In this document: in pieces, positions 1-64,000 of the stretch | Layout of the letters: each line of letters begins with the position of its first letter | Numbering within the stretch: the stretch's first letter is position 1 | Program-made: the position numbers and the translations under genes | The notes under the pieces: generated by a model | Told to the model about the DNA's origin: nothing | The model's database searches: none | The model's input: only the letters and a program-made list of their open reading frames with translations | Source of the DNA: Escherichia coli | Lineage (GTDB): Bacteria > Pseudomonadota > Gammaproteobacteria > Enterobacterales > Enterobacteriaceae | Length of the DNA: 64,000 nucleotides | NCBI RefSeq assembly: GCF_003019035.1 | Contig: NZ_CP027447.1 | Direction: 5' to 3' (one strand)

Positions 1-2410
<2,410 letters not shown>

Positions 2411-2462
2411 TTATCCTTAAGAGTGTAATAATTTCCTCCAGCTATCGCACTGGAGGAAAAAA

Positions 2463-2780
2463 TCAGGCATGGAGCTCTTTTCTTAATGAAATAATTTCCC
2501 TGGCTAAATCCTGGCATAATATTGCATTCATCAAATGATCCTGTGCATGAACCAGAATTAAATTAACTTCTATTTTGCCACAGCCTTCATCCTGACTAAT
2601 TAACGCGGTCTGAATCTTATGCGCCTGAAGACAGGCGGATTCAGAACTGGCCATTAGCTGAGTTGCGCCCTGCCAGTCTTTTTGCCCGGCACAACGTATG
2701 GCTTCCATCGCATCAGAACGGGCCTGTCCTGCGTTGACCAGTAACTCCATAACAAGTTCTTCATCTGCAAACATCAACAT
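2463..2780 (-). CDS. PTS lactose/cellobiose-family EIIA component
   Basis: 105 aa; resembles ChbA/CelC (helical IIA with LVHAQDHLM segment); position in IIB-IIC-IIA operon. Confidence 0.8.
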   Translation of the reverse strand: MLMFADEELVMELLVNAGQARSDAMEAIRCAGQKDWQGATQLMASSESACLQAHKIQTALISQDEGCGKIEVNLILVHAQDHLMNAILCQDLAREIISLRKELHA

Positions 2781-2801
2781 CTCCTTCCTGTGTAAATGGC
2801 A

Positions 2802-4124
2802 TTATCCGTTAGTTGTTAAGTTATTGACCTTGTTGGCGGCAATAACAAAAGGTAAATAGATCATTGTCGCCACACCTAAACATAAAAAACCCACCAGTAA
2901 CGCCAGCCAGTTTCCCCCGGTTCCGAGGAAAGCAATTAAAGGTCCGGGCGTAGTCCAGGGCACGGCATAAGCAACCGGTGGAATAATTTCCATCGAAACA
3001 AAGAAGTAACCAATGGCACAGTTAACAATAGGAACCATAATAAACGGCACCATCATGATGGGGTTAAGTACAATAGGAAGGCCGAACATTATCGGTTCAT
3101 TGATATTGAAAATACCGGGGATAAATGACATTTTTGCCAGATCACGGTATTCCGCACGCTTAGAAGCGATAAAAATAGCCAACAATAACCCCAACGTCAT
3201 ACCTGAACCGCCGCAGTTGGCGAATGCATCATTAATAGAAGTCCAGGTAATCGGATATGGCGCGCCCCAGGTAGTACCGTGTTGAGCGGCCCAGGAGAGA
3301 TTCTCCAGATTAGCCTCAGAAAAAACGGTTTCTCGAATTGCCGACGTTGTATTAGGTCCGTGGATCCCCAGCACCCAGAGGAAATTACCCACAGCCCCCA
3401 GGATAATTACCGCAAAGATATTCGTTCCCATATGTTTGAGCGGCGTCTGGATTAATGTGTAAATGAGGTCGTTTAATCCTGCCGGGGATATCAGTGTCAG
3501 GCAATAATTAAGTGCGGAAAAGAACACCATGACAAAAAATATTGGCAATAAAACTTTAAATGAACGCGCTACCGCAGGAGGTACAGCTGCCGGCATCGTG
3601 ATGGTGATTTTGGGGTTTCGAGCTAAGCGACAAAATATTTCACTGGTGATCAGTGCAACGATAACAGCAACAAATAACCCCTGCGCGCCGAGATATTTGG
3701 TCGTCAGGAATGCTTGCCCATCTATCATCTGATATGGCGTATATACAATAAAAAATGCTCCTATTGCCGTTAATCCGCATAAAAGATCATCTTGCTCATA
3801 GCTAATCGCCATATTCCTGGCGACCAGGAAAGCAATCATAATTGACATGATATTTACAGAACCATTCATTACCGGAGTAAAAATAGCTTGTGCTTTTTCA
3901 AGGTTGGGGAAAACGCTGTTCAGATGCAGCAGCCCGGCAATAAAGCCGTCGGGCGATAATATGGCAAAGTTAATTAATATAATTAATGAGCTTGCCATGA
4001 TAATTGGAAACGTAAAAACGAATCCATCTCTCACCGCTGCAACATGTTTTTGTGAGTTTAACTTGATAGCAACTGGAACAAGAAAACGTTCCATTCCACG
4101 TTCGAATGAGGCCATTAATCCCAT
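2802..4124 (-). CDS. PTS lactose/cellobiose-family EIIC permease
   Basis: 440 aa polytopic membrane protein between IIB and IIA genes. Confidence 0.8.
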   Translation of the reverse strand: MGLMASFERGMERFLVPVAIKLNSQKHVAAVRDGFVFTFPIIMASSLIILINFAILSPDGFIAGLLHLNSVFPNLEKAQAIFTPVMNGSVNIMSIMIAFLVARNMAISYEQDDLLCGLTAIGAFFIVYTPYQMIDGQAFLTTKYLGAQGLFVAVIVALITSEIFCRLARNPKITITMPAAVPPAVARSFKVLLPIFFVMVFFSALNYCLTLISPAGLNDLIYTLIQTPLKHMGTNIFAVIILGAVGNFLWVLGIHGPNTTSAIRETVFSEANLENLSWAAQHGTTWGAPYPITWTSINDAFANCGGSGMTLGLLLAIFIASKRAEYRDLAKMSFIPGIFNINEPIMFGLPIVLNPIMMVPFIMVPIVNCAIGYFFVSMEIIPPVAYAVPWTTPGPLIAFLGTGGNWLALLVGFLCLGVATMIYLPFVIAANKVNNLTTNG

Positions 4125-4237
4125 TTTTTATACCTGTTGTTTTGGATATTTATACATCCCAATAAAGCATGTATGCCATATCCATTTTATGATGTGTGAA
4201 AAGTTAGTTCAGGTAATAGTTTAATAAAATTAGATTC

Positions 4238-4549
4238 TTACTGTTGCAGTAGTTTCATCGCAAATTCAAGAACTGCCTGTCCGTTCATGGTGCCATAGTC
4301 TTTCATCTCGATAACAGCTACAGGCATTTTCCCCTGTGCAACAGCTTCAATCTCTGGTTTCTGAAAGCGAACTTGCGGGCCAAGTAAAACAACGTCAACT
4401 TCGTTATTTTTAATTTTCCCTTTAGCCTCTGCAATCGCCAATGCGGAAATATTAACTTCAAGTGAAATAGCGTTAGCATGATCAATCATACGTTTAACCA
4501 GCATACTGGTTGACATGCCCGCAGCGCAAACTAACAATATCTTTTTCAT
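4238..4549 (-). CDS. PTS lactose/cellobiose-family EIIB component
   Basis: 103 aa; MKKILLVCAAGMSTSMLV phospho-cysteine loop typical of ChbB-type IIB. Confidence 0.8.
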   Translation of the reverse strand: MKKILLVCAAGMSTSMLVKRMIDHANAISLEVNISALAIAEAKGKIKNNEVDVVLLGPQVRFQKPEIEAVAQGKMPVAVIEMKDYGTMNGQAVLEFAMKLLQQ

Positions 4550-4747
4550 ATTTTCCCTTACTGGTATATAACAGATTACATTGTGTAAATATCATATCCC
4601 GCAGTAGCTATACGTCCTGGTACATTGATCACAGTAATACAGCACTAAAGTTGTTCAACATCAGGGTGATAATTAAACGACTCGGCCATAGGATAAACCA
4701 ATCAGGACTCAACTCCTTGTTTTCAATGGCTCTTAAAAGGTGCAAAA

Positions 4748-5446
4748 GTGATTTTTCAAAAGATTGCCCGCTTACTTAAATCCGAGATCAATGGCTATTC
4801 ATGGCATGTTGGTGATTTGTTGCCGTCAGAAGCTGAACTCGCTGTTCGTTATAATGTTTCGCGTAATACCCTGCGTAAGGCATTATCCTTGCTGGAAGGC
4901 GAAGGAATTATTCATAGAAAGCATGGTTCAGGAACATACATTCAAAAAAAGAATTTTGTTGCACACATTGATCACATGAACAGTTTCAGTGAAATTGCGC
5001 ATAAAAGCGGCAAAGAGGCAGGGAGTCAGATTATGAAATTTGAAGTGCAGGATGCTTCTCCCCCTATTGCGACTGAGCTGAATTTAGTGACTGGTGAGCA
5101 GGTTTATTACATAAAGAGACTGCGATTCATTGAGGATAATGCAGCACAATTAGAAGAAACGTGGATGTCAGTGGCACGTTTTCCTGATTTAACCGTAGCA
5201 CATATGCAAAAATCCAAATTTTCGTATATTGAGAACGAATGCGGGATCAAAATCATTGGCACCTTTGAAACTTTCTCCCCGACTTTTCCTACCCCAGAAA
5301 TCGCCAGTATTTTACGGATCAGCCCACGGGATCCCATACTTAAAATTCAGACCCAGGCTGTGGACAGTAACTCTATTCCGCTGGATTATTCGTTACTTTA
5401 CAGCAATATTTTCGAGTTCCAGGTAAAGTACTTTTTCCCGCGATAA
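4748..5446 (+). CDS. GntR/HutC-family transcriptional regulator (probable regulator of the divergent PTS operon)
   Basis: 232 aa; N-terminal GntR HTH (LPSEAELAVRYNVSRNTLRKALSLLEGEGII) with UTRA-like C-terminal domain; GTG start at 4748. Confidence 0.7.
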   Translation: MIFQKIARLLKSEINGYSWHVGDLLPSEAELAVRYNVSRNTLRKALSLLEGEGIIHRKHGSGTYIQKKNFVAHIDHMNSFSEIAHKSGKEAGSQIMKFEVQDASPPIATELNLVTGEQVYYIKRLRFIEDNAAQLEETWMSVARFPDLTVAHMQKSKFSYIENECGIKIIGTFETFSPTFPTPEIASILRISPRDPILKIQTQAVDSNSIPLDYSLLYSNIFEFQVKYFFPR

Positions 5447-5452
5447 AAGCAG

Positions 5453-5485
5453 ACGCACAGAGTGCTGGCATCACATTCTGTGCGT
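5453..5485. terminator. Hairpin between convergent GntR regulator gene and eamA
   Basis: acgcacagagtg ... cacattctgtgcgt inverted repeat located between the two convergent stop codons. Confidence 0.4.
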
Positions 5486-5490
5486 ATGGT

Positions 5491-6390
5491 TTAGCCTCTA
5501 ACCTTTACCGCTTTACGCCACCGCAAGCCAAATACATTGATATACAGCCCGGTCATAATGAGCACCGCACCGAAAAATTGTAGACCCGTTAAGCGTTCAT
5601 CCAACAATAGTGCCGCACTTGCCAGTCCTACTACGGGCACCAGTAACGATAACGGTGCAACCCGCCAGGTTTCATAGCGTCCCAGTAACGTCCCCCAGAT
5701 CCCATAACCAACAATTGTCGCCACAAACGCCAGATACATCAGAGACAAGATGGTGGTCATATCGATAGTAACCAGACTGTGAATCATGGTTGCGGAACCA
5801 TCGAGAATCAGCGAGGCAACAAAGAAGGGAATGATTGGGATTAATGCACTCCAGATTACCAGCGACATCACCGCCGGACGCGTTGCGTGCGACATGATCT
5901 TTTTATTGAAGATGTTGCCACACGCCCAACTAAATGCTGCCGCCAGGGTCAACATAAAGCCGAGCATCGCCACATGCTGACCGTTCAGACTATCTTCGAT
6001 TAACACCAGTACGCCAAAAATCGCTAAGGCGATCCCCGCCAATTGTTTGCCATGCAGTCGCTCACCGAAAGTAAACGCTCCAAGCACGATAGTAAAAAAC
6101 GCCTGTGCCTGTAACACCAGCGAAGCCAGTCCAGCAGGCATACCGAAGTTAATGGCACAAAAAAGAAAAGCAAACTGCGCAAAACTGATGGTTAATCCAT
6201 ACCCCAGCAGCAAATTCAGTGGTACTTTCGGTCGTGCGACAAAAAAGATAGCCGGAAAAGCAACCAGCATAAAGCGCAAACCGGCCAACATCAGCGGTGG
6301 CATGTTATGAAGCCCCACTTTGATGACCACAAAATTTAGCCCCCATACGACCACTACCAGTAGCGCCAACACCCCATCTTTTCGCGACAT
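5491..6390 (-). CDS. eamA: Cysteine/O-acetylserine exporter EamA (YdeD)
   Basis: ORF 5491..6411; protein from MSRKDGVLALLVVVVWGLNFVVIKVG matches my recollection of E. coli EamA (299 aa, DMT superfamily) almost residue for residue; start placed at the MSRKDG methionine. Confidence 0.9.
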   Translation of the reverse strand: MSRKDGVLALLVVVVWGLNFVVIKVGLHNMPPLMLAGLRFMLVAFPAIFFVARPKVPLNLLLGYGLTISFAQFAFLFCAINFGMPAGLASLVLQAQAFFTIVLGAFTFGERLHGKQLAGIALAIFGVLVLIEDSLNGQHVAMLGFMLTLAAAFSWACGNIFNKKIMSHATRPAVMSLVIWSALIPIIPFFVASLILDGSATMIHSLVTIDMTTILSLMYLAFVATIVGYGIWGTLLGRYETWRVAPLSLLVPVVGLASAALLLDERLTGLQFFGAVLIMTGLYINVFGLRWRKAVKVRG

Positions 6391-6584
6391 TCTACCGCCT
6401 CTGAATTTCATCTTTTGTAAGCAATCAACTTAGCTGAATTTACGTTTCTTTAACAGTTGATTCGTTAGTCGCCGATTACGACGGCATTAATGCGCAAATA
6501 AGTCGCTATACTTCGGATTTTTGCCATGCTATTTCTTTACATCTCTAAAACAAAACATAACGAAACGCACTGCCGGACAGACAA

Positions 6585-7772
6585 ATGAACTTATCCCTAC
6601 GACGCTCTACCAGCGCCCTTCTTGCCTCGTCGTTGTTATTAACCATCGGACGCGGCGCTACGCTGCCGTTTATGACCATTTACTTGAGTCGCCAGTACAG
6701 CCTGAGTGTCGATCTAATCGGTTATGCGATGACAATTGCGCTCACTATTGGCGTCGTTTTTAGCCTCGGTTTTGGTATCCTGGCGGATAAGTTCGACAAG
6801 AAACGCTATATGTTACTGGCAATTACCGCCTTCGCTAGCGGTTTTATTGCCATTCCTTTAGTGAATAACGTGACGCTGGTGGTGCTCTTTTTTGCCCTTA
6901 TTAACTGCGCCTACTCCGTTTTTGCTACCGTGCTGAAAGCCTGGTTTGCCGACAATCTTTCCTCCACCAGCAAAACGAAAATCTTCTCAATCAACTACAC
7001 CATGCTCAACATTGGCTGGACCATCGGTCCGCCGCTCGGCACGCTGTTGGTGATGCAGAGCATCAATCTGCCCTTTTGGCTGGCAGCTATCTGTTCCGCG
7101 TTTCCCATGCTTTTCATTCAAATTTGGGTAAAGCGCAGCGAGAAAATCATCGCCACGGAAACAGGCAGTGCCTGGTCGCCGAAAGTTTTATTACAAGATA
7201 AAGCACTGTTGTGGTTTACCTGCTCTGGTTTTCTGGCTTCCTTTGTTAGCGGCGCATTTGCTTCATGCATTTCACAATATGTGATGGTGATTGCTGATGG
7301 GGATTTTGCCGAAAAGGTGGTCGCGGTTGTTCTTCCGGTGAATGCCGCCATGGTAGTTACGTTGCAATATTCCGTGGGCCGCCGCCTTAACCCGGCTAAC
7401 ATCCGCGCGCTGATGACAGCAGGCACCCTCTGTTTCGTCATCGGTCTGGTTGGTTTTATTTTTTCCGGCAACAGCCTGCTAATGTGGGGTATGTCAGCTG
7501 CGGTATTTACTGTCGGTGAAATCATTTATGCGCCGGGCGAGTATATGTTGATTGACCATATTGCGCCGCCAGGAATGAAAGCCAGCTATTTTTCCGCCCA
7601 GTCTTTAGGCTGGCTTGGTGCTGCGATTAACCCATTAGTGAGTGGCATAGTACTTACCAGTCTGCCGCCTTTCTCGCTGTTTATCATCTTAGCGTTGGTG
7701 ATCGTTGCTGCGTGGGTGCTGATGTTAAAAGGAATTCGTGCAAGACCGTGGGGGCAGCCCGCGCTTTGTTGA
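6585..7772 (+). CDS. ydeE: MFS transporter YdeE
   Basis: 395 aa, 12-TM MFS protein; sequence matches recalled E. coli YdeE. Confidence 0.9.
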   Translation: MNLSLRRSTSALLASSLLLTIGRGATLPFMTIYLSRQYSLSVDLIGYAMTIALTIGVVFSLGFGILADKFDKKRYMLLAITAFASGFIAIPLVNNVTLVVLFFALINCAYSVFATVLKAWFADNLSSTSKTKIFSINYTMLNIGWTIGPPLGTLLVMQSINLPFWLAAICSAFPMLFIQIWVKRSEKIIATETGSAWSPKVLLQDKALLWFTCSGFLASFVSGAFASCISQYVMVIADGDFAEKVVAVVLPVNAAMVVTLQYSVGRRLNPANIRALMTAGTLCFVIGLVGFIFSGNSLLMWGMSAAVFTVGEIIYAPGEYMLIDHIAPPGMKASYFSAQSLGWLGAAINPLVSGIVLTSLPPFSLFIILALVIVAAWVLMLKGIRARPWGQPALC

Positions 7773-7898
7773 TTTAAGTCGAACACAATAAAAATTTAAT
7801 TCAGCCTTCGTTTAGGTTACCTCTGCTAATATCTTTCTCATTGAGATGAAAATTAAGGTAAGCGAGGAAACACACCACACCATAAACGGAGGCAAATA

Positions 7899-7994
7899 AT
7901 GCTGGGTAATATGAATGTTTTTATGGCCGTACTGGGAATAATTTTATTTTCTGGGTTTCTGGCCGCGTATTTCAGCCACAAATGGGATGACTAA
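7899..7994 (+). CDS. mgtS: Small membrane protein MgtS (YneM), 31 aa
   Basis: Hand-translated ATG at 7899 after ggag SD: MLGNMNVFMAVLGIILFSGFLAAYFSHKWDD, stop TAA 7992-7994. Below the size cut-off of the ORF track. Confidence 0.75.
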   Translation: MLGNMNVFMAVLGIILFSGFLAAYFSHKWDD

Positions 7995-8024
7995 TGAACG
8001 GAGATAATCCCTCACCTAACCGGC

Positions 8025-8060
8025 CCCTTGTTACAGTTGTGTACAAGGGGCCTGATTTTT
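8025..8060 (+). terminator. Rho-independent terminator downstream of mgtS
   Basis: ccccttgt ... acaagggg stem followed by cctgattttt. Confidence 0.55.
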
Positions 8061-8065
8061 ATGAC

Positions 8066-8172
8066 GGCGAAAAAAAACCGCCAGTAAACCGGCGGTGAAT
8101 GCTTGCATGGATAGATTTGTGTTTTGCTTTTACGCTAACAGGCATTTTCCTGCACTGATAACGGATCGTTGA
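8066..8172 (-). ncRNA. mgrR: Candidate PhoP-regulated sRNA MgrR
   Basis: Minus-strand terminator hairpin ccgccggtttactggcgg plus a run of eight T (plus coords about 8066-8096) roughly 100 nt downstream of a PhoP-box-like direct repeat; location between mgtS and dgcZ agrees with where MgrR is reported. Ends are approximate. Confidence 0.5.
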
Positions 8173-8199
8173 CACAGTAGCATCAGTTTTCTCAATGAA

Positions 8200-8220
8200 T
8201 GTTAAACGGAGCTTAAACTC
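8200..8220 (-). promoter_or_regulatory. PhoP box-like direct repeat (AGTTTA-n5-CGTTTA) for mgrR
   Basis: Minus strand reads GAGTTTAAGCTCCGTTTAAC; hexamer repeats spaced 11 bp apart, overlapping the 3' end of dgcZ. Confidence 0.45.
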
Positions 8221-9103
8221 GGTGAATCACGTTTTGTTCGTCAATAAACATACAGCGATTTCTTCCGGTTTGCTTACCCTCATACATTGCCCGGTCCGCT
8301 CTTCCAATGACCACATCCAGAGGCTCTTCAGGAAATGCGCGACTCACACCAGCAGTCACGGTAATGTTGATATGCCCTTCAGAATGTGTGATGGCATGGT
8401 TATCGACTAACTGGCAAATTCTGACACCTGCACGACATGCTTCTTCATCATTAGCCGCTTTGACAATAATGATAAATTCTTCGCCACCGTAGCGATAAAC
8501 CGTTTCGTAATCGCGCGTCCAACTGGCTAAGTAAGTTGCCAGGGTGCGTAATACTACATCGCCGATAAAATGCCCGTAGGTATCATTAACCAATTTAAAT
8601 CGGTCAATATCCAACAACATTAAATAAAGATTCAGAGGATCAGCGTTGCGTAACTGATGATCAAAGGATTCATCAAGAACCCGACGCCCCGGCAATCCCG
8701 TCAGAACATCCATATTGCTACGGATCGTCAGCAAATAAATTTTGTAATCGGTTAATGCCGCAGTAAAAGAAAGCAACCCTTCCTGAAAAGCGTCGAAATG
8801 CGCGTCCTGCCAGTGATTTTCAACAATAGCCAGCATTAATTCCCGACCACAGTTATGCATATGTTGATGGGCAGAATCCATTAGCCGAACGTAAGGTAAT
8901 TCATCGTTATCGAGTGGCCCCAGATGATCAATCCACCGACCAAACTGGCACAGTCCATAAGAATGGTTATCCGTTATTTCTGGCTTACTGGCATCTCTCG
9001 CGACCACGCTGTGAAACATACTTACCAGCCACTGGTAGTGGGCATCGATAGCCTTATTGAGATTTAACAAGATGGCATCAATTTCCGTTGTCTTCTTGAT
9101 CAT
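8213..9103 (-). CDS. dgcZ: Zinc-regulated diguanylate cyclase DgcZ (YdeH), CZB sensor plus GGDEF
   Basis: Sequence from MIKKTTEIDAILLNLNKAIDAHYQW matches recalled DgcZ; RYGGEEF active-site motif present; 296 aa from the MIKKTT start. Confidence 0.9.
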   Translation of the reverse strand: MIKKTTEIDAILLNLNKAIDAHYQWLVSMFHSVVARDASKPEITDNHSYGLCQFGRWIDHLGPLDNDELPYVRLMDSAHQHMHNCGRELMLAIVENHWQDAHFDAFQEGLLSFTAALTDYKIYLLTIRSNMDVLTGLPGRRVLDESFDHQLRNADPLNLYLMLLDIDRFKLVNDTYGHFIGDVVLRTLATYLASWTRDYETVYRYGGEEFIIIVKAANDEEACRAGVRICQLVDNHAITHSEGHINITVTAGVSRAFPEEPLDVVIGRADRAMYEGKQTGRNRCMFIDEQNVIHRV

Positions 9104-9357
9104 TGCCACTCCTTTTTCACAGTTCCTTGTGCGCGCTATTCTAACGGGAGAAAAGCAAAATTACGTCAATATTTTCATAGAAATCCGAAGTTATGAGTCA
9201 TCTCTGAGATAACATTGTGATTTGAAACAAAATCAGCAGATAAAAAAGTGTTTAATTCTGTAAATTAACCCTGCATTATCGCAATTAAAAGGATGACAAA
9301 TAACATAACCCAATAACCTAATGGCCCCGTAGTTCAGGCCATCAGGCTAATTTATTT

Positions 9358-9750
9358 TTATTTCTGCAAATGAGTGACCCGAACGACGGCCGGAGCGCTT
9401 TTCTTATCCAGACTTCCGCTAATGTTGATCATCTGGTCCGGCTGAACTTCTCGTCCATCAAAGACTGCCGCAGGAATAACAACATTAATTTCACCGCTCT
9501 TATCGCGAAAAACGTAACGGTCTTCTCCTTTGTGAGAAATCAAATTACCGCGCAGTGAAACCGAAGCGCCATCATGCATGGTTTTTGCGAAATCAACGGT
9601 CATTTTTTTTGCATCATCGGTTCCGCGATAGCCATCTTCTATTGCATGAGGCGGCGGTGGCGCTGCATCCTGTTTTAATCCGCCCTGGTCATCTGCCAAC
9701 GCATAAGGCATGACAAGAAAACTTGCTAATACAATGGCCTGAAATTTCAT
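9358..9750 (-). CDS. ydeI: Periplasmic OB-fold stress protein YdeI (YgiW/BOF family)
   Basis: 130 aa with signal peptide [19 protein letters not shown]; matches recalled YdeI. Confidence 0.9.
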
Positions 9751-9980
9751 ACTGACTCCTTAATTGCGTTTGGTTTGACTTATAAAGTCTGGTTGCTATT
9801 TTTATAATTGCCAAATAAGAATACTGCCAATTGTTATAAGGCATTTAAAATCAGGCTACTAACTGTCAAATATTCAGAGAATTTAACTCACTAAGGTTAA
9901 GAAGAAGATTAAAGAGTCTTAAACATATTTCAGAACAATCAGATTTATAAATTTGAAAATTATTATAACGGAAGAGTATA

Positions 9981-10070
9981 CAAAAAAAGTAATTTTGCTG
10001 GCGACTGCGAAACGGCATTCGCATTAGCGGTGAAGTTTGCCCTCGCCCAACTGCTGCAATTACTGCTATA
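9981..10070 (+). pseudogene. Possible 3' remnant of ydeJ (CinA C-terminal-domain-like) left after deletion
   Basis: In-frame plus-strand tail ...GDCETAFALAVKFALAQLLQLLL-stop with no start or upstream body; in K-12, as I recall, ydeJ (172 aa) sits between ydeI and dcp, but only about 360 bp separate them here. Confidence 0.3.
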
Positions 10071-10115
10071 ACGAGGCTGGTCTGGCGATAAATCCAGGCC
10101 AGCCATTGGTGGTGT

Positions 10116-12161
10116 TTATACGTTCAAGCCACGATGTTGCAGCATCGGCATAATCTGAGGTGCCTTACCGCGCCATTGTCGATACAGGCGTTCCAGATCT
10201 TCGCTGTTACCTCTGGAAAGAATCGCCTCGCGAAAACGCAGCCCATTTTCACGCGTTAATCCGCCCTGCTCAACAAACCACTGATAACCATCATCGGCCA
10301 ACATTTGCGTCCACAGATAAGCGTAATAACCCGCGGCATATCCGCCACCAAAAATATGGGCGAAATAACTGCTGCGATAGCGTGGCGGTATAGCGGGAAG
10401 ATCCATATTTTCCGCCACCAGCGCCCGCAATTCGAAATCATCGACATCCTGCATTGCTTCGTTTTCTTCCAGGCAATGCCAGCGCATATCGAGAAGTGCG
10501 GCGCTAAGCAGTTCGCTCATCTCATACCCTTTATTGAACAGGCTGGCATTACGCATTTTCTGTTGCAGTTCGTCAGGCATCGCTGCCCCGCTCTGATAAT
10601 GCCGGGCGTAGCGAGCGAATACCTGCGGATGCGTTGCCCAGTGTTCGTTGATTTGCGACGGAAATTCGACAAAATCACGCGGCGTGTTGGTGCCGGAAAG
10701 CGTGGCATAACGCTGGCAGGCAAACAGGCCGTGCAGCGTATGACCAAATTCATGGAATAAGGTTATTACATCATCCCAGAGTAACAACGCAGGCTCCCCA
10801 GCAGCGGGTTTCTGATAATTGCAGACGTTATAAATTACCGGGTGCGTTTCATTCAGCGTTGATTGCTCAACAAAATTGCCCATCCATGCGCCGCCGCTTT
10901 TTGAATCACGGGCGAAGAAATCACCGTAAAATAACGCCAGCCCCACGCCATTATGATCAAAAATTTCCCACACCCGAACGTCAGGATGGTAGACAGGAAT
11001 ATCAAAACGTTCGACAAACTTAATACCGAAGAGCTGATTCGCGGTCCAGAATACACCTTCATTCAACACCGTGTTTAATTCAAAATATGGCTTGAGCTGC
11101 GACTCATCGAGATCGAATTTCTCACGTCTTACCTGCTCGGCATAAAATGCCCAGTCCCACGGCTGCGCGCTAAACCCGCCCTGCTGCTTATCGATAACCG
11201 CCTGTATGGAGGCTAATTCATCGCTTGCACGTTGACGCGCCGCTGGAACAATTTCCCGCATAAAGTTGAGTGCTGCTTCAGGTGTTTTTGCCATCTGATC
11301 GGCGATTTTCCATGCGGCATAATGAGGAAAACCAAGTAATGTTGCCTGTTGTGCACGGATCTCCACCAGACGTTGAATGATAGCGCGGGTATCATTGGCA
11401 TCATTTTTTTCCGCTCGCGTCCAGCCCGCAATAAACAGTTTTTCACGCGTCGCACGATCGCGCAGTTCAGCAAGCGCTGGTTGCTGGGTGGTATTCAGCA
11501 GCGGAATCAGCCATTTGTTATCCAGACCTTTCTCGCGAGCCGCCTCTGCCGCCAGCGCAATCTCTTGCTCACTCATTCCTGCCAGCTGCGCGATATCGTT
11601 CACAACCAGACCGCCGGATTTATTTGCTGCCAGTAACCGCTGGTTAAACTGGCTGGTCAGGGTCGCAGCTTCTGTATTCAGTACTTTTAATTTTGCTTTA
11701 TCAGCTTGCTTAAGTTTGGCTCCGGCAAGGACAAAACGTTGATGAATCACCTCCACCAGGCGGATGGATTCACTATCAAGCCCCAGGGATTCACGGCGCT
11801 GCCAGACAGCATCTACCCGCGCGAATAATTCCCCGTTCAGATAGATATCATTCGCAAGTTCCGCCAGTTCAGCGGAAAACTGTTCATCAAGACGCTGTAA
11901 TTCATCATTGGTATGCGCCGCAGTCATCGCAAAAAAGACGCTGGTAACGCGGGTAAGTAATTCTCCGCTTTGTTCCAGTGCCAGAATAGTATTGTTGAAA
12001 TCAGGCGTTTGCGGGTTAAGCGCGATGGCAGTAATTTCTGCCCGCTTTTGCAGCATTCCCTCATCGAATGCCGGGCGATAGTGATGATTGGCAATTTGAT
12101 CAAAATGGGGAGCCAGATACGGCAGTGTGCTTTGCACAAGGAAAGGATTCATTGTTGTCAT
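10116..12161 (-). CDS. dcp: Dipeptidyl carboxypeptidase II (M3 family zinc peptidase)
   Basis: ORF 10116..12227; from MTTMNPFLVQSTLPYLAPHF the protein matches recalled Dcp (681 aa); HEFGH zinc motif present. Confidence 0.9.
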   Translation of the reverse strand: MTTMNPFLVQSTLPYLAPHFDQIANHHYRPAFDEGMLQKRAEITAIALNPQTPDFNNTILALEQSGELLTRVTSVFFAMTAAHTNDELQRLDEQFSAELAELANDIYLNGELFARVDAVWQRRESLGLDSESIRLVEVIHQRFVLAGAKLKQADKAKLKVLNTEAATLTSQFNQRLLAANKSGGLVVNDIAQLAGMSEQEIALAAEAAREKGLDNKWLIPLLNTTQQPALAELRDRATREKLFIAGWTRAEKNDANDTRAIIQRLVEIRAQQATLLGFPHYAAWKIADQMAKTPEAALNFMREIVPAARQRASDELASIQAVIDKQQGGFSAQPWDWAFYAEQVRREKFDLDESQLKPYFELNTVLNEGVFWTANQLFGIKFVERFDIPVYHPDVRVWEIFDHNGVGLALFYGDFFARDSKSGGAWMGNFVEQSTLNETHPVIYNVCNYQKPAAGEPALLLWDDVITLFHEFGHTLHGLFACQRYATLSGTNTPRDFVEFPSQINEHWATHPQVFARYARHYQSGAAMPDELQQKMRNASLFNKGYEMSELLSAALLDMRWHCLEENEAMQDVDDFELRALVAENMDLPAIPPRYRSSYFAHIFGGGYAAGYYAYLWTQMLADDGYQWFVEQGGLTRENGLRFREAILSRGNSEDLERLYRQWRGKAPQIMPMLQHRGLNV

Positions 12162-12297
12162 TTTCTTCTCCTGAACGCGAGGTGTTCCATAGCGTAGGCT
12201 TACTGATAACGGAGTGCAATCTTGCAAACCAGTATTACCCGCTCTTAAGCATCACGTGCTATGTTATTGACACACAAAAGCGTTGAGGAACAGTGAG

Positions 12298-13044
12298 ATG
12301 ATCGTTTTAGTAACTGGAGCAACGGCAGGTTTTGGTGAATGCATTACTCGTCGTTTTATTCAACAAGGGCATAAAGTTATCGCCACTGGCCGTCGCCAGG
12401 AGCGGTTGCAGGAGTTAAAAGACGAACTGGGAGATAATCTGTATATCGCCCAACTGGACGTTCGCAACCGCGCCGCTATTGAAGAGATGCTGGCCTCGCT
12501 CCCTGCCGAGTGGAGTAATATTGATATCCTGGTAAACAATGCCGGCCTGGCGTTGGGCATGGAGCCTGCGCATAAAGCCAGCATTGAAGACTGGGAAACG
12601 ATGATTGATACCAACAACAAAGGCCTGGTATATATGACGCGCGCCGTCTTACCGGGTATGGTTGAACGTAATCATGGTCATATTATTAACATTGGCTCAA
12701 CGGCAGGTAGCTGGCCGTATGCCGGTGGTAACGTTTACGGTGCGACGAAAGCGTTTGTTCGTCAGTTTAGCCTGAATCTGCGTACGGACCTGCATGGTAC
12801 GGCGGTGCGCGTCACCGACATCGAACCGGGTCTGGTGGGTGGCACCGAGTTTTCCAATGTCCGCTTTAAAGGCGATGACGGTAAAGCGGAAAAAACCTAT
12901 CAAAATACCGTTGCATTGACGCCAGAAGATGTCAGCGAAGCCGTCTGGTGGGTGTCAACGCTGCCTGCTCACGTCAATATCAATACCCTGGAAATGATGC
13001 CGGTTACCCAAAGCTATGCCGGACTGAATGTCCACCGTCAGTAA
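12298..13044 (+). CDS. ydfG: NADP-dependent 3-hydroxy acid dehydrogenase YdfG (SDR family)
   Basis: From MIVLVTGATAGFGECITRRF; glycine-rich NADP site and YxxxK catalytic motif; 248 aa. Confidence 0.9.
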   Translation: MIVLVTGATAGFGECITRRFIQQGHKVIATGRRQERLQELKDELGDNLYIAQLDVRNRAAIEEMLASLPAEWSNIDILVNNAGLALGMEPAHKASIEDWETMIDTNNKGLVYMTRAVLPGMVERNHGHIINIGSTAGSWPYAGGNVYGATKAFVRQFSLNLRTDLHGTAVRVTDIEPGLVGGTEFSNVRFKGDDGKAEKTYQNTVALTPEDVSEAVWWVSTLPAHVNINTLEMMPVTQSYAGLNVHRQ

Positions 13045-13132
13045 TTTTTATACCCGGCGTAACTGCCGGGTTATTGCTTGTCACAAAAAAGTGGTAGACT
13101 CATGCAGTTAACTCACTCACAAGCAAGAACGA

Positions 13133-13819
13133 ATGACCGTCGAAACGCAACTTAATCCCACACAGCCTGTCAATCAGCAGATTTATCGTATTCTTCGTCG
13201 CGACATTGTCCATTGCCTGATTGCTCCAGGCACACCGTTGTCGGAAAAAGAAGTTTCTGTTCGTTTCAATGTGTCACGCCAGCCAGTTCGTGAAGCCTTT
13301 ATTAAACTGGCGGAAAACGGCCTGATTCAAATTCGTCCGCAGCGTGGCAGCTACGTCAACAAAATTTCCATGGCCCAGGTGCGCAACGGCAGTTTTATCC
13401 GTCAGGCCATTGAGTGTGCGGTGGCGCGTCGGGCGGCGAGCATGATTACCGAAAGCCAGTGCTACCAACTGGAACAAAATCTTCACCAGCAACGCATTGC
13501 CATTGAGCGCAAGCAACTGGATGATTTTTTTGAACTTGATGACAACTTCCATCAACTCCTGACGCAGATTGCCGACTGTCAACTGGCGTGGGATACCATT
13601 GAGAACCTGAAAGCGACCGTTGATCGCGTGCGCTATATGAGTTTCGACCACGTTTCTCCACCAGAAATGCTGTTACGCCAGCATCTTGAGATTTTCTCTG
13701 CCCTGCAAAAACGTGATGGCGATGCGGTAGAACGTGCAATGACGCAACATTTGCAGGAAATCAGCGAATCCGTGCGCCAGATCCGCCAGGAAAACAGCGA
13801 CTGGTTTAGCGAAGAGTAA
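13133..13819 (+). CDS. rspR: GntR/FadR-family regulator RspR (YdfH)
   Basis: 228 aa; N-terminal GntR HTH and FCD-like C-terminus; matches recalled YdfH. Confidence 0.85.
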
Positions 13820-13996
13820 TTCATTTCCTCTCATCCCATCCGGGGTGAGAGTCTATTCGCCCCGCCTTATGGCTCATGCATGCATCAAAAAAGATGTGAG
13901 CTTGATCAAAAACAAAAAATATTTCACTCGACAGGAGTATTTATATTGCGCCCGTTACGTGGGCTTCGACTGTAAATCAGAAAGGAGAAAACACCT

Positions 13997-14200
13997 ATGA
14001 CGACCTACGATCGTAACCGTAACGCAATCACCACTGGCAGCCGTGTTATGGTTAGCGGCACCGGTCACACTGGCAAGATCCTGTCGATTGATACTGAAGG
14101 TCTGACCGCTGAGCAAATCCGCCGCGGAAAAACCGTAGTTGTTGAAGGTTGTGAAGAGAAACTGGCACCTCTGGACCTGATTCGTCTCGGCATGAACTAA
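13997..14200 (+). CDS. ydfZ: Small protein YdfZ (putative selenium-binding)
   Basis: 67 aa [32 protein letters not shown]...; strong SD aaaggagaaa upstream. Confidence 0.85.
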
Positions 14201-14207
14201 GCGTGTG

Positions 14208-14237
14208 AATGCCGCCGATGGCGGCATTGCTTTTTTT
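14208..14237 (+). terminator. Rho-independent terminator after ydfZ
   Basis: aatgccgcc gatg gcggcatt hairpin followed by seven T. Confidence 0.6.
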
Positions 14238-15696
14238 ACTTCACGGAATATTTCGCCACGGTCGCTTTCGCACCATGCGCTAATAAAGACAAGTACGCTT
14301 CCGTCACTTTTGCAGTAAACAAGCTATTGTCTGGCAAATCATCACCAAAGATCGCCTTAATCGCCAGCAATGACTGGACGCGCGCTTTCCCTTCGGCACT
14401 ACTTTGTACAGCCTTCTGAATAACAGGTAACAGTGGGTCACTGATTTCTATCGGATTTCCCTGTTCATCAACACCACCGACATAACGCATCCAACCTGCG
14501 ACGCCCAGCGCCAGCAGATCGAACTTGCTGTCATGCGCCAGATGCCAGCGAACAGAATCCAACATCCGCTGTGGCAATTTCTGGCTGCCATCCATCGCAA
14601 TCTGCCAGGTTCGATGACGTAGCGCCGGGTTGCTATAGCGTTCAATTAATCGGTTAGCGTAATCTTGCAAATCAACGCCCTGCACTTTCAGCGTCGGCGC
14701 TTGTTCCTGCAACATCAAGGCATACGCTGCATGACGATAATGTTCATCTTCCATGCAGTCATTAATGTGCTGATATCCGGCAAGATAACCCAGATACGCC
14801 AGGAATGAATGACTGCCGTTGAGCATGCGCAACTTCATCTCTTCATAAGGCAGCACATCACTAACCAGTTCGGCTCCCGCTTTTTCCCATTCCGGACGTC
14901 CGGCAACAAAGTTATCTTCTATTACCCACTGGCGGAAAGGTTCACAGGCAACGCCAGCAGGATCGCGCACACCGGTAAGTTGTTCGATTTTCGCCAGCGT
15001 ATCCTCTGTCACTGCGGGCACAATACGGTCCACCATTGTTGATGGGAAAGTCACGTTTTCTTCGATCCATTGTGCCAGTTTTACATCAACAGCTTGCGCG
15101 TAGGAAGTGACAACGTCACGCATAACATGACCGTTTTCTGGCATGTTGTCACATGACATGACGGTAAATGCGGGAAGTCCTGCCGCTTTACGGCGAGCCA
15201 GCGCCTCAACAATCACCCCTGTTGCAGTTTTCGGCTGGTGGGGATTTTGTAAGTCGGCAACGACCATCGGGTGATCGAGCATTAACTGTCCGGTCGCCGG
15301 AGAGTGGAAATACCCTTTTTCGGTGATTGTCAGAGAGACAATCGCGATTTGCGGTTCACACATCGCAGCCAACACGGTTTCTAAGCCATCAATCTGTACG
15401 TGCAAGGCTTTTTTAACGACGCCAACGACGCGAGCCGTCCACGCATCGGCCGACATTTCCGCAACGGTATAAAGATTATCTTGCTGTTGTAAATCGGCAA
15501 TTTGCTGTTCGCCGCCGATTAAATTGACCTCATAATATCCCCAGTCACTGAAATGTTCCGTAGCAAGAATATCGGCATACACACCCTGATGCGCACGGTG
15601 AAATGCACCAAAGCCTAAATGAACAATTCTTGGGGCCAGGTTATTACGATCATAAACAGGGAGCGTCGCTTTTGCTGATAACAAATTATTTCCCAT
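14236..15696 (-). CDS. ydfI: Mannitol/mannonate dehydrogenase-family oxidoreductase YdfI
   Basis: 486 aa; Rossmann N-terminus ([12 protein letters not shown]) typical of long-chain mannitol dehydrogenases; gene order matches K-12 ydfI. Confidence 0.8.
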
Positions 15697-15784
15697 AACA
15701 ATTCCTTAAATATAAATATGGCAAGCTACATGTTTTGTTATATGAATAAAAATCCCCTCTCCGGTAAGAGAAGGGATGGAGGAT

Positions 15785-17068
15785 TTAAAGACTTCTGGAA
15801 GGTTGCGCAGCTCTGACAACATGCGGTTGATCTTCCGCAGCGTCTTCCAGCGCACTTAAATCACGGTCTTTCACTTCTGGCATTTTCAGCGCAGAAATTA
15901 AACCAATCACTGAATATGCCATGATCATAATTGCGATCGGATACCAGGATTCCGTCATGGTGCAGAAAATACCCGCCAGGATAGGACCAAAACCGGAAGC
16001 GATAAGACCACCAATTTCTTTAGAAATGGCCATCCGGGTAAAGCGGTTTTTACAGCCGAACATTTCTGCCATGGTAATGTTTTCCAGAGCAAATAATCCA
16101 AGCACCGCACAGTTATGAATCACAATCAGTGCAACCATAATGGTGCTCGGGGCATAGCTTTTATCTACGATGATAGAAAGCATTGGCCATGCCAGCACAA
16201 TCGCAGAGGTATTCATAATAATATACGGGATCCGGCGACCAATTTTATCGGATAACCAACCAAGGAACGGAATGGTCATAAAGCCGAGAATCGAACTGAT
16301 CATCAATGCATCTGTTGGAATTGCTTTGTTAAACAATAACGTCTGCACTAAATAGCCTGCAAGGAAAGTCTGAATTAAACCTGAGTTACCAGCCTGACCA
16401 AAACGCAGCCCTGTTGCCAGCCAGAAGGATTTGCTCTGGAACATGCTACCAGCAGGTGCAGGTTTTGCTGTAGGTTGGTTGCTGTCGTTAACCTTCTCAA
16501 AGACCGGGCTTTCTTTCAGATTCATACGCAACCAGATAGCAAAGACCATCACGACAACGCTCGCCAGGAACGGTATACGCCATCCCCACGCCAACAGTTC
16601 CTCTTTACTGAGAATGAAGAACATAAAGGCCCAGATTGCCGTTGCGCTCAAGGTTCCGCAGTTAGTCCCCATAGCAACAAATGAGGAGATAATTCCGCGC
16701 TTACCTTTTGGCGCATATTCCGCCAGCATCGTACCGGCACCGGAAATTTCCGCGCCTGCCCCCAGCCCCTGAATAATACGCAGCGTCACCAGCAAAATTG
16801 GCGCAAACACACCAATTTGTGCATAGGTCGGCAGCACACCAATTAAGGTGGTACAGATCCCCATCATGGTGATGGTAATAAAGAGCACTTTTTTACGCCC
16901 TATTCTGTCGCCCATTTTGCCGAAAATAAATGCTCCGACAATACGTGCCACATAACCTGCACCATAGGTTCCCATTGCCAGAATTAACGCCATTGCCGTT
17001 GACGATTCAGGAAAAAATATTTCATGAAAAACTAACGCTGCGCCGAGCGAATATAACTGGAAATCCAT
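15785..17068 (-). pseudogene. ydfJ: MFS (metabolite:H+ symporter family) transporter YdfJ, 5'-truncated at the prophage junction
   Basis: 427 aa ORF begins MDFQLYSLGAALVFHEIFFP, which aligns to the conserved (E)WFDFxxYG segment at the start of TM1 in ProP/KgtP-type transporters, so roughly 25-45 N-terminal residues are missing; an in-frame stop lies two codons upstream and prophage DNA follows. Confidence 0.75.
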
Positions 17069-17671
17069 AATTCACAGGTGTTTTTTCCCATCCTGTGGTT
17101 TCCTTGGCGTTTTCTAGGTTTTTTCAGATAGTTGCATTTTTTAAAAAGCATCCTAAGTTCGATCTCAGTGTCTATCTGGGGCCTATTTCTGTCCCATATA
17201 TGCCCCAAAAAAACTCCCCAACAGATAAGTAGTTTTTTCATGGATTTATGCGTAAAATCAAGAACGGCTGGAAATCATTCAATACTCACACTATCGAAAA
17301 ATTTACCAGCCAACCGCAGCACGTTCTTGCATAAGGCGTGTCTGCGGTTTTTCAACTATTCAGATACATCACTCCCATCACATTCATTCCTCCGCATCAA
17401 AGGCATATAGGCTATATCACCTTGATATTTTTCTTTTTCAGATAAAAACTGTTATCTATGTATACTTTTAAACCCAATCCGTGTAGAGTCTCTGCATAAG
17501 ATAGTTTGCAGTTGCCGCTTCAGCTTGCGCCATAAACCGCCTGATTTTTGCTGCCACCTGTTAGCATTCCTGTATACCTGAAACGACAATGTTTATCTAC
17601 GAACTTTAAGAACACCCAAGATAAAAATTGTCAACTATATCATATATAACACATTACTAATTCGAGGCTAT

Positions 17672-17785
17672 ATGAACAGCATACTGATAATCACTTCTCT
17701 CCTTATCATATTCAGCATTTTTAGTCATGCCCTAATAAAATTAGGGATTGGCATATCCAATAACCCAGACAAAACCGATGTATAA
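17672..17785 (+). CDS. Hypothetical 37 aa hydrophobic peptide upstream of ydfK
   Basis: cgaggctat-ATG with good SD spacing; [37 protein letters not shown]; single predicted TM helix; AT-rich context just inside the prophage end. Confidence 0.35.
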
Positions 17786-17853
17786 GTCAACATATCCTGA
17801 ATCAGACATACAATATCGCAATGAAAATCAATAATATTTTAAGGAATATCTTC

Positions 17854-18087
17854 ATGAAATCAAAAGACACCCTAAAGTGGTTCCCTGCGCAGCTTCCTGA
17901 AGTAAGAATTATCCTAGGGGATGCTGTAGTGGAAGTAGCAAAACAGGGAAGACCTATCAATACCAGAACATTGCTTGATTACATTGAAGGAAACATAAAG
18001 AAAAAATCATGGCTGGATAACAAAGAATTATTACAAACAGCGATATCAGTTCTTAAAGACAACCAAAATTTAAATGGTAAAATGTAA
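17854..18087 (+). CDS. ydfK: Cold-shock-induced prophage protein YdfK (YnaE paralogue)
   Basis: ORF 17821..18087; from MKSKDTLKWFPAQLPEVRIILGD the 77 aa protein matches recalled YdfK. Confidence 0.8.
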   Translation: MKSKDTLKWFPAQLPEVRIILGDAVVEVAKQGRPINTRTLLDYIEGNIKKKSWLDNKELLQTAISVLKDNQNLNGKM

Positions 18088-18403
18088 TATAATAAACTTA
18101 CTTTTTTATCATTTTTCCACTTTAACAACATTTTGCTCCACTTTTCCACGACCAAACAACTTGAAATCTGGTTAAAATAACACGCAACACTATTCTTCTT
18201 CCTTGAGTCCGCCCGGAACTCGAAAAACAAACCGAGTTAAAGCCATTTCTCACAAAACCGATTTTGGGTCTCACCAAAATTACGGGGTTGCATACGCATT
18301 CGTTTATTTTCGAACGTGTACATACAAATATGCACAAAAATAATCAAAATTATTTTCTGAGATGCATTATGATATGAACACCAATTTCGTATAGAGTCTC
18401 ACT

Positions 18404-18994
18404 ATGTCTCGAATTTTTGCTTACTGTCGGATATCAACGCTGGATCAGACCATCGAAAATCAACGCCGGGAAATCGAAAGTGCAGGTTTTAAAATCAAAC
18501 CTCAGCAAATAATCGAAGAACACATTAGCGGCTCAGCAGCAACCAGTGAGCGTCCTGGTTTTAACCGGTTGCTTGCTCGCCTGAAATGTGGTGATCAATT
18601 GATTGTGACAAAACTGGATCGCCTTGGTTGTAATGCAATGGATATCAGGAAAACAGTGGAACAACTGACCGAAACAGGTATCAGAGTGCATTGCTTAGCA
18701 TTGGGGGGCATTGACCTGACCAGTCCAACAGGAAAAATGATGATGCACGTAATTTCAGCAGTCGCTGAATTTGAACGAGACCTTTTACTTGAACGCACTC
18801 ATTCCGGGATAGTAAGAGCCCGCGGCGCAGGGAAACGTTTTGGTCGACCACCTGTGTTAAATGAAGAACAGAAACAGGTGGTATTCGAACGAATTAAGTC
18901 AGGTGTAAGTATAAGTGCCATTGCCCGGGAATTCAAAACCTCGCGGCAAACCATTTTAAGAGCCAAAGCAAAACTTCAGACACCTGATATATAA
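18404..18994 (+). CDS. pinQ: Serine recombinase / DNA invertase Pin (Gin/Hin/Cin family)
   Basis: 196 aa; N-terminal catalytic serine motif YCRISTLDQ and C-terminal HTH; matches recalled PinQ/PinE. Confidence 0.9.
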
Positions 18995-19094
18995 AAAATA
19001 ATCTCGGTGTGAGATGCTTTACGTCTTCCAAGCCCCCTTCCTTGCCGTAAATGGAAAGATACATCTAATTATAGAATTTATATGTTTTACCCTA

Positions 19095-19210
19095 CGGCAG
19101 TGCTGGCCATTCAATATCCTGTGCAGTTGACGTATCAACACGGTTCAGCAATACCCGATACTTTTTCCATGCTTCCAGCAACGAGGTTTCTTCCTCCGTT
19201 GCATATACAG
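19095..19210 (-). pseudogene. 3' remnant of a tail fibre assembly gene (Tfa C-terminal domain only)
   Basis: Minus-strand frame encodes ...[36 protein letters not shown]-stop, close to the conserved Tfa C-terminus (lambda Tfa ...[33 protein letters not shown]), but the upstream part of the ORF ([12 protein letters not shown]...) is unrelated and overlaps the next gene. Confidence 0.6.
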
Positions 19211-19221
19211 CCCACCTTTTT

Positions 19222-19515
19222 TCACCCACGATTAACCAACAGCCAGACCAGCAGACACGCCACCACCGGCACAGCAAAATCCATCAGGCTTGCCACATCC
19301 CACGCGCGCGGATCAAAACCGCCCCACCACGGCATATTCATTCGCTTGCCATGCCCGAACATTTCAATCCAGCGATATTCTGCCTGGGTATGTTCACGCG
19401 CAATGAAGAACGTACAACCGGCTATCGCTCCGTAAGCCCAGTTTCCGGTAAAAAGACCAACCAGTATCTGCGCAGCCACAGCACAAAGTGCATGAAGTAA
19501 GGGGCTTATATCCAT
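19222..19515 (-). CDS. Hypothetical small membrane protein (about three TM segments) downstream of the tail fibre gene
   Basis: 97 aa; [39 protein letters not shown]... and C-terminal [13 protein letters not shown] hydrophobic segments; follows stf and the 92 aa ORF on the same strand with short spacers. Confidence 0.5.
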
Positions 19516-19527
19516 TATTTCCTCCTT

Positions 19528-19806
19528 TCAGCTCCATTCCCGAAGCGGTGTTTCCAGCTCCACGACATAATCAGAGAATACAGAAACATCAAACAAGTCA
19601 TCAAGAATGCGAATGTTGACAAAATAACCGTTATTCCGGATACAGACAGGTTCTCCCTCTTCAGTTACCCCTGTTTCTGTGTAGGTGAAACCAATTTCAT
19701 CGACTAACAGTTTATTCTGGAGGTCTTCATCTTCCTCCCAGTCAAGAGATGACAGGAAGGATTTAAACTCTCTGTTACCAGGAAATTTCAAAGTTAAATC
19801 TTTCAT
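19528..19806 (-). CDS. Hypothetical acidic small protein, translationally coupled to the tail fibre gene (possible fibre chaperone)
   Basis: 92 aa; start overlaps the stf stop (ATGA overlap at 19803-19806); acidic, no Tfa-like motifs. Confidence 0.5.
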   Translation of the reverse strand: MKDLTLKFPGNREFKSFLSSLDWEEDEDLQNKLLVDEIGFTYTETGVTEEGEPVCIRNNGYFVNIRILDDLFDVSVFSDYVVELETPLREWS

Positions 19807-21833
19807 ACTGCCTCCTTGATTTGCCTGTCATTTAATTCTTTAAACCAGACTCTGAAATTTCTGATGTGTCCAAACAAATGACGCGTTCCTGCTGCGGTCT
19901 GCCCACCAAACCGGTACGATGTTGCTGTAACTCCAAATATTTTACCATTAAGGTTTGTTGTATAATTACCATTGCATATTGCATTTACTGATAAATCAGA
20001 TTTAGCTCTCACACCCACAATGAACCTTTCTCCATCTGAGGAAATTTGTGGCTGAACCATTCCTACGTTGGCGCTTATCTTTCCTGTTGAAACAAACCCC
20101 AGCGATAAATAATTATCATCAATACTGTGCCCTCCAACATCAAATATCCTTGGCGCAACATTGGGCGGTGTACTCCAGTTCCTCCTTACTTCGCACAATA
20201 CTGTAAAAGGCCGTGTTGACAGGTTATTCGCCGAGGGGATAGTAACCACATCACTTGCGCGTGTTGTTGGCATTGTAGTTACAATAAATGACGATGCCGT
20301 ATTGCCCAGTTCAATTTGCGGCGTCGTCATGGTTAATGTTGAGTCATCATAGAATGGCTCATTACTTATTTTATTTGTCATATAAAAAGCACAGTTAACG
20401 GTATCAATGTCCGTATTAGCTGTATAAGTGGCCTCATAGTAGGTCCACTCGCCCTGTTGTTCAGCTTTGGCTGTTATAAGGGATGTATTACCGCTTACTG
20501 TTGCGATCCGGGTATCCAGATCAAGATAAGAGTCAGCAGAGAATGTATCTGTTCCACCAATAATAACTGAAACTCTTAACCTGCATCGTGCTTTAGCGCC
20601 TTTAACCCGGCACGAAAAAGTGAAACATTCACCACTTGCCAGCGGGAATCTGTCTGCTGCAACCACACCATGCACAGTATAGCCACCTGTTGTTCCCACT
20701 ATACTTTCCGTGGGTGTCACCGTGGCATAATTGAACCCCTGTTTATCAGTGCCAAATGTTTTATTCAGTGCGGAATGAACAGTCCATGAGTCTGGTTTAT
20801 TTGAGTTCCTCAGATAATTTGTCCTCTGTCCTTCAATCAATAAGCCATCGCGCTCAAATCGCGGTTCGTCAACTTCAGCAAGCTTGAGTTGGCCGGACTT
20901 ATTAATATACGTTGCTGTTGAAGCACGTTTAAACTTAACAATCTTGTCGCCTGGCATTGTTATTTCATCGTCACCAATAACAATCTTTTTATAAGATGGC
21001 GAAAAACCCGTAATCATATCCAGCGAATCGTTAAACGGTATCCACACATCAGGCAGCGGCGGCACTATATTCGCATAGGGCTCTGCAGTCACTTCCGCTG
21101 CGGCTTCTGCGCGGTCTGCCGCCTTTTCAGCTCGTGTCGCTGCCGACAGAGCCTCATCCTTTTTCTGCCCGGCCTTTGTTGCGTCTGCTGCGGCCTCCCG
21201 CGCTTTTGTGGTGGCGACTCCGGCATTTTCAGCGGCTGACTCTGCATTACGGCGGGAAGCCTCTTCACTGTCTGCGGAGGCTTCTTCTGACGCACGGGCA
21301 TTTGTCTCTGAACGTTCTGCCGCTGTTGCTGCGTTTTGTGCGGCTGTTTTTGAAGAAGCTGCCGCTTTCGCGCTGTTACCTGCATTCGTCTCTGATGTTT
21401 TCGCCGCGTTCCTGGACGATGCCGCTGCTGTTTCTGATTTCTTTGCTGCCGCTGCGCTCTGAGAGGCGGCTTCAGCGTTGCGTGCTGCTTCTTCCACCAT
21501 TGCCTCAAAACGACGCAATGCCTCCGGCATGACATCATCTTCCGTCATGGCACCGAGAAAATCATTCAGCGTACCAGGTCTGGAACCTTCATAGACGGTA
21601 ATGGTTCCGGCATGTGAAGGCGGAAAACCTTCAACCAGCAGGGTGACGCTGTACTGGCCATACTCGACATCCATGCTGTAACGCCCGGCTTCATCCGGAT
21701 TTTCAGAGGCTACCGTGTTCACCAGTACCGTGGTGCTGTTACGCTTTGCCTTCAGTTGAATAGTGCAGTTCTGTATTGGTTTTCCCGCACCATCTTTCAG
21801 CACACCTGAGATTTTTACTGCTGCCATATCCAC
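19803..21833 (-). CDS. stf: Side tail fibre protein (Stf-like): lambda-type N-terminal anchor and Ala-rich shaft, divergent C-terminal receptor-binding region
   Basis: 676 aa; N-terminus M(DM)AAVKISGVLKDGAGKPIQNCTIQLKA... resembles lambda Stf; long Ala/Ser/Glu-rich repeat region (aa 120-240); C-terminal ~430 aa unlike what I recall for lambda Stf. Confidence 0.8.
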   Translation of the reverse strand: MDMAAVKISGVLKDGAGKPIQNCTIQLKAKRNSTTVLVNTVASENPDEAGRYSMDVEYGQYSVTLLVEGFPPSHAGTITVYEGSRPGTLNDFLGAMTEDDVMPEALRRFEAMVEEAARNAEAASQSAAAAKKSETAAASSRNAAKTSETNAGNSAKAAASSKTAAQNAATAAERSETNARASEEASADSEEASRRNAESAAENAGVATTKAREAAADATKAGQKKDEALSAATRAEKAADRAEAAAEVTAEPYANIVPPLPDVWIPFNDSLDMITGFSPSYKKIVIGDDEITMPGDKIVKFKRASTATYINKSGQLKLAEVDEPRFERDGLLIEGQRTNYLRNSNKPDSWTVHSALNKTFGTDKQGFNYATVTPTESIVGTTGGYTVHGVVAADRFPLASGECFTFSCRVKGAKARCRLRVSVIIGGTDTFSADSYLDLDTRIATVSGNTSLITAKAEQQGEWTYYEATYTANTDIDTVNCAFYMTNKISNEPFYDDSTLTMTTPQIELGNTASSFIVTTMPTTRASDVVTIPSANNLSTRPFTVLCEVRRNWSTPPNVAPRIFDVGGHSIDDNYLSLGFVSTGKISANVGMVQPQISSDGERFIVGVRAKSDLSVNAICNGNYTTNLNGKIFGVTATSYRFGGQTAAGTRHLFGHIRNFRVWFKELNDRQIKEAV

Positions 21834-21835
21834 TC

Positions 21836-21866
21836 CACAAAAAAGCCCGCCTGAACCGGCGGGCTG
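21836..21866 (-). terminator. Rho-independent terminator downstream of lom
   Basis: Minus strand agcccgccggttcaggcgggct hairpin followed by a T-run. Confidence 0.5.
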
Positions 21867-21891
21867 TCATAACACTGTGTTACCTGGCTAA

Positions 21892-22491
21892 TCAGAATTT
21901 ATAACCGACACCCACGATGAAACCGTCAGTGCGCCAGTCACCACTGCCGGAACCTTCATAAGCAAGGTCAATGGCCACGGATTCGGTCGGGTTAAACTGC
22001 ACGCCAGCCCCCCACGCCAGAGACGTGTTGCTGTGGCGACCGTCATCACTTCCGGTCAGCACATCGTGCGTTTTCCCCTTGTTGTCAGTTACGCGGAGAT
22101 AATCCCCGGAGAAGGTCGACACACGGCTGTAAGCCATACCCGCCATCGCATACGCGCTGAACCATTCATTCACGCGCACAGACGGCCCCGCCATCACGCT
22201 GAACCAGCGGTTACGCACGGAATCTTCATGCCAGCGGGTATCGCTGTAATGCGTTTTTTGCTCATCTTTGGCATTGGCATAACTGAATGACGTCACCAGC
22301 CCCAGCGTGTCCGTAAACTCATAACGGTATTTCACGTTAATCCCGTTCAGATCATCGCTGCCGGGAACGTTCGTCGAGGCATGAAGATACCCCGCGCTCA
22401 GCGTGGACTGATGTTCAGACGCCCATGCAGGCGCACCGGATACGGCCAGACAAATGGCTACGGACAAAATGGCGGCATAAAGTTTACGCAT
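21892..22491 (-). CDS. lom: Outer membrane protein Lom (Ail/Lom/PagC family)
   Basis: 199 aa with signal peptide; beta-barrel ending GVGYKF as in lambda Lom. Confidence 0.9.
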   Translation of the reverse strand: MRKLYAAILSVAICLAVSGAPAWASEHQSTLSAGYLHASTNVPGSDDLNGINVKYRYEFTDTLGLVTSFSYANAKDEQKTHYSDTRWHEDSVRNRWFSVMAGPSVRVNEWFSAYAMAGMAYSRVSTFSGDYLRVTDNKGKTHDVLTGSDDGRHSNTSLAWGAGVQFNPTESVAIDLAYEGSGSGDWRTDGFIVGVGYKF

Positions 22492-22557
22492 AATTACCTC
22501 TCGCTTTTCTGCAATAAAAAAGGCGTCATTTCTGACGCCCGTTATGGGTTATAAAAT

Positions 22558-25500
22558 TCAGCTGATACTGATGCCTGCGGTGGCTTTCTTCATCACCACA
22601 ACCAGCAAATCGCTGATACTTGCTGTGGGATACCAGTCATTTACCAGCCATGCTGACACCGAAAACTCCAGCGTCATGTGGCCGTGACCAGCTGGCATAT
22701 CAATAACGCCACTGTAAATCAGCGTATTATCCAGCGCGGTACGGTTATAAATTTCAGCACCGTTTTTCCGCACTATCAGACGGCATGAGGAGTAAATATC
22801 AGTATGCTCTCTCTCATGTTTAGCACCGCTGAATGCCACCGCCGGAATAACAATCTGCCGGTCAAACGGCTGATCGTCATAAATCCTGACGGTAATGGTC
22901 CCTGATGGCCACCGCTCCGGTGCCCGGGAGTCCCGCGGGAAAGCCTTACCCACTGTTTTGACAATATCGCCTTCAATCTGGTTGGCTGACAGTTTCCCTT
23001 TAATCTGACAGTTCTCATTTATCGTAACGTTGTTGAGCGTCCCGGCGTTCGCATTCACACTGCCACTGATATCCGCATTTTTCGCCGTCAGTCGCCCGTC
23101 CGGTGTCAGGGAAAATGCCGGAGGATTACCGCCGCTGGTAATGGTGGGAGCCGTCAGATATTTCAGGAACACGTCATTCATGAATATCTGATCGCCCTGA
23201 CCAACAAACATCGGCTTTGTGTTGCCATTCGCAGGATTAATCATCGCAATCCTGTCTGCCGCCAGCAGCACCTGACTCTGCATGCCGTCGGGGGTGTTCT
23301 CAATACCGGCACCGATACCCGCAATATAAAGGCGTCCGTCCTGCATCTGCTGCAGCTTCACTGCCCACATGCTGTTCAGGTTATTATTTGTATCAACCTG
23401 AACCTTCTGTATCTGCTGGATCGCTGCACTCTGGTCTTCCAGTTTCTTATTGACGGTCTGTGTTATTTCATTGCTGACATCCGTTATGGACGTCCTGATT
23501 TCAGTCAGGTCAGGCGCAAGCTGACCGTTATCAATCTGCGTCCACAGCTCCTGAGCCAGATGGGTTTTCCCTATCTCGCCTTTGAAAAAATCCAGATAGC
23601 CGGATGCATCATCACTCGGCTGACCAACAGCCTCCACGAATGCCGATTTGCCAACGGTGTTCACACTGCGAACATAAAAATAATAATCATGGCCCGGTTT
23701 GATATTGATACTGGCGGCTATCCAGTACAGCGCCGTACCAAGATAACGCGCGCTGGTTTCAACCTGCCTGATATCAGCAATCCGTTTTTCCGAGAACCAG
23801 AACTCAAACTGTACCGTCGGATCATAAACCGCAAGATGCGGCGTGGCGGTTATCTGAAAATAGCCCGGCGTCAGCTCAATCCGCGACGGCGCTGCCGGTG
23901 CGGCAATCCGGAACGATACCGACGCCGGATCGCCCTGCTGCCCCCACGCATTTACTGCCCGGACTGTCAGCCTGTAGTTCCCCAGAGCCAGTTGTGTGAA
24001 GCGGTAAGTGGTTTCCGTCGTCCGGGCCGTGCTGACCAGCCGCTCACTGCCGTCATCCGCTGCCACGGTCAGGCGAAGCAGGAAGCTCACGCCCTTCACC
24101 ACCTTCGGTGTGTCCCATCGCGCCAGCACCTGATATTCCCCGCTGTCTGCAGTGACTTCTGCGGTCAGGTGCTGCACTGCTGGCGGCGTGACACCATTCA
24201 CCGTGCCGCTCTGGTCACCGTCAAAGTGCGCCCCGTTATCCACGATGGCTTCTTTCTCCGGTACATGCTGCACGGCAGTGATGGCATACGTACCGTCATC
24301 GTTCTCACGGATACTCACACAGCGGAACAGACGCTGGCGCAGCGTCGGCAGCTTCAGCCCCCATACGCTGTATTCAGCAACACCGTCAGGAACACGGCTC
24401 ACTTTTACCTTCACGCCGTCGGTGACGGACTGAACCTCCACGCTGACCGGATTGCCACTTCCGTCAACCAGGCTTATCAGCGTGGTACCGGAGGATGGCA
24501 GCGTGATTTCACGGTCGAGCGTCAGCGTCCGGGTCTGGCTGTTCACCGCCAGCACGCGACCACCGATGCTGATACCGGCATAGTCATCATCACAGATTTC
24601 AATGACATCGCCCGGTACATGGCGAAGCCCTTCTGCGCCCACGCTGAAGTCCACGGTCTGCGTTTCCAGCAGTTCCGTTTTAATCAGCCACAGCCCGGCG
24701 CGGTGCGCCTGCCCCCGGCTGGTACAGCCAAAAGCATCCATCTTCGTGACGTTACGACCGTAACGGGCAATGGCCTGCGTGTCCTCCACAAGCTCTGTTG
24801 CCGTTTCCCAGCCGTTATCCGGGTCAATCCAGTTCACTTCAACGGCATTATGGCGGTCCTTCAGGGCGCTGAAGCTGTAGCGGAACGGCGCGCCATCATC
24901 CGGCATCACCACATTACTGCGGTTATAGGTCCACACCTTATCCGACGGTCGGTCCTGCACGAACGTCAGCGTCTGCCCGTTCCATACCGGCATACAGCGC
25001 ATCGCCGAGCAGAAATCACTGAGCACATCCCACGCCTTGCGCTGTGTGGTCAGGTACGCATTACAGGTAATGCGCGGCTCCGTGCCGCCAAAGCCGTCCG
25101 GCACCGACTGGTCGCAGTACTGGCCGATGACATACAGCGCCCATTTATCCACATCCGCCGCACCAAGACGTTTCCCCATGCCGTAGCGCGGATGGGTCAG
25201 CATATCCCACAGACACCAGGCCATGTTGTTGCTGTATGCTGGCTTAAACGTTCCGTCCCAGATACCGCTGTATTGCCGCGTCAGCGGGTTATAGTTCGAC
25301 GGCACCTGCAGAATACGCCCGCGCAGATGATAATTACGGCTCACCTGCTGGCTGCCGAACTGCTCCGAGTCCACCTGCACGCCGACCAGTGCCGTGTTCG
25401 GGTAGCACTGTTTCACATCGATGATTTCGGTGTATGACGACCAGAGCGTTTTGTTCTGCAGCTGGTCTGTAGTGCTGTCCGGCGTCATCCTGCGCATCCG

Positions 25501-26037
25501 GATACTGAACGGGCGCGGCGGCAGGTTACCCACCACCACCGAGGCCAGATACTGTGAGGTGGTTTTGCCTTTAATGGTGATGTCTTTTTCCGTCACCCAG
25601 CCACCGTTACGTTGTATCTGAACCAGCAGGCGGACTTCCGACGGATTCCGGTCACCCTTTGAGGTGGTTTCCACCAGTGCCTGCACACCAAAGGTAAAGC
25701 GCAGACGGTCGATATTTGCAGACGTGATGGTGCGGGTTATCGGCGTGTCGTATTTCACTTCCGTACCCAGCACCGTCTCGGAGCCGGAGGATTCAAAACC
25801 CTCCGGCGGTGTCTGCTCCTGCTCACCGGCCCGGAACACCACCGTGACACCGGCGATGTTGGTATTCCCTTCGCTATCCAGCACCGGCGTACTGTTCAGC
25901 AGCACGCTTTTTAATCCATCCACCGGACCTTCAATCGGCCCTTCGCTGATGGCATCGATCACACTCAGTAACTGCGTGGATTTCAGGTTGTCCTTCGCTT
26001 CGCGCGGGGTATGCCCCTTACTGCTGCCTTTACCCAT
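22558..26037 (-). CDS. J: Tail tip / host specificity protein J
   Basis: ORF 22558..26082; from [33 protein letters not shown] the N-terminal two thirds match recalled lambda J; C-terminal ~300 aa diverge from my recollection of lambda J. Confidence 0.9.
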
Positions 26038-26097
26038 TCCTAACGCTCCATAAACGACAAAACCGCCCGGAGGCGGTTTCACATAAAATATTTTGCA

Positions 26098-26769
26098 TCA
26101 GCGACCAATCACCACAACCTGACCACCATCCCCTTCGTCTGCCGTGCTGATTTCCTGAGAAACCACACGTGACCCCACGCGCATTTTCCCGTACAGAACA
26201 GGCAGAACATTGCCCTGGGCAACCATGTTATCCAGTGAGGAGAAATAGGTGTTCTGCTTACCGTTATCCGTTGTCTGTGTACGGGGAGTTCTGGCTTTCG
26301 GTGCCAGCATCTGCGCCACACCACCAAGTACCATACTGGCACCGAGAGAAAACAGGATACCGGTCATACCACCGGCCCCAATGGCTGCCCCCCATGCTGC
26401 AAGGGTGGCTCCGGCAGTAAAGAATGATCCGGCAATGGCGGCAGCCCCCAGAACAATCTGGAATACGCCCCCTGACTTAGCCCCGGCGACTCTGGGAACA
26501 ATATGAATCACAGCGCCGTCAGGCAGAGTCTCATGTAACTGCGCCGTTAACCCGGACGTGCTGACGTCCCGCCCGGCAATCCGTACCTGATACCAGCCGT
26601 TGCTCAGTTTCTGACGAAACGCCGGGAGCTGTGTGGCCAGTGCGCGGATAGCTTCAGCCCCCGTTTTCACACGAAGGTCGATGCGGCGGCCAAATCGTTG
26701 TAAATCCCCGTAAAGGCAGATGCGCGCCATGCCCGGTGACGCCAGAGGGAGTGTGTGCGTCGCTGCCAT
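26098..26769 (-). CDS. I: Tail assembly protein I
   Basis: 223 aa; matches recalled lambda I (MAATHTLPLASPGMARICLYGDLQRFG...). Confidence 0.9.
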   Translation of the reverse strand: MAATHTLPLASPGMARICLYGDLQRFGRRIDLRVKTGAEAIRALATQLPAFRQKLSNGWYQVRIAGRDVSTSGLTAQLHETLPDGAVIHIVPRVAGAKSGGVFQIVLGAAAIAGSFFTAGATLAAWGAAIGAGGMTGILFSLGASMVLGGVAQMLAPKARTPRTQTTDNGKQNTYFSSLDNMVAQGNVLPVLYGKMRVGSRVVSQEISTADEGDGGQVVVIGR

Positions 26770-27410
26770 TTGTCGGTATACCTCTCTCGTTTGCTCAGTT
26801 GTTCAGGAATATGGTGCAGCAGCTCGCCATCACCACAGTAAATGGCGGCATGATTCGGCACCGATGAACCAAAACAGCACAGCAGCACATCGCCCGGTTG
26901 TGCTGATGACAACGGCACCTGATACAGCCCTGTGGCCTCCAGATTATCCAGATAGAGATTCTGACCGTGACGCCACCAGTCATCCTCGCGATGAAAATCC
27001 GGCATCTCAATCCCCGCCAGATGATAAGCATCCCGGAACAGCGTGTAACAGTCCGTCACCCCGTGTTCAAAGCGCCGCCCGGTGAGATGCGGCACACAGC
27101 GGAACTTATGAATCGTCCCCCGGCAGACCAGCCACCACGGCAAATCACTCTGCACCTGCAGCCGCCGGTCAGCCTCACTCAGCCAGGGCAGACCACCGGG
27201 GTGGCTGTGGACCAGCGCCACAATCTCACCCTGCATTTCTGCCTGCAGCCAGTCTTCCGGCGACATACGGAAATACGCCTCCGGCTCACCGGAGATATTC
27301 ACGCAGGGGAAATATCTTTCCCCCTCCGGTGTGCTTACCACGAAGCCGCACGACTCCGCTGGCGCACATCGCCGGGCGTGCGCCAGAATCGCTGATTCTG
27401 TCTGTGTCAT
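26667..27410 (-). CDS. K: Tail assembly protein K (JAMM/MPN plus NlpC/P60 domains)
   Basis: Overlaps I as in lambda; HSHPGG JAMM motif; matches recalled lambda K. Confidence 0.9.
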   Translation of the reverse strand: MTQTESAILAHARRCAPAESCGFVVSTPEGERYFPCVNISGEPEAYFRMSPEDWLQAEMQGEIVALVHSHPGGLPWLSEADRRLQVQSDLPWWLVCRGTIHKFRCVPHLTGRRFEHGVTDCYTLFRDAYHLAGIEMPDFHREDDWWRHGQNLYLDNLEATGLYQVPLSSAQPGDVLLCCFGSSVPNHAAIYCGDGELLHHIPEQLSKRERYTDKWQRRTHSLWRHRAWRASAFTGIYNDLAAASTFV

Positions 27411-27415
27411 GGGAT

Positions 27416-28114
27416 TTACTGCGAAAGTTTGTTAATGGAAAGGAAGCCGCCAAAGTTGCCGACGTTATTGCGGAACTTACAACCGCTCAGGCATTTGCTG
27501 CATTTATCCTTCGTGATATCGGACGTTGGCTGGTCATATTCATCCGCGACAGCCGGACCGCTATAACCGCACTCGTCACCGCGATAGGTCCAGGTGCAGG
27601 TGTTGGCCAGCATGATACGTCCCGGAAAAACAGCGCCATCCGTTTCCGTCGGCGTGGACAGTACAAAGGAGGCACTCACCGCGCTCAGTTCGCTGCACTG
27701 CTCAATGCGCCAGCGGCTGATCACCTCCTGCTCCGGATCGGCGTAACTGTTTCCGTTGACGAAGTTCACCGCATCCAGAAAACGGGCGTAAACCTTACGC
27801 CGGACCACCGTTCCGCCGACCAGACTCTGCATATCTTCCGCCATCCCGGTGACCATACCGTACAGGTTAGAAACCGTCAGCGTGGGGCGCGTACTGGTGC
27901 CTTTGCCATTCAGTTCAAAACCGCTCCCCTGAATGGGATACGGCTGATACTGTCGCCCCTGCCAGGTGACCGGCTCACCTTTTTCGTTCTGCTCATTACA
28001 GAAAAAATAACGTTCTCCACCGACCTCTGTCAGGTCGATTTCCCAGAGCACCACGCTGGCCGACTGCTCCGCACGGGTGCATTCATTCAGTGTTTCCTGC
28101 CGGATATCCTGCAT
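27416..28114 (-). CDS. L: Tail tip protein L
   Basis: 232 aa; matches recalled lambda L. Confidence 0.9.
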   Translation of the reverse strand: MQDIRQETLNECTRAEQSASVVLWEIDLTEVGGERYFFCNEQNEKGEPVTWQGRQYQPYPIQGSGFELNGKGTSTRPTLTVSNLYGMVTGMAEDMQSLVGGTVVRRKVYARFLDAVNFVNGNSYADPEQEVISRWRIEQCSELSAVSASFVLSTPTETDGAVFPGRIMLANTCTWTYRGDECGYSGPAVADEYDQPTSDITKDKCSKCLSGCKFRNNVGNFGGFLSINKLSQ

Positions 28115-28443
28115 CAGTTCACCACCTGTTCAAACTCTGCGCTGAACTCAACACGCAGCATACTGACCCGCGACGACCATTTTGCGCAGGTCACCTTTAT
28201 CTGCCGCCACTCATAAGGCGGCGTCCACAGAAAGGCTTTCCAGCCCCCGTGCTCTTCCAGAAACGACTCCAGTACCGTGGCCTCCTCACGGGGGACAGAA
28301 AGCGTCACGCTGTACGTTTTCAGGTTGGCATTCAGCCCGGCAGGCGCTCGCTGGGAATAGCCATCACCAAAGCGCACCTTTCTTACAGAAGGGGCCGAAG
28401 CCACATCCATACCGGGTTTCACTTTCCAGCGGAAGGTTTTCAT
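28114..28443 (-). CDS. M: Tail tip protein M
   Basis: 109 aa; matches recalled lambda M. Confidence 0.9.
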   Translation of the reverse strand: MKTFRWKVKPGMDVASAPSVRKVRFGDGYSQRAPAGLNANLKTYSVTLSVPREEATVLESFLEEHGGWKAFLWTPPYEWRQIKVTCAKWSSRVSMLRVEFSAEFEQVVN

Positions 28444-31019
28444 CGTCCACCTCCGGAGAACAGGCCACCATCACGCATCTGTGTCTGAATTTCATCACGG
28501 GCACCCTTGCGGGCCATGTCATACACCGCCTTCAGAGCAGCCGGACCTATCTGCCCGTTCGTGCCGTCGTTGTTAATCACCACATGGTTATTCTGCTCAA
28601 ACGTCCCGGACGCCTGCGACCGGCTGTCAGCCAGACTGCCCGGTGTACCGACATAACCACCGGTGGCATAGCCGCGCATCAGCCGGTAGAGATTCCCCAC
28701 GCCAATCCGGCTGGTTGCCTCCTTCGTGAAGACAAATTCACCACGGTGAACAATCCCCGCTGGCTCATATTTGCCGCCGGTTCCCGTAAATCCTCCGGTT
28801 GCAAAATGGAATTTCGCCGCAGCGGCCTGAATGGCTGTACCGCCTGATGCGGATGCGCCGCCACCAACAGCCCCGCCAATGGCGCTGCCGATACTCCCGA
28901 CAATCCCCACCATTGCCTGCTTAAGCAGAATTTCTGTCATCATGGACAGCACGGAACGGGTGAAGCTGCGCCAGTTCTGCTCACTGCCGGTCAGCATCGC
29001 TGCCATATTCTGTGCAATACCATCAAAGGTCTGCGTGGCTGCACTTTTTACCTGCGACATACTGTCCGTGGCGCTCTCTTCCCACTCACTCCAGCCGGAC
29101 TTCAGGCCTGCCATCCAGCTCCCGCGAAGCTGGTCTTCAGCCGCCCAGGTCTTTTTCTGCTCTGACATGACGTTATTCAGCGCCAGCGGATTATCGCCAT
29201 ACTGTTCCTTCAGGCGCTGTTCCGTGGCTTCCCGTTCTGCCTGCCGGTCAGTCAGCCCCCGGCTTTTCGCATCAATGGCGGCCCGTTTTGCCCGTTGCTG
29301 CTGTGCGAATTTATCCGCCTGCTGCGCCAGCGCGTTCAGGCGCTCCTGATACGTAACCTTGTCGCCAAGTGCAGCCAGCTGGCGTTTGTACTCCAGCGTC
29401 TCATCTTTATGCGCCAGCAGGGATTTCTCCTGTGCAGACAGCTGGCGACGTTGCGCCGCCTCCTCCAGTACCGCGAACTGACTCTCCGCCTTCCACAAAT
29501 CCCGGCGCTGCTGGCTGATTTTCTCATTTGCTCCGGCATGCTTCTCCAGCGTCCGGAGTTCTGCCTGAAGCGTCAGCAGGGCAGCATGAGCACTGTCTTC
29601 CTGTCGATCGCCTGCAGACACTTTCACGCCGGACTGCTTCGGCTTTTTCAGCGTCGCTTCATAATCCTTTTTCGCTGCCGCCATCAGCGTGTTGTAATCT
29701 GCCTGCAGGATTTTCCCGTCTTTCAGTGCCTTATTCAGTTCTTCCTGACGGGCGGTATATTTCTCCAGCGGCGTCTGCAGGCGTTCGTAAGCCTTCTGCG
29801 CCTCTTCGGTATATTTCAGCCGTGATGCCTCAGACTCGGCCCAGTCCTTTGCTGCCATCTCTCTGGCCTTTTCAAGATCGGCCTGCAACGTGGCGGCTGA
29901 AAGCCCAAGTTGCGCATTCGCTCTGTCCTCCCATGCTCCCCGGAGATTGGCAAGAAATGCGGATGTTTTACCGCGCCGGTGGCTCCGGCTCTGATACCAC
30001 TGCCATTTTTTGTCCGCCTCATCAAAAGCCTTTTCTGCTTTCTCCAGCATTTCCCGGGCAGTGTCCGGGCGACCAATATCCAGCACCGAATCCCACATGG
30101 ATTTGAATGCCCGTGCTGTCCTGTCTGCCCAGGTCTCCAGCGTGCCCATGTTCTCTTTCAGGCGGCGGGTCTGGTCATCAAACCCTTTCGTTGCGGCCTC
30201 GTTCGCCGCCTGCAATGCCCCGGCTTCATCTCCGGAACGCTGCAACTGAGCAACATACGCAATCTGCTCCGCCGTCACGTTATGGAACTGACGTGCCATC
30301 GCTGTCAGTCCCGACGTCGGGTCTGTGGTCAGCTTCCCGAAGGCTTCAGCGACCTTGTCCACCTCCACGCCGGATGCAGAGGAGAAACGCGCCACACTCT
30401 GGCTGATCGCCTCAAACTGCTCACCACCACGCACACCGGCATTCACCAGCGCCGTCAGTGACTCGCTGGTCTGGTTAAACGTCAGCCCTGCCGCCTGCCC
30501 GGCTCTGGACAGGGCCAGAATACGATCTGCCGTCAGTCCCGCCTGATTGCCGGAAAGGACCAGCGTTTTGTTGAAATCGGACAGGGTTGAGTTGCCCTGA
30601 TACCAGGCATACGCCAGCGCACCGGTCGCCACCGCCAGCGAGGTGGCCCCCACCATCGGCAGGGTGATCGCACCGGCAAGCCCCCTGAACATGGGGATCA
30701 TCCCGCCGAAGGAGTCCTTAACCTGACCACCCTGTTGCAGCAGGATCAGCCACGGACTTTGCCCGCCTGCAAGCTGCGTGGCCACGTCGGTGAACTGTGC
30801 AGGCAGCATACGCATGGCGGCTTTGTACTGCCCGACGGAAATCCCCGCTTTCTGTGCAGCCAGCGCCTGTCGGCTCAGCGACTGTTCAACGACTGCCGCT
30901 GTTTTTTTCGCATCACTTTCCGTACCGGAAAAATGACGCCTGACTCTGGCCATCTGCTCGTCAAATCTGGCCGCATCCAGACTCAAATCAACGACCAGAT
31001 CGCCTACCGGTTCAGCCAT
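28440..31019 (-). CDS. H: Tail tape measure protein H
   Basis: 859 aa; matches recalled lambda H. Confidence 0.9.
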   Translation of the reverse strand: MAEPVGDLVVDLSLDAARFDEQMARVRRHFSGTESDAKKTAAVVEQSLSRQALAAQKAGISVGQYKAAMRMLPAQFTDVATQLAGGQSPWLILLQQGGQVKDSFGGMIPMFRGLAGAITLPMVGATSLAVATGALAYAWYQGNSTLSDFNKTLVLSGNQAGLTADRILALSRAGQAAGLTFNQTSESLTALVNAGVRGGEQFEAISQSVARFSSASGVEVDKVAEAFGKLTTDPTSGLTAMARQFHNVTAEQIAYVAQLQRSGDEAGALQAANEAATKGFDDQTRRLKENMGTLETWADRTARAFKSMWDSVLDIGRPDTAREMLEKAEKAFDEADKKWQWYQSRSHRRGKTSAFLANLRGAWEDRANAQLGLSAATLQADLEKAREMAAKDWAESEASRLKYTEEAQKAYERLQTPLEKYTARQEELNKALKDGKILQADYNTLMAAAKKDYEATLKKPKQSGVKVSAGDRQEDSAHAALLTLQAELRTLEKHAGANEKISQQRRDLWKAESQFAVLEEAAQRRQLSAQEKSLLAHKDETLEYKRQLAALGDKVTYQERLNALAQQADKFAQQQRAKRAAIDAKSRGLTDRQAEREATEQRLKEQYGDNPLALNNVMSEQKKTWAAEDQLRGSWMAGLKSGWSEWEESATDSMSQVKSAATQTFDGIAQNMAAMLTGSEQNWRSFTRSVLSMMTEILLKQAMVGIVGSIGSAIGGAVGGGASASGGTAIQAAAAKFHFATGGFTGTGGKYEPAGIVHRGEFVFTKEATSRIGVGNLYRLMRGYATGGYVGTPGSLADSRSQASGTFEQNNHVVINNDGTNGQIGPAALKAVYDMARKGARDEIQTQMRDGGLFSGGGR

Positions 31020-31446
31020 ACCGGACTCCTCCCGCGATCCCTTCTGATACTGTCATCAGCATTACGTCATCCTCCGTCATGTCCGCCACATCCGGGGAAG
31101 CGGGGATAACTTCATTCCCGTCCGGGCCAAAACGAACGCCTCCGGCAAGCCCTGCCGCTTTCTGCATCAGCACATCATCTTCAGGCTCTTCGTCAGCCTC
31201 GCGCCGGTTCAGCAGACTGAAATCCAGCGGATGCATATCCGGATCGCTGAAAAACAGGCTGAGCACGGTGTACGTCAGCCCGGAAAAGTGCATATCCAGC
31301 AGAACATCATGAAAATAATGGGTACTGTAAAAGCGGTGCCAGTCGGCATACTCCGTGGATGACATCCCGGCAAGCATGGCGCGCCAGTCGGGTCGCCCCA
31401 TCTCACGCGCCAGTTTCAGGGCAAAACTCAGCTCACCGTCGAACAC
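31012..31446 (-). CDS. T: T portion of the G-T tail assembly chaperone (expressed by -1 frameshift from G)
   Basis: ORF in the -1 frame begins at the slippery site at the end of G; matches recalled lambda T. Confidence 0.8.
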   Translation of the reverse strand: MFDGELSFALKLAREMGRPDWRAMLAGMSSTEYADWHRFYSTHYFHDVLLDMHFSGLTYTVLSLFFSDPDMHPLDFSLLNRREADEEPEDDVLMQKAAGLAGGVRFGPDGNEVIPASPDVADMTEDDVMLMTVSEGIAGGVRYG

Positions 31447-31850
31447 TTTCCCGCAGAAACAGGCTCTGCAGGCCCGGCGTCCTCTGCCTGTTCAGGAGCA
31501 TCATTCACCACAAACTCAGACATACCGGACAGCCGGTACACCACGTTTTCAGCATGAGAAATTGCCTCTGTGGGCCAGGTGGTAAGCACTTCCTGCTCAA
31601 TCTGTTTAACGGCTTCATTCATGGACGGCATCTGCGTCTTCTGCGGATGGTTATGCCACAGGGACATCGCCACCAGAAACGCGCCGGTTCTGATGGCGTC
31701 TTCCACAGTAAACTTCCGGTTGCTGTCTGACTCCGCCTGTTCTGCCTGCCGTTTCATCAGGGCGAGATGCTCAATGCGCTGCAGGGCTGACAGTTCAGAA
31801 AGCGTGACGGTCACACCGTTATGTTCAAATGATTCGGTTTTCAGGAACAT
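31428..31850 (-). CDS. G: Tail assembly chaperone G
   Basis: 140 aa; matches recalled lambda G. Confidence 0.9.
   Translation of the reverse strand: MFLKTESFEHNGVTVTLSELSALQRIEHLALMKRQAEQAESDSNRKFTVEDAIRTGAFLVAMSLWHNHPQKTQMPSMNEAVKQIEQEVLTTWPTEAISHAENVVYRLSGMSEFVVNDAPEQAEDAGPAEPVSAGKCSTVS
31446..31452 (-). promoter_or_regulatory. Programmed -1 ribosomal frameshift slippery heptamer G GGA AAG (G to G-T)
   Basis: Minus strand reads ...TCT GCG GGA AAG TGT TCG... in the G frame; same heptamer as the lambda G-T frameshift site. Confidence 0.75.
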
Positions 31851-31865
31851 CGCTGACTCTCCGGA

Positions 31866-32606
31866 TTAACTGGCGGTGACGGTAATTTCTGCAACCGCAG
31901 CAAACTCACCATTACCGGATACAACCGGAATGTTGACCTTGCCTGCAGCAACGCCGTTCACGGTGATGGTCATACCACTGACCGACACGGTGGCTTTTGT
32001 TTTATCCGCAGACACCGCACGAAAGCTCTTGTCGGTTACACCCTCCGGCTGGAAGGCCACGGTCAGCGTGGTGCTCTGCCCTTTCACCACCGAGGTGCTG
32101 GCAGGCGTCACGGTCATGCCGGTTGCCGCTGTTACCGTGCTGCGATCTTCTGCCATCGACGGACGTCCCACATTGGTGACTTTCACCGTGCGGGTGATCA
32201 CTTCCTTCGCCGTCACCGCCTTACCGATACTGCTGACCCAGCCACGGAACACATCGACCGTGCCGTTCGGGAAGCGGATTTTATAGGCACGGGTATCGCC
32301 TTCATTAAACCACGCCAGCAGCGCCTGCTGCCCCTGCTCTCCGGGCATCCACGCCAGCGTGAAGCTGGTATCTCCGGCAGATTTCTGCCCCTGCCCGGTC
32401 GCAGTCCAGTCTGCATCTTCATCATCGAGATAGCTGTCGTCATAGGACTCAGCGGTCAGTTCGCCGGGCGTCAGGTCTTTAACTTTTGCCAGACGCGACC
32501 AGTCAACGTCTGAAAGCGGATTCGCATAAGGGTCACCGCTCCCCTTATAAACCCACAGGGTGGTCCCGGCCCCTTTCACCGGCATTGTAGGATTTGGTAC
32601 AGGCAT
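31866..32606 (-). CDS. V: Major tail tube protein V
   Basis: ORF 31866..32636; from [22 protein letters not shown] matches recalled lambda V, including the C-terminal Ig-like domain. Confidence 0.9.
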
Positions 32607-32613
32607 AGCGTCC

Positions 32614-33009
32614 TCACATTTCATAGGTAATGACATAAGTCAGATCGGCTGAACTCCACAGGCCCGCATCATCGTCGCGCCGGTAGTCATAGCCGCTGGC
32701 CACCATACTGGTGATCAAATCTGACAGTGCCGGGATATCGCTCATCACCGGATAAATCCGGGACTCCATCCACGCATCCAGCTCTGAATCCGGCACCTGA
32801 GCAGGCAGGAAAACTTCGATATGCAGCTCCGCCTGCCAGGTATCGCTGTCCAGCTCTTCGCCCGTGTATTCAGCGCCGGTGAGATAAACGGCAACTGCCG
32901 GAAAATCCGCCTCATCAAAAACAGCGGGGCGACCATCAAAAAACGTCGCCCCGGTGTCATGCTTCTCCAGTGCATCCAGTACGGCTGCACGGAGTTCAGT
33001 ATGTTTCAT
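32614..33009 (-). CDS. U: Tail terminator protein U
   Basis: 131 aa; matches recalled lambda U. Confidence 0.9.
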
Positions 33010-33584
33010 CGCTTTATTACCATCCTCAGTTGATGCTGCAGCGCATAGCCCAGCTCTTTCGGAAGACGTTCACGCCGTATCCGCTCAATATTTTGTTTAA
33101 ACGCCGTGGTCAGCGGCACCGCCATCGGGATTTTCACCACATCAATGGGGTAACGGTTTTTCCCGGCCACACGCTGCATGACATGCCACCGGCCATTTTT
33201 CAGTTGCTGAATAAACGCGCCGGGAATACGACGGTTACCCACCACAAGCACGCTGCCGCCACCTTTCAGGGATGAACGCTGCCCCTTTTTACGACGCCTG
33301 CGGCGCGAAAGGACAACCCGCGCATTACCCAGCTTGATTACGGGCAAATCCCCCCGGTTAACTTTGATTCTGGCCTGCGGATTTTTGACCGTGGCCCTTT
33401 TCAGCCTGGCCCTTTCCTTTACCAGTTTCCGGCGTACCTTTGTCTCACGGGCAACCTGTGACGCCGACTGCGATATCGCGGATGAAGCAACGCGGTTAAT
33501 GGCCATTGCGGCGGCACCAGGCACCGCCGTTTTGCTGATACGGCTGAGGTTTTCAACGGCCTGCTCAAGACCTTTTATGGCCAT
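33006..33584 (-). CDS. Z: Tail completion protein Z
   Basis: 192 aa; matches recalled lambda Z. Confidence 0.9.
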   Translation of the reverse strand: MAIKGLEQAVENLSRISKTAVPGAAAMAINRVASSAISQSASQVARETKVRRKLVKERARLKRATVKNPQARIKVNRGDLPVIKLGNARVVLSRRRRRKKGQRSSLKGGGSVLVVGNRRIPGAFIQQLKNGRWHVMQRVAGKNRYPIDVVKIPMAVPLTTAFKQNIERIRRERLPKELGYALQHQLRMVIKR

Positions 33585-33595
33585 ACATCCCCCTT

Positions 33596-33949
33596 TCAGC
33601 GGCGACGGTTAACGGCAGGCGGTACGCCCCGTCCAAGCCAGAGATGACAACTTCCGCCATCATCCGGCGAAACCCGATCTACCCAGAAATTTTCCTCACC
33701 GATGGTCAGCGTGTCTCCACGCCGCAGCTGCCGCACCTCATCAGTCCGGACAAACAGGGACGGGCTGGAGCCTTCAACACGCACGCCCTGTCCGGCATAG
33801 CTGATATTTTCAGGATCATCAAAAACACCACGTATCACAGCACCGGACTGCTCACCGGATGTCATGGTGGCTGACGTTCCCATGTACCCGCGTATCGTTT
33901 CATCGGCGCGGGCAATGGCAGCATCGAACAGGTTATCGAAATCAGCCAC
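33596..33949 (-). CDS. FII: Head-tail connector protein FII
   Basis: 117 aa; matches recalled lambda FII. Confidence 0.9.
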   Translation of the reverse strand: MADFDNLFDAAIARADETIRGYMGTSATMTSGEQSGAVIRGVFDDPENISYAGQGVRVEGSSPSLFVRTDEVRQLRRGDTLTIGEENFWVDRVSPDDGGSCHLWLGRGVPPAVNRRR

Positions 33950-33960
33950 AGCGCCTCCCG

Positions 33961-34356
33961 TTATTGCATTCTGGCCAGGCCGCGCTCTGTCATTTCAGCT
34001 GCCACACCGGCAGAGACACGGAACGCCGTTCCCGGCAGCACAAATGCCACAGCCTCATCCCGCGTGGCGTGAAGTGCATCAGTATGCAGCGTCACCAGTG
34101 CCACAACCGTGACCAGATCAGCCGTATCAGTCACGGTATCCGGCTGCGCTGATACCACCTCATTTTCATGTCCGGTCAGCGCATTTTCCGGGCTGACAGA
34201 TGTGTCCTGACCAGCAGCGTCATCCGTGTCATCAAGCTCCTCTTCCAGCTCTGCCACACGGAGTGCCAGTTCTTCTTTCGTCCCCGTCAGGCTGACATCA
34301 CGGTTCAGTTGCTCACCCAGCACCTGAAGACGGGCAATCAGTTCATCTTTCGTCAT
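33961..34356 (-). CDS. FI: DNA packaging protein FI
   Basis: ORF 33961..34395; from MTKDELIARLQVLGEQLNRDVSLTG matches recalled lambda FI. Confidence 0.85.
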   Translation of the reverse strand: MTKDELIARLQVLGEQLNRDVSLTGTKEELALRVAELEEELDDTDDAAGQDTSVSPENALTGHENEVVSAQPDTVTDTADLVTVVALVTLHTDALHATRDEAVAFVLPGTAFRVSAGVAAEMTERGLARMQ

Positions 34357-34397
34357 GGACTCCTCCACAGAGAGAAAATGGCCCCGAAGGGCCATGA

Positions 34398-35423
34398 TTA
34401 CGCCAGTTGTACGGACACGAACGCATCAGGGTCAGCCAGCAGCATCAGCGGTGCTGACTGAATCATGGTGAACTCACGCGCCGGATCGCCGGTGGTCACC
34501 CAGTTTTTCGGGTAGCGGGCAGAGGCGTTAATACCTTCGCGCTGTGCGTCCGCATCCTGAATGCAGCCATAGGTGCGCAGACCGCGTGCCTGAGTGTTCC
34601 CCAGCACCATCGTGTTGTCCGGCAGGAAGTTCTTTTTGACGTCGTTTTCCACGTACTGTCCGGAATACACGACGATCGCCGTATCGCCATACATCCCCTT
34701 ATAGGACACCGCTTCGCCCAGGTCTTTTACCGCTGTCTCCAGCTCGGAATTAGAGCCGCGACGGGTATCCAGCTTCTCCTTGACGGCTTTGAAGGAACGG
34801 AACAGCGCCCAGCCTTTCGGATCAAACACGATGATATTCACCACACCGCTGGCGTTCAGCGCGTAGGCTTCGATATCGTCGGTCGGGTCATACGTGGACT
34901 TGTCACGCTTGCTCCACTCCGTACCGCCGGACTGCGTGATGTTGTTCGCCACACTGCGGCCCATATCCACTTCAACCGGATCGAAGGCTTCACCGGTCAT
35001 GGTATATTTGCCCTTAAGCACGGCAGAAACGGCCTGCATCTCTTCGACCTGAGCAATGGCCAGCTCTTCGTCTCGCATGTTCTGCAGGATGATGCGACGG
35101 CGGCGGTAAGCCGGGTCCGCCAGATTCTGTGGATCTTCATCCGGCAGGCGACGCAGGGTCATCTGCGGATTCACCTCATGCTTAGGCTTGACATATCCCG
35201 GTGTAAATTCAGAGGTGGAGCCGCCACGGGAGCGGATAACCTCACCGGAAACAATCGGCGAAACGTACAGCGCCATGTTTACCAGTCCCGGAATTTGTGA
35301 GAGATAGACTTTCTCCGTGGTGAAGGGATAGCTCTCACGGAAAAAGAGACGCAGAAACAGCGGATCAAACTTAAATTTCTTCTCATTTGCCGCCAGCAGC
35401 TGGGCGGTTGTGTACATCGACAT
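34398..35423 (-). CDS. E: Major capsid protein E
   Basis: ORF 34398..35450; from MSMYTTAQLLAANE matches recalled lambda E. Confidence 0.9.
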   Translation of the reverse strand: MSMYTTAQLLAANEKKFKFDPLFLRLFFRESYPFTTEKVYLSQIPGLVNMALYVSPIVSGEVIRSRGGSTSEFTPGYVKPKHEVNPQMTLRRLPDEDPQNLADPAYRRRRIILQNMRDEELAIAQVEEMQAVSAVLKGKYTMTGEAFDPVEVDMGRSVANNITQSGGTEWSKRDKSTYDPTDDIEAYALNASGVVNIIVFDPKGWALFRSFKAVKEKLDTRRGSNSELETAVKDLGEAVSYKGMYGDTAIVVYSGQYVENDVKKNFLPDNTMVLGNTQARGLRTYGCIQDADAQREGINASARYPKNWVTTGDPAREFTMIQSAPLMLLADPDAFVSVQLA

Positions 35424-35478
35424 AAAAAAATCCCGTAAAAAAAGCCGCACAGGCGGCCTTTAGTGATGAAGGGTAAGG

Positions 35479-35811
35479 TTAAACGATGCTGATTGCCGTT
35501 CCGGCAAACGCGGTCCGTTTTTTCGTCTCGTCGCTGGCAGCCTCCGGCCAGAGCACATCCTCATAACGGAACGTGCCGGACTTGTAGAACGTCAGCGTGG
35601 TGCTGGTCTGGTCAGCAGCAACCGTCAGAATGCCAACGGCAGCACCGTCGGTGGTGCCATCCCACACAACCAGCTTACGGGTGGAGGTGTCCAGCATCAG
35701 CGGGGTCATTGCAGGCGCTTTCGCACTCAATCCGCCGGGCGCGGTTGCGGTATGAGCCGGGTCACTGTTGCCCAGCGGCTGGTAATGGGTAAAGGTTTCT
35801 TTGCTCGTCAT
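35479..35811 (-). CDS. D: Head decoration protein D
   Basis: ORF 35479..35817; from [12 protein letters not shown] matches recalled lambda D. Confidence 0.9.
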
Positions 35812-35820
35812 AAACATCCC

Positions 35821-37120
35821 TTACACTGGTGTGTTCAGCAAATCGTTAACGGCATCAGATGCCGGGTTACCTGCAGCCAGCGGTGCCGGTGCCCCCTGCA
35901 TCAGACGATCCAGCGCAGTGTCACTGCGCGCCTGTGCACTCTGTGGTGCTGCGGCCAGAATGCGGCGGGCCGTTTCCACGGTCATACCGGGGGTTTCTGC
36001 CAGCACGCGGGCCTGTTCTTCGCGTCCGTGAGCTTCCTCACAGTTGAGGATCCCCATAATGCGGCTGTTTTCTGCCGCAACCGCAGCGGTGATCTGCGCG
36101 TTCACGTCCGGCTGCGCCGCGCTGGCGTTTTCGCCCTCCGTCGCTTGCACCACGTCAGTAACATCAGCCTGCGAAGCAGTGGCTGAAACAGTTGTTGATT
36201 GAGTCTCTTTGGTCATTCGCCCTCCTGAGAGACGGGATTTACGTGCATCCAGTGCATCACGCATAACGGTGATCGCATCGGTGCTGTTGACAAGTTCATC
36301 AGCCAGTCCGGCATCAATGGCCTCCTGACCGCTGTACACTGCAGCCTCGGTATCCAGCACAGCCTGCACGGACAGGCCGGTATATGCCGACACCTTCTGC
36401 GCAAACATCCGGCGGGTTGCGTCCATCCGGGACTGCAGTGTCTCCCGGACGTCATCCGGAAGATGGCTGTAGGGGTTGCCATCCACCTTATGGCTGCCGC
36501 TGTAAATCAGCGTGATTTCCACACCCTGTTTCTCCAGCGCAGCACCGTAATTACTGTGAGCCATCATGACGCCGATGGAGCCTGTCCGGGCGGTCTGCGT
36601 GACCAGACGCCGGGAGGCGGCACTGGCAAGCAACTGACCTGCACTGCAGTTCATGTCGTTGGCAAGCGCCCATACCGGTTTTATGTCACGCACACGGGCG
36701 ATGATGTCAGCGCAGTCAAATGCCCCCGCCACCATCCCGCCGGGCGTGTCCATATCGAGCAGAATGCCGTCCACCATCGGGTCGCTGGCAGCCTGTTGCA
36801 GACGGGCGATAATGCCGTTGTAACCGGTCATCCCCGAATACGGCTGCAGCGCTCGCGTCCGACTAACCAGCGTGCCGGACACCGGCAGCACGGCGATGCC
36901 GTTCATGACCTGATAACTGCGGGCCTGTCGTGGTCCGTCATCATCAACGGATAACGCCAGCGCCGCGGGTGCCTCTCCGGCAGTCAGGCTGTCGCCGGAT
37001 ACCGCATCCGTCAGGCGGCTGATCCCAAGCTGGCCTGCAAGCGCACAAAAGAAAACCCGCGCATAGGCGGGTTCAAGCATCAGCGGCTCATTAAAGGCCA
37101 TACTGGCAATATGCGGGAGA

Positions 37121-37140
<20 letters not shown>
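35821..37140 (-). CDS. C: Head maturation protease C (ClpP/S49-like) with nested in-frame scaffold protein Nu3
   Basis: ORF track extends to 37275, but GTG at 37140 preceded by aggagaag gives VTAELRNLPHIASMAFNEP, matching the recalled lambda C start. Confidence 0.85.
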
Positions 37141-40821
<3,681 letters not shown>

Positions 40822-40847
<26 letters not shown>

Positions 40848-41367
40848 TCAGCAACCCCGGTATCAGTTCATCCAGCGCGGCTGCTTTGTTCATGGCTTTG
40901 ATGATATCCCGTTTCAGGAAATCAACATGTCGGTTTTCCAGTTCCGGAAAACGCCGCTGCACCGACAGGGGAATCCCGTCGAGAATACTGGCAATTTCAC
41001 CTGCGATCCGCGACAACACGAAAGTACAGAATGCGGTTTCCACCACTTCAGCGGAGTCTCTGGCATTCTTCAGTTCCTGTGCGTCGGCCTGCGCACGCGT
41101 AAGTCGATGGCGTTCGTACTCAATAGTCCCTGGCTGGAGATCTGCCTCGCTGGCCTGCCGCAGTTCTTCAACCTCCCGGCGCAGCTTTTCGTTCTCAATT
41201 TCAGCATCCCTTTCGGCATACCATTTTATAACGGCGGCAGAGTCATAAAGCACCTCATTACCCTTGCCACCGCCTCGCAGAACGGGCATTCCCTGTTCCT
41301 GCCAGTTCTGAATGGTACGGATACTCGCACCGAAAATGTCAGCCAGCTGCTTTTTGTTGACTTCCAT
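40822..41367 (-). CDS. Nu1: Terminase small subunit Nu1
   Basis: 181 aa; matches recalled lambda Nu1. Confidence 0.9.
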
Positions 41368-41369
41368 TG

Positions 41370-41600
41370 CTCATTCCACGGACAAAAACAGAGAAAGGAA
41401 ACGACAGAGGCCAAAAAGCTCGCTTTCAGCACCTGTCGTTTCCTTTCTTTTCAGGGGGTATTTTAAATAAAAACATTAAGTTACGACGAAGAAGAACGGA
41501 AACACCTTAAACCGGAAAATTTTCATAAATAGCGAAAACCCGCGAGGTCGCCGCCCCGTAACCTGTCGGATCACCGGAAAGGACCCGTAAAGTGATAATG
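41370..41600. other. Lambda-type cos region (cosB, cosN at 41545-41556, cosQ)
   Basis: Plus strand carries aggtcgccgccc (reverse complement of the lambda 12-nt cohesive end GGGCGGCGACCT) flanked by sequence I recognise as the joined lambda left and right ends. Confidence 0.85.
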
Positions 41601-41755
41601 ATTATCATCTACATATCACAACGTGCGTGGAGGCCATCAAACCACGTCAAATAATCAATTATGACGCAGGTATCGTATTAATTGATCTGCATCAACTTAA
41701 CGTAAAAACAACTTCAGACAATACAAATCAGCGACACTGAATACGGGGCAACCTC

Positions 41756-41989
41756 ATGTCAACGAAGAACAGAACCCGCAGAACAACAACCCGCAACATC
41801 CGCTTTCCTAACCAAATGATTGAACAAATTAACATCGCTCTTGAGCAAAAAGGGTCCGGGAATTTCTCAGCCTGGGTCATTGAAGCCTGCCGCCGGAGAC
41901 TGTGCTCAGAAAAAAGAGTTTCTTCTGAAGCAAACAAAGAAAAGAGTGACATTACTGAATTGCTCAGAAAACAGGTCAGACCAGATTGA
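41756..41989 (+). CDS. Hypothetical ribbon-helix-helix (Arc/CopG-like) protein in the lambda right-end region
   Basis: 77 aa; TRNIRFPNQMIEQINIALEQKGSGNFSAWVIEACRRRL fits the RHH beta-strand/helix pattern. Confidence 0.5.
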   Translation: MSTKNRTRRTTTRNIRFPNQMIEQINIALEQKGSGNFSAWVIEACRRRLCSEKRVSSEANKEKSDITELLRKQVRPD

Positions 41990-42046
41990 AGCAATTTAGA
42001 TAATCGTGCAGACTACGCCCCCTCATATCACATGGAAGGTTTATCT

Positions 42047-42457
42047 ATGGATCAGGTAGTCATTTTTAAACAAATATTTGATAAAGTTCGAAACGATTTA
42101 AACTATCAATGGTTTTATTCTGAGCTAAAACGTCACAATGTCTCACATTACATTTACTATTTAGCCACAGAGAATGTTCATATTGTATTAAAAAATGATA
42201 ATACAGTGTTATTAAAGGGCCTAAAAAACATTGTGTCTGTCAAATTTTCAAAGGATAGGCATCTTATAGAAACGACCTCTAATAAGCTGAAATCCAGAGA
42301 GATCACATTTCAGGAATACAGAAGAAACCTTGCTAAAGCAGGAGTTTTTCGGTGGGTTACAAATATCCACGAACAAAAAAGATATTACTATACCTTTGAT
42401 AATTCATTACTATTTACTGAAAGCATCCAGAAAACTACACAGATCTTACCACGCTAA
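42047..42457 (+). CDS. ydfO: Prophage protein YdfO (DUF1398 family)
   Basis: ORF 42032..42457; from [27 protein letters not shown] matches recalled YdfO (136 aa). Confidence 0.7.
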
Positions 42458-42608
42458 ACCATAACGTCCGGCTTCTCTCACTCCTGAGCCGGACTGCATT
42501 GGTTTAATAAAAACCATCAACAATTGTGATTTAGATATTCGGAACCATTCAAATATAACAAAACCCCGTAAAAACGAGGTTTATGGATAAATTTTATTAT
42601 TGAATACA

Positions 42609-42782
42609 TCAGATTAAATTAATCTTGACATCATAGCTTTCAAGACCCGTCATTTTTTCCCGTGCGGTAAACTGAATACTGGTAACTTCTTTCCCGGTCT
42701 TTTTCTTAAGTTCAATAATTTTTTTTGTTATATATTCAGAAATATCTGCTTCTGCTTTTGTTTTTAAGTTTTCAATATTCAT
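42609..42782 (-). CDS. gnsB: GnsB-like small protein (Gns family)
   Basis: Hand-translated 57 aa: MNIENLKTKAEADISEYITKKIIELKKKTGKEVTSIQFTAREKMTGLESYDVKINLI; below the ORF-track cut-off. Confidence 0.7.
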   Translation of the reverse strand: MNIENLKTKAEADISEYITKKIIELKKKTGKEVTSIQFTAREKMTGLESYDVKINLI

Positions 42783-42953
42783 CATTTCCTCTTTTAGTCT
42801 GTTATGACTTTCCAGTTACACAGTAAGTCGATTATATGGTGCAAACGTGTAAAAGATAAGATGAAACATCGCAATAATCAACATACGATAGTCTAAATTT
42901 TACACAAACAGACAAAGAGAATTTTCCTGAATTATCAATGCAATAGCATCAAA

Positions 42954-43184
42954 TCAACTCAAGAGACTTATTGCTGCTTCCAGAATTTCTTCTGAAGTAA
43001 CATGTCGATCCGCGGCTACATAAATGACTTTATGATCTCCGGTCAGAGATGGAAACCCTGCGGCCATTACAGTAAGGTGTGTTTTTTCGCCATTTGGATA
43101 TTCACGCATGATGGTGTTAACTCCAGTCATCGCTGGCACTACCACTGCTGGTTCAGAGTTAAAAAAAACTATGATTTTTTTCAT
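42954..43184 (-). CDS. Hypothetical protein (ynfN-like position between gnsB and cspI)
   Basis: ORF 42954..43226; probable start MKKIIVFFNSEPAVVVPAMTG...; 76 aa; no recognisable motif. Confidence 0.4.
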   Translation of the reverse strand: MKKIIVFFNSEPAVVVPAMTGVNTIMREYPNGEKTHLTVMAAGFPSLTGDHKVIYVAADRHVTSEEILEAAISLLS

Positions 43185-43455
43185 GATGTTACCGTAGTAT
43201 GTGAGTATCCATCGAATAGACACCAAGCAAAAAAGCTCCCGAAGGAGCCTTCATTTTCACTTTTTTAAATCCAACGACAGACGGCTGGCATTTAAGTATT
43301 GTGAAATATTATCAAATGTAATCATCATTGATTTACAAAAGATACATTTTGCCCCGAAAGGATTCATGTCAGAAACATCAAAAGATGATGTTCTATACTG
43401 GGAACCATGACAACACGGGCATCTAAAGTGAATATGGTTTGTAATATTGTCTACC

Positions 43456-43668
43456 TCAAAGCGCCACTACATGAACAGCGGCAGGACCTTTAGGTCCGTT
43501 CTCAATACCAAATTCAACTTCCTGATTCTCAGTTAATGTTTTGAAATCGTTGCTCTGAATTGCTGAGAAATGGACAAACACATCTTTGCTGCCATCTTTC
43601 GGCGTGATGAAACCAAAACCTTTTTCAGGGTTAAACCATTTCACTAAACCAGTCATTTTGTTAGACAT
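43456..43668 (-). CDS. cspI: Cold shock protein CspI
   Basis: 70 aa CspA-family protein with RNP motifs KGFGFI and VFVHF; matches recalled CspI. Confidence 0.85.
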
Positions 43669-44030
43669 AATTATTACCTTTTGAAGAAATTAGCCCTTGG
43701 GCAGAATGGTCCGAAAAAAAATATCAGAGAGAAAAACCAACAAGGAAATCTCAAGAGGTACAAATAATAAAATTATAACAATGACTGCTTCAGATAAATT
43801 TGTAACAAACCAGAACACCATTAACGCATGATTAACCACCCATAGCAAGGATTACTTTTGTAAAGAAAAACACAGCAATGAAAGAATAGCTTTATTTATT
43901 AATAAAACGTGTCATTCTGATTAAGACCTTTTATCTTACCCTTAAGATTTCAGGAATTTTGGCTCATGGAAGAGTCCTTTTTATTTAAATTTTACATTCC
44001 GCGATGTAAATGTTCCGATTTAATATTACC

Positions 44031-45054
<1,024 letters not shown>

Positions 45055-45058
<4 letters not shown>

Positions 45059-45366
45059 AGATATTTATGATGAGGACGCTCGTGCTTATTGGCAGGATTT
45101 TCAATCTTAAAGGAGTACTGATGCTGCAGATAAGACTCAACTTTTTCTGACAATTTTTCTGCTACTTCCAGGAAGACTTGCCGGACGCTCCTTCTGGCTG
45201 CTGCCTCATAAAACTCCAGCGCAGCTCCTTCAACACGGTCCATGGCGACATCCAGGTCAAAAATTTCACCGTCAAAGCGTTCTTTGTCCTGTAAGGCTAC
45301 AGTTACCGTAACTTTATTCTCAAAATTACGGACTCCTTTCACAACCAGTTCATAGTCTTGAGTCAT
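45055..45366 (-). CDS. ydfR: Prophage protein YdfR (DUF1327)
   Basis: 103 aa; matches recalled YdfR; sits between holin and endolysin genes. Confidence 0.8.
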
Positions 45367-45370
45367 TGGA

Positions 45371-45586
45371 TTACTCTCCTCTCGCAGCCTTACGCCTGTC
45401 TTCTTTAATCTTGAAATAAAGATTTGTCAGATACGTCAGCAGGCCAAAAACCAGGCTACCCAGCACACCGATTGCAGCCCACTGTGACGGAGTTACTTTA
45501 TCGAGTAACTGCAATGCCCAGAAACCAGCATTACCCGCCGATGTGCCATAGGCAACACCTGTTGTTAACTTATCCATTGATTTCAT
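45371..45586 (-). CDS. essQ: Pinholin (S21-like class II holin) EssQ
   Basis: ORF 45371..45661; from [28 protein letters not shown] the 71 aa protein resembles the phage 21 pinholin. Confidence 0.8.
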
Positions 45587-45805
45587 ATCCTCACCCCGAT
45601 GTACACGGATGGTGCAATATGTTTGAAAAGATCGGAGTCTACGGGGTAGTTTTGACAGCACACGTTGTTCTCAACGGCGCTAAAAAAACATACACATTAA
45701 AAATGCGGGTAATTATTTTGAAAGAAAGTCATATATAAAATAATAATACGAGAAATGTTTTCATATTTAGTGTACTGTATACGGCCATTTATACAGGAAA
45801 AGCCT

Positions 45806-45976
45806 ATGTCAGAACGTAAAAACTCAAAATCACGCCGTAATTATCTCGTTAAATGTTCCTGCCCAAACTGCACCCAAGAGTCAGAACACAGTTTTTCAAG
45901 AGTACAAAAAGGTGCCCTTTTGATCTGCCCTCATTGCAACAAAGTATTCCAGACAAATCTTAAAGCTGTAGCCTGA
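45806..45976 (+). CDS. Hypothetical zinc-ribbon small protein
   Basis: ORF 45755..45976; probable start MSERKNSKSRRNYLVKCSCPNCTQESEHSFSRVQKGALLICPHCNKVF; CxCxxC...CxxC motif. Confidence 0.45.
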   Translation: MSERKNSKSRRNYLVKCSCPNCTQESEHSFSRVQKGALLICPHCNKVFQTNLKAVA

Positions 45977-46025
45977 TTGATTTTATTAGTAACAAGTATT
46001 TTTTATATTTTAATAATATATTTAA

Positions 46026-46052
46026 AGCAGATAATAAAAAACCCGCCTGAGC
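46026..46052 (-). terminator. Rho-independent terminator downstream of cspB
   Basis: Minus strand aacccgctcaggcgggtt hairpin followed by a T-run. Confidence 0.5.
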
Positions 46053-46339
46053 GGGTTTGAGATTGTGGTGCTTTTTGTGGGAGTCATCCACTTACGCACT
46101 TTGTTTTGCCATGCCAGCAGTTAGCTTCTGCTGTAAAACTATTCATGCAGCAAACCTGCACTTCACCACAATGGTTAGCATACTTTTCCTGATTAAGATT
46201 TTGCCAAATATGCTAGCCATTGTTTCATGTATTGGACCTCCTTACTTTTTATTAAAGAGATCCAATATTCACTACTCTGTCCGTATCTCTACTCAGGCAT
46301 CAGCCTTCTTCGTTATCGTATACAGACGAGCGATGAATT

Positions 46340-46555
46340 TTAATCAGTAATGATGACATTTGCTGCTGCAGGACCTTTAGCACCACTCTCTATAGAGAAG
46401 GTAACCTTTTGACCTTCAAATAAGGTTCGATAATTATCATTCTGAATCGCAGAAAAATGCACAAACACATCTTTACTACCATCAACAGGAGAAATAAAGC
46501 CGAAACCTTTATCAGCGTTAAACCATTTTACTAAACCAGTCATTTTATTTGACAT
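46340..46555 (-). CDS. cspB: Cold shock protein CspB
   Basis: 71 aa CspA-family protein; matches recalled CspB. Confidence 0.85.
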
Positions 46556-46855
46556 TCTACATTCCTTAACTTGAGCCTTTCGGCATAAATGGTTTGCATA
46601 ACAGAAACGACTTCGTACTTAATTGGAGAGACTCAAAGAAGGAATAAGTGAATAACACCTGAAATGAGAACTGCTTTAGTAAACTACTTCGTATATCGTC
46701 TGTTCTTCAAACCGACGCAATCATTAACGCATAGTTGAACATATGAAGCAATGTTTATTTTAGACATCCAGCCATCTTCAACCCCATCAAAAAACTATAG
46801 CTTTCTTCAGGAACGTGTGTATAGTGCGCCAAGTTATCAGTATTAAGGAATTTTT

Positions 46856-47068
46856 TTGTCCCGTAAAATGACAGGAATTGTCAAAACCTTTGACGGCAAA
46901 AGCGGCAAGGGTCTTATCACCCCATCCGATGGTCGTATCGATGTCCAGCTTCATGTTTCAGCGCTCAATCTCCGCGATGCAGAAGAAATTACCACCGGAT
47001 TACGCGTGGAATTTTGCCGGATAAATGGTCTGCGTGGCCCTTCAGCTGCCAATGTTTACCTTTCATGA
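46856..47068 (+). CDS. cspF: Cold shock-like protein CspF
   Basis: 70 aa; [27 protein letters not shown]...; the CspF/CspH type lacking the canonical RNP1 motif. Confidence 0.85.
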
Positions 47069-47362
47069 GCTATATTAAAGCTTTAATTTCAGGCCCCATC
47101 GGATCACACATGGAGAGTTTTTATGAATAACCCCGTCTGTCTTGATGACTGGTTGATTGGCTTTAAAAGCTTATGCTGTACTTTGGCCGTAATAGCTCTG
47201 CTAATAATATAATAAGCAGACTCATTGTGTTTAGGGACATTGTACTGGAAGAAAACATTTTAAACATCAGGCAAATAACCAAGTCACCAGCTAAATAATA
47301 AGTTAACAGACATGAGTCCCGGGATGAGATTCAACATTACCATTGCCCCATTTAAAGCACAA

Positions 47363-47489
47363 AACCCGCTCATCAGCGGGTTTTCTACTTTTTCTTAACG
47401 TCGGGTATACAAAGCCCATCGTTGAAAAAATTTTATCCATATTTTTTGAAAAATGCAAACATCATGTCGCCATCTTCAGCAAAAATCAT
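47363..47489 (-). promoter_or_regulatory. Candidate late promoter / qut / tR' terminator region downstream of Q
   Basis: Position analogous to lambda PR'-qut-tR'; minus-strand hairpin aaacccgctgatgagcggg with a T-run at about 47363-47392. Confidence 0.3.
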
Positions 47490-48242
47490 TTATCTCGTCA
47501 CCTTCCTCAATTGCGCTTCCGCGTATGCTTCTTCCTGCCAGCACTTTGTTACCAGTTTACCAATGACGTCCGCATACCCCTTATACCACTGATAATCGGT
47601 CAGGTCTGGTACCAGCTTCTGGACATGACGTCGTGCCAGCGTGGTCGGTAAACGACTAAACCGGTTTCCATTACAACGCCCACAAATCTTATATACCGGT
47701 ACGCCATGAAACCGGGTTCTTTTTTCATCCAGAACAATCCCTTTACCCTTACACCCTCTGCACGCTGTGCTGGCTTCGCCCTTACCATGGCAATGCTGAC
47801 ATAGTTCCTTCACCCATTCTTCCTTGATTACAGATTCCCCGCGTCTGTAGTGTTTCACCACTTCGCGCAATACATTATAAAATCCCGTACCTGAACAATG
47901 CTCACAGCGAGCCTTACTTGCCGCAGACCTGGAGTAATCAGCAAAGGCAAAACTCACGAGGTAAGGAATAATCTGTAACCGGATTTCTTCACTCAATTTG
48001 TTCAATGTCGGGTTATCCAGTGCCATCGCGTAATTTAGCAGGCCTTCAATCGCAAACTGAGGGTCCTGAACACCAACTTTTGCCAGAAATAAGGCCAACC
48101 CAAGTGGTGCTTTCGACTGCACCATCCCCTGCGCTGCCATTACATCCGTAATTGTTAAACAACCGGTGCCTGTCGCTGGAGCGTCATCGCTCAATTTTGG
48201 AGATTTTGGGGAGTAATATTTTGGTAAGGCTTCAAGGTTCAT
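47490..48242 (-). CDS. quuQ: Late gene antiterminator Q (QuuQ)
   Basis: ORF 47490..48272; from MNLEALPKYYSPKSPKLS the 250 aa protein matches recalled QuuQ; multiple CxxC zinc motifs. Confidence 0.85.
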   Translation of the reverse strand: MNLEALPKYYSPKSPKLSDDAPATGTGCLTITDVMAAQGMVQSKAPLGLALFLAKVGVQDPQFAIEGLLNYAMALDNPTLNKLSEEIRLQIIPYLVSFAFADYSRSAASKARCEHCSGTGFYNVLREVVKHYRRGESVIKEEWVKELCQHCHGKGEASTACRGCKGKGIVLDEKRTRFHGVPVYKICGRCNGNRFSRLPTTLARRHVQKLVPDLTDYQWYKGYADVIGKLVTKCWQEEAYAEAQLRKVTR

Positions 48243-48255
48243 GCTCGTTCTCCAC

Positions 48256-49344
48256 TTACGCCAGTACGCCAATTGTCAGCGCGCGATCGATAAAACGAAA
48301 TATCAGCTCCAGTTGGGAGCCATACTTATCTTCAAATGCCACTGTATCCGTATGCAGCTCGTTGTGATGCTTTCTGCACAAAGGCAACACAAAGAGATCA
48401 TGTGCTTTTGTTCCCATTCCGCCCTGCCCGTGACCAATCAGATGATGCGGATCGTCGGCTGGCATACCGCAGCAAGCACACGGCTGTGTCTTAACCCAAC
48501 GTGTGTATTTCTCCTTAACCCAGCGGCGACGTTTAGGCAGCTTCATGAAAGATTCCGGAGACTCTGGATCAACGGTGATGCTTACCACCGTCTTTTCCTG
48601 TGGTGATTTTTGTTGCTGGTGGGCGTAAGGCAACGGTGCAAGATTTTTTGTGCGTTGTTTCAATATGCTGGTGGCGGTCTGCTCTCCCGGTACGATGTCG
48701 CTTTCGCGGTACACCGAGCAGATTTTTTCCGCTGGTAATCCCAGCGAACGACGCGATACAGCCTCAGGTAGTGCATCCACCACCTGATTGCAGACCGCCC
48801 ACCAGGATAATTCAGCCAAAGATAATTCCCGCTCCTGCGTACCGCTTATTGCGTGACGGATGACGTCAATCACCCATGCTGTCAGATTTTGTTGAGCAAG
48901 CAGCTCCAGTGATTCCGATGTCTGGTCACGCAGTTGGTTGTCGCAGTGCCAGCACAACACCATTGCGCCGGTACCATAACGGTGAATGACTGTTTCAGTG
49001 TGATGGTAATCGCCATTAGGCCACTGGCAGGATGTAACATGACGTAATAGCCAGTCAGACAATGCGCCAACGCCGCCAGCAGCACGAATCACCCGTTCGT
49101 TACTAAAAAACGGCAGCAATGTTTTGTCTTCCGCCAGCGGCTGGCGAACGGCAGGAACGACTCCGGATGGCAGATTACGCATGCTTTTTGGTTCCGGTTC
49201 CACCAGCACTCGAGGATTATGAAATATCTGTATGGATTCACGGCCCGGCTTAAGGACCACCAGCCCAAGCTCAGGCACCAGAACAGGTCTAAGTAATACC
49301 CGCACGTTACCTCCAGATCCGTTGCTGGAAAGTGCGGGACGCAC
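48256..49344 (-). CDS. ydfU: Prophage protein YdfU (DUF968)
   Basis: 362 aa ORF; C-terminal CACCGMPADDPHHLIGHGQGGMGTKAHD cysteine/histidine cluster; start uncertain (overlaps the upstream 92 aa ORF). Confidence 0.7.
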   Translation of the reverse strand: MRPALSSNGSGGNVRVLLRPVLVPELGLVVLKPGRESIQIFHNPRVLVEPEPKSMRNLPSGVVPAVRQPLAEDKTLLPFFSNERVIRAAGGVGALSDWLLRHVTSCQWPNGDYHHTETVIHRYGTGAMVLCWHCDNQLRDQTSESLELLAQQNLTAWVIDVIRHAISGTQERELSLAELSWWAVCNQVVDALPEAVSRRSLGLPAEKICSVYRESDIVPGEQTATSILKQRTKNLAPLPYAHQQQKSPQEKTVVSITVDPESPESFMKLPKRRRWVKEKYTRWVKTQPCACCGMPADDPHHLIGHGQGGMGTKAHDLFVLPLCRKHHNELHTDTVAFEDKYGSQLELIFRFIDRALTIGVLA

Positions 49345-49585
49345 GTGGTGGGCGTTCGGAATAAGGCAGCCTGACAGAGATTATCCAGTGCCGATAGTCG
49401 AGACTGAGAGCTTTCTTAACCTCGAACCCGCGCCTGCGGTAAGAATGAATCAGCCATTCGGCCTGTTCTGCAGTGCATGGAGGGTGCTGGAACCATTCAG
49501 ACTTGAATGCGTGAGAATACCGCCCGTGCGTGCAGGCAAGAACGGGCGAATTATCAGAATTGTAATATTTTGCGTTGCGTGCCAT
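49307..49585 (-). CDS. Hypothetical protein overlapping the 5' end of ydfU
   Basis: 92 aa ORF in a different frame overlapping the first 13 codons of the ydfU ORF; could be a genuine small gene or the out-of-frame N-terminus of a longer DUF968 protein. Confidence 0.3.
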   Translation of the reverse strand: MARNAKYYNSDNSPVLACTHGRYSHAFKSEWFQHPPCTAEQAEWLIHSYRRRGFEVKKALSLDYRHWIISVRLPYSERPPRASRTFQQRIWR

Positions 49586-49651
49586 CGGTTTTCTCCGGTG
49601 GCACGGTGTTACTCAGCGGGAGTTCAGCCCCGCGCAAGATTGTAGATGAGT

Positions 49652-49903
49652 TTATTCTCCTGAAAAAGCAGAAAAGCCAGCTTTTATTCCGATCTCTTTC
49701 AATGCCTGTAATGAAGTGACAAACTCACCTTCGCGCAAGATAAATCCGTCCGTGACCCGAGCATCCACAAAATTAATTAACGCAGCCCCATTCTTTCGCA
49801 AACACATAATGCGGTAATGACTAACAAGATTTCCATTTTCAACGCACACAGCATAGAGGCCATCTTCACAAAAAATTTTACGCAGTTCTTCGATGTTCAT
49901 CAT
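49652..49903 (-). CDS. rem: Rem-like prophage protein (83 aa)
   Basis: 83 aa ORF located between ydfU and hokD, the position and length I recall for K-12 rem; assignment by position and length only. Confidence 0.45.
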   Translation of the reverse strand: MMNIEELRKIFCEDGLYAVCVENGNLVSHYRIMCLRKNGAALINFVDARVTDGFILREGEFVTSLQALKEIGIKAGFSAFSGE

Positions 49904-50019
49904 CAGAATCCTTCCGGATAATTAGCTCTCCCCTTTAAGGGACCATCCCTCTTATCCCTGCGCGCTACTTAAGTATTTTTGATTCTATTCCGGCACCGTC
50001 CAGAACTTCAAACGCGTTG

Positions 50020-50050
50020 AAAATAAAAACAAAAACCCGCCGAAGCGGGT
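50020..50050 (-). terminator. Rho-independent terminator after the relB-relE-hokD operon
   Basis: Minus strand acccgcttcggcgggt hairpin followed by tttttgtttttatttt. Confidence 0.5.
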
Positions 50051-50119
50051 TAAGTGCGGGTGCGTTGAGGATGCCTGCCACATCAGAGGTGGCGAGGGAT
50101 TTCTCCCCCGCCGGGTCTC

Positions 50120-50275
50120 TTACTCCTCAGGTTCGTAAGCTGTGAAGACAGCGACCTCCGTCTGGCCGGTTCGGATTCGTACCTCGCAGAGGTCTTTCCT
50201 CGTTACCAGTGCCGTCACTATGACGGTTAAACAGATGACGATCAGGGCGATTAACATCGCCTTTTGCTGCTTCAT
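50120..50275 (-). CDS. hokD: Hok-family type I toxin HokD (RelF)
   Basis: Hand-translated 51 aa: MKQQKAMLIALIVICLTVIVTALVTRKDLCEVRIRTGQTEVAVFTAYEPEE; absent from the ORF track because it is shorter than 60 aa. Confidence 0.85.
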   Translation of the reverse strand: MKQQKAMLIALIVICLTVIVTALVTRKDLCEVRIRTGQTEVAVFTAYEPEE

Positions 50276-50346
50276 AGCCTGCTTCTCCTGTCAACGCAAA
50301 GCAGAAGTGTCACCTTCGGTGCGAAACAGAGATGTCATGCTTTGGT

Positions 50347-50634
50347 TCAGAGAATGCGTTTGACCGCCTCGCTATATACTTCCGAGCGTTCTCTTTTCCC
50401 AACAGAAATCACGAAAACGACAACTTTCTCGTCTATAACCTGGTATACAAGGCGATAGCCTGAAGACCGGAGCTTAATCTTGTAACAATCAGGCATACCA
50501 CGGAGCTTGTTTGCTTCAATCCGGGGTGACTCAAGTACTTCAACCAGCTTCTTTTTCAACTGTTCACGTACCGTCGAGCCCAGCTTTCGCCATTCCTTTA
50601 GTGCCCGCTCGTCAAAATCCAGAAAATACGCCAT
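50347..50634 (-). CDS. relE: Type II toxin RelE (mRNA interferase)
   Basis: 95 aa; matches recalled RelE. Confidence 0.9.
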   Translation of the reverse strand: MAYFLDFDERALKEWRKLGSTVREQLKKKLVEVLESPRIEANKLRGMPDCYKIKLRSSGYRLVYQVIDEKVVVFVISVGKRERSEVYSEAVKRIL

Positions 50635-50873
50635 CAGAGTTCATCCAGCGTCACACGTACTGGCTTAGGATTACGAAGCCGTTCTTTCACTATCTCCACA
50701 AGTTCAGCATCTTCATCACTCAGGAGTGTCTGTTTGAACGGCAAGCGTTCATTGTCAGCGATATACTCGAGCATGAGACGAAGCGCTTCAGAAGGAGTTA
50801 CACCCATTTTTTCAAGCGCGGCGTAAGAACGCGCTTTAAGTTCATCGTCAATACGCAGGTTAATGCTACCCAT
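50634..50873 (-). CDS. relB: Type II antitoxin RelB
   Basis: 79 aa; matches recalled RelB; stop overlaps the relE start. Confidence 0.9.
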   Translation of the reverse strand: MGSINLRIDDELKARSYAALEKMGVTPSEALRLMLEYIADNERLPFKQTLLSDEDAELVEIVKERLRNPKPVRVTLDEL

Positions 50874-50879
50874 GTCTTA

Positions 50880-50915
50880 CACCTCTTGTAATTACAAATG
50901 TCATTACAAGTATCG
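50880..50915 (-). promoter_or_regulatory. relBE promoter/operator (relO-like inverted repeats)
   Basis: cttgtaattacaaatgtcattacaag immediately upstream of relB contains the palindromic TTGTAAT/ATTACAA half-sites. Confidence 0.55.
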
Positions 50916-51203
50916 CACTACAACATGCTTAGGGCAAGTCACGAAGGAAGTCAGAAAGTAGTCGTAAGAACGGTGATCACTGTCCGCTTTGTGCCAGGAG
51001 CAGCCATTGCTAAGTCCATCCTGTATTGTGCAGGTCAGCTCGTTTTTAAAGAGTCCGGCCATCATCTTACTGGTACAGACACCATATACTTTGTGACGGT
51101 CAGGCTACATATGCACAACTCAACTTATTCATCTATTTTTTGCTTTAGCATGTCAGTGTTGCTTTCTCGTCGGCGGGTGAGCGGTGACCTGACCTGTCGA
51201 TAA
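50898..51203 (+). CDS. ydfV: Hypothetical protein (ydfV-like position)
   Basis: 101 aa ORF divergent from relB; assignment by position and length only; start overlaps the relO region, so the real start may be internal. Confidence 0.35.
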   Translation: MSLQVSHYNMLRASHEGSQKVVVRTVITVRFVPGAAIAKSILYCAGQLVFKESGHHLTGTDTIYFVTVRLHMHNSTYSSIFCFSMSVLLSRRRVSGDLTCR

Positions 51204-51405
51204 AGGAACGTAACACGTTTTATGCAACACCCGCATGCGGCAGAAAATTATTGCCGAACGTTTACCCCTGTCAACAAGCTTTACTTTCTGAGGCGCGCCA
51301 GCCCGCGAGGAAAACAATCTGAACATCAAACAATTAATGACACAAGAAATACGATTAAAGATTTTTTTGTGCATGCCGATAGTGCTTTTTTAAAAGGAGA
51401 AATCT

Positions 51406-51738
51406 ATGTCTGTCACAATTCAGGGAAATACCTCAACCGTTATTTCAAACAACTCCGCCCCGGAAGGAACATCAGAAATAGCCAAAATCACAAGACAAAT
51501 TCAGGTGCTGACTGAAAAGCTTGGGAAAATCTCATCGGAAGAGGGGATGACGACACAGCAGAAAAAAGAAATGGCTGCATTGGTACAGAAGCAAATTGAA
51601 AGCCTCTGGGCTCAACTGGAGCAGTTGTTAAGGCAGCAGGCAGAGAAAAAGAATGAAGACGCGACAGTTCAGCCTGATAAAAAAGAAGAGAAAAAAGACG
51701 ATACAAATACCGCTGGCACCATTGATATTTACGTCTAA
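51406..51738 (+). CDS. flxA: FlxA (FliA-regulated prophage protein)
   Basis: 110 aa; MSVTIQGNTSTVISNNSAPEGTSEIAKITRQIQVLTEKLGK... matches recalled FlxA. Confidence 0.85.
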   Translation: MSVTIQGNTSTVISNNSAPEGTSEIAKITRQIQVLTEKLGKISSEEGMTTQQKKEMAALVQKQIESLWAQLEQLLRQQAEKKNEDATVQPDKKEEKKDDTNTAGTIDIYV

Positions 51739-51752
51739 GTGACAGCCGTATT

Positions 51753-51776
51753 GTGGCCCTCATCGGGCCACTTTTC
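51753..51776 (+). terminator. Rho-independent terminator after flxA
   Basis: gtggccc tcatc gggccac hairpin followed by ttttcg. Confidence 0.5.
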
Positions 51777-51825
51777 GCCATCAGCCTTTTCTTTAAAGAC
51801 ATATTATCTTTGTATCATTTCTGAT

Positions 51826-53674
51826 AGTTAACATTACAAGATATAAGTAATGGACGCACTCCCAATTAGTCTATTTAAATCGCCACGAGTTTAACTGACA
51901 ACCCATGATCAATTATGAATTGCAACTATTTCTGTAGTCACTTTTGTGGGGACAGTCCACAAAACTGCCAACTTCCGCTTCTTGCTCTTAGCGGACATTA
52001 GCATAGGCTATTTACCATAACGCCTCATTACGCGCACCGCCCAGACTGACTCAGCGCGTTTCTGGCATATCCCCGGTAAAACAAGTAACAAACCACCCGA
52101 AAATGAACACCAGAAACGCGACTTAAGAATCTACCCTATGAATGGATATGCACTCAACCGAATCGATCTTGGTTTCAATCTTTTTTATCGGGATCAGGCT
52201 TCTTTTTAGGTAACTTCGGGGGCTTAACTTGCTGATGACTTTGCGTTCGGCGCGTAAGCCAGGGATGGTCAGCTTTAGGTTTAACATAGTATTTTGAGCG
52301 TAAATCAATACGGGCATTATCCACTCGTTCATGGACACTCTTTTCATCATCCAGTGGTATAGGCTCCGGGCCATCAACATACTTTTCCCAGCCCAGCGCT
52401 TTCCCGTCATACAGAACGTTAATTTCACCGTCAAAGTTCTCGCATACAGTAACAACCGAATGCCTAAGTCGATATCCCCGGCCCTCACTGCGTACCTGAA
52501 ACGCACTGCTTTTGTACTGGAAAGTGAGATTTTTAGACAGAACGCGCTTCGCCTGTAGGCTGAAGATATAACCCAGTTCCTCTTCAGAATGGTGCACATC
52601 AAGATGAGCATTATCAGTAGTACGAGGCGACGTAGCGAACCGGTTGTTATAGGCTTCAATAAAGGTCGGCAACCATGCATTTGCTGTTTCAATATCACTG
52701 ATATTCTGAAGCCGCATTTCTTTGACCAGCCTGTCCTGTAGTGTCTGATTGGCGCGCTCTACCCGCCCTTTTGCCTGCGGGCTGTTGGCATGGATTGGCT
52801 CGATGCCCAGTGTCTTTATCGCACGAGTGAACTGGGTCAGCTCACCTTCCCGCTCTGGGTTATTTACCCTGAATATACTGTGTCTATCAGAGTAGAGAGC
52901 GAGCGGTACGCCATGATCATTAAGGTAACCCCGGAGGGTTTCCATGTAAGCCCGGGTTGTTTCAGCAGGCACAAAACGCAACGCCATCAACGCACTGGTG
53001 GCATCATCAATGAAAACGATCAGTGTACATCTGGGGCCTCGATTTTCAAACCAGTCATGAGGTGAGCCATCAATCTGGATCAGTTCACCGTAAGATGGTC
53101 GTCGCATGCGGCGTTGATATATACGGGCAATTTTACGACGGCGTTCACGCCATAACCCCTCTTCTATCATCCACTTTCTGAGAGTTTCAACGGATAAAGA
53201 TAAACCGTGTATCTCGCGCAATTTTTCGCACGCAAACGTAGGTCCAAAATCAGCGTAACGGCCTTTGAGGAGTGAAATTACTGTTGCTCTGAATTCAGTA
53301 GAAAAGGAATTATTAGGACGCTTTCCACGTCGGTGGGAAACCAGACCAGAAGGCCCTTCATTTCTATACCGTTGCACCAGACGTTTAACCTGCCGAATAG
53401 AAATGCCAATGCGTGCCGCAGCTTGTTCCTGAATAATCTGAAGTCGGTGGAGTTCCTTATGACTCATCGTAACAGTCTCTTTGATCATGAAAAATCCCCC
53501 AGAGAATTGTCTGGGGACATTTTAGAATGGTTCAAAGGGGACATTACAGCTTGGTGTTAACAATAGCCTGCTTCTCCGTGCCTTTCGGCACGTAAGAGGC
53601 TAACCTACATGTGTCTAGCATGAAATTGGCCTCAGATTAATGTTAAGCGTCTTGCAGGACGCGTAATGTTAACT
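51826..53674. mobile_element. Insertion sequence (family uncertain, IS481/ISNCY-like); boundaries tentative
   Basis: Single 437 aa DDE transposase ORF flanked by a 12-bp perfect inverted repeat agttaacattac (51826-51837) / gtaatgttaact (53663-53674); no clear target-site duplication seen. Confidence 0.35.
52175..53488 (-). CDS. DDE transposase with N-terminal HTH and rve-type integrase core
   Basis: 437 aa; HTH near N-terminus (IGISIRQVKRLVQRY); catalytic-triad candidates in IQIDGS, YSDRHSIF and KGRVERANQTL. Confidence 0.8.
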   Translation of the reverse strand: MIKETVTMSHKELHRLQIIQEQAAARIGISIRQVKRLVQRYRNEGPSGLVSHRRGKRPNNSFSTEFRATVISLLKGRYADFGPTFACEKLREIHGLSLSVETLRKWMIEEGLWRERRRKIARIYQRRMRRPSYGELIQIDGSPHDWFENRGPRCTLIVFIDDATSALMALRFVPAETTRAYMETLRGYLNDHGVPLALYSDRHSIFRVNNPEREGELTQFTRAIKTLGIEPIHANSPQAKGRVERANQTLQDRLVKEMRLQNISDIETANAWLPTFIEAYNNRFATSPRTTDNAHLDVHHSEEELGYIFSLQAKRVLSKNLTFQYKSSAFQVRSEGRGYRLRHSVVTVCENFDGEINVLYDGKALGWEKYVDGPEPIPLDDEKSVHERVDNARIDLRSKYYVKPKADHPWLTRRTQSHQQVKPPKLPKKKPDPDKKD

Positions 53675-53822
53675 GGGGCTTTTCTCTATCTGCCGTTGGT
53701 GTCCATGCCCGAGGCAGATAGCCTCAAGCACCCGCAGTCATTCTACTTAACTAAGATTTCCCCGCAAACCGTTTTTGTCCAGCACAGTAAATATCCAACT
53801 AAACCAATGGAGTTCGCTGTAT

Positions 53823-54041
53823 TTACCGCCAGTATTCAATGCACATGACCGCCATGAACACCCCTAAAAAAAGGGCATTTATATATCCAAATATTAATAT
53901 CAAAACATCAACTTTTTCCATATACCTTGCTGTGAAGATGATGGGCATACATGATGCGAACAACCAGAACGCAACAAACAAAAACTGCAATGCGTTTTTC
54001 ATTATTCCTCCTACAATCAATGTGCAATTACATTTAAACAC
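53823..54041 (-). CDS. Hypothetical small membrane protein (two predicted TM helices)
   Basis: 72 aa ORF (likely start MKNALQFLFVAFWLFASCMPIIF...); AT-rich codon usage unlike the flanking phage genes. Confidence 0.4.
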   Translation of the reverse strand: MFKCNCTLIVGGIMKNALQFLFVAFWLFASCMPIIFTARYMEKVDVLILIFGYINALFLGVFMAVMCIEYWR

Positions 54042-54433
54042 ACCTCAATTTGGCCGGACATATAAATATCTAAACCAGAAAAAATCACTTACATAGCGTT
54101 ACAAACTCTTTAGTCTAAAGGTTCATCGTAAAACATTCCCCATACTTATCAGTCCGTTCCGCGCCAGGTAGCTCATTGCCTTATCTGGCAACCTGTAATC
54201 AGGTTTCCGCTTTTTCAGTTGGCTGGTCGTTTAACCGACATAGTTAATCCATTAATCTAGTTGCCGGATGTTGGTGGATTTTCGCGTTTTAGTTGTTCAT
54301 AAAAGTGCACAGCTTTAACCAGTTCTTCTGATGTAACTGGGACTGGTGAGGCAGTGAATAAGGCCTGAATTTGATAGTTCGGCCTGTCGTTACAATCCTC
54401 TTTTTTCGGTACATATTTCCAGTCACCAGACCA

Positions 54434-54892
54434 CTACTTCCCCTGAAAGTCCGTAACGCCTTTTTTCACGTAGCGATATCGCCATGCCACTGGTTTTGCT
54501 TGCCCCGCCGTTTCATGCCCTTCCTGATAATTAATCTCGCTCATTCATCGCCCCACTCATCACAATATGCTTCGACCGGAGTTTTTCCCGCTTCATAGTC
54601 ATCACGCTAGGATTCGACATCAGCAGCACTTCCACCGCGTAACTCACCATAGTCCATTAATAGTTCATCCCGCTCTTCAAAACTGATGTTATATTTAGCT
54701 GAACAAAAATCAGCCACTTTGTTCTTCCTCATCGTCTTTTATTTCGTGGTATGAGTAATTGCAGTAGTTAAAGAAAATTTCTTATGCTCCGTCATGAATT
54801 TCCTCAGGTGTTGCGTCATCGTCCACTTCGAATACATCCTCAAAATCTCCACCAGCTATTCCCGTTTCAATAATAATTTTGAACTTTCGCAT
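54434..54892 (-). other. Cluster of tiny overlapping ORFs (23-41 aa) in shifting frames; probably decayed gene(s)
   Basis: Hand translation gives 36, 41, 23 and 36 aa ORFs at 54782-54892, 54607-54732, 54531-54602 and 54434-54544; an alternative frame across the second gap reads protein-like DDYEAGKTPVEAYCDEWGDE; SD sequences are weak. Confidence 0.3.
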
Positions 54893-55154
54893 TTCACTAC
54901 CGCCCTTTCGGGCGGCCTCCTGATGTTCTGAGGGTGCAGAAATCCATCCGGTTAAGGATTAAATTTTATTTACAGAACTGAATTTAATTATTCAGATATA
55001 CGTATCTGTAGCCTTACGAATCTACTCACTGGATGCCTCTTTCATAAAAATAATCCAGTGGGTTTTATCGTTTTTTCCCTGTTCGTTGACAGATAACAGG
55101 TTTTCTGTCTGTCAGTGCCAGAATCTGGCTTACCGGTATTTGCGTTTCATTCCA

Positions 55155-55511
55155 TTAAAAAATCAGAACGCCGTGCGGCCTCAACACCCGAAAGGCTTCT
55201 TTAAATCTCTGTCGCGAATCATCACGCCAGGCATCTTTATTCAGCCGTCCATATTTCTTTCCCATCCAGGCGTTATCACCAACACTCTCAAGATGCGGAG
55301 GGTCTAATACAACCATCGAAAAAGATGCGTCTGCAAATGATAATGCACGAAAATCTGCGATAATGTCAGGGCTGATAATCAAGCGTCTCCCATTGCGTAA
55401 TGTGTATCCTTCTTTTCTGATATCGCTGAATATCGCCCGTTCGTCAGACTTATCGAACCAGAACATGCGGCTGCCACAGCACATATCAAGAATGGTTGCC
55501 GGTGCACTCAC
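55155..55511 (-). CDS. SAM-dependent methyltransferase-like protein (motif I and DPPH motif IV), possibly truncated
   Basis: 118 aa; ILDMCCGSR resembles SAM-binding motif I and VVLDPPH resembles the D/N-PP-Y/F/H motif IV of amino-methyltransferases; too short for a complete DNA MTase. Confidence 0.45.
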   Translation of the reverse strand: MSAPATILDMCCGSRMFWFDKSDERAIFSDIRKEGYTLRNGRRLIISPDIIADFRALSFADASFSMVVLDPPHLESVGDNAWMGKKYGRLNKDAWRDDSRQRFKEAFRVLRPHGVLIF

Positions 55512-55930
55512 TGCGCCACGTCCTGAAAATTACCCTGATAGAAAGCCAGTATGCGCTGCATAACTTCGCTCTTCCGGCACTCGCGACAGATTATGTTTAG
55601 GCGACTGTCGTAGCGACGTATTTCTCCGTCAGGTGATGACCAGATAAGGTCCGGATCAACCACAGCAGGTTTCTTCACCTTTGCCCTCGAGAGTTTTTTG
55701 CGGGCGTTTTGCCAGTCCTTACGCGCCTGTTCAGAGGGGAATAACCCGTAGCCGGAGTTGTATACATCGCCACTGGCTACCAGCTCTCTGGCAAGAACGC
55801 TCATCAGATATCTAGTCGCACCTGTTTTAGCTTCCAGTTGCCGTAACGTCTCACGGCCGCTCTGGCGCACGAGTTCCACCACCTGCCATTTAATTTTTTC
55901 CCGCTCTTCTTGTGTAAAAACTTTTGCCAC
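55508..55930 (-). CDS. Hypothetical protein (early-region, possible DNA-binding)
   Basis: 140 aa; basic; CRECR near C-terminus; stop overlaps the start of the methyltransferase-like ORF. Confidence 0.5.
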   Translation of the reverse strand: MAKVFTQEEREKIKWQVVELVRQSGRETLRQLEAKTGATRYLMSVLARELVASGDVYNSGYGLFPSEQARKDWQNARKKLSRAKVKKPAVVDPDLIWSSPDGEIRRYDSRLNIICRECRKSEVMQRILAFYQGNFQDVAQ

Positions 55931-55970
55931 AAGTCCCCCTTAAAATTACCTCATGACCTGAAATCAACAC

Positions 55971-56990
55971 TTATCCTCTGAAACCAGGCGGAATTTCTGT
56001 ATCCGGTTCAGAAATATGATTAACACAACGCTGTACAGGTGAACGTCCCAGGCGGATGACCAGTTCGTCCCATTTTTCGCGGAGCTTTGACGGGCTCATG
56101 ATGTTTTTTACCCAGAATGGATCTCGCTGAACCCGACCAAACATTTCGCAAATTTGTCTGTGGCTTCTGCCATCCAGCATCCGCATTGTGCGCACGTCAT
56201 TGGCCCAGGCAGTCCAGTTAGGCTCTTTTGGTCGCATGATCTCGCCATCATCACTGGCTGCCTGTTCGTAGAGACCCACGATCCGCCCCCAGATCCACTG
56301 CGCACACGCCAAATCCTCCCTGCTACCCCACTGGCGTTTTTTCGCACTAAACACAACCGCGTCGGAGTTCCGGGTTAAAAAATCCTGTTCAGTCGTCTGC
56401 GGGTCCGGTTGCGAAGCTTCCGGACGAAAAGTGTTTTTATTCTCTGTAGTAATCTCTGTTGTATTCTCTGTAAGATCATCAGGCCATTTTGACCCGATGA
56501 CATTGGGTCGTTTTGAACCAATGGAGCGTTTCATTTTGACCTCTTCCATCGTGTCATTTTGACCTGATGGAGCGGCGCATTTTGAACCGATGGATTCGCT
56601 CAATTTGCCACCATCTAAAAGCTCGCTCCCATAGTTGATCGTGTAGAAATTGGTCATATCGCGCTTTGATTTATTGAGCTTTTCACAACGCAAAAGCCCC
56701 AGCGTTTTCAGACTTGCAAACGCGCGCTTTAACGTTGACTCTGACCAGAATGGGAACTGTTCCAGCCATTGTTCCGTTGTGTTATAAATCCAGCGAACAC
56801 CATCACATTCCATGCCGGAGTTGGTATCTCTCAACCAGTAGTGCAGTTGTTGCAAAACAATGGCTTCGTTTAAGCCAATTTTCATTGCCAGCTGCGTGTT
56901 TATAACCAGTGGGCGTTCAGCAAAAAGAAGGCTCATAATTCCATCCAGCTTTTTGTTGGTATTGCTGTCGATACGCAAGTTTGAAAGCAA
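55971..56990 (-). CDS. Putative replication initiation protein (replisome-organiser-like)
   Basis: 339 aa ORF in the position of lambda O, downstream of the cro-like dicC; N-terminal winged-helix-like segment; start may be the internal MSLLFAERPLV. Confidence 0.45.
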   Translation of the reverse strand: MLSNLRIDSNTNKKLDGIMSLLFAERPLVINTQLAMKIGLNEAIVLQQLHYWLRDTNSGMECDGVRWIYNTTEQWLEQFPFWSESTLKRAFASLKTLGLLRCEKLNKSKRDMTNFYTINYGSELLDGGKLSESIGSKCAAPSGQNDTMEEVKMKRSIGSKRPNVIGSKWPDDLTENTTEITTENKNTFRPEASQPDPQTTEQDFLTRNSDAVVFSAKKRQWGSREDLACAQWIWGRIVGLYEQAASDDGEIMRPKEPNWTAWANDVRTMRMLDGRSHRQICEMFGRVQRDPFWVKNIMSPSKLREKWDELVIRLGRSPVQRCVNHISEPDTEIPPGFRG

Positions 56991-57438
56991 TTGCTTTTTC
57001 TATAAGTTCGTCAGTTTCACGATCCACTACGGCAGGATCAGCAAAAAGCAGTCCGGACTCCACCACATCGCCATATTCTTTGTTTAACCCGGCGATCATG
57101 CACGTGATGCTTTTTCCGTCAGTAATTTCACGATACAACCTGAAATCATTAATCCGGATAGCCTCCATAATTGCAGGCACTAGCGCCGTGAACTTTTCAC
57201 GCTTATCCCTGGTGTCGATAGCCTTCCAGCGTTCAAATATCTTCACTCGATTAACGCCAAGCGCTCGCTGATCAATCGCGCCACCTTCATATGTGACACG
57301 CTGAACATCGATGTTCGGGCGCTCTTTCAAAGCCCAGAATGCTTCAGTGATTAATATCGTCGCCTGCTCCTGTGTCATTCCTGGTCGACATATCCAGGCA
57401 TCCAGAGCCTCACGAGCCTGTTCAGGAGTGATTTTCAT
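56917..57438 (-). CDS. Hypothetical protein directly downstream of dicC
   Basis: 173 aa ORF overlapping the dicC stop and the next ORF; no motif recognised. Confidence 0.45.
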   Translation of the reverse strand: MKITPEQAREALDAWICRPGMTQEQATILITEAFWALKERPNIDVQRVTYEGGAIDQRALGVNRVKIFERWKAIDTRDKREKFTALVPAIMEAIRINDFRLYREITDGKSITCMIAGLNKEYGDVVESGLLFADPAVVDRETDELIEKAIAFKLAYRQQYQQKAGWNYEPSFC

Positions 57439-57652
57439 TGTTCAACCGCCCCGCCCGCTTCGTCTTACGATATTCATCATAAACTTTGGGATCATACTGA
57501 AGCTCCCCGCCAGATGCCTCCTGTAGACGCATCGCGCGACCTTCGGGAACTAAATCCCCTTTCCAGCTATAAAGCGAAGCCAAACGAATACCTGCTGCTT
57601 GTGCAAGTTTTGTTTTTGAACCGAAATACAAAAGAGCGTCAGTTTTAAGCAT
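57422..57652 (-). CDS. dicC: Cro-like regulator DicC
   Basis: 76 aa; matches recalled DicC. Confidence 0.85.
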   Translation of the reverse strand: MLKTDALLYFGSKTKLAQAAGIRLASLYSWKGDLVPEGRAMRLQEASGGELQYDPKVYDEYRKTKRAGRLNNENHS

Positions 57653-57735
57653 TTAAAACACCTTTATTGTTAGTCATAACTAACAAGATAGATGTTAACA
57701 AAAACATAGTCAATACGATTTAGCATTAGCTAACT
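57653..57735. promoter_or_regulatory. Divergent dicA/dicC promoter-operator region
   Basis: Palindromes tgttagtcataactaaca and ttagcattagctaa in the 83-bp intergenic region. Confidence 0.5.
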
Positions 57736-58143
57736 ATGGAAACAAAAAATTTAACTATCGGCGAACGCATCAGGTATCGTCGGAAAAACCTCAAACACAC
57801 CCAAAGGTCTCTTGCTAAAGCCCTGAAAATCTCCCATGTGTCTGTATCACAATGGGAACGGGGTGATAGTGAACCTACAGGGAAGAACCTTTTTGCCCTC
57901 AGCAAAGTATTGCAATGCTCACCAACATGGATTCTATTTGGCGATGAAGACAAGCAACCAACACCACCTGTTGAGAAGCCAGTTGCCTTATCCCCCAAAG
58001 AACTAGAGCTCCTTGAGCTGTTTAATGCACTGCCAGAATCAGAACAGGATACCCAGCTCGCCGAAATGCGAGCTCGAGTAAAAAACTTCAATAAACTCTT
58101 TGAAGAATTACTAAAAGCCCGTCAGCGGACAAATAAAAGATAA
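57736..58143 (+). CDS. dicA: HTH-XRE repressor DicA
   Basis: 135 aa; matches recalled DicA. Confidence 0.9.
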   Translation: METKNLTIGERIRYRRKNLKHTQRSLAKALKISHVSVSQWERGDSEPTGKNLFALSKVLQCSPTWILFGDEDKQPTPPVEKPVALSPKELELLELFNALPESEQDTQLAEMRARVKNFNKLFEELLKARQRTNKR

Positions 58144-58309
58144 CATCATCAATGAGTTATCTTTTACCACATCAATTATGTTAGCTATAGCATACAAAAT
58201 CACTTGACCGATATGTTAGTCATGGCTAATCTTGTTTGCATCAACACACCGCACGGTGTTCTCAGCAAACAGTTCCGCTACCCCAGCGTTAAGGGGAAAT
58301 GAGGTCAGC

Positions 58310-58465
58310 ATGGATACTATCGATCTTGGCAACAACGAATCTCTGGTGTACGGCGTGTTTCCAAACCAGGACGGCACGTTCACCGCAATGACGTATACCA
58401 AAAGCAAAACGTTTAAAACCGAAAATGGTGCCCGTCGCTGGCTGGAAAGAAACTCAGGTGAGTGA
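58310..58465 (+). CDS. ydfA: Small protein YdfA
   Basis: ORF 58232..58465; from MDTIDLGNNESLVYGVFPNQDG the 51 aa protein matches recalled YdfA. Confidence 0.75.
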   Translation: MDTIDLGNNESLVYGVFPNQDGTFTAMTYTKSKTFKTENGARRWLERNSGE

Positions 58466-58466
58466 T

Positions 58467-58595
58467 ATGGATTTCGACACAATCATGGAAAAGGCTTACG
58501 AAGAATACTTCGAAGGCCTTGCCGAAGGCGAAGAAGCTCTCAGCTTCAGTGAGTTTAAACAGGCGCTTTCCAGTTCGGCAAAATCTAACGGCTGA
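58467..58595 (+). CDS. ydfB: Small protein YdfB
   Basis: Hand-translated 42 aa: MDFDTIMEKAYEEYFEGLAEGEEALSFSEFKQALSSSAKSNG. Confidence 0.7.
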   Translation: MDFDTIMEKAYEEYFEGLAEGEEALSFSEFKQALSSSAKSNG

Positions 58596-58624
58596 TAAGC
58601 GAAACAGCACCGCGAGGAATCAGT

Positions 58625-58843
58625 ATGCAGAAACGAGAACCCGTCATCATCGCGCCAGACTATACCGATGATGAACTTTATGAGTGGATGCGCCAGAAAA
58701 TTAATGCAGCGCAGGATCTGAAATGGGCTAATGAAGCCAGGGCTAAGCAGGCTGAAAATCTGTCCGCTCTGGAGCAGGATATCACCAATCTGGAAAAAGC
58801 AGCGGCATTAAGCATTGCCAGAATGATTACATACCCGCGTTAG
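58625..58843 (+). CDS. ydfC: Small protein YdfC
   Basis: 72 aa; matches recalled YdfC. Confidence 0.8.
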   Translation: MQKREPVIIAPDYTDDELYEWMRQKINAAQDLKWANEARAKQAENLSALEQDITNLEKAAALSIARMITYPR

Positions 58844-59183
58844 TAGCTAATCAACAAAGCTAAGGTTAGTAATTAAGGAGTTCTCCACGGGTGAGGTGGA
58901 GTGCGTGCGCCGGACACGGGTGCGCATCCGGAACTGACAGTTTACTGAAAGGATATTTCCCTGAAAAGTCAGACCATAACGCGAAAGCGCACGGCGAGGT
59001 AGCTGGTTCATAGATAGCCTGTCGTTAAATTTTCGTCGACCGTGCGCTTCCGGTTGTGGCAACCCGCGAAATGGCGCGGCGGTAAGTATGGCGGGGTTAT
59101 TCCTTCCCCGTTGAGGACACCGGGTTGTCAGGTTGACCATACGCTTAAGTGACAACCCCGCTGCAACGCCCTCTGTTATCAAT

Positions 59184-59236
59184 TTTCTGGTGACGTTTGG
59201 CGGTATCAGTTTTACTCCGTGACTGCTCTGCCGCCC
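59184..59236 (+). ncRNA. dicF: DicF small RNA (ftsZ-targeting antisense sRNA)
   Basis: tttctggtgacgtttggcggtatcagttttactccgtgactgctctgccgccc followed by ttttt matches the 53-nt DicF sequence I recall. Confidence 0.85.
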
Positions 59237-59410
59237 TTTTTAAAGTGAATTTTGTGATGTGGTGAATGCGGCTGAGCGCACGCGGAACAGTTAAAACCAA
59301 AAACAGTGTTATGGGTGGATTCTCTGTATCCGGCGTTAATTGTTAACTGGTTAACGTCACCTGGAGGCACCAGGCACTGCATCACAAAATTCATTGTTGA
59401 GGACGCGATA

Positions 59411-59599
59411 ATGAAAACGTTATTACCAAACGTTAATACGTCTGAAGGTTGTTTTGAAATTGGTGTCACTATCAGTAACCCAGTATTTACTGAAGATGCC
59501 ATTAACAAGAGAAAACAAGAACGGGAGCTATTAAATAAAATATGCATTGTTTCAATGCTGGCTCGTTTACGTCTGATGCCAAAAGGATGTGCACAATGA
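59411..59599 (+). CDS. dicB: Cell division inhibitor DicB
   Basis: ORF 59306..59599; from MKTLLPNVNTSEGCFEIGVTISNP the 62 aa protein matches recalled DicB. Confidence 0.9.
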   Translation: MKTLLPNVNTSEGCFEIGVTISNPVFTEDAINKRKQERELLNKICIVSMLARLRLMPKGCAQ

Positions 59600-59787
59600 A
59601 TTCAGCATTTGTGCTTGTTCTGACAGTTTTTCTTGTTTCCGGAGAGCCAGTTGATATTGCAGTCAGTGTTCACAGGACAATGCAGGAGTGTATGACTGCA
59701 GCAACCGAACAGAAAATTCCCGGTAACTGTTACCCGGTCGATAAAGTTATTCACCAGGATAATATCGAAATCCCGGCAGGTCTTTAA
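59596..59787 (+). CDS. ydfD: YdfD (small membrane protein of the dicB operon)
   Basis: ORF 59542..59787; start MNSAFVLVLTVFLVSGEP overlaps the dicB stop (ATGA); 63 aa. Confidence 0.8.
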   Translation: MNSAFVLVLTVFLVSGEPVDIAVSVHRTMQECMTAATEQKIPGNCYPVDKVIHQDNIEIPAGL

Positions 59788-59879
59788 AACAGTTCCGTAA
59801 TAAATATCCGGTTTCATTCTTATATGCCAGCAATGGCAGGGATTTGTTCATCCTTAAATCTGTCATGAGGTTAAAACAA

Positions 59880-62351
59880 ATGAGTAAAGTCTTTATTTGC
59901 GCCGCTATTCCTGACGAACTGGCAACAAGGGAAGAAGGCGCTGTGGCTGTAGCCACAGCCATTGAAGCTGGCGACGAACGCCGTGCTCGAGCAAAATTTC
60001 ACTGGCAATTCCTGGAACATTATCCGGCTGCTCAGGACTGCGCTTATAAATTTATTGTCTGCGAGGATAAACCTGGCATACCCCGCCCTGCCCTCGATTC
60101 ATGGGATGCTGAATATATGCAGGAAAACCGCTGGGATGAGGAGTCTGCTTCTTTTGTCCCGGTTGAGACTGAATCCGATCCGATGAACGTCACTTTTGAC
60201 AAGCTGGCCCCTGAAGTACAGAACGCTGTCATGGTTAAGTTCGACACATGTGAAAACATCACCGTTGATATGGTTATTAGCGCACAGGAATTGTTGCAGG
60301 AAGACATGGCAACATTCGACGGACATATCGTTGAAGCGTTGATGAAAATGCCAGAAGTTAACGCCATGTATCCGGAGCTTAAGTTGCACGCCATTGGGTG
60401 GGTTAAGCATAAATGTATTCCTGGTGCTAAATGGCCCGAAATTCAGGCAGAGATGCGCATCTGGAAAAAACGTCGCGAAGGTGAACGCAAGGAAACCGGA
60501 AAATACACGTCTGTTGTTGATCTCGCCCGCGCCAGAGCCAATCAACAGTACACTGAAAATTCAACAGGAAAAATCAGCCCGGTCATTGCTGCCATTCATC
60601 GCGAATACAAGCAGACATGGAAAACACTGGATGACGAACTGGCCTACGCTCTCTGGCCTAGTGATGTGGATGCCGGAAACATTGACGGCAGCATCCATCG
60701 CTGGGCAAAAAAAGAAGTTATCGACAACGACCGCGAAGACTGGAAGCGTATCTCGGCATCAATGCGCAAACAGCCTGATGCCCTTCGCTACGACCGCCAA
60801 ACTATTTTTGGCCTTGTCCGTGAGCGTCCGATCGACATTCACAAAGATCCCGTAGCACTGAACAAATATATCTGCGAATACCTGACGACAAAGGGCGTGT
60901 TTGAGAATGAAGAAACAGACCTGGGCACTGTTGATGTTCTCCAGTCATCAGAAACACAAACTGATGCAGTGGAAACTGAGGTATCTGATATCCCAAAAAA
61001 TGAAACCGCGCCGGAAGCTGAACCATCTGTAGAGCGTGAGGGGCCGTTCTATTTCCTCTTCGCAGATAAGGACGGAGAAAAATACGGTCGCGCAAACAAA
61101 CTCTCTGGTCTGGATAAGGCACTGGCTGCTGGCGCCACTGAAATCACAAAAGAAGAATATTTTGCCCGAAAAAATGGCACATACACGGGCTTACCGCAAA
61201 ATGTAGATACCGCTGAAGATTCAGAACAACCAGAGCCGATAAAAGTTACCGCTGACGAAGTAAACAAAATTATGCAGGCAGCCAATATCAGCCAGCCTGA
61301 CGCCGATAAGTTGCTTGCTGCATCACGTGGTGAATTTGTTGAAGGGATTAGTGACCCGAATGATCCGAAATGGGTTAAGGGGCTCCAGACCCGCGATTCT
61401 GTGAACCAGAACCAGCATGAATCGGAACGGAACTACCAAAAAGCGGAACAAAACAGTCCAAATGCGTTACAAAACGAGCCAGAAACGAAACAGCCTGAAC
61501 CAGTAGCGCAACAGGAAGTGGAAAAAGTCTGCACCGCCTGCGGTCAGACCGGCGGCGGCAACTGCCCTGATTGTGGCGCGGTGATGGGCGACGCAACATA
61601 CCAAGAAACATTCGATGAAGAGTATCAGGTTGAAGTTCAGGAAGATGATCCGGAGGAAATGGAAGGCGCTGAACATCCACACAAGGAGAACACTGGCGGC
61701 AATCAGCATCACAATAGCGATAATGAAACTGGCGAGACGGCAGATCACCCAATTAAGGTGAACGGTCATCACGAAATCACATCCACCAGCAGGACGTGTG
61801 ACCATCTAATGATCGACCTTGAAACCATGGGAAAAAATCCTGATGCCCCGATCATCTCAATAGGTGCAATATTTTTCGATCCGCAAACCGGAGATATGGG
61901 ACCGGAATTTAGTAAGACTATCGATCTGGAAACTGCTGGCGGAGTCATTGATCGGGACACCATTAAATGGTGGCTTAAGCAATCACGCGAAGCGCAATCT
62001 GCCATTATGACCGATGAAATCCCGTTAGATGATGCACTGTTACAATTGCGAGAATTTATCGACGAAAACTCCGGTGAATTTTTTGTTCAGGTTTGGGGAA
62101 ATGGAGCCAACTTCGACAACACGATTTTGCGCCGTTCATACGAACGGCAGGGGATCCCCTGCCCGTGGCGTTACTACAACGATCGCGATGTACGCACAAT
62201 CGTTGAGCTGGGGAAAGCCATAGACTTCGATGCCAGAACGGCTATTCCATTCGAAGGTGAGCGCCATAATGCACTTGATGACGCCCGTTACCAGGCAAAA
62301 TACGTTTCAGTTATCTGGCAAAAACTGATCCCGAGTCAGGCTGATTCTTAA
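59880..62351 (+). CDS. ydfE: YdfE-like large early protein with central zinc ribbon and C-terminal DEDDh 3'-5' exonuclease domain
   Basis: ORF 59844..62351; N-terminus MSKVFICAAIPDELATREEG as recalled for K-12 YdfE; CTACGQTGGGNCPDCG zinc ribbon; C-terminal MIDLETMG / WGNGANFDNTIL / HNALDDARY fit DnaQ-like Exo I, II and III motifs. Confidence 0.7.
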   Translation: MSKVFICAAIPDELATREEGAVAVATAIEAGDERRARAKFHWQFLEHYPAAQDCAYKFIVCEDKPGIPRPALDSWDAEYMQENRWDEESASFVPVETESDPMNVTFDKLAPEVQNAVMVKFDTCENITVDMVISAQELLQEDMATFDGHIVEALMKMPEVNAMYPELKLHAIGWVKHKCIPGAKWPEIQAEMRIWKKRREGERKETGKYTSVVDLARARANQQYTENSTGKISPVIAAIHREYKQTWKTLDDELAYALWPSDVDAGNIDGSIHRWAKKEVIDNDREDWKRISASMRKQPDALRYDRQTIFGLVRERPIDIHKDPVALNKYICEYLTTKGVFENEETDLGTVDVLQSSETQTDAVETEVSDIPKNETAPEAEPSVEREGPFYFLFADKDGEKYGRANKLSGLDKALAAGATEITKEEYFARKNGTYTGLPQNVDTAEDSEQPEPIKVTADEVNKIMQAANISQPDADKLLAASRGEFVEGISDPNDPKWVKGLQTRDSVNQNQHESERNYQKAEQNSPNALQNEPETKQPEPVAQQEVEKVCTACGQTGGGNCPDCGAVMGDATYQETFDEEYQVEVQEDDPEEMEGAEHPHKENTGGNQHHNSDNETGETADHPIKVNGHHEITSTSRTCDHLMIDLETMGKNPDAPIISIGAIFFDPQTGDMGPEFSKTIDLETAGGVIDRDTIKWWLKQSREAQSAIMTDEIPLDDALLQLREFIDENSGEFFVQVWGNGANFDNTILRRSYERQGIPCPWRYYNDRDVRTIVELGKAIDFDARTAIPFEGERHNALDDARYQAKYVSVIWQKLIPSQADS

Positions 62352-62423
62352 TGTTCAACTGTCGCCGGTTGTGACTGGTATTCTGCAACCGGCGCTCGTC
62401 TGATGTAAGAGATAAAGAAATCG

Positions 62424-62675
62424 ATGAGCGAAGTAATCATGATTGTCTCTCCCGGCAAATGGGTATCCGAAGAGCAGTTAATTGCGCTGAAAGGAATAAA
62501 AAAAGGTACGTTAAAAAAGGCCCGGGAAAAATCGTTTATGGAAGGAAGGGAATATAAGCATGTCGCTCATGACGGTATGCCATGGGATAACAGTCCATGC
62601 TTTTACAACCTGGAAGAAATTGATCGCTGGATTGAGCGCCAGGCATCAGCGAGACCAAGACGTCATCTTACTTGA
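62424..62675 (+). CDS. Putative excisionase / small DNA-binding protein
   Basis: 83 aa basic protein immediately upstream of the integrase gene; no strong motif. Confidence 0.4.
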   Translation: MSEVIMIVSPGKWVSEEQLIALKGIKKGTLKKAREKSFMEGREYKHVAHDGMPWDNSPCFYNLEEIDRWIERQASARPRRHLT

Positions 62676-62694
62676 CTAAAAGCCACACTAACTA

Positions 62695-63990
62695 ATGAGA
62701 GAAGTTGAAATGAAATATCCGACAGGCGTGGAAAACCATGGAGGGAAATTACGTATCTGGTTTGTTTATAAAGACGTAAGAGTCAGGGAAAATCTGGGGG
62801 TTCCTGACACAGCAAAAAACAGGCGCGTTGCAGGTGAACTACGCTCCTCTGTTTGTTACGCAATAAAAACTGGTGTTTTCGACTATGCAAAACAGTTTCC
62901 CTCCTCACGCTATCTGGAAAAATTTGGTGAGGCCCGACAAGATTTAACCATAAAAGAACTGGCTGAAAAATTTCTGGCACTGAAAGAAACTGAAGTCGCC
63001 AAAACATCACTCAACACATACCGTGCCGTCATCAAAAATATCCTGAGCATAATCGGTGAAAAAAATCTTGCCTCATCGATTAATAAAGAAAAATTACTGG
63101 AGGTTCGTAAAGAGTTACTGACTGGATACCAGATCCCCAAAAGTAACTATATTGTTACACAACCAGGGAGATCGGCTGTAACTGTAAATAATTACATGAC
63201 AAATCTTAACGCCGTGTTCCAGTTTGGTGTTGATAACGGTTACCTGGCAGATAATCCGTTTAAGGGGATCTCGCCATTAAAGGAATCAAGAACCATTCCG
63301 GATCCTCTTTCGCGGGAAGAATTTATCCGTCTTATCGATGCGTGCAGAAATCAGCAAGCAAAAAATTTATGGTGTGTTTCTGTTTATACTGGAGTTCGCC
63401 CTGGTGAGCTGTGTGCACTTGGATGGGAGGACATAGATCTGAAAAATGGAACAATGATGATCAGGAGAAATTTAGCAAAAGACCGTTTCACGGTACCAAA
63501 AACACAGGCGGGAACCAATCGGGTCATTCATCTTATTAAGCCAGCAATCGACGCTCTCCGGAGTCAGATGACATTAACGAGACTGAGCAAAGAGCATATC
63601 ATTGATGTTCACCTCAGAGAGTATGGCAGAACAGAAAAACAAAAATGCACCTTTGTTTTTCAACCTGAAGTGTCAGCGAGAGTAAAAAATTATGGTGACC
63701 ATTTTACCGTTGACTCAATAAGGCAGATGTGGGACGCAGCGATAAAACGTGCCGGACTCCGCCATCGAAAATCATATCAGTCGAGACATACTTATGCCTG
63801 CTGGTCGCTGACAGCTGGTGCTAACCCGGCATTTATAGCAAACCAGATGGGCCATGCAGATGCGCAAATGGTATTTCAGGTATACGGAAAATGGATGTCT
63901 GAAAACAATAATGCACAGGTAGCTTTGTTAAATACACAGTTAAGCGAGTTTGCCCCAACCATGCCCCATAACGAAGCAATGAAAAATTAA
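62695..63990 (+). CDS. Tyrosine site-specific integrase (lambda Int family)
   Basis: 431 aa; C-terminal catalytic region with the conserved arginine, the HxxR box and the tyrosine nucleophile (RHTYACWSLTAGANPAFIANQMGHADAQMVFQVYGKWM); true start may be the internal MKYPTGVENHGG. Confidence 0.85.
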   Translation: MREVEMKYPTGVENHGGKLRIWFVYKDVRVRENLGVPDTAKNRRVAGELRSSVCYAIKTGVFDYAKQFPSSRYLEKFGEARQDLTIKELAEKFLALKETEVAKTSLNTYRAVIKNILSIIGEKNLASSINKEKLLEVRKELLTGYQIPKSNYIVTQPGRSAVTVNNYMTNLNAVFQFGVDNGYLADNPFKGISPLKESRTIPDPLSREEFIRLIDACRNQQAKNLWCVSVYTGVRPGELCALGWEDIDLKNGTMMIRRNLAKDRFTVPKTQAGTNRVIHLIKPAIDALRSQMTLTRLSKEHIIDVHLREYGRTEKQKCTFVFQPEVSARVKNYGDHFTVDSIRQMWDAAIKRAGLRHRKSYQSRHTYACWSLTAGANPAFIANQMGHADAQMVFQVYGKWMSENNNAQVALLNTQLSEFAPTMPHNEAMKN

Positions 63991-64000
63991 TTTAATATTT

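Follow-up and report, generated by a model that had tools for sequence, protein, structure and literature searches.

A lambda-type cos site directly upstream of Nu1 in a Qin-locus prophage of Escherichia coli

A cos site found inside a prophage raises the question of whether it still serves as the packaging signal of a phage or has merely outlived one. We considered this question for a 64,000-nt stretch of the E. coli contig NZ_CP027447.1 (assembly GCF_003019035.1; the whole stretch is hereafter called the window), in which an earlier note had pointed to an intact lambda-type cos and had proposed that the element carrying it can still package DNA. Our reading, to which we assign a probability of roughly 0.88, is that this site is a true cos with the packaging specificity of lambda, in the order cosQ-cosN-I2-cosB (R3-I1-R2-R1), which lies in a full-length prophage of about 47 kb at the Qin locus and is used for the propagation of that phage. 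The site is very probably functional, but there is nothing new about it.

The 12-nt lambda cohesive-end sequence, GGGCGGCGACCT, is present as a single exact copy in the 64-kb window, at 41545-41556 on the minus strand. When up to two mismatches were allowed, the 12-mer gave 4 matches in the window against 3.98 expected, and alone it is not significant; the 48-nt block that covers cosQ and cosN and reaches into I2 (41539-41586) equals lambda exactly and had no match in 100 shuffles. A pattern search for the R core GTTTCCKTTCT found exactly three copies in the 64 kb, all within cosB (0.10 expected by chance), at 41493-41503 on the minus strand, 41438-41448 on the plus strand and 41392-41402 on the minus strand, which is the lambda order and orientation of R3, R2 and R1. 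The R2/R1 inverted repeat was also recovered independently by a repeat search, which in addition gave a second, weaker 18-nt pair (72% complementary); the direct-repeat search missed R3, and the R cores were located by the pattern search instead. Searches of the 64 kb with the 12-mer and the 48-nt block found no second cos.

The cos was compared with lambda (NC_001416, genome ends joined) by global alignment, in which lambda positions up to bp 137 are converted to window coordinates by subtraction from 41557, and those from bp 139 onwards by subtraction from 41558. In this alignment, the 336 bp of window 41557-41892, cosQ included, agree with lambda 48502-48167 at every position (100%), and window 41556-41368 departs from lambda 1-190 only by C53T, A73G, T102C, a missing G138 and A188G. 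A complete lambda-type cos is located at 41392-41586 on the minus strand, directly upstream of Nu1 and between the lysis/moron region and that gene, the normal place for such a site. The earlier note had recognized a cos just upstream of Nu1 from its cohesive-end, cosB and cosQ sequences, and the lambda alignment confirms it; the interval that it had proposed, 41370-41600, holds every cos subsite, to which we add the minus-strand orientation that had been left unstated.

On the minus strand, the 7-bp cosQ (GGGTCCT; lambda 48473-48479), the subsite for the termination of packaging (PMC4669245), occupies 41580-41586, upstream of cosN at the lambda spacing; it is identical to lambda and invariant in 7 of the 7 sequences of the cos alignment that cover it. 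cosN, defined as the 12 bp together with 2 flanking bp on each side (PMC9026076), is an exact match at 41543-41558 (minus strand) that is unique in the window; its flanks are identical to lambda, and the 12-nt sequence sits within the partly symmetric cosN. Based on the published nick positions (PMC9026076), cleavage is predicted between 41557 and 41556 on the minus strand (the lambda top strand) and between 41545 and 41544 on the plus strand. The I2 spacer (lambda bp 18-50; 41507-41539, minus strand), which sets the distance between cosN and cosB and in which bp 30-35 are critical (PMC4856287), is lambda-identical without indels. Since lambda bp 13-52 are identical in the window and free of indels, the distance from cosN to R3 is kept; changes of at least 3 bp in this spacing are deleterious (PMC9026076).

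Within cosB, only three substitutions separate the window from lambda: C53T (41504), A73G (41484) and T102C (41455). The first falls in R3 (lambda bp 50-65; 41492-41507, minus strand), the putative critical site for TerS (gpNu1). TerS contacts bp 55-63 of R3, a segment defined by NMR, and bp 56, 58 and 59 are critical (PMC9026076); bp 55-63, including these three positions, are those of lambda. C53T is thus within the nominal R3 but outside the contact segment, and the base that it alters is the same in R1, R2 and R3 of lambda. The second substitution is in I1 (lambda bp 65-90, following the segment definition of PMC4856287; 41467-41492, minus strand), a putative IHF site with an intrinsic bend. 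The best matches to the IHF consensus, at lambda 91-79 (one mismatch) and 86-74 (two mismatches), are both unchanged, and bp 73 lies outside both. T102C is positioned between I1 and R2. R2 (lambda bp 109-124; 41433-41448, plus strand), a putative inverted TerS site, and R1 (lambda bp 151-166; 41392-41407, minus strand), a putative accessory TerS site, are both lambda-identical; the two share a 16-bp sequence (Feiss and colleagues: PMC4669245, PMC4856287, PMC9026076), with R2 inverted relative to R3 and R1. In total, cosQ, cosN, I2, R3 bp 55-63, R2 and R1 are base-identical to lambda. A188G (41370) is outside cos, three bases ahead of the Nu1 start codon.

The differences from lambda recur in other phages. 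We aligned eight cos sequences in all, including six phage genomes from the phage collection, and 53T, 73G, 102C, the missing G138 and 188G were found to co-occur in phages 1H12 (NC_049947), the record of which starts at the cohesive end, and PhiR29_1 (PV340556). The cosB of both phages differs from that of the window by one extra change, T85A, and PhiR29_1 also has changes flanking cosQ that are absent from the window. Phage 2H10 carries 53T, 73G and 102C, and phage Kati carries 73G. The exact cosB haplotype of the window was not found in the phage collection, in which the closest phages are the two that are one base away; the cos region is 100% identical in E. coli XJ34, XJ6-3, GF131 and NCTC9082. 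Across the eight aligned regions, variation avoids cosQ, cosN, R3 bp 55-63, R2 and R1, which is the pattern expected under selection on those subsites. The earlier note had named mismatches in cosN or in the sites for terminase and IHF as the observation that would speak against an intact cos. cosN is unchanged, whereas bp 53 in the nominal R3 and bp 73 in I1 do differ; both changes are also carried by 1H12, PhiR29_1 and 2H10.

The reference lambda sequence (NC_001416/J02459) has a G at position 138 that is missing from the window, where it would fall between 41420 and 41419, and all six aligned natural phages lack it as well; resequenced lambda records show higher identities, which suggest that it is missing there too. 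As this base is missing from the six phages and apparently from resequenced lambda, G138 is probably an error or peculiarity of the old lambda reference rather than a change in this prophage.

The proteins expected to act on this cos are encoded next to it. Nu1 (the small terminase, TerS; 181 aa; 40822-41367, minus strand) starts at 41367, equivalent to lambda bp 191, and differs from lambda only by L132I. The recognition helix (17-24) and the wing (31-39) fall within residues 1-70, all of which are unchanged from lambda, and L132I is outside both elements. A (the large terminase, TerL; 641 aa; 38922-40847, minus strand) is full length and 99.2% identical to lambda gpA, from which it differs by D185E, T450I, I459V, T466I and T628A. 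The first four of these are each present in one or another of the deposited phage genomes compared; T628A (codon 38964-38966) was found in 0 of 50,697 phage records, the best match covering 79 of 80 residues, and gpA identical throughout, T628A included, is encoded in the prophages of NCTC9082 and GF131. Residue 628 is in the C-terminal tail, which presumably docks on the portal, and T628A is the single sequence-level caveat on the packaging proteins. The head genes W, B (portal), C/Nu3, D and E (major capsid) at 34398-38925 and FI, FII and the tail genes Z through J at 22570-34356, all on the minus strand, are full length and without stops, with amino acid identities to lambda of 96-100% and 84-100%, respectively. 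Over window 23541-41556, the nucleotide identity to lambda 18002-1 is 97-98%. The earlier description of the terminase, portal and capsid genes as intact therefore holds at the level of the sequence, as Nu1 through J are full length without stops and two deposited phages (PhiR26_1 and ev099) encode a 100% identical Nu1; its proposal that the element is able to package DNA is supported to the same extent.

These genes belong to a whole lambdoid prophage at the Qin locus, on the minus strand from 17060 to the window end at 64000. By comparison with the record of phage PhiR42_1, the attR junction was placed between 17059 and 17060 and attL about 27 bp past the end of the window, which gives a prophage length of about 47.0 kb, near the 48.5 kb of lambda. 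The integration site between ydfJ' and rspB is that of K-12 Qin, as judged from GF131, NCTC9082 and the K-12 annotation, and the prophage has pinQ, ydfK, nohA/Nu1, ynfO, ydfO, csp genes, relBE, dicABCF and intQ in common with K-12 Qin. Within our E. coli collection, window 1-25000 was best matched by GF131 (99.2% identity). Lambda-like sequence is limited to the cos flank and the module from Nu1 to J. No match in the window was found for lambda int, xis, N, cI, cro, cII, P, S, R or Rz, and lambda O and Q are only about 33% identical to their window counterparts. That the element might be phage lambda itself or a DE3 prophage was rejected on the ground that its early region is unrelated to lambda. 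The element is instead a full-length Qin-type lambdoid mosaic with a lambda-like morphogenesis module.

What K-12 Qin retains, cosQ and cosN among it, matches the window at 99.8-99.9% identity. K-12 Qin lacks window 19203-40839 (21.6 kb), 52359-57159 (4.8 kb) and 60646-62831 (2.2 kb), the first of these absences leaving nohA fused to the tail-fibre region, and its cosB has G54A in R3 and three further changes. Since K-12 is near-identical over what it retains and the three stretches are gone, the window holds a full-length form of Qin, of which K-12 Qin is a deletion derivative. All of the approximately 28.6 kb missing from K-12 Qin is kept in the window, the prophage corresponds to phage PhiR42_1 gene by gene, and the cryptic, defective state was not found here.

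A near-identical relative of the element is deposited as a phage isolate. This is PhiR42_1 (PV340562; its host is recorded as ECOR13), for which the identity is 99.9% across window 41601-64000 and 99.0% across window 30045-64000, and which has the same Qin-type genome organisation from int to pinQ. Its excisionase, exonuclease, DicA-type repressor, DicC-type Cro, YdaT-like protein, O-like initiator, Q, holin, lysozyme and Rz-like protein are 100% identical to those of the window, and its integrase is 99.8% identical. No paper describing the isolation of the PhiR phages was found in the literature searched, and their viable status rests on GenBank records. Given how closely the prophage matches a deposited phage isolate, the cos is very probably functional, and the element is most likely a live lambdoid phage of which the own terminase cuts the cos. 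The earlier note had further spoken of helper-dependent mobilisation. No helper seems to be needed, given a full-length prophage with early, regulatory and lysis proteins identical to those of PhiR42_1.

Along the alignment with PhiR42_1, identity is about 100% over 41676-64000 and falls to 97-99% from 41675 leftwards, a part that comprises the cos and the late genes. This places a mosaic junction at window 41675-41750, about 120-190 bp on the cosQ side of cosN, which fits the reported clustering of recombination junctions beside cos (PMC3945230).

On the tail-fibre side, the Stf gene of the window is divergent, only its N-terminal 253 aa aligning to PhiR42_1 Stf, at 61%, and Tfa is reduced to its last 36 residues (window 19095-21833); in PhiR42_1, unlike the window, Stf and Tfa are full length. 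The stf and tfa region adjoins the pinQ invertase gene (18404-18991). The divergent Stf and truncated Tfa are the only structural deficit of the prophage. Lambda PaPa is itself mutated in stf, and inactivation of stf and tfa improves growth in soft agar (PMC3945230).

Against our reading stands the suggestion that a defective prophage has kept the cos as a relic, comparable to those beside nohA in K-12 Qin and nohD in DLP12; the element itself would not use it, and it would be only a target for the terminase of an infecting lambdoid phage or for recombination with that phage. The element is at the Qin locus, and what K-12 retains of that locus is nearly identical to the window, as a relic would have it; however, the window retains the 21.6, 4.8 and 2.2 kb stretches that are missing in K-12. 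The NCTC9082 prophage, which is 98.8% identical to that of the window, is annotated with a transposase remnant and two small pseudogenes, but the same remnant is present in the deposited PhiR42_1 genome. A truncated Tfa and the documented recombination of lambda with the cos region of a cryptic prophage (PMC3945230) could likewise be accommodated by a relic, whereas an intact set of head and tail genes and the near or complete identity of the PhiR42_1 integrase and early, regulatory and lysis proteins could not easily be. We therefore regard a relic as unlikely.

It is also conceivable that the cos works in a weakened form, with C53T and A73G lowering its affinity for terminase and IHF such that packaging becomes IHF-dependent or low in yield, as in the lambda R3 bp 58 mutant. 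The conservation of C53 in all three lambda R elements, and the effects on packaging of single R3 changes at bp 56, 58 and 59 (PMC9026076, PMC4669245), lend some substance to this idea, which we nevertheless hold to be highly improbable: bp 53 is outside the contact segment, bp 73 is outside the best IHF-consensus matches, 53T and 73G are found together in three phages (1H12, PhiR29_1 and 2H10), and IHF is only accessory for lambda, about 30% of the yield being kept without it (PMC4856287). Lambda-like phages share cosQ and cosN and differ in the specificity of cosB (PMC4669245), so that lambda cohesive ends could in principle go together with a packaging specificity of the phage 21, phi80 or N15 type. 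This is scarcely credible here, as the R3, R2 and R1 cores and the first 70 residues of Nu1, with the recognition helix and wing, are those of lambda; the phage 21 and N15 specificities were rejected because the R cores and the recognition helix are lambda's. The points that weigh against a genuine cos in use by its own phage are a gpA substitution seen in no phage record, a change at a conserved base of R3, the truncated Tfa with a divergent Stf, and the dependence of the PhiR phages' viable status on GenBank records.

If the cos is indeed used by its own phage, the sequence of events can be sketched by analogy to the lambda paradigm; induction, binding of TerS and IHF, and cleavage are here what we infer. 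The lysis genes, moron genes, cos and Nu1-J are contiguous in the prophage, and upon induction, Q-dependent late transcription would proceed from these lysis and moron genes over cos to Nu1-J. The genome would be excised and replicated into concatemers, gpA would become positioned on cosN, and it would nick both strands with a stagger of 12 nt at the predicted positions given above. Terminase would then remain on the cosB end and dock on the portal gpB, DNA would be pumped in from the Nu1 end, that is, toward lower window coordinates, and packaging would stop at the cosQ and cosN of the next cos. The layout of the cos, taken together with the full-length prophage around it, suggests that the site serves the propagation of the phage itself.

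Mobilisation of the flanking chromosome, which the earlier note had also raised, appears weaker than it implied. Packaging can start; the window holds one cos, and a terminase of the cos type completes packaging only at a second cos, as DNA protruding from the capsid blocks tail attachment (PMC6687093). Because a single cos starts but cannot finish packaging, mobilisation of the chromosome needs aberrant excision or a second cos. The realistic routes are specialised transduction after aberrant excision, and recombination of the cos/packaging region with infecting lambdoid phages, the latter being documented for DLP12, with junctions clustering beside cos (PMC3945230). We consider it very unlikely that, upon delayed or failed excision, terminase would cut the cos within the chromosome and pump one way toward lower coordinates, a process that would resemble lateral transduction or the classical lambda 'docL' heads. 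If this did occur, in-situ packaging would run from 41556 through 24.5 kb of late genes and then through at most about 25 kb of chromosome below 17060, comprising ydfJ', ydfI, rspR, ydfG, dcp, dgcZ, eamA, a PTS/porin cluster and beyond, and mature particles would form only if there were, within one capsid length, a further cos of like orientation, such as that of another lambdoid prophage.

The presence of a lambda-type cos here is already known, textbook lambda biology. Sequence resembling the 1.7-kb cos region occurs in 4706 of 5426 complete E. coli genomes, which makes the site an ordinary one, and beyond annotation it has little importance. It does indicate that the prophage is probably a live phage and not a relic of the Qin kind, and this bears on predictions of inducibility, on specialised transduction of the ydfJ or rspAB flanks, and on the exchange of packaging modules with infecting lambdoid phages, for which recombination near cos is documented (PMC3945230). 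The window can also serve as a full-length reference for reconstructing the decay of K-12 Qin.

Several smaller features were observed along the window. A transposase remnant, assigned to the ISNCY family in the NCTC9082 annotation, is located at 52178-53488 between the replication genes and ydfW; this annotation gives the remnant and two small pseudogenes in the region, and the PhiR42_1 record has an identical remnant. Matches at the Rfam gathering threshold comprise the DicF sRNA (59185-59236, plus strand), a sok antitoxin RNA (53562-53733, minus strand), cspA-type thermoregulator leaders upstream of cspI and cspB (43429-43814 and 46324-46716, both minus strand) and, in the flanking chromosome, STnc560 (7988-8201, minus strand). 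ynfO (DUF3950, 77 aa; 41756-41989, plus strand) starts within the part of the window that matches the lambda right end base for base, where lambda has an unannotated 64-aa ORF (48303-48109, minus strand) homologous to the ynfO product; the two products have their first 49 residues in common and then diverge.

Follow-up and report, generated by a model that had tools for sequence, protein, structure and literature searches.

ynfO and ydfO of a Qin-type Escherichia coli prophage: lineage-specific juxtaposition of a lambdoid backbone gene and a cargo gene

We analysed a 64,000-nt stretch of Escherichia coli DNA (hereafter, the window) and, within it, two small genes of a prophage that lie on the plus strand, ynfO (41756..41989) and ydfO (42032..42457). 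Their pairing is a lineage-specific juxtaposition of a phage backbone gene and a cargo gene. As regards function, we lean towards two separate modules, a reading to which we give somewhat better than an even chance: YnfO would be an autoregulating backbone regulator of the ribbon-helix-helix (RHH) type, and ydfO an optional cargo gene. Both ORFs were found, on the plus strand, exactly where the original prediction had placed them, i.e. a 77-aa ORF starting at 41756 with ydfO after it, and both are already catalogued as E. coli prophage genes.

Setting of the locus and identity of ynfO

By mapping the window onto annotated genomes, we found that it contains a nearly full-length Qin-type lambdoid prophage of about 47 kb (~17000-63990). 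E. coli core genes fill the window up to ~17 kb, and the prophage integrase near 63.99 kb marks the far end; the insertion site is ydfJ. The order of the prophage genes is tail fibre, tail, head, terminase, cos, cargo island and lysis genes, followed by a Q-like antiterminator, relBE/hokD, dicABC and the integrase. The Qin prophage of K-12, a remnant of the same phage type, has ynfO and ydfO as well, their proteins being named in RefSeq 'YlcI/YnfO family protein' and 'DUF1398 domain-containing protein', respectively; unlike it, the prophage considered here has intact terminase, head and tail genes. The 1.1-kb stretch of DNA with the two genes had a match in 4698 of 5426 genomes. Among the E. 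coli genomes listed, it was 99.9-100% identical to annotated ynfO-ydfO, and several complete genomes among these matches had it at 100% identity under the RefSeq names ynfO and ydfO.

To the left of cos lie, both on the minus strand, the gene of the large terminase subunit (38922-40847) and nu1/nohA (40822..41367), the gene of the small subunit (Pfam Phage_Nu1, E=9.2e-101) and the divergent neighbour of ynfO across cos; in the annotated twin locus L001 this nu1 equivalent is called nohA, 'DNA-packaging protein'. The 12-nt cohesive-end sequence, cosN (41545-41556), reads aggtcgccgccc, the reverse complement of GGGCGGCGACCT, the cohesive end of lambda. From 41557 on, there is a base-for-base alignment between the window and the right end of the lambda-type phage O276 (linear record). 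To the right of ydfO there are gnsB, ynfN and cspI and then the lysis cassette (rzpQ, rrrQ, ydfR and essD, ~44031-45586, mapped from L001), all on the minus strand. The predicted location of the two genes, between cos and lysis, is hence correct, with cosN on the left and the lysis genes on the right.

The same prophage is interrupted in E. coli SCU-316 by a satellite of ~11 kb, inserted in the major capsid gene (24184-35178 of that locus, L097). The satellite has an integrase, HTH regulators, a primase, and capsid and decoration genes of its own, as well as a solitary opposite-strand 64-aa RHH gene annotated as 'HicB family antitoxin'. In the window the capsid gene is uninterrupted, the point equivalent to the SCU-316 insertion being at ~35180.

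The 77-aa YnfO belongs to the YlcI/YnfO family (DUF3950), being matched by Pfam DUF3950 (PF13132; E=2.7e-21, 75.6 bits, cut-off 25), by NCBIfam NF041551 YlcI_YnfO_N (36.6 bits, cut-off 30) and by PHROG 949 (E=6.3e-34). It is a real gene under purifying selection, beyond a chance ORF, since over codons 1-50 the comparison with the homologues of Stx phages gave a pN/pS of 0.10-0.19 (0.46-0.67 synonymous and 0.06-0.10 non-synonymous differences per site). The family is small: among 1.84 billion representative proteins, searched exhaustively with HMMER, there were only 120 relatives, many of which are error-ridden copies of lambda DNA, while ~20 are truly divergent (30-50% identity). The divergent relatives keep the motif T-x-K-x-I-R-F-P-h-x-L-I-x-x-I ... 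N-F-S-A-W-V-x-E-A-C. Literature searches with YnfO, YlcI, DUF3950, DUF1398, 2HH8 and lambdap78 gave no functional study, and no expression data were found there for ynfO or for the corresponding 64-aa ORF of lambda.

Predicted fold of YnfO

YnfO is very probably a ribbon-helix-helix protein, judging mainly from structure prediction. The RHH core corresponds to residues 10-50 (41783..41905, plus strand), with a strand at 10-18, a helix at 19-32 and a second helix from residue 37. Since the RHH fold is an obligate dimer, we modelled YnfO as a tethered dimer, i.e. two copies joined by a 25-residue Gly-Ser linker, with an alignment of 20 homologues built in the same way. In the best model the pLDDT of the core was ~80-87, with strand 10-18 and helices 19-32 and 37-73 in each half; a pLDDT of ~70 was reached by only 2 of the 5 models, and the dimer is imposed by the linker. 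The model has no strands besides residues 10-18 of each copy, which must therefore be paired together. The predicted structure therefore shows both hallmarks of the fold, a protomer made of a strand and then two helices and an antiparallel ribbon in the dimer. Single-sequence AlphaFold prediction was poor (pLDDT 56.7), yet it gave the same two helices.

A Foldseek search with the model returned TraY, a tandem RHH protein, with a probability of up to 0.99, with E-values that were not significant. The best structural matches were Arc and Mnt of phage P22, CopG, and the RHH domains of ParD, MazE, HicB and TraY. Like Arc, Mnt and CopG, YnfO is predicted to have a strand-helix-helix protomer with strands paired in the dimer; at the level of sequence, however, no solved RHH protein matches it significantly. 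Precisely, YnfO and a 21-member profile gave no significant sequence match when searched against all PDB chains. The best of the profile matches was the CopG-family chain 9kkd, in register and with a weak E-value of 0.56, and Pfam RHH_6 matched one of the 21 family members (E=0.092). The DUF3950 part of one family member, P0190, matched the PHROG profiles 'Arc-like repressor' (6.8e-4) and 'HicB-like' (8.3e-5). On the whole, the model, the fold matches and the PHROG profiles support the Arc/CopG-like reading of the 77-aa ORF that had been made from its residue pattern.

Two other differences concern the biological setting. The YnfO family has no conserved partner-binding tail, and ynfO lies at the lysis/packaging junction, unlike the RHH genes of the P22 immI region or of toxin-antitoxin operons.

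Module junction, distribution and the ydfO cargo

The original prediction also supposed that the RHH ORF is present in the right end of lambda and may be an old phage gene. A tblastn search bore this out: positions 48142-48303 (complement) of lambda encode residues 1-54 of YnfO at 98% identity. The whole lambda ORF has 64 codons (48109-48303 complement; 200-394 in our locus L002) and corresponds to no annotated feature in NC_001416 or J02459; phage O276 annotates the same ORF as a 64-aa YlcI/YnfO family protein. Since the right end of lambda has this ORF, we considered the RHH gene as old phage backbone and not as new cargo. Lambda shares with the window the cos-proximal non-coding DNA, RHH residues 1-49, which are identical, and the orientation of the gene against the late operon. 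In contrast, the C-terminal tail of the lambda protein is shorter than that of YnfO and different from it. Lambda also has a DUF1398 protein, p78, which is 79% identical to YdfO. However, in lambda and in DLP12 the RHH and DUF1398 genes are kept apart by an opposite-strand gene of ~580 bp (p79 and ybcW, respectively), and bor comes after; the order is 64-aa ORF-p79-p78-bor in lambda and ylcI-ybcW-ybcV-borD in DLP12. The annotated 177-aa lambda p78 is probably over-extended at its N-terminus, because the homology to YdfO begins ~36 codons in.

In a three-way DNA alignment, the window, lambda and phage ev243 were near-identical over the stretch that begins at cos and ends with codon 48 of the RHH gene. 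A mosaic junction follows at codons ~48-50 (41898..41905), and past it there are three different continuations: the YnfO tail and ydfO in the window; another tail, p79, p78 and bor in lambda; and, in ev243, a small ORF after the RHH gene and then bor. Just past the junction the GC content drops from about 0.43-0.47 to 0.31-0.36. On the other side of it, ydfO follows ynfO on the same strand, as predicted, after a gap of 42 nt from the ynfO stop (41989), or of 57 nt if the start is that of RefSeq, which is the second Met (42047) and gives a protein of 136 aa instead of the 141 aa of the longest ORF.

We then considered the distribution of the two genes. A scan of viral contigs with the family alignment gave only near-identical loci (96-100%) and hence no test of distant co-occurrence, for which we used phage records and individual contigs instead. 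A DUF1398 ORF was present 45-48 nt (in one case 142 nt) downstream of the RHH gene in all of the 80 viral contigs with the 77-aa allele. Outside this allele the picture is different. In the Stx-type phages YYZ-2008 and JLK-2012 the RHH gene is alone, flanked on one side by Rz (or a TonB-like gene) and on the other by an HNH endonuclease gene, beyond which there is a terminase of a different type; no same-strand gene comes after it, the next one being a minus-strand spanin or TonB-family gene. Conversely, phage Tritos has DUF1398 and ybcW without the RHH gene and in a different cos region, and ycgX of K-12 is a lone DUF1398 gene beside bluR. The expected co-occurrence therefore holds within the 77-aa allele and fails across the family, in which the genes are separate both ways.

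One alternative is a type II toxin-antitoxin system, in which YnfO, as the RHH antitoxin, would bind and counteract a toxic YdfO and also repress the operon of the two genes. Adjacent co-directional small genes, antitoxin-first order, a short gap and an RHH N-terminus would all suit it, as would the invariable downstream DUF1398 ORF of the 77-aa allele. However, the genes do not travel together, since by tblastn the RHH gene was in 155 GenBank phage records and DUF1398 in 43. The RHH gene is alone in phages of the Stx and ev243 types and in satellites, DUF1398 is alone at ycgX and in Tritos, and the ~580-bp opposite-strand gene separates the pair in lambda and DLP12. The conservation of YnfO stops at about residue 50, and the tails vary in length and sequence and are replaced at the mosaic junction, so that there is no conserved toxin-binding segment where one would sit.

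Also in favour of such a system, ydfO was called 'essential' in K-12, in published TraDIS data only. In the same data the insertion index of ynfO was 0.13 and that of ylcI 0.36, i.e. insertions are tolerated in both genes. The low index of ydfO (0.029) is common to its AT-rich neighbours gnsB (0.046), ynfN (0.051) and cspI (0.085), which indicates a regional insertion-poor effect. The 'essential' call is probably explained by this island, which is poor in insertions as a whole (41950-44050), and we rejected the essentiality of ydfO. Moreover, YdfO was produced for the determination of its NMR structure (2HH8), and its overexpression was reported to raise oxidative-stress resistance, according to earlier work as cited in PMC4077768. 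No toxicity of YdfO was reported in the literature searched, and the PADLOC defence models gave no match for YnfO, YdfO, GnsB or a 90-aa ORF at 42954-43226.

Given the separate distribution, the intervening gene of lambda and DLP12, the backbone boundary at codon 48 and the tolerated insertions, ynfO and ydfO are unlikely to be a toxin-antitoxin pair, and we consider the full version of this scheme very improbable. More in general, the idea that the two genes form one functional unit, be it a toxin-antitoxin pair or a regulator and its dedicated partner, was not supported, in view of the junction at codon 49-50, the change in composition, the opposite-strand gene of lambda and the tolerated insertions. 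The constant adjacency in the 77-aa allele (80/80) may leave room for a functional link in this lineage.

Under the preferred reading of backbone and cargo, ydfO belongs to an AT-rich cargo island (41950..44050) that comprises ydfO, gnsB, ynfN, ynfR, ymcF and cspI, as defined from composition, from the annotation of L001 and from Pfam matches to GnsAB and CSD. The GC content is 27-36% in most 200-bp windows of the island (up to about 0.42) and 0.31-0.36 in its ydfO part, compared with 0.50-0.58 in the terminase genes, 0.43-0.47 in cos and the RHH core and ~0.48 in the lysis genes. A moron is marked by three features, namely a composition that is atypical, a presence that varies between related phages and a place between modules, and ydfO has them all. 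In the same way as the lambda morons bor and lom, which are cargo genes with expression from the prophage, the ydfO island is AT-rich, variably present and placed between functional modules, and ydfO shares with them also the direction of reading, against the late operon.

YdfO matches DUF1398 (PF07166) with E=1.7e-46 (157.5 bits, cut-off 22) and is identical at 140 of 141 positions to the E. coli 'hypothetical protein ydfO' of the NMR structure PDB 2HH8. Lambda p78 was found to be non-essential by CRISPRi (PMC10695390), and lambda recombinants carrying ybcV::Kan were active and viable (PMC3945230). DUF1398 proteins bear the labels 'putative envelope protein' and 'head protein' (PHROG 413), neither of which is supported, the gene being optional and dispensable.

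Some regulatory inputs seem to be specific to ydfO. A palindrome resembling a PdhR box, AACAGGTCAGACCAGAT (41970..41986), lies at the 3' end of ynfO and upstream of ydfO, and it is the SELEX PdhR site that was reported for K-12 ynfO>ydfO (PMC7660256). Its core, AGGTCAGACCAGATTGAA, also precedes p78 in lambda (~970-990 in L002, lambda type), so the palindrome belongs to the DUF1398 module and not to the RHH gene. In a pdhR mutant, mRNA was lower by about 10-fold for ybcV and 9-fold for ybcW (PMC7660256). An imidazolium ionic liquid induced ydfO 12-fold on arrays and 116-fold by qPCR (PMC4077768). Directly after the ydfO stop, a perfect 8-bp stem-loop, GTCCGGCT-N13-AGCCGGAC (42466..42494, plus strand), is a possible transcript end, as read from the letters, and has no strong T run; the terminator scan did not report it.

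Convergent with ydfO is gnsB (42609-42785, minus strand), which matches the Pfam family 'GnsA/GnsB toxin' with E=3.3e-35. If a toxin-like gene were sought in this region, gnsB would be a better-founded candidate than ydfO. The 90-aa minus-strand ORF mentioned above contains ynfN and gave no family match.

The lysis/packaging junction and the proposed role of YnfO

In all the six lambdoid loci inspected, the RHH gene lies where the lysis and packaging genes meet and runs opposite to the late operon, and it keeps this position even where the terminase is of a different type and an HNH gene is present. Upstream of ynfO, on the cosQ side of cos, the non-coding stretch from cosN to the start codon (41557..41755) must hold the putative promoter and operator of the gene. 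It is the same as in lambda throughout, and in the alignment with ev243 all columns from ~41633 to the ATG are identical. A scan of 41300-42700 for consensus sigma-70 promoters found no site.

By a repeat search and a separate scan we obtained a candidate operator, the imperfect inverted repeat ATCAATTATGACG / CGTATTAATTGAT (41654..41686), with a perfect 8-bp core, ATCAATTA-N17-TAATTGAT. It is also present in lambda and ev243 and not in the Stx-phage type. The 198 bp that separate cosN from the ynfO start contain 10 copies of ATCA/TGAT, compared with 3.6 +/- 1.6 in dinucleotide-shuffled sequences; this motif was chosen after being seen, and the inverted repeat is a post hoc candidate likewise. 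Part of this ATCA/TGAT signal sits in the palindrome TGATAATGATTATCA adjoining cosN. In the Stx-phage type the DNA upstream of the RHH gene is the HNH gene; it is unrelated to that of the lambda type and has no ATCA enrichment.

The fixed position of the gene could point to an action on the packaging junction itself. In one version, YnfO would block read-through or leaky transcription of the terminase genes, or occupy the DNA by cos, in the lysogen, and the lysogen chromosome would thereby be protected from cos cleavage; in another, it would modulate packaging. The position of the RHH gene is indeed invariant across two unrelated types of terminase module, the cos-proximal non-coding DNA is extremely conserved, and in satellite-like elements DUF3950 is fused to a small-terminase-type HTH. 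However, in the Stx-type phages the RHH gene and the small terminase gene have an HNH gene between them. In HK97, cos is upstream of the small terminase gene. Cosmids and in vitro packaging work without the 64-aa RHH gene, which we counted against an action on packaging. The high conservation of the cos-proximal DNA may simply come from recombination stimulated by cos; De Paepe et al. saw such recombination between lambda and DLP12 (PMC3945230), and it alone can homogenise this DNA. We consider an action of YnfO on the packaging junction as rather unlikely.

The fusions in question are P0190 (L003, 4714-5103) and P0208, in which DUF3950 is joined to a HTH of the small-terminase type (PHROG 641 and 51; weak match to Pfam Terminase_2). 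The element that encodes P0190 is satellite-like and has primase and integrase genes. We also considered whether P0190 resembles the PICI packaging protein Rpp and rejected this: there was no PDB sequence match, and a heading of the review by Murialdo and Feiss gives Rpp a 'wing', not an RHH.

Homologues of YnfO with 39-41% identity have a comparable position, each as the only opposite-strand gene, in Pasteurella Pmp7, in the capsid-forming satellite vB_KppS-Ant and in a primase/integrase element. These satellite-type homologues are preceded by three GGTG-N6-7-CAC palindromes around a likely promoter, together with a CACGTCAA motif. Such an arrangement of palindromes is typical of an autoregulated repressor. 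In both vB_KppS-Ant and Pmp7, the annotation has long ORFs on the minus strand that overlap, on the opposite strand, a well-conserved ORF of DUF3950 (6997-7971 and 7364-7567 in locus L088; 4435-5109 and 4778-5032 in locus L089, with DUF3950 from the ATG at 4853). The long ORFs, one of which is labelled 'transcriptional repressor', seem to be a short downstream gene that was called too long.

These clear homologues in vB_KppS-Ant, Pmp7 and the primase/integrase element raise the possibility of helper-satellite cross-talk, in which the DUF3950 regulators of lambdoid phages and of satellites would share, or compete for, related operators. In support of this, besides the CACGTCAA motif upstream of the satellite homologues, CCACGTCAA is found upstream of ynfO (41641-41649). 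However, what is shared is a single 8-mer, which is absent in the Stx-phage type and whose distance from the start codon differs, and the DNA-facing strand residues differ (N14 in YnfO and K, G or Y in the others). On balance, cross-talk of this kind appears quite unlikely.

A wider formulation takes DUF3950 as a dedicated class of solitary RHH regulators, read against the long operon in which they lie, that would be conserved at the lysis/packaging junction of lambdoid phages with any type of terminase, would be shared with satellites, at times as a fusion to a small-terminase HTH, and would act at that junction or in the interplay between phage and satellite. The job of such a class would be more than the control of cargo, for instance competition for related operators or, in lysogens, the silencing of cos cleavage or of leaky terminase expression. 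We regard both the class and this job as doubtful.

The reading that we prefer, of backbone regulator and optional cargo, can be put as follows. ynfO would be a lambdoid backbone gene at the lysis/packaging junction, transcribed against the late operon, and its product would dimerise via the N-terminal beta-strand and presumably bind DNA as a transcription regulator. In the lysogen, YnfO would most likely repress its own promoter, and it may also gate leftward transcription into the downstream cargo. In this Qin-type phage, ydfO would be an AT-rich moron that came to lie downstream by chance, with regulatory inputs of its own, the PdhR-like box and the reported induction by stress.

The practical value of these results is small. 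They remove a tempting but weak toxin-antitoxin reading, and they indicate that the reference records of lambda omit a conserved and selected 64-aa gene beside cos. If the packaging junction or the interplay of phages and satellites were indeed where the RHH protein acts, a regulator would be added to the best-studied phage.

Follow-up and report, generated by a model that had tools for sequence, protein, structure and literature searches.

Proteins with the DUF968 domain (PF06147), YdfU among them, make up group 7 of the His-Me-finger (HNH) nucleases in the classification of Jablonska et al. 2017 (PMC5714182), and the Q and RusA-type neighbours of YdfU match the description given there. For the DUF968 proteins of Gram-positive bacteria, an Orf-like N-terminal domain has been proposed by Curtis et al. 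2014 (PMC4118853). The nin regions of lambda and P22 contain a number of small ORFs (NinD, NinE, NinF, NinH, NinX and others), which are short genes between the replication genes and Q that abut recombination or nuclease genes (NinB/Orf, NinG/Rap, RusA) (PMC4118853). A further group of small proteins, PHROG 1212, has members about 66 aa long that include Gifsy-2 STM1021.1n, mEp237 gp51 and PY54 ORF47, with N15 Orf QD1 as a relative.

Here, we examine a prophage region of Escherichia coli in which a 92 aa ORF (ORF92) is found directly upstream of ydfU. ORF92 shares its niche and its position beside a nuclease gene with the small nin ORFs of lambda and P22, but no similarity to the Pfam Nin families was detected at E < 0.1. 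It matches the whole of the PHROG 1212 profile, and resembles the members of that group in its position in the nin region and in its tight junction with the gene that follows. However, it has a 26-residue N-terminal extension and is without the usual start codon of the family, and it adjoins the hok/rem module, where the PHROG 1212 relatives adjoin DUF1367 instead. It is separate from YdfU, sharing no homology with DUF968 proteins.

Structure of the rem–ydfU region

The window, a 64 000 nt stretch of E. coli DNA (NCBI RefSeq accession number NZ_CP027447.1), includes the distal part of the 'nin' region of a defective lambdoid prophage of the Qin type, in which rem, ORF92, ydfU and ydfT (Q) are all on the minus strand (Table 1). 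Between positions 49200 and 50000 it is base-for-base identical to E. coli K-12 MG1655. The genes found here are already known, and the locus is an ordinary one. The minus-strand ORF list includes ORF92 and an 83 aa ORF, both starting with ATG, and the longest ORF in the ydfU frame (positions 48256–49344, 362 aa) begins at the first possible start codon, a GTG. This ORF and ORF92 share 38 nt, or about 13 codons (49307–49344), in different frames. The first-pass annotation had reported both of the small ORFs and the out-of-frame overlap, all with coordinates that agree with the ORF list, and had assigned the 83 aa ORF to rem from its length and position, which proved correct. DNA identity shows the 83 aa ORF to be rem (b1561); the same DNA is annotated as rem in MG1655 (bases 1644651–1644902), and PGAP names the product 'protein Rem' (WP_000980994.1). 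Rem matched PHROG 340 (E 4e-21) and had a dN/dS of 0.24. Rem homologues carry a precomputed Pfam PF27490 label, and a Pfam scan of Rem itself gave no match.

Table 1. Features of the rem–ydfU region, with positions numbered from the first base of the window
Feature	Position	Strand	Details
ydfT (quuQ), Q-type antiterminator	47490..48242	-	Pfam Antiterm, E 4e-54; coordinates from PGAP
ydfU	48256..49305	-	349 aa; GTG start 49303-49305; DUF968 / His-Me-finger (HNH) domain in C-terminal half
Spurious 13-codon 5' extension, ydfU frame	49306..49344	-	Up to GTG 49342-49344; inside ORF92 3' end
ORF92	49307..49585	-	Protein-coding gene; PGAP hypothetical protein WP_012304870.1
ydfU Shine-Dalgarno GGAGG	49310..49314	-	Formed by TGG AGG, the final sense codons of ORF92; read from sequence
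ORF92 conserved 66 aa domain, codons 27-92	49310..49507	-	PHROG 1212 alignment, dN/dS, AlphaFold2
ORF92 N-terminal extension, codons 1-26	49508..49585	-	Lineage-specific; little constraint; low model confidence
ORF92 Shine-Dalgarno GGAG	49593..49596	-	7 nt 5' of ATG; read from sequence
rem (b1561)	49652..49903	-	83 aa; DNA identity to MG1655 rem
Intrinsic-terminator-like hairpin and T-run	50034..50051	-	Downstream of hokD, upstream of rem; consensus scan, pattern match only

We consider it very probable that the region has three ordinary protein-coding genes that are independent of each other, rem, ORF92 and ydfU, with ydfU starting from the GTG at 49305, abutting ORF92 and most likely translationally coupled to it.

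A scan for promoters and terminators gave numbers of matches close to the shuffled expectation. One promoter-like match, TTTTCA-16-TACAAT, was inside the 3' end of rem. The rem-ORF92-ydfU-ydfT block is bounded on its 5' side by the terminator-like hairpin, a pattern match only, and has ydfT as its final gene. A very strong Rho-dependent terminator has been reported upstream of ydfU in K-12 (PMC9160355), and the Qin genes here may therefore be silent in the lysogen. The excess of C over G in the mRNA strand of the ORF92 5' region was only modest, and composition was therefore not taken as a guide to the location of the Rho terminator reported for K-12.

Location of the ydfU start codon

A 349 aa YdfU with exactly these ends (48256 and 49305) is annotated both in MG1655 and by PGAP. 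The GTG start is 1 nt past the stop codon of ORF92 and 4 nt past the GGAGG, and this junction, GGAGG-TAA-C-GTG, was invariant in 81 related loci (...TGGAGGTAACGTG). If ydfU instead began at the upstream GTG (49342–49344), the product would be 362 aa and the 38 nt out-of-frame overlap with ORF92 would be a true one. The window has this upstream codon, as do about 45 of 80 related loci, but in the other 35 or so the whole 13-codon extension lacks any ATG, GTG or TTG, while the downstream GTG is always kept, with an intact ydfU of 348–352 aa that starts from it. The spacing of the GGAGG is also correct only for the downstream GTG, and the RefSeq start has been curated to give 349 aa. In the more distant homologues of YdfU from phage SfII and Vibrio phage Cla, the first residue aligns with that of the 349 aa YdfU, and the start codon is a GTG after GAGGTG in SfII and an ATG in Cla. 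Read-through of the 13-codon extension was found in one sequence only, P0121, which is a frameshifted fragment at the end of a contig. A start at the upstream GTG is highly improbable.

These comparisons indicate that the GTG at 49305 is the real start of ydfU, and that the 'overlap' arises only from extending the ORF to the first possible start codon. One of two possibilities raised in the first-pass annotation, a non-ATG start for ydfU at a more internal codon, is thus upheld by the invariant junction, by the MG1655 and PGAP annotations and by the SfII and Vibrio Cla starts. The later start fixes the N-terminus of YdfU at this GTG, as RefSeq annotates it.

Relationship of ORF92 to DUF968 proteins

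The second possibility was that a frameshift had split a longer ancestral DUF968 gene into ORF92 and ydfU, with ORF92 as the counterpart of the N-terminus of full-length DUF968 proteins. The two ORFs do abut and, if the longest ORF is used, overlap in different frames, and the frameshifted fragment P0121 runs from ORF92 into the ydfU frame. However, YdfU alone covers the PHROG 96 'HNH endonuclease' profile from end to end (residues 1–349 against profile positions 1–334, E 7e-171), and ORF92 belongs to a different family, PHROG 1212. YdfU also matched Pfam DUF968 (255.7 bits against a gathering cut-off of 27.8; E 2.9e-76), which makes it a putative nuclease of the DUF968/His-Me-finger (HNH) type; an Orf-like N-terminal domain was not detected by Pfam in its residues 1–162.

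When 1.84 billion representative proteins were searched using phmmer, an ORF92-like region was not found in any full-length DUF968 protein, and the only fusions were short products of a deletion or frameshift, confined to one or a few contigs. YdfU-length homologues with no counterpart to ORF92, named beforehand as evidence against a split, are found in SfII and Vibrio Cla, which have no match to the ORF92 family in any of the six frames. The ORF92 family is also found upstream of unrelated nucleases. For a split pseudogene, an intact single ORF would predominate in the relatives and the break would be specific to one lineage; here, the stop codon, the Shine-Dalgarno sequence and the GTG are kept in 81 of 81 loci. 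The split-gene explanation is refuted, and we give it next to no chance of being right.

Evidence that ORF92 is a gene

The overall dN/dS of ORF92 was 0.21, with 55 of the 110 variable sites at third codon positions, and was 0.10 for codons 27–92 and 1.29 for codons 1–26. The phmmer search recovered 60 cluster representatives, mostly of 66 aa, and 129 homologues were present in the protein collection. Using tblastn, matches were found in 59 phage records, as far as phages of Yersinia, Edwardsiella and Klebsiella, and distant homologues were 37–48 % identical to ORF92. The GGAG Shine-Dalgarno sequence is conserved as GGAGAA or GGAGGA in 79 of the upstream regions listed. Because there is purifying selection in its own frame and homologues are found in distant phages, ORF92 is, as judged from sequence comparison, a real and separate protein-coding gene.

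In the MG1655 reference record (GenBank accession number NC_000913.3), ydfU and rem are separated by an unannotated gap of 346 bp with DNA identical to the window; PGAP calls ORF92 as a hypothetical protein. It could be argued that MG1655 is right to have no CDS at this place, or that an antisense 137 aa ORF (49232–49645, plus strand), annotated in phage PhiR42_1, is the one that codes. Chance ORFs of such a size are common, with dozens of a size similar to ORF92 in 5 kb of the ORF list, and a length of 92 codons is by itself within chance expectation. However, purifying selection was found in the ORF92 frame only; in other open frames dN/dS was 1.5, which is the value for the antisense ORF, and this ORF had stop codons in 20 of 28 variants. 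The profile match to a phage protein family, the distant homologues and the confident domain fold in the model also make it extremely unlikely that ORF92 is not a gene. A literature search for WP_012304870 found nothing relevant.

Family and architecture of ORF92

Residues 27–92 of ORF92 align to positions 1–66 of the 66-position PHROG 1212 profile (E 1.7e-35), and the 66 aa homologues align to residues 28–92. The domain is predicted to have a beta-alpha-beta-beta arrangement (residues 28–75), followed by a conserved basic tail ending in W-R. In the AlphaFold2 model, pLDDT exceeded 90 over residues 31–70 and was below 50 over residues 1–9 and 14–24, and the N-terminal extension is probably disordered. 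The 66 aa relatives do not have the extension and start with a conserved M-K-K-x-W-F. At this point ORF92 has A-F-K-S-E-W-F, with no start codon, and it starts 26 codons upstream. On sequence grounds, ORF92 is a length variant of PHROG 1212.

There was no purifying selection on codons 1–26, and the extension is open with an ATG in 27 protein variants, with length changes that are in frame. The possibility that these codons are an untranslated leader was considered and rejected, since there is no other canonical in-frame start before the constrained domain; the extension is needed because the ATG at 49583–49585 is the sole canonical in-frame start. In the E. coli lineage, the ancestral start of the family appears to have been lost, and translation from an ATG 26 codons upstream would add a poorly constrained leader.

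ORF92 had no match in Pfam, NCBIfam or PADLOC, and sequence searches against the PDB gave chance-level matches only. When the predicted domain was compared to BFVD using Foldseek, there was no significant fold match, and the sole match, to N15 Orf QD1, was borderline, its E of 1.4e-3 falling slightly short of the 0.001 threshold, with 32 % identity. Viral contigs were scanned with single proteins of the family.

Association of rem with ORF92

Phage records ON470583 and PV340562 use the product names 'Antitoxin Rem' and 'toxin to Rem', which suggest that Rem and ORF92 might be a toxin-antitoxin pair. As in type II systems, two small genes are adjacent in one operon; rem and ORF92 are co-oriented, 66 nt apart, and located beside the hokD and relBE toxin systems. 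They are also found together in 74 of 81 closely related loci, but these loci were chosen for near-identity and this co-occurrence therefore reflects linkage, not independent association. Across independent lineages, the co-occurrence expected of type II partners was not seen. MN652886 has rem without any ORF92-family sequence, ON470583 and L086 have ORF92 without rem, and in 97 loci of the 66 aa family the upstream gene is DUF1367 or another. Neither protein resembled any known family of toxins or antitoxins, as no toxin, antitoxin or defence model in Pfam, NCBIfam or PADLOC was significant. PADLOC gave nothing for Rem or ORF92, NCBIfam gave nothing for ORF92, and the sole NCBIfam match of Rem was to SocB_toxin (14.9 against a cut-off of 210 bits). 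A literature search on 'toxin to Rem' and 'antitoxin Rem' found no paper making this claim. We consider it very unlikely that the two form such a pair, and treat rem and ORF92 as independent genes.

The ORF92–ydfU junction and downstream nuclease genes

In bacterial operons, translation is coupled by a geometry in which a stop codon closely precedes a start codon and the Shine-Dalgarno sequence is within the upstream coding sequence. The ORF92–ydfU pair appears to be of this kind. The ribosome-binding site of ydfU, GGAGG, is built from the final two sense codons of ORF92, and the TAA stop is one base before the GTG, so that the genes abut. Judged from the geometry of the junction, translational coupling of ORF92 and ydfU is most likely. 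Distant family members resemble coupled pairs in the same way, with TGG-GGG-TGA separated by 2 nt from the GTG or ATG that begins a RusA or YbcO-like gene.

Usually, only 0–2 nt separate a member of the family from a DNA nuclease gene downstream of it (RusA, NinG, YbcO-like or DUF968). The downstream gene was RusA in 83 loci, a YbcO-like gene in five, NinG in Gifsy-2 and an HNH gene in mEp237, and others were DUF968 again, in a lineage with 42 % identity, or an Rv2179c-like exonuclease; the spacing from stop to start is alike in these cases. In some lineages a PerC-like gene, YfdP or an unknown gene comes directly after the family member, so the association with nucleases is not universal, and it could merely be the conserved gene order of the nin region. 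Because most lineages place the family 0–2 nt before a DNA-processing nuclease gene, ORF92 probably has a role in the phage recombination and branch-processing module, and is probably produced along with the nuclease encoded downstream.

A more specific proposal is that the PHROG 1212 proteins are dedicated partners of phage DNA-branch or junction nucleases, serving to regulate or inhibit them or as a targeting subunit, and made at a fixed ratio via the stop/Shine-Dalgarno/start junction, with the basic C-terminal tail (…P-R-x5-Q-Q-R-I-W-R) as a docking motif. This is speculative and, in our judgement, rather unlikely. If true, it would explain why the family is directly 5' of non-homologous nucleases (RusA, NinG/Rap, YbcO, DUF968, Rv2179c-like). 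The recurrent tight placement before phage junction nucleases is a modest lead and not a discovery.

Implications for annotation

These findings matter mainly for annotation. Within the 346 bp gap in MG1655 there is a conserved gene, subject to purifying selection, that the NCBI pipeline annotates in other E. coli genomes. The annotation of these 600 bp in phage records takes at least four conflicting forms, with nothing, with ORF92, with the antisense ORF or with later ydfU starts. Placing the N-terminus of YdfU at the GTG and recognising ORF92 would allow clean constructs to be made for studies of YdfU, Rem and the Rho-silenced Qin genes.

The start of ydfU

The ORF list confirmed the two minus-strand ORFs upstream of ydfU seen in the first-pass annotation, one of 92 aa (ORF92) and one of 83 aa. 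The longest ORF in the ydfU frame shares 38 nt with ORF92 in different frames, its 362-aa length following from the convention of taking the first ATG/GTG/TTG after a stop as the start. Two explanations had been offered for this overlap: a non-ATG ydfU start further in, or a longer DUF968 gene split by a frameshift.

Coordinates of features at the ORF92 locus and elsewhere in the window
Feature	Coordinates	Strand	Remarks
ydfT, annotated	47490-48242	minus	250 aa; Q antiterminator
ydfT frame, ORF list	47490-48272	minus	260 aa; extended to TTG
Longest ydfU-frame ORF	48256-49344	minus	362 aa; DUF968 (Pfam E 2.9e-76)
ydfU start GTG	49303-49305	minus	349 aa from this start
Antisense ORF	49232-49645	plus	137 aa
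ORF92	49307-49585	minus	92 aa
ORF92 stop TAA	49307-49309	minus
ORF92 start ATG	49583-49585	minus	GGAG before, 7-nt spacing
Promoter-like match	49639-49666	minus	TTTTCA-16-TACAAT
rem	49652-49903	minus	83 aa
Window segment listed with locus L197 (hok/gef junction)	50120-50275
Block between ydfW and ydfX	52360-57158		about 4.8 kb
HTH + rve transposase-like ORF	52175-53488	minus	437 aa; ISNCY-family pseudogene in PGAP elsewhere

On the minus strand the junction reads ...ATC TGG AGG TAA C GTG CGG GTA..., so that a single base separates the ORF92 stop from a GTG, and the GGAGG four bases before this GTG comes from the final two sense codons of ORF92. RefSeq starts ydfU at this GTG both in MG1655 (NP_416078.4) and through PGAP. 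When the junction was compared across 81 loci (80 related loci from viral contigs and the window), all complete loci had GGAGG (AGGAGG in one), TAA, C and GTG. Only about 45 of the collected loci had the upstream GTG responsible for the overlap; about 35 had no ATG, GTG or TTG in the 25-codon open extension, and in these ydfU was intact from the conserved GTG (348-352 aa). The PHROG 96 profile ('HNH endonuclease', 334 positions) matched YdfU residues 1-349 from its own first position (E 7e-171). The homologue in Shigella phage SfII likewise has a GTG start, following GAGGTG (VRALLTPEIAPRMGIVLFRPG...), and the Vibrio phage Cla homologue has an ATG start that aligns to the same position. Together these observations place the ydfU start at 49305; the non-ATG start further in was thus correct and the overlap is not real. 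The ORF list similarly runs ydfT ten codons beyond the annotated gene, a second case of the 'first possible start' artefact.

The reading as a frameshift-split DUF968 gene is wrong. The YdfU-length genes of SfII (329 aa) and Cla (335 aa) are preceded by unrelated genes, and a six-frame family-HMM search of these two loci gave no match to the ORF92 family, so that YdfU-length proteins occur with no counterpart of ORF92, the outcome that the first-pass annotation had given as refuting. YdfU homologues were found in 174 phage records versus 59 for the ORF92 family. No ORF92-like region was detected in full-length DUF968 proteins by phmmer among 1.84 billion representative proteins, and no joined full-length protein was found. 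The few chimeras are all one-off deletion or frameshift products. Two proteins from other E. coli contigs (P0096 and P0097) have ORF92 residues 1-53 (...YRRRG) joined to C-terminal segments of YdfT or YdfU starting LP, which points to deletion having happened repeatedly in this block, at a short shared sequence, and P0121 is a frameshifted fragment at a contig end.

ORF92 as a gene

Among 28 distinct DNA variants, dN/dS was 0.21 in the ORF92 frame and about 1.5 in the other open frames over it, and third codon positions made up 55 of the 110 variable sites. ORF92 matched the entire profile of PHROG 1212 (66 positions, a family of unknown function; E 1.7e-35). In tblastn searches the family was found in 59 phage records, about 20 of them with full-length E. 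coli forms (75-99% identity) and the rest with 66-aa forms (30-48% identity), in phages of Salmonella (Gifsy-2), Klebsiella, Yersinia (PY54), Edwardsiella, Hafnia, Cronobacter and Erwinia. Exhaustive phmmer recovered only 60 relatives among the 1.84 billion representative proteins, most of 66 aa and aligned to residues 28-92. This frame-specific constraint, the profile match and the homologues together show that ORF92 is a real gene. It is already known to PGAP (WP_012304870.1), and at least 1000 contigs carry the identical protein, in every case under the name 'hypothetical' or 'prophage protein'; the MG1655 reference record leaves a 346-bp gap. For the 600 bp of this stretch, public records give at least four annotations that disagree with one another. 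Phage PhiR42_1 (PV340562) annotates the antisense ORF as a CDS, probably a mis-annotation because this ORF shows no purifying selection (dN/dS 1.5) and 20 of the 28 variants have stops within it.

Constraint is uneven along ORF92, with dN/dS of 0.10 for codons 27-92 and 1.29 for codons 1-26. The 66-aa relatives begin M-K-K-x-W-F where ORF92 has A-F-K-S-E-W-F. The ATG is the sole canonical in-frame start, is retained in 27 of 27 protein variants, and length variants (90 versus 92 aa) are in frame. As the constrained domain can only be translated from this ATG, residues 1-26 must be translated too and form a weakly constrained leader. An AlphaFold2 model (32-sequence alignment) agrees with this division, predicting residues 28-75 as beta-alpha-beta-beta (pLDDT >90), followed by a conserved basic tail ending Q-Q-R-I-W-R, and giving pLDDT <50 for residues 1-9 and 14-24. 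A 92-aa relative with only 45% identity to ORF92 (P0127, locus L197 on a contig of Logan ERR4188566) has a similar N-terminal extension, and its gene is directly downstream of a hok/gef gene with no rem between; the extended form may thus have arisen at a hok-module junction.

Neighbouring genes and expression

In the sampled loci the 66-aa gene lies in the nin region, commonly 3' of a DUF1367 (NinB-like) gene, with a DNA nuclease gene usually 0-2 nt downstream. RusA comes next in 83 of 97 viral loci, and again in a separate lineage that P0148 represents. Five loci have a YbcO-like His-Me-finger protein in this place, Gifsy-2 has NinG and mEp237 an HNH endonuclease; P0159 is followed by an Rv2179c-like exonuclease, and DUF968 recurs in a lineage only 42% identical (P0141). 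In other lineages the next gene is PerC-like, YfdP or unassigned. Nin regions are nuclease-rich in any case and the association is not universal, so a functional partnership with the downstream nuclease is proposed with low confidence only. The junction TGG-GGG-TGA, two bases, GTG or ATG recurs in the relatives, and the near-invariant C-terminal W-(G/R) codons thus also serve as the ribosome-binding site of the next gene.

The identification of the 83-aa ORF as rem (b1561), first made from length and position, was borne out by DNA identity to MG1655. rem is under purifying selection (dN/dS 0.24), and Rem matches PHROG 340, its homologues being labelled PF27490. The pair appears as 'Antitoxin Rem' and 'toxin to Rem' in two phage records; a literature search found no publication behind these names, and toxin, antitoxin and defence models gave no significant match to Rem or ORF92. 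The two genes do not co-occur beyond closely related loci, MN652886 having rem without ORF92 and ON470583 ORF92 without rem. G+C is about 0.38-0.44 in rem and about 0.50-0.61 in ORF92, which fits a mosaic origin of the adjoining genes.

A promoter-like match sits 54 nt 5' of the ORF92 ATG, inside the 3' end of rem, its TACAAT conserved in related loci (TATAAT in one). The total of promoter-like sites was near the shuffled expectation, so it does no more than hint at an internal promoter. A terminator-like hairpin is found 3' of hokD, directly upstream of rem, and a Rho-dependent terminator upstream of ydfU has been ranked among the strongest in K-12 (PMC9160355). This fits a block that is silenced in the lysogen and may also explain why no experiment ever picked up ORF92 in MG1655.

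Prophage setting

The region is a Qin-type defective lambdoid prophage of E. coli, with ydfT, ydfU, 'hypothetical protein', rem, hokD, relE and relB annotated on the window minus strand. Megablast found 48200-50000 in 4919 of 5426 complete E. coli genomes, the best matches being 99.9% identical. The window is identical base for base to K-12 MG1655 over 49200-50000 and is distinct from it by three ydfU substitutions, at 48276 (codon 344, Thr in the window, Ala in MG1655), 48680 (second position of codon 209) and 49057 (synonymous, TCT/TCC, Ser). MG1655 lacks the block between ydfW and ydfX, and the window's Qin copy thus retains an early-region block lost by that strain; besides the transposase-like ORF, it includes a DUF977 ORF, a 339-aa ORF without a Pfam match and a YdaT-like ORF.

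rem, ORF92 and ydfU are three separate ordinary prophage genes, and the stop/start junction between the last two is of the kind that would be expected for translational coupling. All three are already in public annotation, with the exception of the MG1655 reference.

Follow-up and report, generated by a model that had tools for sequence, protein, structure and literature searches.

A relBE-carrying, ISEsa1-like transposon as the probable origin of the relB-relE-hokD trio in Escherichia coli

Why does an intact hok-family toxin gene stand third in the relBE operon of Escherichia coli with no sok gene beside it? That relBE is followed by a sok-less hok homologue has been known since the sequencing of the 1980s, and the literature accounts for this old oddity only in terms of "genomic rearrangements". 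The question was taken up in a stretch of 64,000 nucleotides of E. coli contig NZ_CP027447.1 (the 64-kb "window"). In an alignment with the K-12 relBEF locus, positions 49950-50950 are 100% identical to MG1655 (and to many other E. coli), and RefSeq annotates relB, relE, hokD and ydfV in K-12 and other E. coli; the operon itself was therefore already known. The operon alone is textbook K-12 biology, and what is new is the reason for hokD without sok. Very probably, relB-relE-hokD is the right-hand junction of an IS1202-family, ISEsa1-like transposon with the hok/sok locus that it entered: the trio would owe its existence to a 3.3-kb relBE-bearing transposon that landed at the start of a hok/sok locus.

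The operon comprises the following features.

50634..50873, minus strand: relB, 79 aa, antitoxin and autorepressor, part of the conserved right-arm cargo (Pfam RelB, 112 bits)
50347..50634, minus strand: relE, 95 aa, mRNA-interferase toxin, part of the conserved right-arm cargo (Pfam ParE_toxin, 51 bits)
50120..50275, minus strand: hokD (relF), intact gene for a 51-aa Hok-family membrane toxin (Pfam HOK_GEF, 82.9 bits; cut-off 22)
50909-50937, minus strand: relBE promoter TTGCCC-17-GATACT (sequence reading; DNA identical to K-12)
50885-50910, minus strand: operator repeat CTTGTAATGACATTTGTAATTACAAG (sequence reading)
50034..50051, minus strand: terminator hairpin AACCCGC-TTCG-GCGGGTT with T-run (terminator scan)

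The three genes, all encoded on the minus strand, are intact. The relB gene lies directly upstream of relE and overlaps it by one base at 50634, the arrangement of a relBE type II toxin-antitoxin pair, and ParE_toxin is the family of the RelE/ParE fold. Both proteins are identical to their K-12 counterparts, and RelE (WP_000323025.1) is annotated, and identical, in every plasmid copy of the element described below. The hokD gene follows relE after a 71-nt spacer, in which a 15-codon ORF lies at 50291-50338; the DNA of hokD is identical to K-12 hokD (WP_000813254.1), and its frame was re-read without finding a frameshift. It is missing from the ORF track, as the first-pass annotation had noticed, only because its 51 aa fall below the 60-aa cut-off. 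The repeat CTTGTAATGACATTTGTAATTACAAG, which we take to be relO, lies downstream of the GATACT box and upstream of relB, and the same DNA is present in K-12; this palindromic site is consistent with an autoregulated promoter, and RelB is predicted to bind it. The promoter was assigned by eye and by K-12 identity because a consensus promoter scan did not detect it under that scan's rules; its -35 box (50932-50937) is the sole part outside positions 50020-50915, the segment that had been annotated as the complete operon with relO upstream and a terminator downstream. The terminator is the original 3′ end of the hok mRNA, lying inside the segment collinear with uninterrupted hokD loci, and it now ends the relB-relE-hokD transcript. 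In K-12 the 5′ end of relBEF and a promoter deletion were tested: northerns with relB, relE and relF probes revealed one full-length relBEF mRNA, and deletion of PrelBEF abolished its induction (PMC3598666). Co-transcription of hokD with relBE is thus published, and the earlier suggestion that hokD depends on operon read-through agrees with transcription from the relBE promoter (PMC3598666).

The missing regulatory half of hokD is in the window, at 53563-53733 and so well outside the operon segment.

53563..53733, minus strand: orphan hok mRNA leader, beginning at +1/tac, taking in the mok start and the Sok target, and ending at the old hok Shine-Dalgarno sequence (SD)
53722-53733, minus strand: tac-like GGGTGCTTGAGG, at +1 of the orphan leader
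53613..53686, plus strand: putative Sok-like antisense RNA gene, approximate limits (homology with the K-12 sokC annotation, alignment and sequence)
53544..53621, minus strand: truncated mok frame, 25 codons, leaving the leader and stopping inside the left inverted repeat (ORF list)
50058..50070, minus strand: fbi-like CCTCAACGCACCC, in the hokD 3′ UTR

The orphan leader is a full-length match to Rfam RF01794 (104 bits, gathering score 59, E=1.5e-22) that ends at the junction; the model matches the hok sense strand, as it does at K-12 hokC, and the leader aligns with complete hok loci. A search of 48500-52500 at E<=10 gave no Sok or hok-leader match near hokD, in line with the first-pass annotation, which had seen no obvious sok-like promoter there, and hokD's homology to complete hok loci begins only ~18 nt before its ATG. 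(Matches to isrK, rsmX and P9 on the terminator hairpin in that interval were weak and sub-threshold and were judged chance.) The start of the Sok-like gene was set by K-12 sokC homology at 49 nt upstream of the hok ATG; its terminator is probably the long hairpin at 53637-53672 followed by GGGGCTTTTCTCT, and the consensus scan found no promoter at 53613..53686. In an uninterrupted locus the mok frame, whose plasmid counterparts are annotated DUF5431, runs on into hokD as a 70-codon mok-hok ORF. The fbi-like and tac-like sequences are complementary on reading (12 bp with one bulge), and their roles would be those described for R1 hok (PMC9841398). Each of these couplings is now broken. The leader of hokD's own transcript holds neither a sok gene nor its promoter, both of which the transposon has split off; the mok start needed for hok translation sits in the orphan leader; and tac and fbi are no longer on one mRNA, fbi being retained downstream of hokD. 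We also considered whether the transposon's right end mimics tac and pairs with fbi to hide the hokD SD. That pairing appears in the 319-nt minimum-energy fold and is absent in the equivalent Enterobacter hok context, a local 107-nt fold is no better than shuffles (z=-1.55), and the idea was dropped.

Between the two halves lies a unit with the anatomy of a transposon.

50289..53562, minus strand: whole transposon, 3,274 bp, in the order IRL, transposase, flxA, ydfV, relB, relE, IRR
50289..50314, minus strand: IRR GGTGACACTTCTGCTTTGCGTTGACA, with its end 54 nt beyond the relE stop codon
53537..53562, minus strand: IRL TGTTAACACCAAGCTGTAATGTCCCC, the left terminal inverted repeat
50274..50288, minus strand: target-site duplication GGAGAAGCAGGCTAT, hokD side, from the hok SD through the "AT" of the ATG
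53563..53577, minus strand: target-site duplication GGAGAAGCAGGCTAT, leader side, perfect copy
52175..53488, minus strand: transposase, 437 aa, IS1202 family (ISNCY group)
51406..51738, plus strand: flxA, 110 aa, FlxA-like (Pfam FlxA, 53.8 bits), variable cargo
50898..51203, plus strand: ydfV, 101 aa, without a family match; the 5′ portion lies in the conserved right arm
51958..51980, minus strand: weak inner inverted-repeat-like stretch (~15/22 match), at the end of the conserved left arm
53496..53517, minus strand: terminator-like hairpin between IRL and the transposase ATG

IRR matches the reverse complement of IRL at 19 of 26 positions, the best such match anywhere in the element and of the kind expected for the imperfect ~24-26-bp terminal inverted repeats (TIRs) of the IS1202 family; IRR is invariant across all loci examined. 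The transposase is predicted to be an IS1202-type DDE enzyme from its hit to NCBIfam NF033594 transpos_ISNCY_2 (456 bits, cut-off 250) and its Pfam HTH and rve_3 domains, and NCBI names its plasmid orthologues "IS1202-like element ISEsa1 family transposase". It is identical to an Enterobacter plasmid copy at 437 of 437 residues apart from a gap at SINRHITQE, where, compared with the plasmid copies, 9 aa of the N-terminal HTH region have been deleted in frame; the window's copy of the transposon may therefore be dead. Transcription from the hok promoter into the transposase gene, which would have placed transposition under Sok control, was also considered and is weakened by the hairpin at 53496..53517. 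The window contains just two copies of the 15-mer GGAGAAGCAGGCTAT, both reading on the minus strand, and the 3,274 bp lie between them.

The element has a transposase at its left end, relBE beside its right inverted repeat and exchangeable cargo between them. It appears to have inserted in the orientation of hok, directly 3′ of the last hairpin of the hok leader, in a Qin-type prophage, and the insertion would have duplicated 15 bp from the hok ribosome-binding site to the "AT" of the start codon. In this way hokD would have kept an SD, its ATG and coding region, the fbi element and the terminator while being severed from its own promoter, tac, mok and sok, now 3.27 kb upstream. Cut off from that promoter, it would have as its only transcript the RelB/RelE-autoregulated relBE mRNA, where it forms the third cistron, and cut off from its leader it would no longer be a Sok target.

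Uninterrupted sites fit this reconstruction. Once the element and one copy of the repeat are taken out, a 662-bp hokD site remains, and ~1,148 E. coli genomes contain it unbroken at 99.1% identity. In E. coli CP53, for example, the 15-mer occurs once, the leader side is identical at 194 of 198 positions and the hokD side at 259 of 260. Empty hok-type and pndA-type sites, reconstructed in the same way, are matched at 100% identity over 500 bp, e.g., in ColIb-P9 and an E. ludwigii plasmid.

The unit also recurs elsewhere. At 99.2-99.8% identity, the 3,274-bp unit is present on plasmids of Enterobacter, Salmonella, Citrobacter and E. coli, and the same left and right arms occupy one and the same position in plasmid loci of the hokD, hok and pndA types, with varying cargo, the largest element reaching 12.8 kb. 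The conserved left arm is ~1.6 kb (element positions ~1-1590), its homology stopping at 1589-1593, and the right arm ~713 bp (relBE and IRR); the middle varies, flxA being swapped for other genes, and sister cargo includes nickel and chromate resistance genes. Each sister's duplication matches its own local target. The duplications are perfect in 3,301-bp sisters in an Enterobacter IncF hok locus (GGAGAAGAAGGCCAT) and a Salmonella IncI/K pndA-type locus (TGGAGGGGCTATGAT), in Citrobacter sisters that measure 4,600 bp and 4,155 bp and hold other cargo (duplications of 15 and 16 bp), in a 4,661-bp Klebsiella sister (GGAGAAAAAGGCTAT) and in a 12,843-bp K. pneumoniae sister with ncr/chr cargo (16 bp). 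NZ_CP096189.1 is one example of a 3,301-bp copy whose transposase is full-length. Overall, perfect duplications measure 15 bp in the window and at least 11 other cases and 16 bp in at least five. The left flank of the Klebsiella element was considered as a new type of hok leader; it has no Rfam match and is the end of the IS481-like ISKpn28.

Metagenomic and genomic junctions extend the pattern. In five further loci the RF01794 leader model ends exactly at IRL, and a hok leader adjoins 36 of 44 metagenomic IRL junctions, with 10 or more leader/duplication variants among them; in the cases that retain both ends, the duplication is 15 bp (n=8) or 16 bp (n=3). Flanks unrelated to hok were seen at five of the 44 IRL junctions (four distinct) and at two of six IRR junctions in species-representative genomes (a scan for IRR that yielded these six loci only), so either targeting is not absolute or the sites were later rearranged. 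A relative in C. amalonaticus, with a transposase 80.7% identical, has a diverged IRL, a non-hok flank and a different RelE/ParE pair; no IRR could be found in it. Taken together, the sequence comparisons suggest that the element is mobile, and that its transposase probably recognises the hairpin-plus-GGAG context of hok translation-initiation regions.

How do other accounts of the trio fare? The first-pass annotation's "complete" operon implied a native three-gene toxin-antitoxin unit whose hokD lost, or never had, a sok and depends on read-through. The genes are indeed intact, adjacent and co-oriented between one promoter/operator and one terminator, their co-transcription is published and RefSeq annotates them side by side; as a description of present-day transcription this view stands. 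As an account of origin it is contradicted, and we consider it very improbable: between relE and hokD the spacer closes with a transposon inverted repeat and then the duplicated 15-mer, the missing leader with sok is found 3.27 kb away, more than 1,100 genomes have the same hokD with its own leader and without relBE, and this relBE arm also stands in front of hok genes of three other kinds. What survives of "complete" is that three genes are intact; for hokD the operon is not a complete toxin-antitoxin unit, since hokD represents only the 3′ half of such a locus, which the transposon cut exactly at the hok start codon.

A second alternative is that the mobile unit is the 1.6-kb ISEsa1 only, in which case relBE, ydfV and flxA would simply be adjacent prophage or plasmid genes and the distal IRR would resemble IRL by chance. 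ISEsa1 is indeed catalogued as 1,609 bp (PMC10132070), and left-arm homology between cargo variants does stop at ~1,590-1,620 bp, beside the weak inner inverted-repeat-like site, so the left arm may also move alone. Yet no duplication was detected for those 1,609 bp in the survey that lists them (PMC10132070), whereas perfect 15-16-bp duplications flank the unit from IRL to the distal IRR in every complete case; moreover, no stretch of the element matches IRL in inverted orientation better than the distal IRR, and the empty sites lack precisely the whole 3.3 kb. There is little chance, in our estimation, that this reading is right.

Equally hard to credit is a single ancient insertion that spread between hok loci by flanking homologous recombination, with no site-specific transposition. 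The elements are >99% identical, many replicons have copies of hok leaders and genes, which makes recombination possible, and mosaic relBE-hok junctions show differing flanks. Recombination, however, should either transfer the first duplication with the element or produce copies that differ, whereas each locus has two identical copies matching its own hok type (at least five sequences, including the divergent pndA-type one); empty sites are identical to the reconstructed targets for three types, and some duplications contain 11 nt of the neighbouring ISKpn28 end, which only a fresh insertion explains.

Transposition into a hok locus thus remains the preferred reading, and K-12 shows why it would have been missed. 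The K-12 Qin prophage relBEF has the same promoter/operator, genes and terminator as the window and is 99.9% identical to it over 46950-52359; unlike the window, it is without 52360-57158, which hold the 5′ three-quarters of the transposase gene, IRL, the orphan leader together with sok, and a ~3.4-kb run of prophage early genes. What is left of the transposase in K-12 is its C-terminal part, annotated "ydfW". Because of this deletion the structure is hidden in the usual reference, and the window shows it in full. Entry of relBE as a minimal cassette of a promoter and two ORFs, through illegitimate or otherwise unspecified recombination and with no transposon, accords with reports that integration of a plasmid-derived relBE shortened an ancestral 70-codon hokD ORF (PMC6379469) and that horizontally moving toxin-antitoxin units are a promoter and ORFs lacking a terminator (PMC5120126), but it is most unlikely when the inserted DNA is 3,274 bp rather than ~0.6 kb and carries inverted repeats, a transposase and a perfect 15-bp flanking duplication, when other loci contain units of 3.3 to 12.8 kb that share these ends and are likewise flanked by matching duplications, and when the K-12 deletion is what conceals the transposon. 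A model of this kind is implied by the Ramisetty group's papers.

What might the arrangement mean? Tentatively, and at well under even odds, ISEsa1-type elements could be unrecognised site-specific transporter transposons that home to hok-family initiation regions, with a duplication whose design may be functional and with K-12 relBE as a passenger. If so, homing would probably read the last leader hairpin and the GGAG, much as relatives home to dif sites, and the duplication would rebuild the hok ribosome-binding site and start codon. One insertion would then disarm a resident hok/sok addiction module by leaving hok with no promoter, mok or Sok target, and would at the same time install the transposon's relBE and put an intact Hok toxin gene third under a RelB-repressed promoter. 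The archetypal relBE of K-12, a model type II system, would be recast as cargo of a target-specific transposon, and the same vehicle would move nickel, cobalt, chromate and cation-efflux genes between the leading regions of plasmids in Klebsiella, Enterobacter, Citrobacter and Salmonella, which would identify a route for metal-resistance cargo into plasmid hok loci. Phenotypes of K-12 relBE and relBEF deletions, and "hokD" annotations beside relE on plasmids, are best interpreted with the transposon structure in mind. No link of ISEsa1 to hok or relBE was found in the literature consulted; Pedersen and Gerdes (1999) and Ramisetty and Santhosh (2016), which lay outside its scope, may hold part of this account.

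Among known systems, the complete hok/sok loci (R1 parB, K-12 hokC/mokC/sokC, CP53 hokD) share their parts with the window: a Hok-family toxin, a leader with tac, mok and Sok target, fbi and a terminator. In the window, unlike in those loci, the halves are 3,274 bp apart, which leaves hokD without a cis promoter, mok coupling or a Sok target. Insertion sequences are associated with other chromosomal hok loci: K-12 hokA, hokC and hokE adjoin IS150 or IS186 and are regarded as inactivated (PMC12214031), with IS186 next to hokC. Those elements lie beside the loci, whereas the insertion described here falls at an exact nucleotide inside the hok initiation region and recurs across loci.

The closest relatives of the element are in the IS1202 family. 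ISAjo2, ISAba71, ISKpn21 and ISSen13 have the same family of transposase and imperfect ~26-bp TIRs (PMC10132070), and the window's transposase has ~42-48% amino-acid identity to ISKpn21/ISLad2-type copies. These four elements likewise insert in a specific orientation at a fixed distance from a conserved short plasmid site, some with passenger genes; TIRs in the family range from 15/22 to 25/25, and subgroups duplicate 3-5, 16-17 or 27-28 bp (PMC10132070), so that the 15-16 bp seen here are close to the 16-17-bp class. The four named elements lie 3-5 bp from the XerC side of dif/pdif with 3-5-bp duplications (PMC10132070); the window's element, by contrast, targets hok translation-initiation regions with 15-16-bp duplications, always has relBE beside IRR and carries up to 10 kb of cargo. 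By eye, its targets show no dif-like 11-6-11 site and consist of a hok-leader hairpin and an SD, so that, should homing prove real, hok initiation regions would join dif sites as homing targets of the family. ISEsa1 itself, whose original context is in Cronobacter, was listed in the 2023 survey as 1,609 bp with a 439-aa transposase, a 15/22 TIR and no target-site duplication detected (PMC10132070, Table 7). The name ISEsa1-like is used here on the strength of NCBI's naming of the plasmid transposases and the ~1.6-kb length of the conserved left arm, both shared with the catalogued element, rather than of ISfinder sequence identity, for which the usual isoform threshold is >=95% at the DNA level. 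Unlike the catalogued ISEsa1, the duplication-bearing unit runs from IRL to the distal IRR beyond relBE and measures 3.3-12.8 kb, which suggests that the catalogued boundaries, and the reported absence of a duplication, need revising.

All three genes that the first-pass annotation had reported as a complete relB-relE-hokD operon are whole on the minus strand, and the Pfam matches of their products lie far over the curated cut-offs. No frameshift was found in hokD, and its length of 51 aa is the sole cause of its omission from the 60-aa ORF list. The claimed operator and terminator were also located; the repeat CTTGTAATGACATTTGTAATTACAAG 5′ of relB we take to be the relO operator.

Features of the relB-relE-hokD operon
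50885-50937, minus strand: relBE promoter TTGCCC-17 nt-GATACT, then CTTGTAATGACATTTGTAATTACAAG, 5′ of relB (sequence reading)
50873..50634, minus strand: relB, intact, 79 aa, Pfam RelB
50634..50347, minus strand: relE, intact, 95 aa, Pfam ParE_toxin (RelE/ParE fold)
50275..50120, minus strand: hokD, Hok-family ORF, intact, 51 aa, Pfam HOK_GEF
50051..50034, minus strand: terminator, GC-rich hairpin and T-run, 3′ of hokD (terminator scan)

Alignment with K-12 relBEF, the check proposed at first pass, gave 100% identity over 49950-50950 (1,001 bases) with E. coli K-12 MG1655 and with many other strains; RefSeq annotates relB, relE, hokD and ydfV in the K-12 counterpart, and the relBEF stretch is present in about 1,161 of 5,426 complete E. 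coli genomes. The trio is real but not new: it is relBEF of the Qin prophage, an operon known for a long time.

It had further been suggested that hokD lacks an adjacent sok promoter and depends on read-through, and both ideas hold. No hok-leader or Sok match was found in 48500-52500 (Rfam scan, E<=10). When hokD was aligned with complete hok loci (one plasmid hokD-like locus and K-12 hokC), homology started only about 18 nt 5′ of the ATG; because at K-12 hokC the start of sokC lies 49 nt 5′ of the hok ATG, no part of sok can adjoin hokD. The read-through idea is right because northerns with relB, relE and relF probes detected one full-length relBEF mRNA, whose induction was lost when PrelBEF was deleted (PMC3598666).

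A hok leader with sok lies elsewhere in the window. In a whole-window Rfam scan, RF01794 matched over its full length (minus strand, 53562..53733), scoring 104 bits where the gathering score is 59; this model represents the sense strand of hok leaders, and at K-12 hokC it matches the strand opposite the annotated sokC. The orphan leader includes the mok start, its 3′ end reads ...GGCAC GGAGAAGCAGGCTAT, and it passes directly into TGTTAACACCAAGCTGTAATGTCCCC and then a 437-aa ORF. Its tac-like opening is complementary to an fbi-like sequence 3′ of hokD, as expected if both were formerly parts of one hok mRNA.

Smaller features of the orphan leader, the transposon and the hokD side
53722-53733, minus strand: tac-like GGGTGCTTGAGG, opening of the orphan leader
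53496-53517, minus strand: terminator-like hairpin TCCCCAGACAATTCTCTGGGGG followed by ATTTTT, directly 5′ of the transposase ATG
50291-50338, minus strand: 15-codon ORF MTSLFRTEGDTSALR, wholly within the relE-hokD spacer
50058-50070, minus strand: fbi-like CCTCAACGCACCC, 3′ of hokD

Two copies of the 15-mer GGAGAAGCAGGCTAT, and no more, are present in the 64-kb window, at 53563-53577 and 50274-50288, both on the minus strand; from the second copy hokD gets its Shine-Dalgarno (SD) sequence and the first two bases, "AT", of its ATG. Between the copies lie 3,274 bp with an inverted repeat at each end (IRL and IRR, left and right). The two repeats agree at 19/26 positions, and nowhere in the element does the left end have a better inverted match than IRR. 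The 437-aa ORF belongs to the ISNCY/IS1202 family of transposases (NCBIfam 456 bits, cut-off 250). In hok orientation the order is IRL, the terminator-like hairpin (just inside IRL), transposase, flxA and ydfV on the opposite strand, the relBE promoter, relB, relE, 54 nt and IRR; the hairpin would stop read-in transcription from the hok promoter. The transposase (52175-53488) has an in-frame 27-bp deletion removing nine residues (SINRHITQE) near residue 21, in the N-terminal helix-turn-helix region, and is otherwise 100% identical to an Enterobacter plasmid copy. This chromosomal copy may be inactive because of the lost helix-turn-helix residues. Both 3,274-bp and 3,301-bp forms occupy the same hokD site in metagenomic contigs (L054 and L052).

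A 662-bp empty site was reconstructed in silico by cutting out the element together with one of the two repeats; about 1,148 E. coli genomes have this site at full length, as a single unbroken piece with 99.1% identity. Strain CP53 has the 15-mer once, with the leader identical at 194/198 positions and the hokD side at 259/260; its HokD protein has the same accession as that of K-12, and mok is in frame with hokD in a 70-codon ORF. At the level of sequence, these empty sites prove that the transposon inserted into an intact hok locus.

In K-12 this structure is concealed by a deletion. K-12 MG1655 is 99.9% identical to the window over 46950-52359, and the match resumes at 57159. The 4.8 kb in between (52360-57158) are missing from K-12; with them went IRL, the orphan leader and its sok, the greater part of the transposase and about 3.4 kb of early genes of the prophage. 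The 49-aa K-12 "ydfW" is the C-terminus of the transposase, and ydfW and ydfX border the deletion scar; about 511 genomes keep the transposase-plus-leader side. The deleted stretch also encodes lambdoid early-region ORFs of 339 aa (replication-protein-like), 140 aa, 118 aa and 173 aa. Other RNA features of the window are two cspA-thermoregulator matches (RF01766; 43429-43814, minus strand, 113 bits, and 46324-46716, minus strand, 159 bits), which are 5′ UTRs of prophage cold-shock genes (K-12 cspF is just upstream of this region), the DicF antisense RNA expected in a Qin-type prophage (RF00039, 77 bits, 59185-59236, plus strand), and the Hfq-binding sRNA STnc560 (RF01407, 282 bits, 7988-8201, minus strand).

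The same unit is found on Enterobacter, Salmonella, Citrobacter and E. coli plasmids at 99.2-99.8% identity, with transposases annotated "IS1202-like element ISEsa1 family transposase". Junctions of plasmid copies were extracted by script.

Element copies at other hok loci
Enterobacter IncF, hok: 3,301 bp; duplication GGAGAAGAAGGCCAT (15 bp)
Salmonella IncI/K, beside trbA, pndA-type gene: 3,301 bp; duplication TGGAGGGGCTATGAT (15 bp)
Citrobacter IncFII: 4,600 bp; cargo cytochrome b and cation-diffusion transporter; duplication 15 bp
Citrobacter IncFIB, beside psiA: 4,155 bp; other cargo; duplication 16 bp
Klebsiella pSH12_Vir: 4,661 bp; duplication GGAGAAAAAGGCTAT (15 bp)
K. pneumoniae: 12,843 bp; cargo ncrABCY, chrB, HupE-family; duplication 16 bp

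Every tabulated locus has the order leader (with truncated mok, in plasmids often annotated DUF5431), IRL, transposase, cargo, relB, relE, IRR and a hok-family gene that is intact or once was, and in five of them the Rfam leader model stops exactly at IRL. Reconstructed empty sites of pndA and hok type have 100% identity over 500 bp with, for example, ColIb-P9 and an E. ludwigii plasmid. Pairwise comparison gave conserved arms, about 1.6 kb on the left and about 713 bp on the right (5′ part of ydfV, relBE, IRR), around an exchangeable middle. The catalogued 1,609-bp ISEsa1 matches the left arm, and a weak inner repeat (about 15/22) does lie at the left-arm end; that this arm is the whole mobile unit is unlikely, however, as the duplications border the larger unit. 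Spread between hok loci by homologous recombination does not fit the two identical duplication copies at each locus, which match that locus's own hok type, or the exact empty sites for three hok types. Arrival of relBE as a minimal cassette, with no transposon involved, is at odds with the inverted repeats, the transposase, the duplication and the cargo that moves along with relBE.

Target choice by the transposon was surveyed with an exact-match IRL scan of metagenome contigs (45 loci, 44 usable junctions). A hok leader adjoins IRL in 36/44, with at least 10 leader/duplication variants; two junctions border an ISKpn28 end, ISKpn28 itself lying against a hok SD; five (four distinct) have unrelated flanks; and one is a tandem IRR-duplication-IRL. 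In this last case (L063, OLJC01000099.1, ~11690-11755), IRR, the 15-bp GGAGAAAAAGGCTAT and IRL stand head to tail, two tandem elements at one hok site, which suggests that the duplicated target beside IRR can be hit again. Where a contig has both ends, the duplication is 15 bp in 8 and 16 bp in 3. It always starts directly after the last leader hairpin (...GCCGNAAGGCA[A/C]), also in pndA-type sequence, where GGAG is shifted by one base, and where an ISKpn28 end (its first 11 nt) comes next; this constancy suggests that the hairpin/GGAG context upstream is what is recognised, probably not the start codon. Among six loci from an IRR scan of species-representative genomes, hok is adjacent in three, an inverted leader in one and other flanks in two, one bordering an IS903-like end. 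The inverted case (L018, Citrobacter portucalensis NZ_MVFY01000016.1, ~8739-8810) has IRR followed by the reverse complement of a hok leader end (ATGGCCTTCTTCTCCTTGCCTTACGGC...), which implies that DNA between two copies of the element was inverted, or that the element transposed within one molecule.

The IS481-like ISKpn28, a second and unrelated IS, seems to make use of the same short stretch of the hok initiation region, because its end (...CTGTGTGAACTTACACA) repeatedly lies directly against GGAG, either that of a hok gene or that in the duplication made by the transposon (L019, NZ_CP056374.1; L011, NZ_CP040834.1; metagenome loci L032, L034, L035, L039, L040, L048, L050, L060). Several ISEsa1-like duplications take in the first 11 nt of that end (GGAGT/TGTATGGGTCC). 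Citrobacter amalonaticus pCIAM-1 (L010, 4853-6807) has an unannotated relative of the transposase, 80.7% identical and probably a pseudogene; its IRL is diverged, its neighbours are repeated GGTCCCAGTTGYGGTGTYGGGACC hairpins, not a hok leader, and a different RelE/ParE toxin-antitoxin pair follows on the opposite strand.

In the present-day operon, RelB/RelE would repress the promoter at relO, and derepression would yield a single mRNA that carries relB, relE and hokD, with a 71-nt spacer between the last two (the end of the transposon and the duplicated SD), and that ends at the old hok terminator; repression and single-mRNA read-through of relBEF are shown in the literature for K-12. By sequence, hokD retains its own SD and ATG, but tac, the Sok target and the coupling to mok are gone, an arrangement showing that Sok, if still produced from the orphan leader, would be unable to act on hokD. 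As speculation, the 15-codon spacer ORF in the transposon's right end, whose TGA stop (in ...GCGTTGACA) lies 13 nt 5′ of the hokD ATG and which has no clear SD, might replace mok for translational coupling. At window 53578, the base adjoining the 5′ end of the duplication, the orphan leader has C (GGCAC/GGAG) where uninterrupted hokD loci have A (GGCAA/GGAG), as do several filled sites from metagenomes; on the antisense strand the presumed Sok -35 box changes from TTGCCT to GTGCCT, and sok may be expressed more weakly from the orphan leader as a result.

Reviews describe hokD as inactivated "by genomic rearrangements" (PMC12214031), and one group, citing a 2016 paper, states that integration of plasmid-derived relBE shortened an ancestral 70-codon hokD ORF (PMC6379469). 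The fact of integration is therefore already partly known, and novelty is limited to the vehicle and its properties: as far as could be checked, its true ends, the 15-16-bp duplication, hok-site specificity and variable cargo are new. ISEsa1 together with relE, relB or hok was not found in the literature searched, and a 2026 preprint on Hok diversity does not mention the element. A survey of the IS1202 family places ISEsa1 in its own subgroup, with hok unmentioned (PMC10132070). The context in which the operon arose is a target-specific IS1202-family transposon, a known kind of element.

Follow-up and report, generated by a model that had tools for sequence, protein, structure and literature searches.

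Genes at the locus and the transposase

The window (the whole stretch of 64,000 nucleotides of E. coli contig NZ_CP027447.1 that was analysed) carries at one locus a 51-aa hokD ORF (50120..50275, minus strand; identical to WP_000813254.1), the adjacent relE toxin (50347..50634, minus) and relB antitoxin (50634..50873, minus) genes, the ORF annotated as ydfV (50898..51203, plus), flxA (51406..51738, plus), a transposase gene (tnp; 53488..52175, minus) and an orphaned hok leader with its sok region (53562..53733, minus). E. coli records annotated with RelB WP_000534858.1 and RelE WP_000323025.1 match the relBE region at 100% identity.

The 437-aa ORF that the preliminary description of this locus read as a transposase is real. 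It matches the NCBIfam profile NF033594 (transpos_ISNCY_2, ISNCY family transposase) over essentially its full length (456.4 bits, cut-off 250; residues 14-368 against profile positions 7-365 of 368), and its N-terminus contains the Pfam helix-turn-helix domains HTH_32, HTH_29 and HTH_28, all above their cut-offs. The catalytic region gave a weak rve_3 match (24.4 bits, just under the 26.5 cut-off) and a weak match to the IS481/IS3 family, and the DDE type is read from such domain matches only; a sequence search of the PDB returned one marginal integrase (E=0.0099) as its sole hit. Near-identical copies are labelled IS1202-like ISEsa1 family by PGAP. As judged by these matches, the enzyme is an ISNCY/IS1202-family transposase of the ISEsa1 type.

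The window protein equals the 446-aa plasmid protein WP_004196353.1 (437/437 identical residues) apart from an in-frame deletion of 9 aa, SINRHITQE, in the N-terminal HTH region. Alignment with E. coli strain H1 places the junction of this 27-bp deletion at 53426..53427, between short direct repeats TCCTGA(G/A)TAAT. The tnp sequence is present in 801 of 5426 E. coli genomes, with a median of one copy. Because of the deletion in the HTH region and the single-copy state, the window copy is probably immobile, and it most likely represents a vertically inherited insertion in a Qin-like prophage. Its ends are intact and its target-site duplication is perfect despite the transposase deletion.

Ends of the mobile unit

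The sole transposase ORF is bracketed by a perfect 12-bp inverted repeat, AGTTAACATTAC (51826-51837) and GTAATGTTAACT (53663-53674), which the preliminary description took as the termini of a simple 1849-bp IS (51826..53674), inserted without duplication between flxA and the phage early region. The repeat exists, each 12-mer occurs once in the 64 kb, and an inverted repeat as long was found between the flanks in just 0.7% of 3000 shuffles. However, its two arms have different origins and occur apart in other loci. The right arm belongs to a conserved stem-loop of the hok leader, that is, to target DNA: it lies within the Rfam sok model, and E. coli O6:H16 (L033) has it in a hokD locus that carries no insertion. 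The left arm belongs to cargo DNA downstream of flxA; a plasmid (L006) and a non-hok site (L035) hold the same cargo with this arm but lack the right one. Moreover, the sequence shared by independent copies stops at 53562, 101 bp inside the right arm, and such ends are used by no family member. An IS bounded by the 12-bp repeat is thus barely credible. Two other readings of these flanks, in which an interrupted hok mRNA would pair 5'-3' (tac/fbi) through the repeat or the left flank would be a hok 3' remnant, were both discarded, since the left flank is cargo without hokD homology.

Alignment of independent copies, identical up to 53562 and divergent past that base, defines the transposase-proximal terminal inverted repeat, IRL (53535..53562, minus; 5'-TGTTAACACCAAGCTGTAATGTCCCCTT), which starts with TGTTAAC at its outermost base, 53562. 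The same alignment ruled out ends at ~51933/53551, which had been guessed from GGGGACA motifs. The distal repeat, IRR (50289..50316, minus; ...AAGGTGACACTTCTGCTTTGCGTTGACA-3'), ends with GTTGACA at its outermost base, 50289, in the spacer between relE and hokD. IRL and IRR match at 21 of 28 ungapped positions (z=7.6; 0/500 shuffles) and carry TGT/ACA tips. IRR is conserved in L034, L006, L024, L015, L079, L080 and L082, and the two repeats occur together, at a constant distance, here and in some 40 further loci. The unit that they delimit (50289..53562, minus) measures 3274 bp in the window and 3301-3302 bp in most copies that lack the 27-bp tnp deletion, an intact 3301-bp unit being present, for example, in E. 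coli strain H1 and plasmid pEnt261; on the minus strand its order is IRL, tnp, site 1, the flxA/ydfV cargo, site 2, relB, relE and IRR, sites 1 and 2 being the internal palindromes described below.

No clear target-site duplication had been seen in the preliminary description. A perfect 15-bp duplication, GGAGAAGCAGGCTAT on the minus strand, abuts both termini of the 3274-bp unit, with one copy on the leader side (53563..53577) and the other on the hokD side (50274..50288), and this 15-mer occurs exactly twice in the window. It corresponds to the Shine-Dalgarno sequence plus the AT of the hokD start codon, both of which hokD now receives from the copy on its own side.

Inside each end lies a further pair of repeats. 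Those at the IRL end (53513..53555, minus) are direct repeats that contain AATGTCCCC, 24 bp apart, and those at the IRR end (50296..50339, minus) are GGTGACACTTCTGCTTTGC and CATGACATCTCTGTTTCGC, 25 bp apart and identical at 13 of 19 positions as counted by hand. An extra internal binding site near each end has been described for the IS1202 family (Harmer & Hall, PMC10132070). By analogy, the repeats at the IRL end are likely transposase-binding sites, and the transposase may bind both pairs. A hairpin lies at 53496-53517. A promoter and terminator scan gave nothing informative.

Taken together, these data indicate, with a probability that we put at about 0.85, that the mobile unit is an IS1202-family unit transposon of the ISEsa1 lineage, spanning 50289..53562, that landed in hokD with a 15-bp duplication. 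The proposal of a mobile element with an HTH-plus-DDE (rve) transposase at this locus therefore holds; its ends were misplaced, the real unit reaching past flxA, ydfV, relB and relE.

The insertion splits hokD

The orphaned leader matches the Rfam sok family RF01794 (104.1 bits, gathering score 59, E=1.2e-23; model positions 1-157). The model ends at the hok AUG and the match ends exactly at the junction, where IRL cuts the leader after AU. The 51-aa Hok ORF lies on the other side of the 3274-bp insertion, severed from its own leader and directly behind relBE. The comparison with an uninterrupted relative suggested in the preliminary description defined the empty site: the window leader, one repeat copy and hokD, when joined, align without a gap to the intact hokD of E. 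coli O6:H16 (L033), in which leader and ORF are contiguous and the 15-mer is present in a single copy. As read from these alignments, the insertion has split the hokD type I toxin locus between leader and start codon, and hokD regulation is predicted to be disrupted.

The transposase, if it acts as expected for its family, would bind the TGT...ACA ends and the subterminal repeats and join them to a staggered target cut of 15-16 bp. Insertion at this position parts hok from both its promoter and the leader covered by the Rfam sok model, and, going by what is known of hok/sok, hok would escape control by Sok and mok. Since the duplication regenerates the ribosome-binding site, hok comes to stand directly behind relBE, and the result is the relB-relE-hokD (relBEF) arrangement seen in E. 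coli K-12.

These observations also bear on the suggestion that the insertion disrupted a phage early gene and compromised inducibility. No early gene was lost, since the flanks rejoin colinearly into an intact hokD locus, and we found no evidence at this locus for a defect in inducibility. The window element is probably an old, immobile insertion and not the cause of any prophage defect.

Cargo, internal palindromes and the relBE module

flxA had been regarded as a moron neighbouring the insertion, but it is cargo inside the element: it travels in the 3.3-kb unit, which is found at three different sites, including a plasmid hok gene and a non-hok site. The cargo is limited on the transposase side by site 1 (51972..51997), an imperfect palindrome with the consensus AATGTCCGCT-N10-AGCGGACATT that ends a conserved 1.6-kb transposase module and is itself conserved across copies differing in cargo. 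On the other side, site 2 (50981..51006), a paralogous palindrome with a different spacer, starts the conserved right-end module, which contains relB, relE and IRR; a version of site 2 with perfect arms is present in a plasmid (L093). ydfV is doubtful as a real gene because its ORF straddles site 2, part of it being cargo and part conserved module. In relatives the cargo includes nickel/chromate resistance, a CDF transporter and a kinase, with duplications of 15-16 bp, and the units differ in size: the smallest, the decayed copy L024, measures 2.6 kb, others 3.3 kb and the largest 12.8 kb. The different cargoes (flxA, nickel/cobalt and chromate resistance, the CDF transporter, the kinase) appear to have been exchanged between the two palindromic sites, which measure 30 bp and resemble the transposase-binding motif.

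Site 1 corresponds roughly to the right end listed for ISEsa1 in ISfinder, which raised the question of whether the locus holds only a simple ISEsa1 of ~1.6 kb (~51972..53562) next to the hok leader, with relBE and flxA brought in by separate horizontal transfer and the IRR-like sequence a solo end or a coincidence. In its published description (PMC10132070), ISEsa1 is a 1.6-kb IS (1609 bp) whose terminal repeats match at 15/22 and which has a 439-aa transposase but neither a duplication nor a known target. All cargo variants share the 1.6-kb module together with the palindrome that closes it, and earlier work took relBE as a module separately integrated in hokD (PMC6379469). However, site 1 shows no similarity to IRL (z=-0.9), in contrast to IRR (z=7.6). 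Among the 16 distinct flank combinations that were compared, none showed a duplication next to the 1617-bp core from IRL to site 1, and Harmer & Hall found none either, whereas perfect 15-16-bp duplications surround the long unit at several independent sites. The identical 3.3-kb unit at three different sites, and the presence of relBE together with IRR in every cargo variant compared, also argue against it. We therefore consider a simple ~1.6-kb ISEsa1 unlikely at this locus, although a separately mobile 1.6-kb form is possible, given diverged relatives (L008, L011, L012, L018) in which neither a distal end nor a duplication was found within the DNA available.

With 3274 bp, and with flxA, ydfV, relB and relE besides tnp, the unit from IRL to IRR goes beyond a simple IS (1.3-1.75 kb, no gene other than the transposase) and is a transposon, or 'transporter IS'. 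It is not a composite transposon, as it has one transposase gene only and nothing but a 28-bp repeat follows relE at its right end. The ORF list contains no TnsA, TnsC or target-selector (TnsD/E or CRISPR) ORFs between 50289 and 53562. A 2261-bp copy (L058) first looked like a cargo-less form of the unit, but it carries a 1040-bp deletion inside tnp. A synthetic cargo-less junction, with site 1 fused to the relBE module, had no plasmid match at ≥80% query coverage among 841 matching records. The same vehicle, with nickel, cobalt and chromate resistance, was found in 841 plasmid records; most of the plasmids are conjugative, and they come from Klebsiella, Enterobacter, Escherichia, Citrobacter and Salmonella.

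Independent insertions and target preference

Several copies in other loci carry duplications of their own. Two units in an IncF plasmid hok gene, one of 12.8 kb with ncr/chr cargo (L034) and one of 3.3 kb with the flxA cargo (L006), are flanked by GGAGAAGAAGGCCAT. L079, L080 and L082 have duplications of 16/16; the cargo is again different in L082 and L080, the latter lying in a different hok leader. The decayed 2.6-kb copy L024, at a non-hok chromosomal site, retains a duplication of 13/15. L035 has just a 6-bp direct repeat at its ends. In the diverged relatives L008-L012, L017 and L018, neither a distal end nor a duplication was found within the sequence available.

Around ten hok leaders, of ≤90% mutual identity, all meet IRL at the start codon, whereas the junctions outside hok number seven. 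The hok insertions are always in one orientation and in the segment from the Shine-Dalgarno sequence to the start codon, with the junction at the same nucleotide, plus or minus one. As a pattern among these junctions, the element strongly prefers the Shine-Dalgarno/start-codon segment of hok-family genes; this preference could be inflated by the retention of insertions that silence the toxin, or by recombination between hok loci.

Recombination could also be invoked more broadly, with the unit spreading among hok loci through flanking hok homology rather than by targeted transposition. Such exchange would fit the chimeric flanks of L069, which has one hok leader at IRL and hokD-type sequence at IRR, and the occupation of one plasmid site by L006 and L034 with different cargo. 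Homologous exchange does not, however, readily account for duplicated 15-16-mers that are of the local hok type at each site (hokD's GGAGAAGCAGGCTAT, for example, is also in the empty site), for a junction that keeps to the same nucleotide, plus or minus one, for leaders ≤90% identical to one another around transposons that are 97-100% identical, or for the bona fide duplication at the non-hok site L024. Spread by recombination instead of targeted transposition is accordingly quite improbable.

Other target cues were also considered. A dif-like target had been suggested by TAATGTTAA motifs, but the motifs are a normal part of the hok leader and are found 75-110 bp away from the junction. A hairpin immediately upstream of the segment that is duplicated fits the hok sites, L008 and perhaps L024, but not L035, L089 or L091, and as a putative target determinant it is a weak lead.

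Implications for ISEsa1, relBEF and plasmid annotation

The evidence for transposition of the long unit into hok genes, all of it comparative, led us to lean, somewhat beyond even odds, towards a broader proposal: what is called ISEsa1 would be just the transposase-bearing part of modular transposons that form a family not yet described, which insert in one orientation at the start codon of hok-family genes on plasmids and prophages with a 15-16-bp duplication, always carry relBE at the far end and exchange their cargo between the palindromes. In the journals covered by our search, we found no literature linking IS1202 or ISEsa1 with hok or relBE. If the proposal is true, each such insertion would exchange a type I for a type II addiction module and capture the hok ORF behind relBE, and the classical relBEF operon of K-12 would be a truncated product of the element. 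With its ends placed as above, the element accounts for the origin of relBE-hokD (relBEF), for a hokD without its own regulatory elements in K-12 and for the identity of intK/ydfW. The published anomaly of ISEsa1, its lack of a target-site duplication, is also explained, because the 1.6-kb core never has a duplication and one appears once the correct distal end is used. A family known for targeting dif/pdif without helper proteins gains a second, quite different target specificity, which makes it useful for studying site selection by a lone DDE transposase. The true boundaries also matter for plasmid annotation, as the vehicle carries metal resistance on the 841 plasmid records.

Comparison with known systems

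The closest described element is ISEsa1, which, with ISCARN112, has been placed in a subgroup of the IS1202 family without target duplication (Harmer & Hall 2023, PMC10132070). The transposase is the same or nearly so, by the PGAP label on WP_004196353.1, IRL starts with 5'-TGT, and the 1609 bp listed in ISfinder are close to the core of 1617-1618 bp found here; the 439 aa given there presumably represent the 446-aa protein read from its second Met, at position 8. The differences are that the duplication-flanked unit extends here from IRL to IRR, including cargo and relBE, with duplications of 15-16 bp and a preference for hok, and that duplications are found only around this unit, not around one ending at ~51972.

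The element agrees with the IS1202 family at large in its imperfect terminal repeats of ~22-29 bp with TGT/ACA tips and in the second internal repeat near each end, 24 bp apart at IRL and 25 bp at IRR. Target duplications in the family are of 3-5 bp, of more than 15 bp or absent, with a 16-17-bp subgroup listed (PMC10132070), and the 15 bp found here (15-16 bp in relatives) is close to that subgroup. The ISAjo2/ISAba32 group, which targets pdif/dif, shares with it a related transposase, TGT...ACA ends and an additional repeat inside each end for transposase binding, putative in the present element. Both insert in one orientation and always at the same distance from a short conserved target, and do so without accessory targeting proteins. 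Those elements, however, are 1.5-kb single-gene ISs that make 5-bp duplications at XerC/D sites, whereas the element described here has passenger genes, makes duplications of 15-16 bp and inserts in the translation-initiation regions of hok genes.

A TnsB-like fold has been reported for IS1202-family members (Harmer & Hall, PMC10132070), and the element resembles Tn7 and Tn7-like transposons in its TGT/ACA termini, its several putative subterminal binding repeats, its cargo and its site-specific insertion. It differs from them in having no TnsA, TnsC or TnsD/E homologues and in a duplication of 15-16 bp, compared with the 5 bp of Tn7. With the Tn3-family transposons that carry type II toxin-antitoxin modules it shares a constant toxin-antitoxin pair beside otherwise variable cargo, but their transposase and ends are unrelated, and their toxin-antitoxin pair lies next to the transposition functions. 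Here the pair occupies the end distal to the transposase, from which it reads across IRR into the captured hok gene.

Finally, relBEF and the Qin pseudogenes intK, ydfW and ydfX of E. coli K-12 represent the same insertion as that in the window. K-12 keeps IRR, the hokD-side copy of the duplication, relBE, ydfV, flxA and the window segment 51826..52359, all 100% identical. All sequence from 52360 onwards to the right is gone, and with it three quarters of tnp, IRL, the leader-side copy of the duplication and the hok leader. Because of this loss the transposon structure is unrecognisable in K-12; the window, unlike K-12, retains the complete element.

A relBE-carrying transposon is inserted in hokD

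The 437-aa ORF on the minus strand (53488..52175), first described as an HTH-plus-rve transposase, was confirmed as such: domain profile searches found HTH domains at its N-terminus and a weak rve_3 match, and NCBIfam NF033594 (ISNCY family transposase) aligns along the whole protein (456 bits, cut-off 250). Many E. coli chromosomes carry the region at 100% identity; their annotation calls the gene an ISNCY or IS1202-like ISEsa1-family transposase, and it adjoins flxA, ydfV, relBE and hokD of a Qin-like prophage. The element is an IS1202-family transposon of the ISEsa1 lineage.

To define its transposase-side end, we compared copies from Enterobacter and Klebsiella plasmids and from the chromosomes of Kluyvera, Citrobacter, Pseudocitrobacter and others. 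Across these unrelated contexts, the sequence of all copies is the same as far as window base 53562 and differs past it, placing this end (IRL; minus strand, 5'-TGTTAACACCAAGCTGTAATGTCCCC) at this base. The distal end (IRR) lies in the relE-hokD spacer and reads ...AAGGTGACACTTCTGCTTTGCGTTGACA on the minus strand, with an ACA-3' tip whose last base is 50289. IRR and the reverse complement of IRL agree at 21 of 28 positions, ungapped (z=7.6, 0/500 shuffles); the published ISEsa1-type end near 51972 showed no similarity to IRL (z=-0.9).

The preliminary description had bounded the element by a 12-bp perfect inverted repeat (AGTTAACATTAC / GTAATGTTAACT). This repeat is present exactly at 51826-51837 and 53663-53674, its right arm lying 101 bp outside the IRL end, and an inverted repeat that long between two flanks arose in 0.7% of 3000 shuffles. 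This low chance probability notwithstanding, the repeat is a juxtaposition of arms from different evolutionary units and not a terminus, since copies diverge at 53562 and the arms are found apart: the left without the right in a plasmid (L006) and an IMG/VR contig (L035) with the same cargo, and the right without the left in the uninterrupted hokD locus of E. coli O6:H16 2011EL-1370-2 (L033). The right arm sits in a conserved stem-loop of the hok leader (RF01794 region) and is therefore target DNA.

Directly outside both true termini we found the same 15-mer, GGAGAAGCAGGCTAT (53563-53577 and 50274-50288), with no further occurrence in the 64-kb window. It runs from the hokD Shine-Dalgarno sequence through the spacer to the 'AT' of the start codon. 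The hok leader/sok lies on the minus strand at 53733..53562 (Rfam RF01794, 104 bits, gathering score 59, E=1.2e-23, model positions 1-157); the model stops at the hok AUG, where the window reads 'AU' and then the first transposon base. When a single 15-mer was placed between the window's hok leader and hokD ORF, the reconstructed empty site was colinear over 452 bp, gap-free at the junction, with the uninterrupted hokD of L033, in which the 15-mer occurs once. As the flanks rejoin with nothing else missing, the insertion split hokD and removed no phage early gene; the preliminary description had suggested that it may have disrupted one. The preliminary description thus stands for the ORF and the repeat, fails for the repeat as ends (which are 53562 and 50289) and for the lack of a clear target-site duplication, and is partly supported in its interpretation.

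The segment 53734-55150, which separates the hok leader from the methyltransferase, DUF977 and replication genes, contains no ORF longer than ~85 aa, and in identical strains PGAP calls a frameshifted hypothetical gene there. The segment has the look of degenerate prophage sequence with no relation to the transposon.

The same transposon occupies other sites, preferentially hok start codons

The hok gene of an IncF plasmid from Enterobacter (L034) is interrupted by a unit made up of IRL, tnp, a 10.5-kb stretch of genes for resistance to nickel/cobalt and chromate, relB, relE and IRR; the unit is flanked by GGAGAAGAAGGCCAT, a sequence of that hok. At this plasmid site L006, also a plasmid, has the 3.3-kb version with flxA, and in L035 (1345-4645) a full-length unit of the flxA type (3301 bp) lies at a locus other than hok. 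The identical 3.3-kb unit is therefore present at three or more sites, and flxA, taken before for a neighbouring moron, lies inside it. The end repeat in L035 is a 6-bp direct repeat only (CGCCTT), vs 15-16 bp elsewhere; its downstream flank spans only 37 bp. Duplications of 16/16 bp flank L079, in hokD, and two metagenome contigs: L080, in a different hok leader with a P-loop kinase-like gene as cargo, and L082, with a CDF transporter and a membrane protein. A decayed copy downstream of acnA (L024), a non-hok site, has a 13/15 duplication and a fifth cargo.

For 73 junctions, the 90-nt segments upstream of IRL were grouped at 90% identity, which gave 20 classes. About 10 of them consist of distinct hok leaders, in each case fused to IRL at the start codon (...AT| or ...ATG|) and in one orientation; the others are two derived forms and seven non-hok junctions. 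Pairwise identity is 97-100% among the transposons but no higher than 90% among the leaders, and the duplicated segment matches the local hok type every time. This speaks for recurrent transposition to a favoured site over co-inheritance or homologous exchange.

Some copies are rearranged. In Leclercia adecarboxylata NCTC13032 (L015, 2972-3978), an ISEsa1-like tnp that begins at ~codon 103 directly adjoins relE and IRR in the same orientation, as if two copies had been rearranged or stood in tandem. In Klebsiella plasmids with the nickel/chromate version (L076/L005, K. pneumoniae pINF118_1; L078, L081, L087, L088, L092), the last 10 bp of IRR are replaced by a different IS of ~1.07 kb (end TGTATGGGTCCACC...), an 11-nt copy of whose end also lies between the hok Shine-Dalgarno sequence and IRL. 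This secondary rearrangement removed the IRR tip and so probably immobilised the transposon.

Two constant modules flank a variable cargo

All cargo variants conserve two modules, one with tnp (from IRL to 51972) and one with relBE and IRR (from 50289 to ~50997). Each meets the cargo at an imperfect palindrome of ~30 bp (consensus AATGTCCGCT-N10-AGCGGACATT): site 1 at 51972-51997 and its paralog, site 2, at 50981-51006. Both flank the cargo in every variant, with differing spacers, and site 2 of plasmid L093 has perfect arms. The arms resemble the AATGTCCCC subterminal repeats adjoining IRL, and three of the four matches to AATGTCC[CG]C in the 64-kb window fall inside the transposon. Sites 1 and 2 could be cargo-exchange sites, but the transposon encodes no recombinase besides the transposase. 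A search of 841 plasmid records turned up no cargo-less form.

A terminator-like hairpin (TCCCCAGACAATTCTCTGGGGG, then ATTTTT; 53496-53517, minus strand) is located between IRL and the start codon of tnp, partly on top of the inner subterminal repeat. It might keep transcription that starts at the hok promoter from entering tnp.

The window copy and the K-12 remnant

The tnp sequence is present in 801 of 5426 complete E. coli genomes (median one copy), almost always on the chromosome. The window transposase is identical at 437/437 residues to the 446-aa plasmid transposase WP_004196353.1, except for a 27-bp in-frame deletion at 53426/53427, relative to other E. coli and plasmid copies, that removes SINRHITQE from the N-terminal HTH region and falls between short direct repeats, TCCTGA(G/A)TAAT. 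Deleted (3274-bp) and undeleted (3301-bp) units are both common in E. coli prophage contigs. The window copy retains intact ends and an intact duplication, and most likely cannot move by itself.

E. coli K-12 MG1655 (L003) keeps the element only from IRR to window position 52359, where it breaks off into ydfX/dicC, and has lost most of tnp, IRL, one copy of the duplication and the hok leader; its 'ydfW/intK' is therefore the transposase C-terminus. In other strains, such as O26:H11, IRL instead abuts a DUF977 gene. The differing K-12 and O26:H11-type junctions point to several independent deletions on the IRL side. In two comparison loci (L001, L002), PGAP splits the continuous 437-/446-aa ORF into a 'partial transposase, missing C-terminus' and a separate 49-aa 'YdfW' (52175-52445), a region across which the window ORF is uninterrupted; we suspect that the ydfW call derives from the K-12 remnant and forces this split.

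Consequences for hokD and relation to known systems

The insertion cut hokD off from both its promoter and the leader that the Rfam sok model spans, and hokD would presumably have lost control by mok and Sok, as expected from the biology of hok/sok. Because the duplication regenerated its ribosome-binding site, hokD stands directly behind relE, at 71 bp. Downstream of hokD, a hairpin-rich region has a weak Rfam isrK match (50030-50111, minus strand, 25 bits, gathering score 50, E=0.021), probably just the hokD 3' terminator structure.

The relE-hokD order is that of relBEF, which is co-transcribed according to Gotfredsen & Gerdes 1998 as PMC5120126 cites it, and the integration of relBE into hokD has been remarked on by earlier authors (PMC6379469). 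Our literature search found no paper naming the vehicle of relBE, its ends, its duplication or its hok preference, and the true extent, the duplication, the constant relBE module and the hok start codon preference of this ISEsa1-lineage transposon appear to be previously undescribed. The ISEsa1 entry reads 'no TSD' (PMC10132070); none of the 16 distinct flank combinations examined showed a repeat around the 1617-bp core from IRL to site 1, which agrees with this entry and explains it. The 5'-TGT tip described as a feature of the IS1202 family (Harmer & Hall, PMC10132070) is also present at the IRL of the window transposon.
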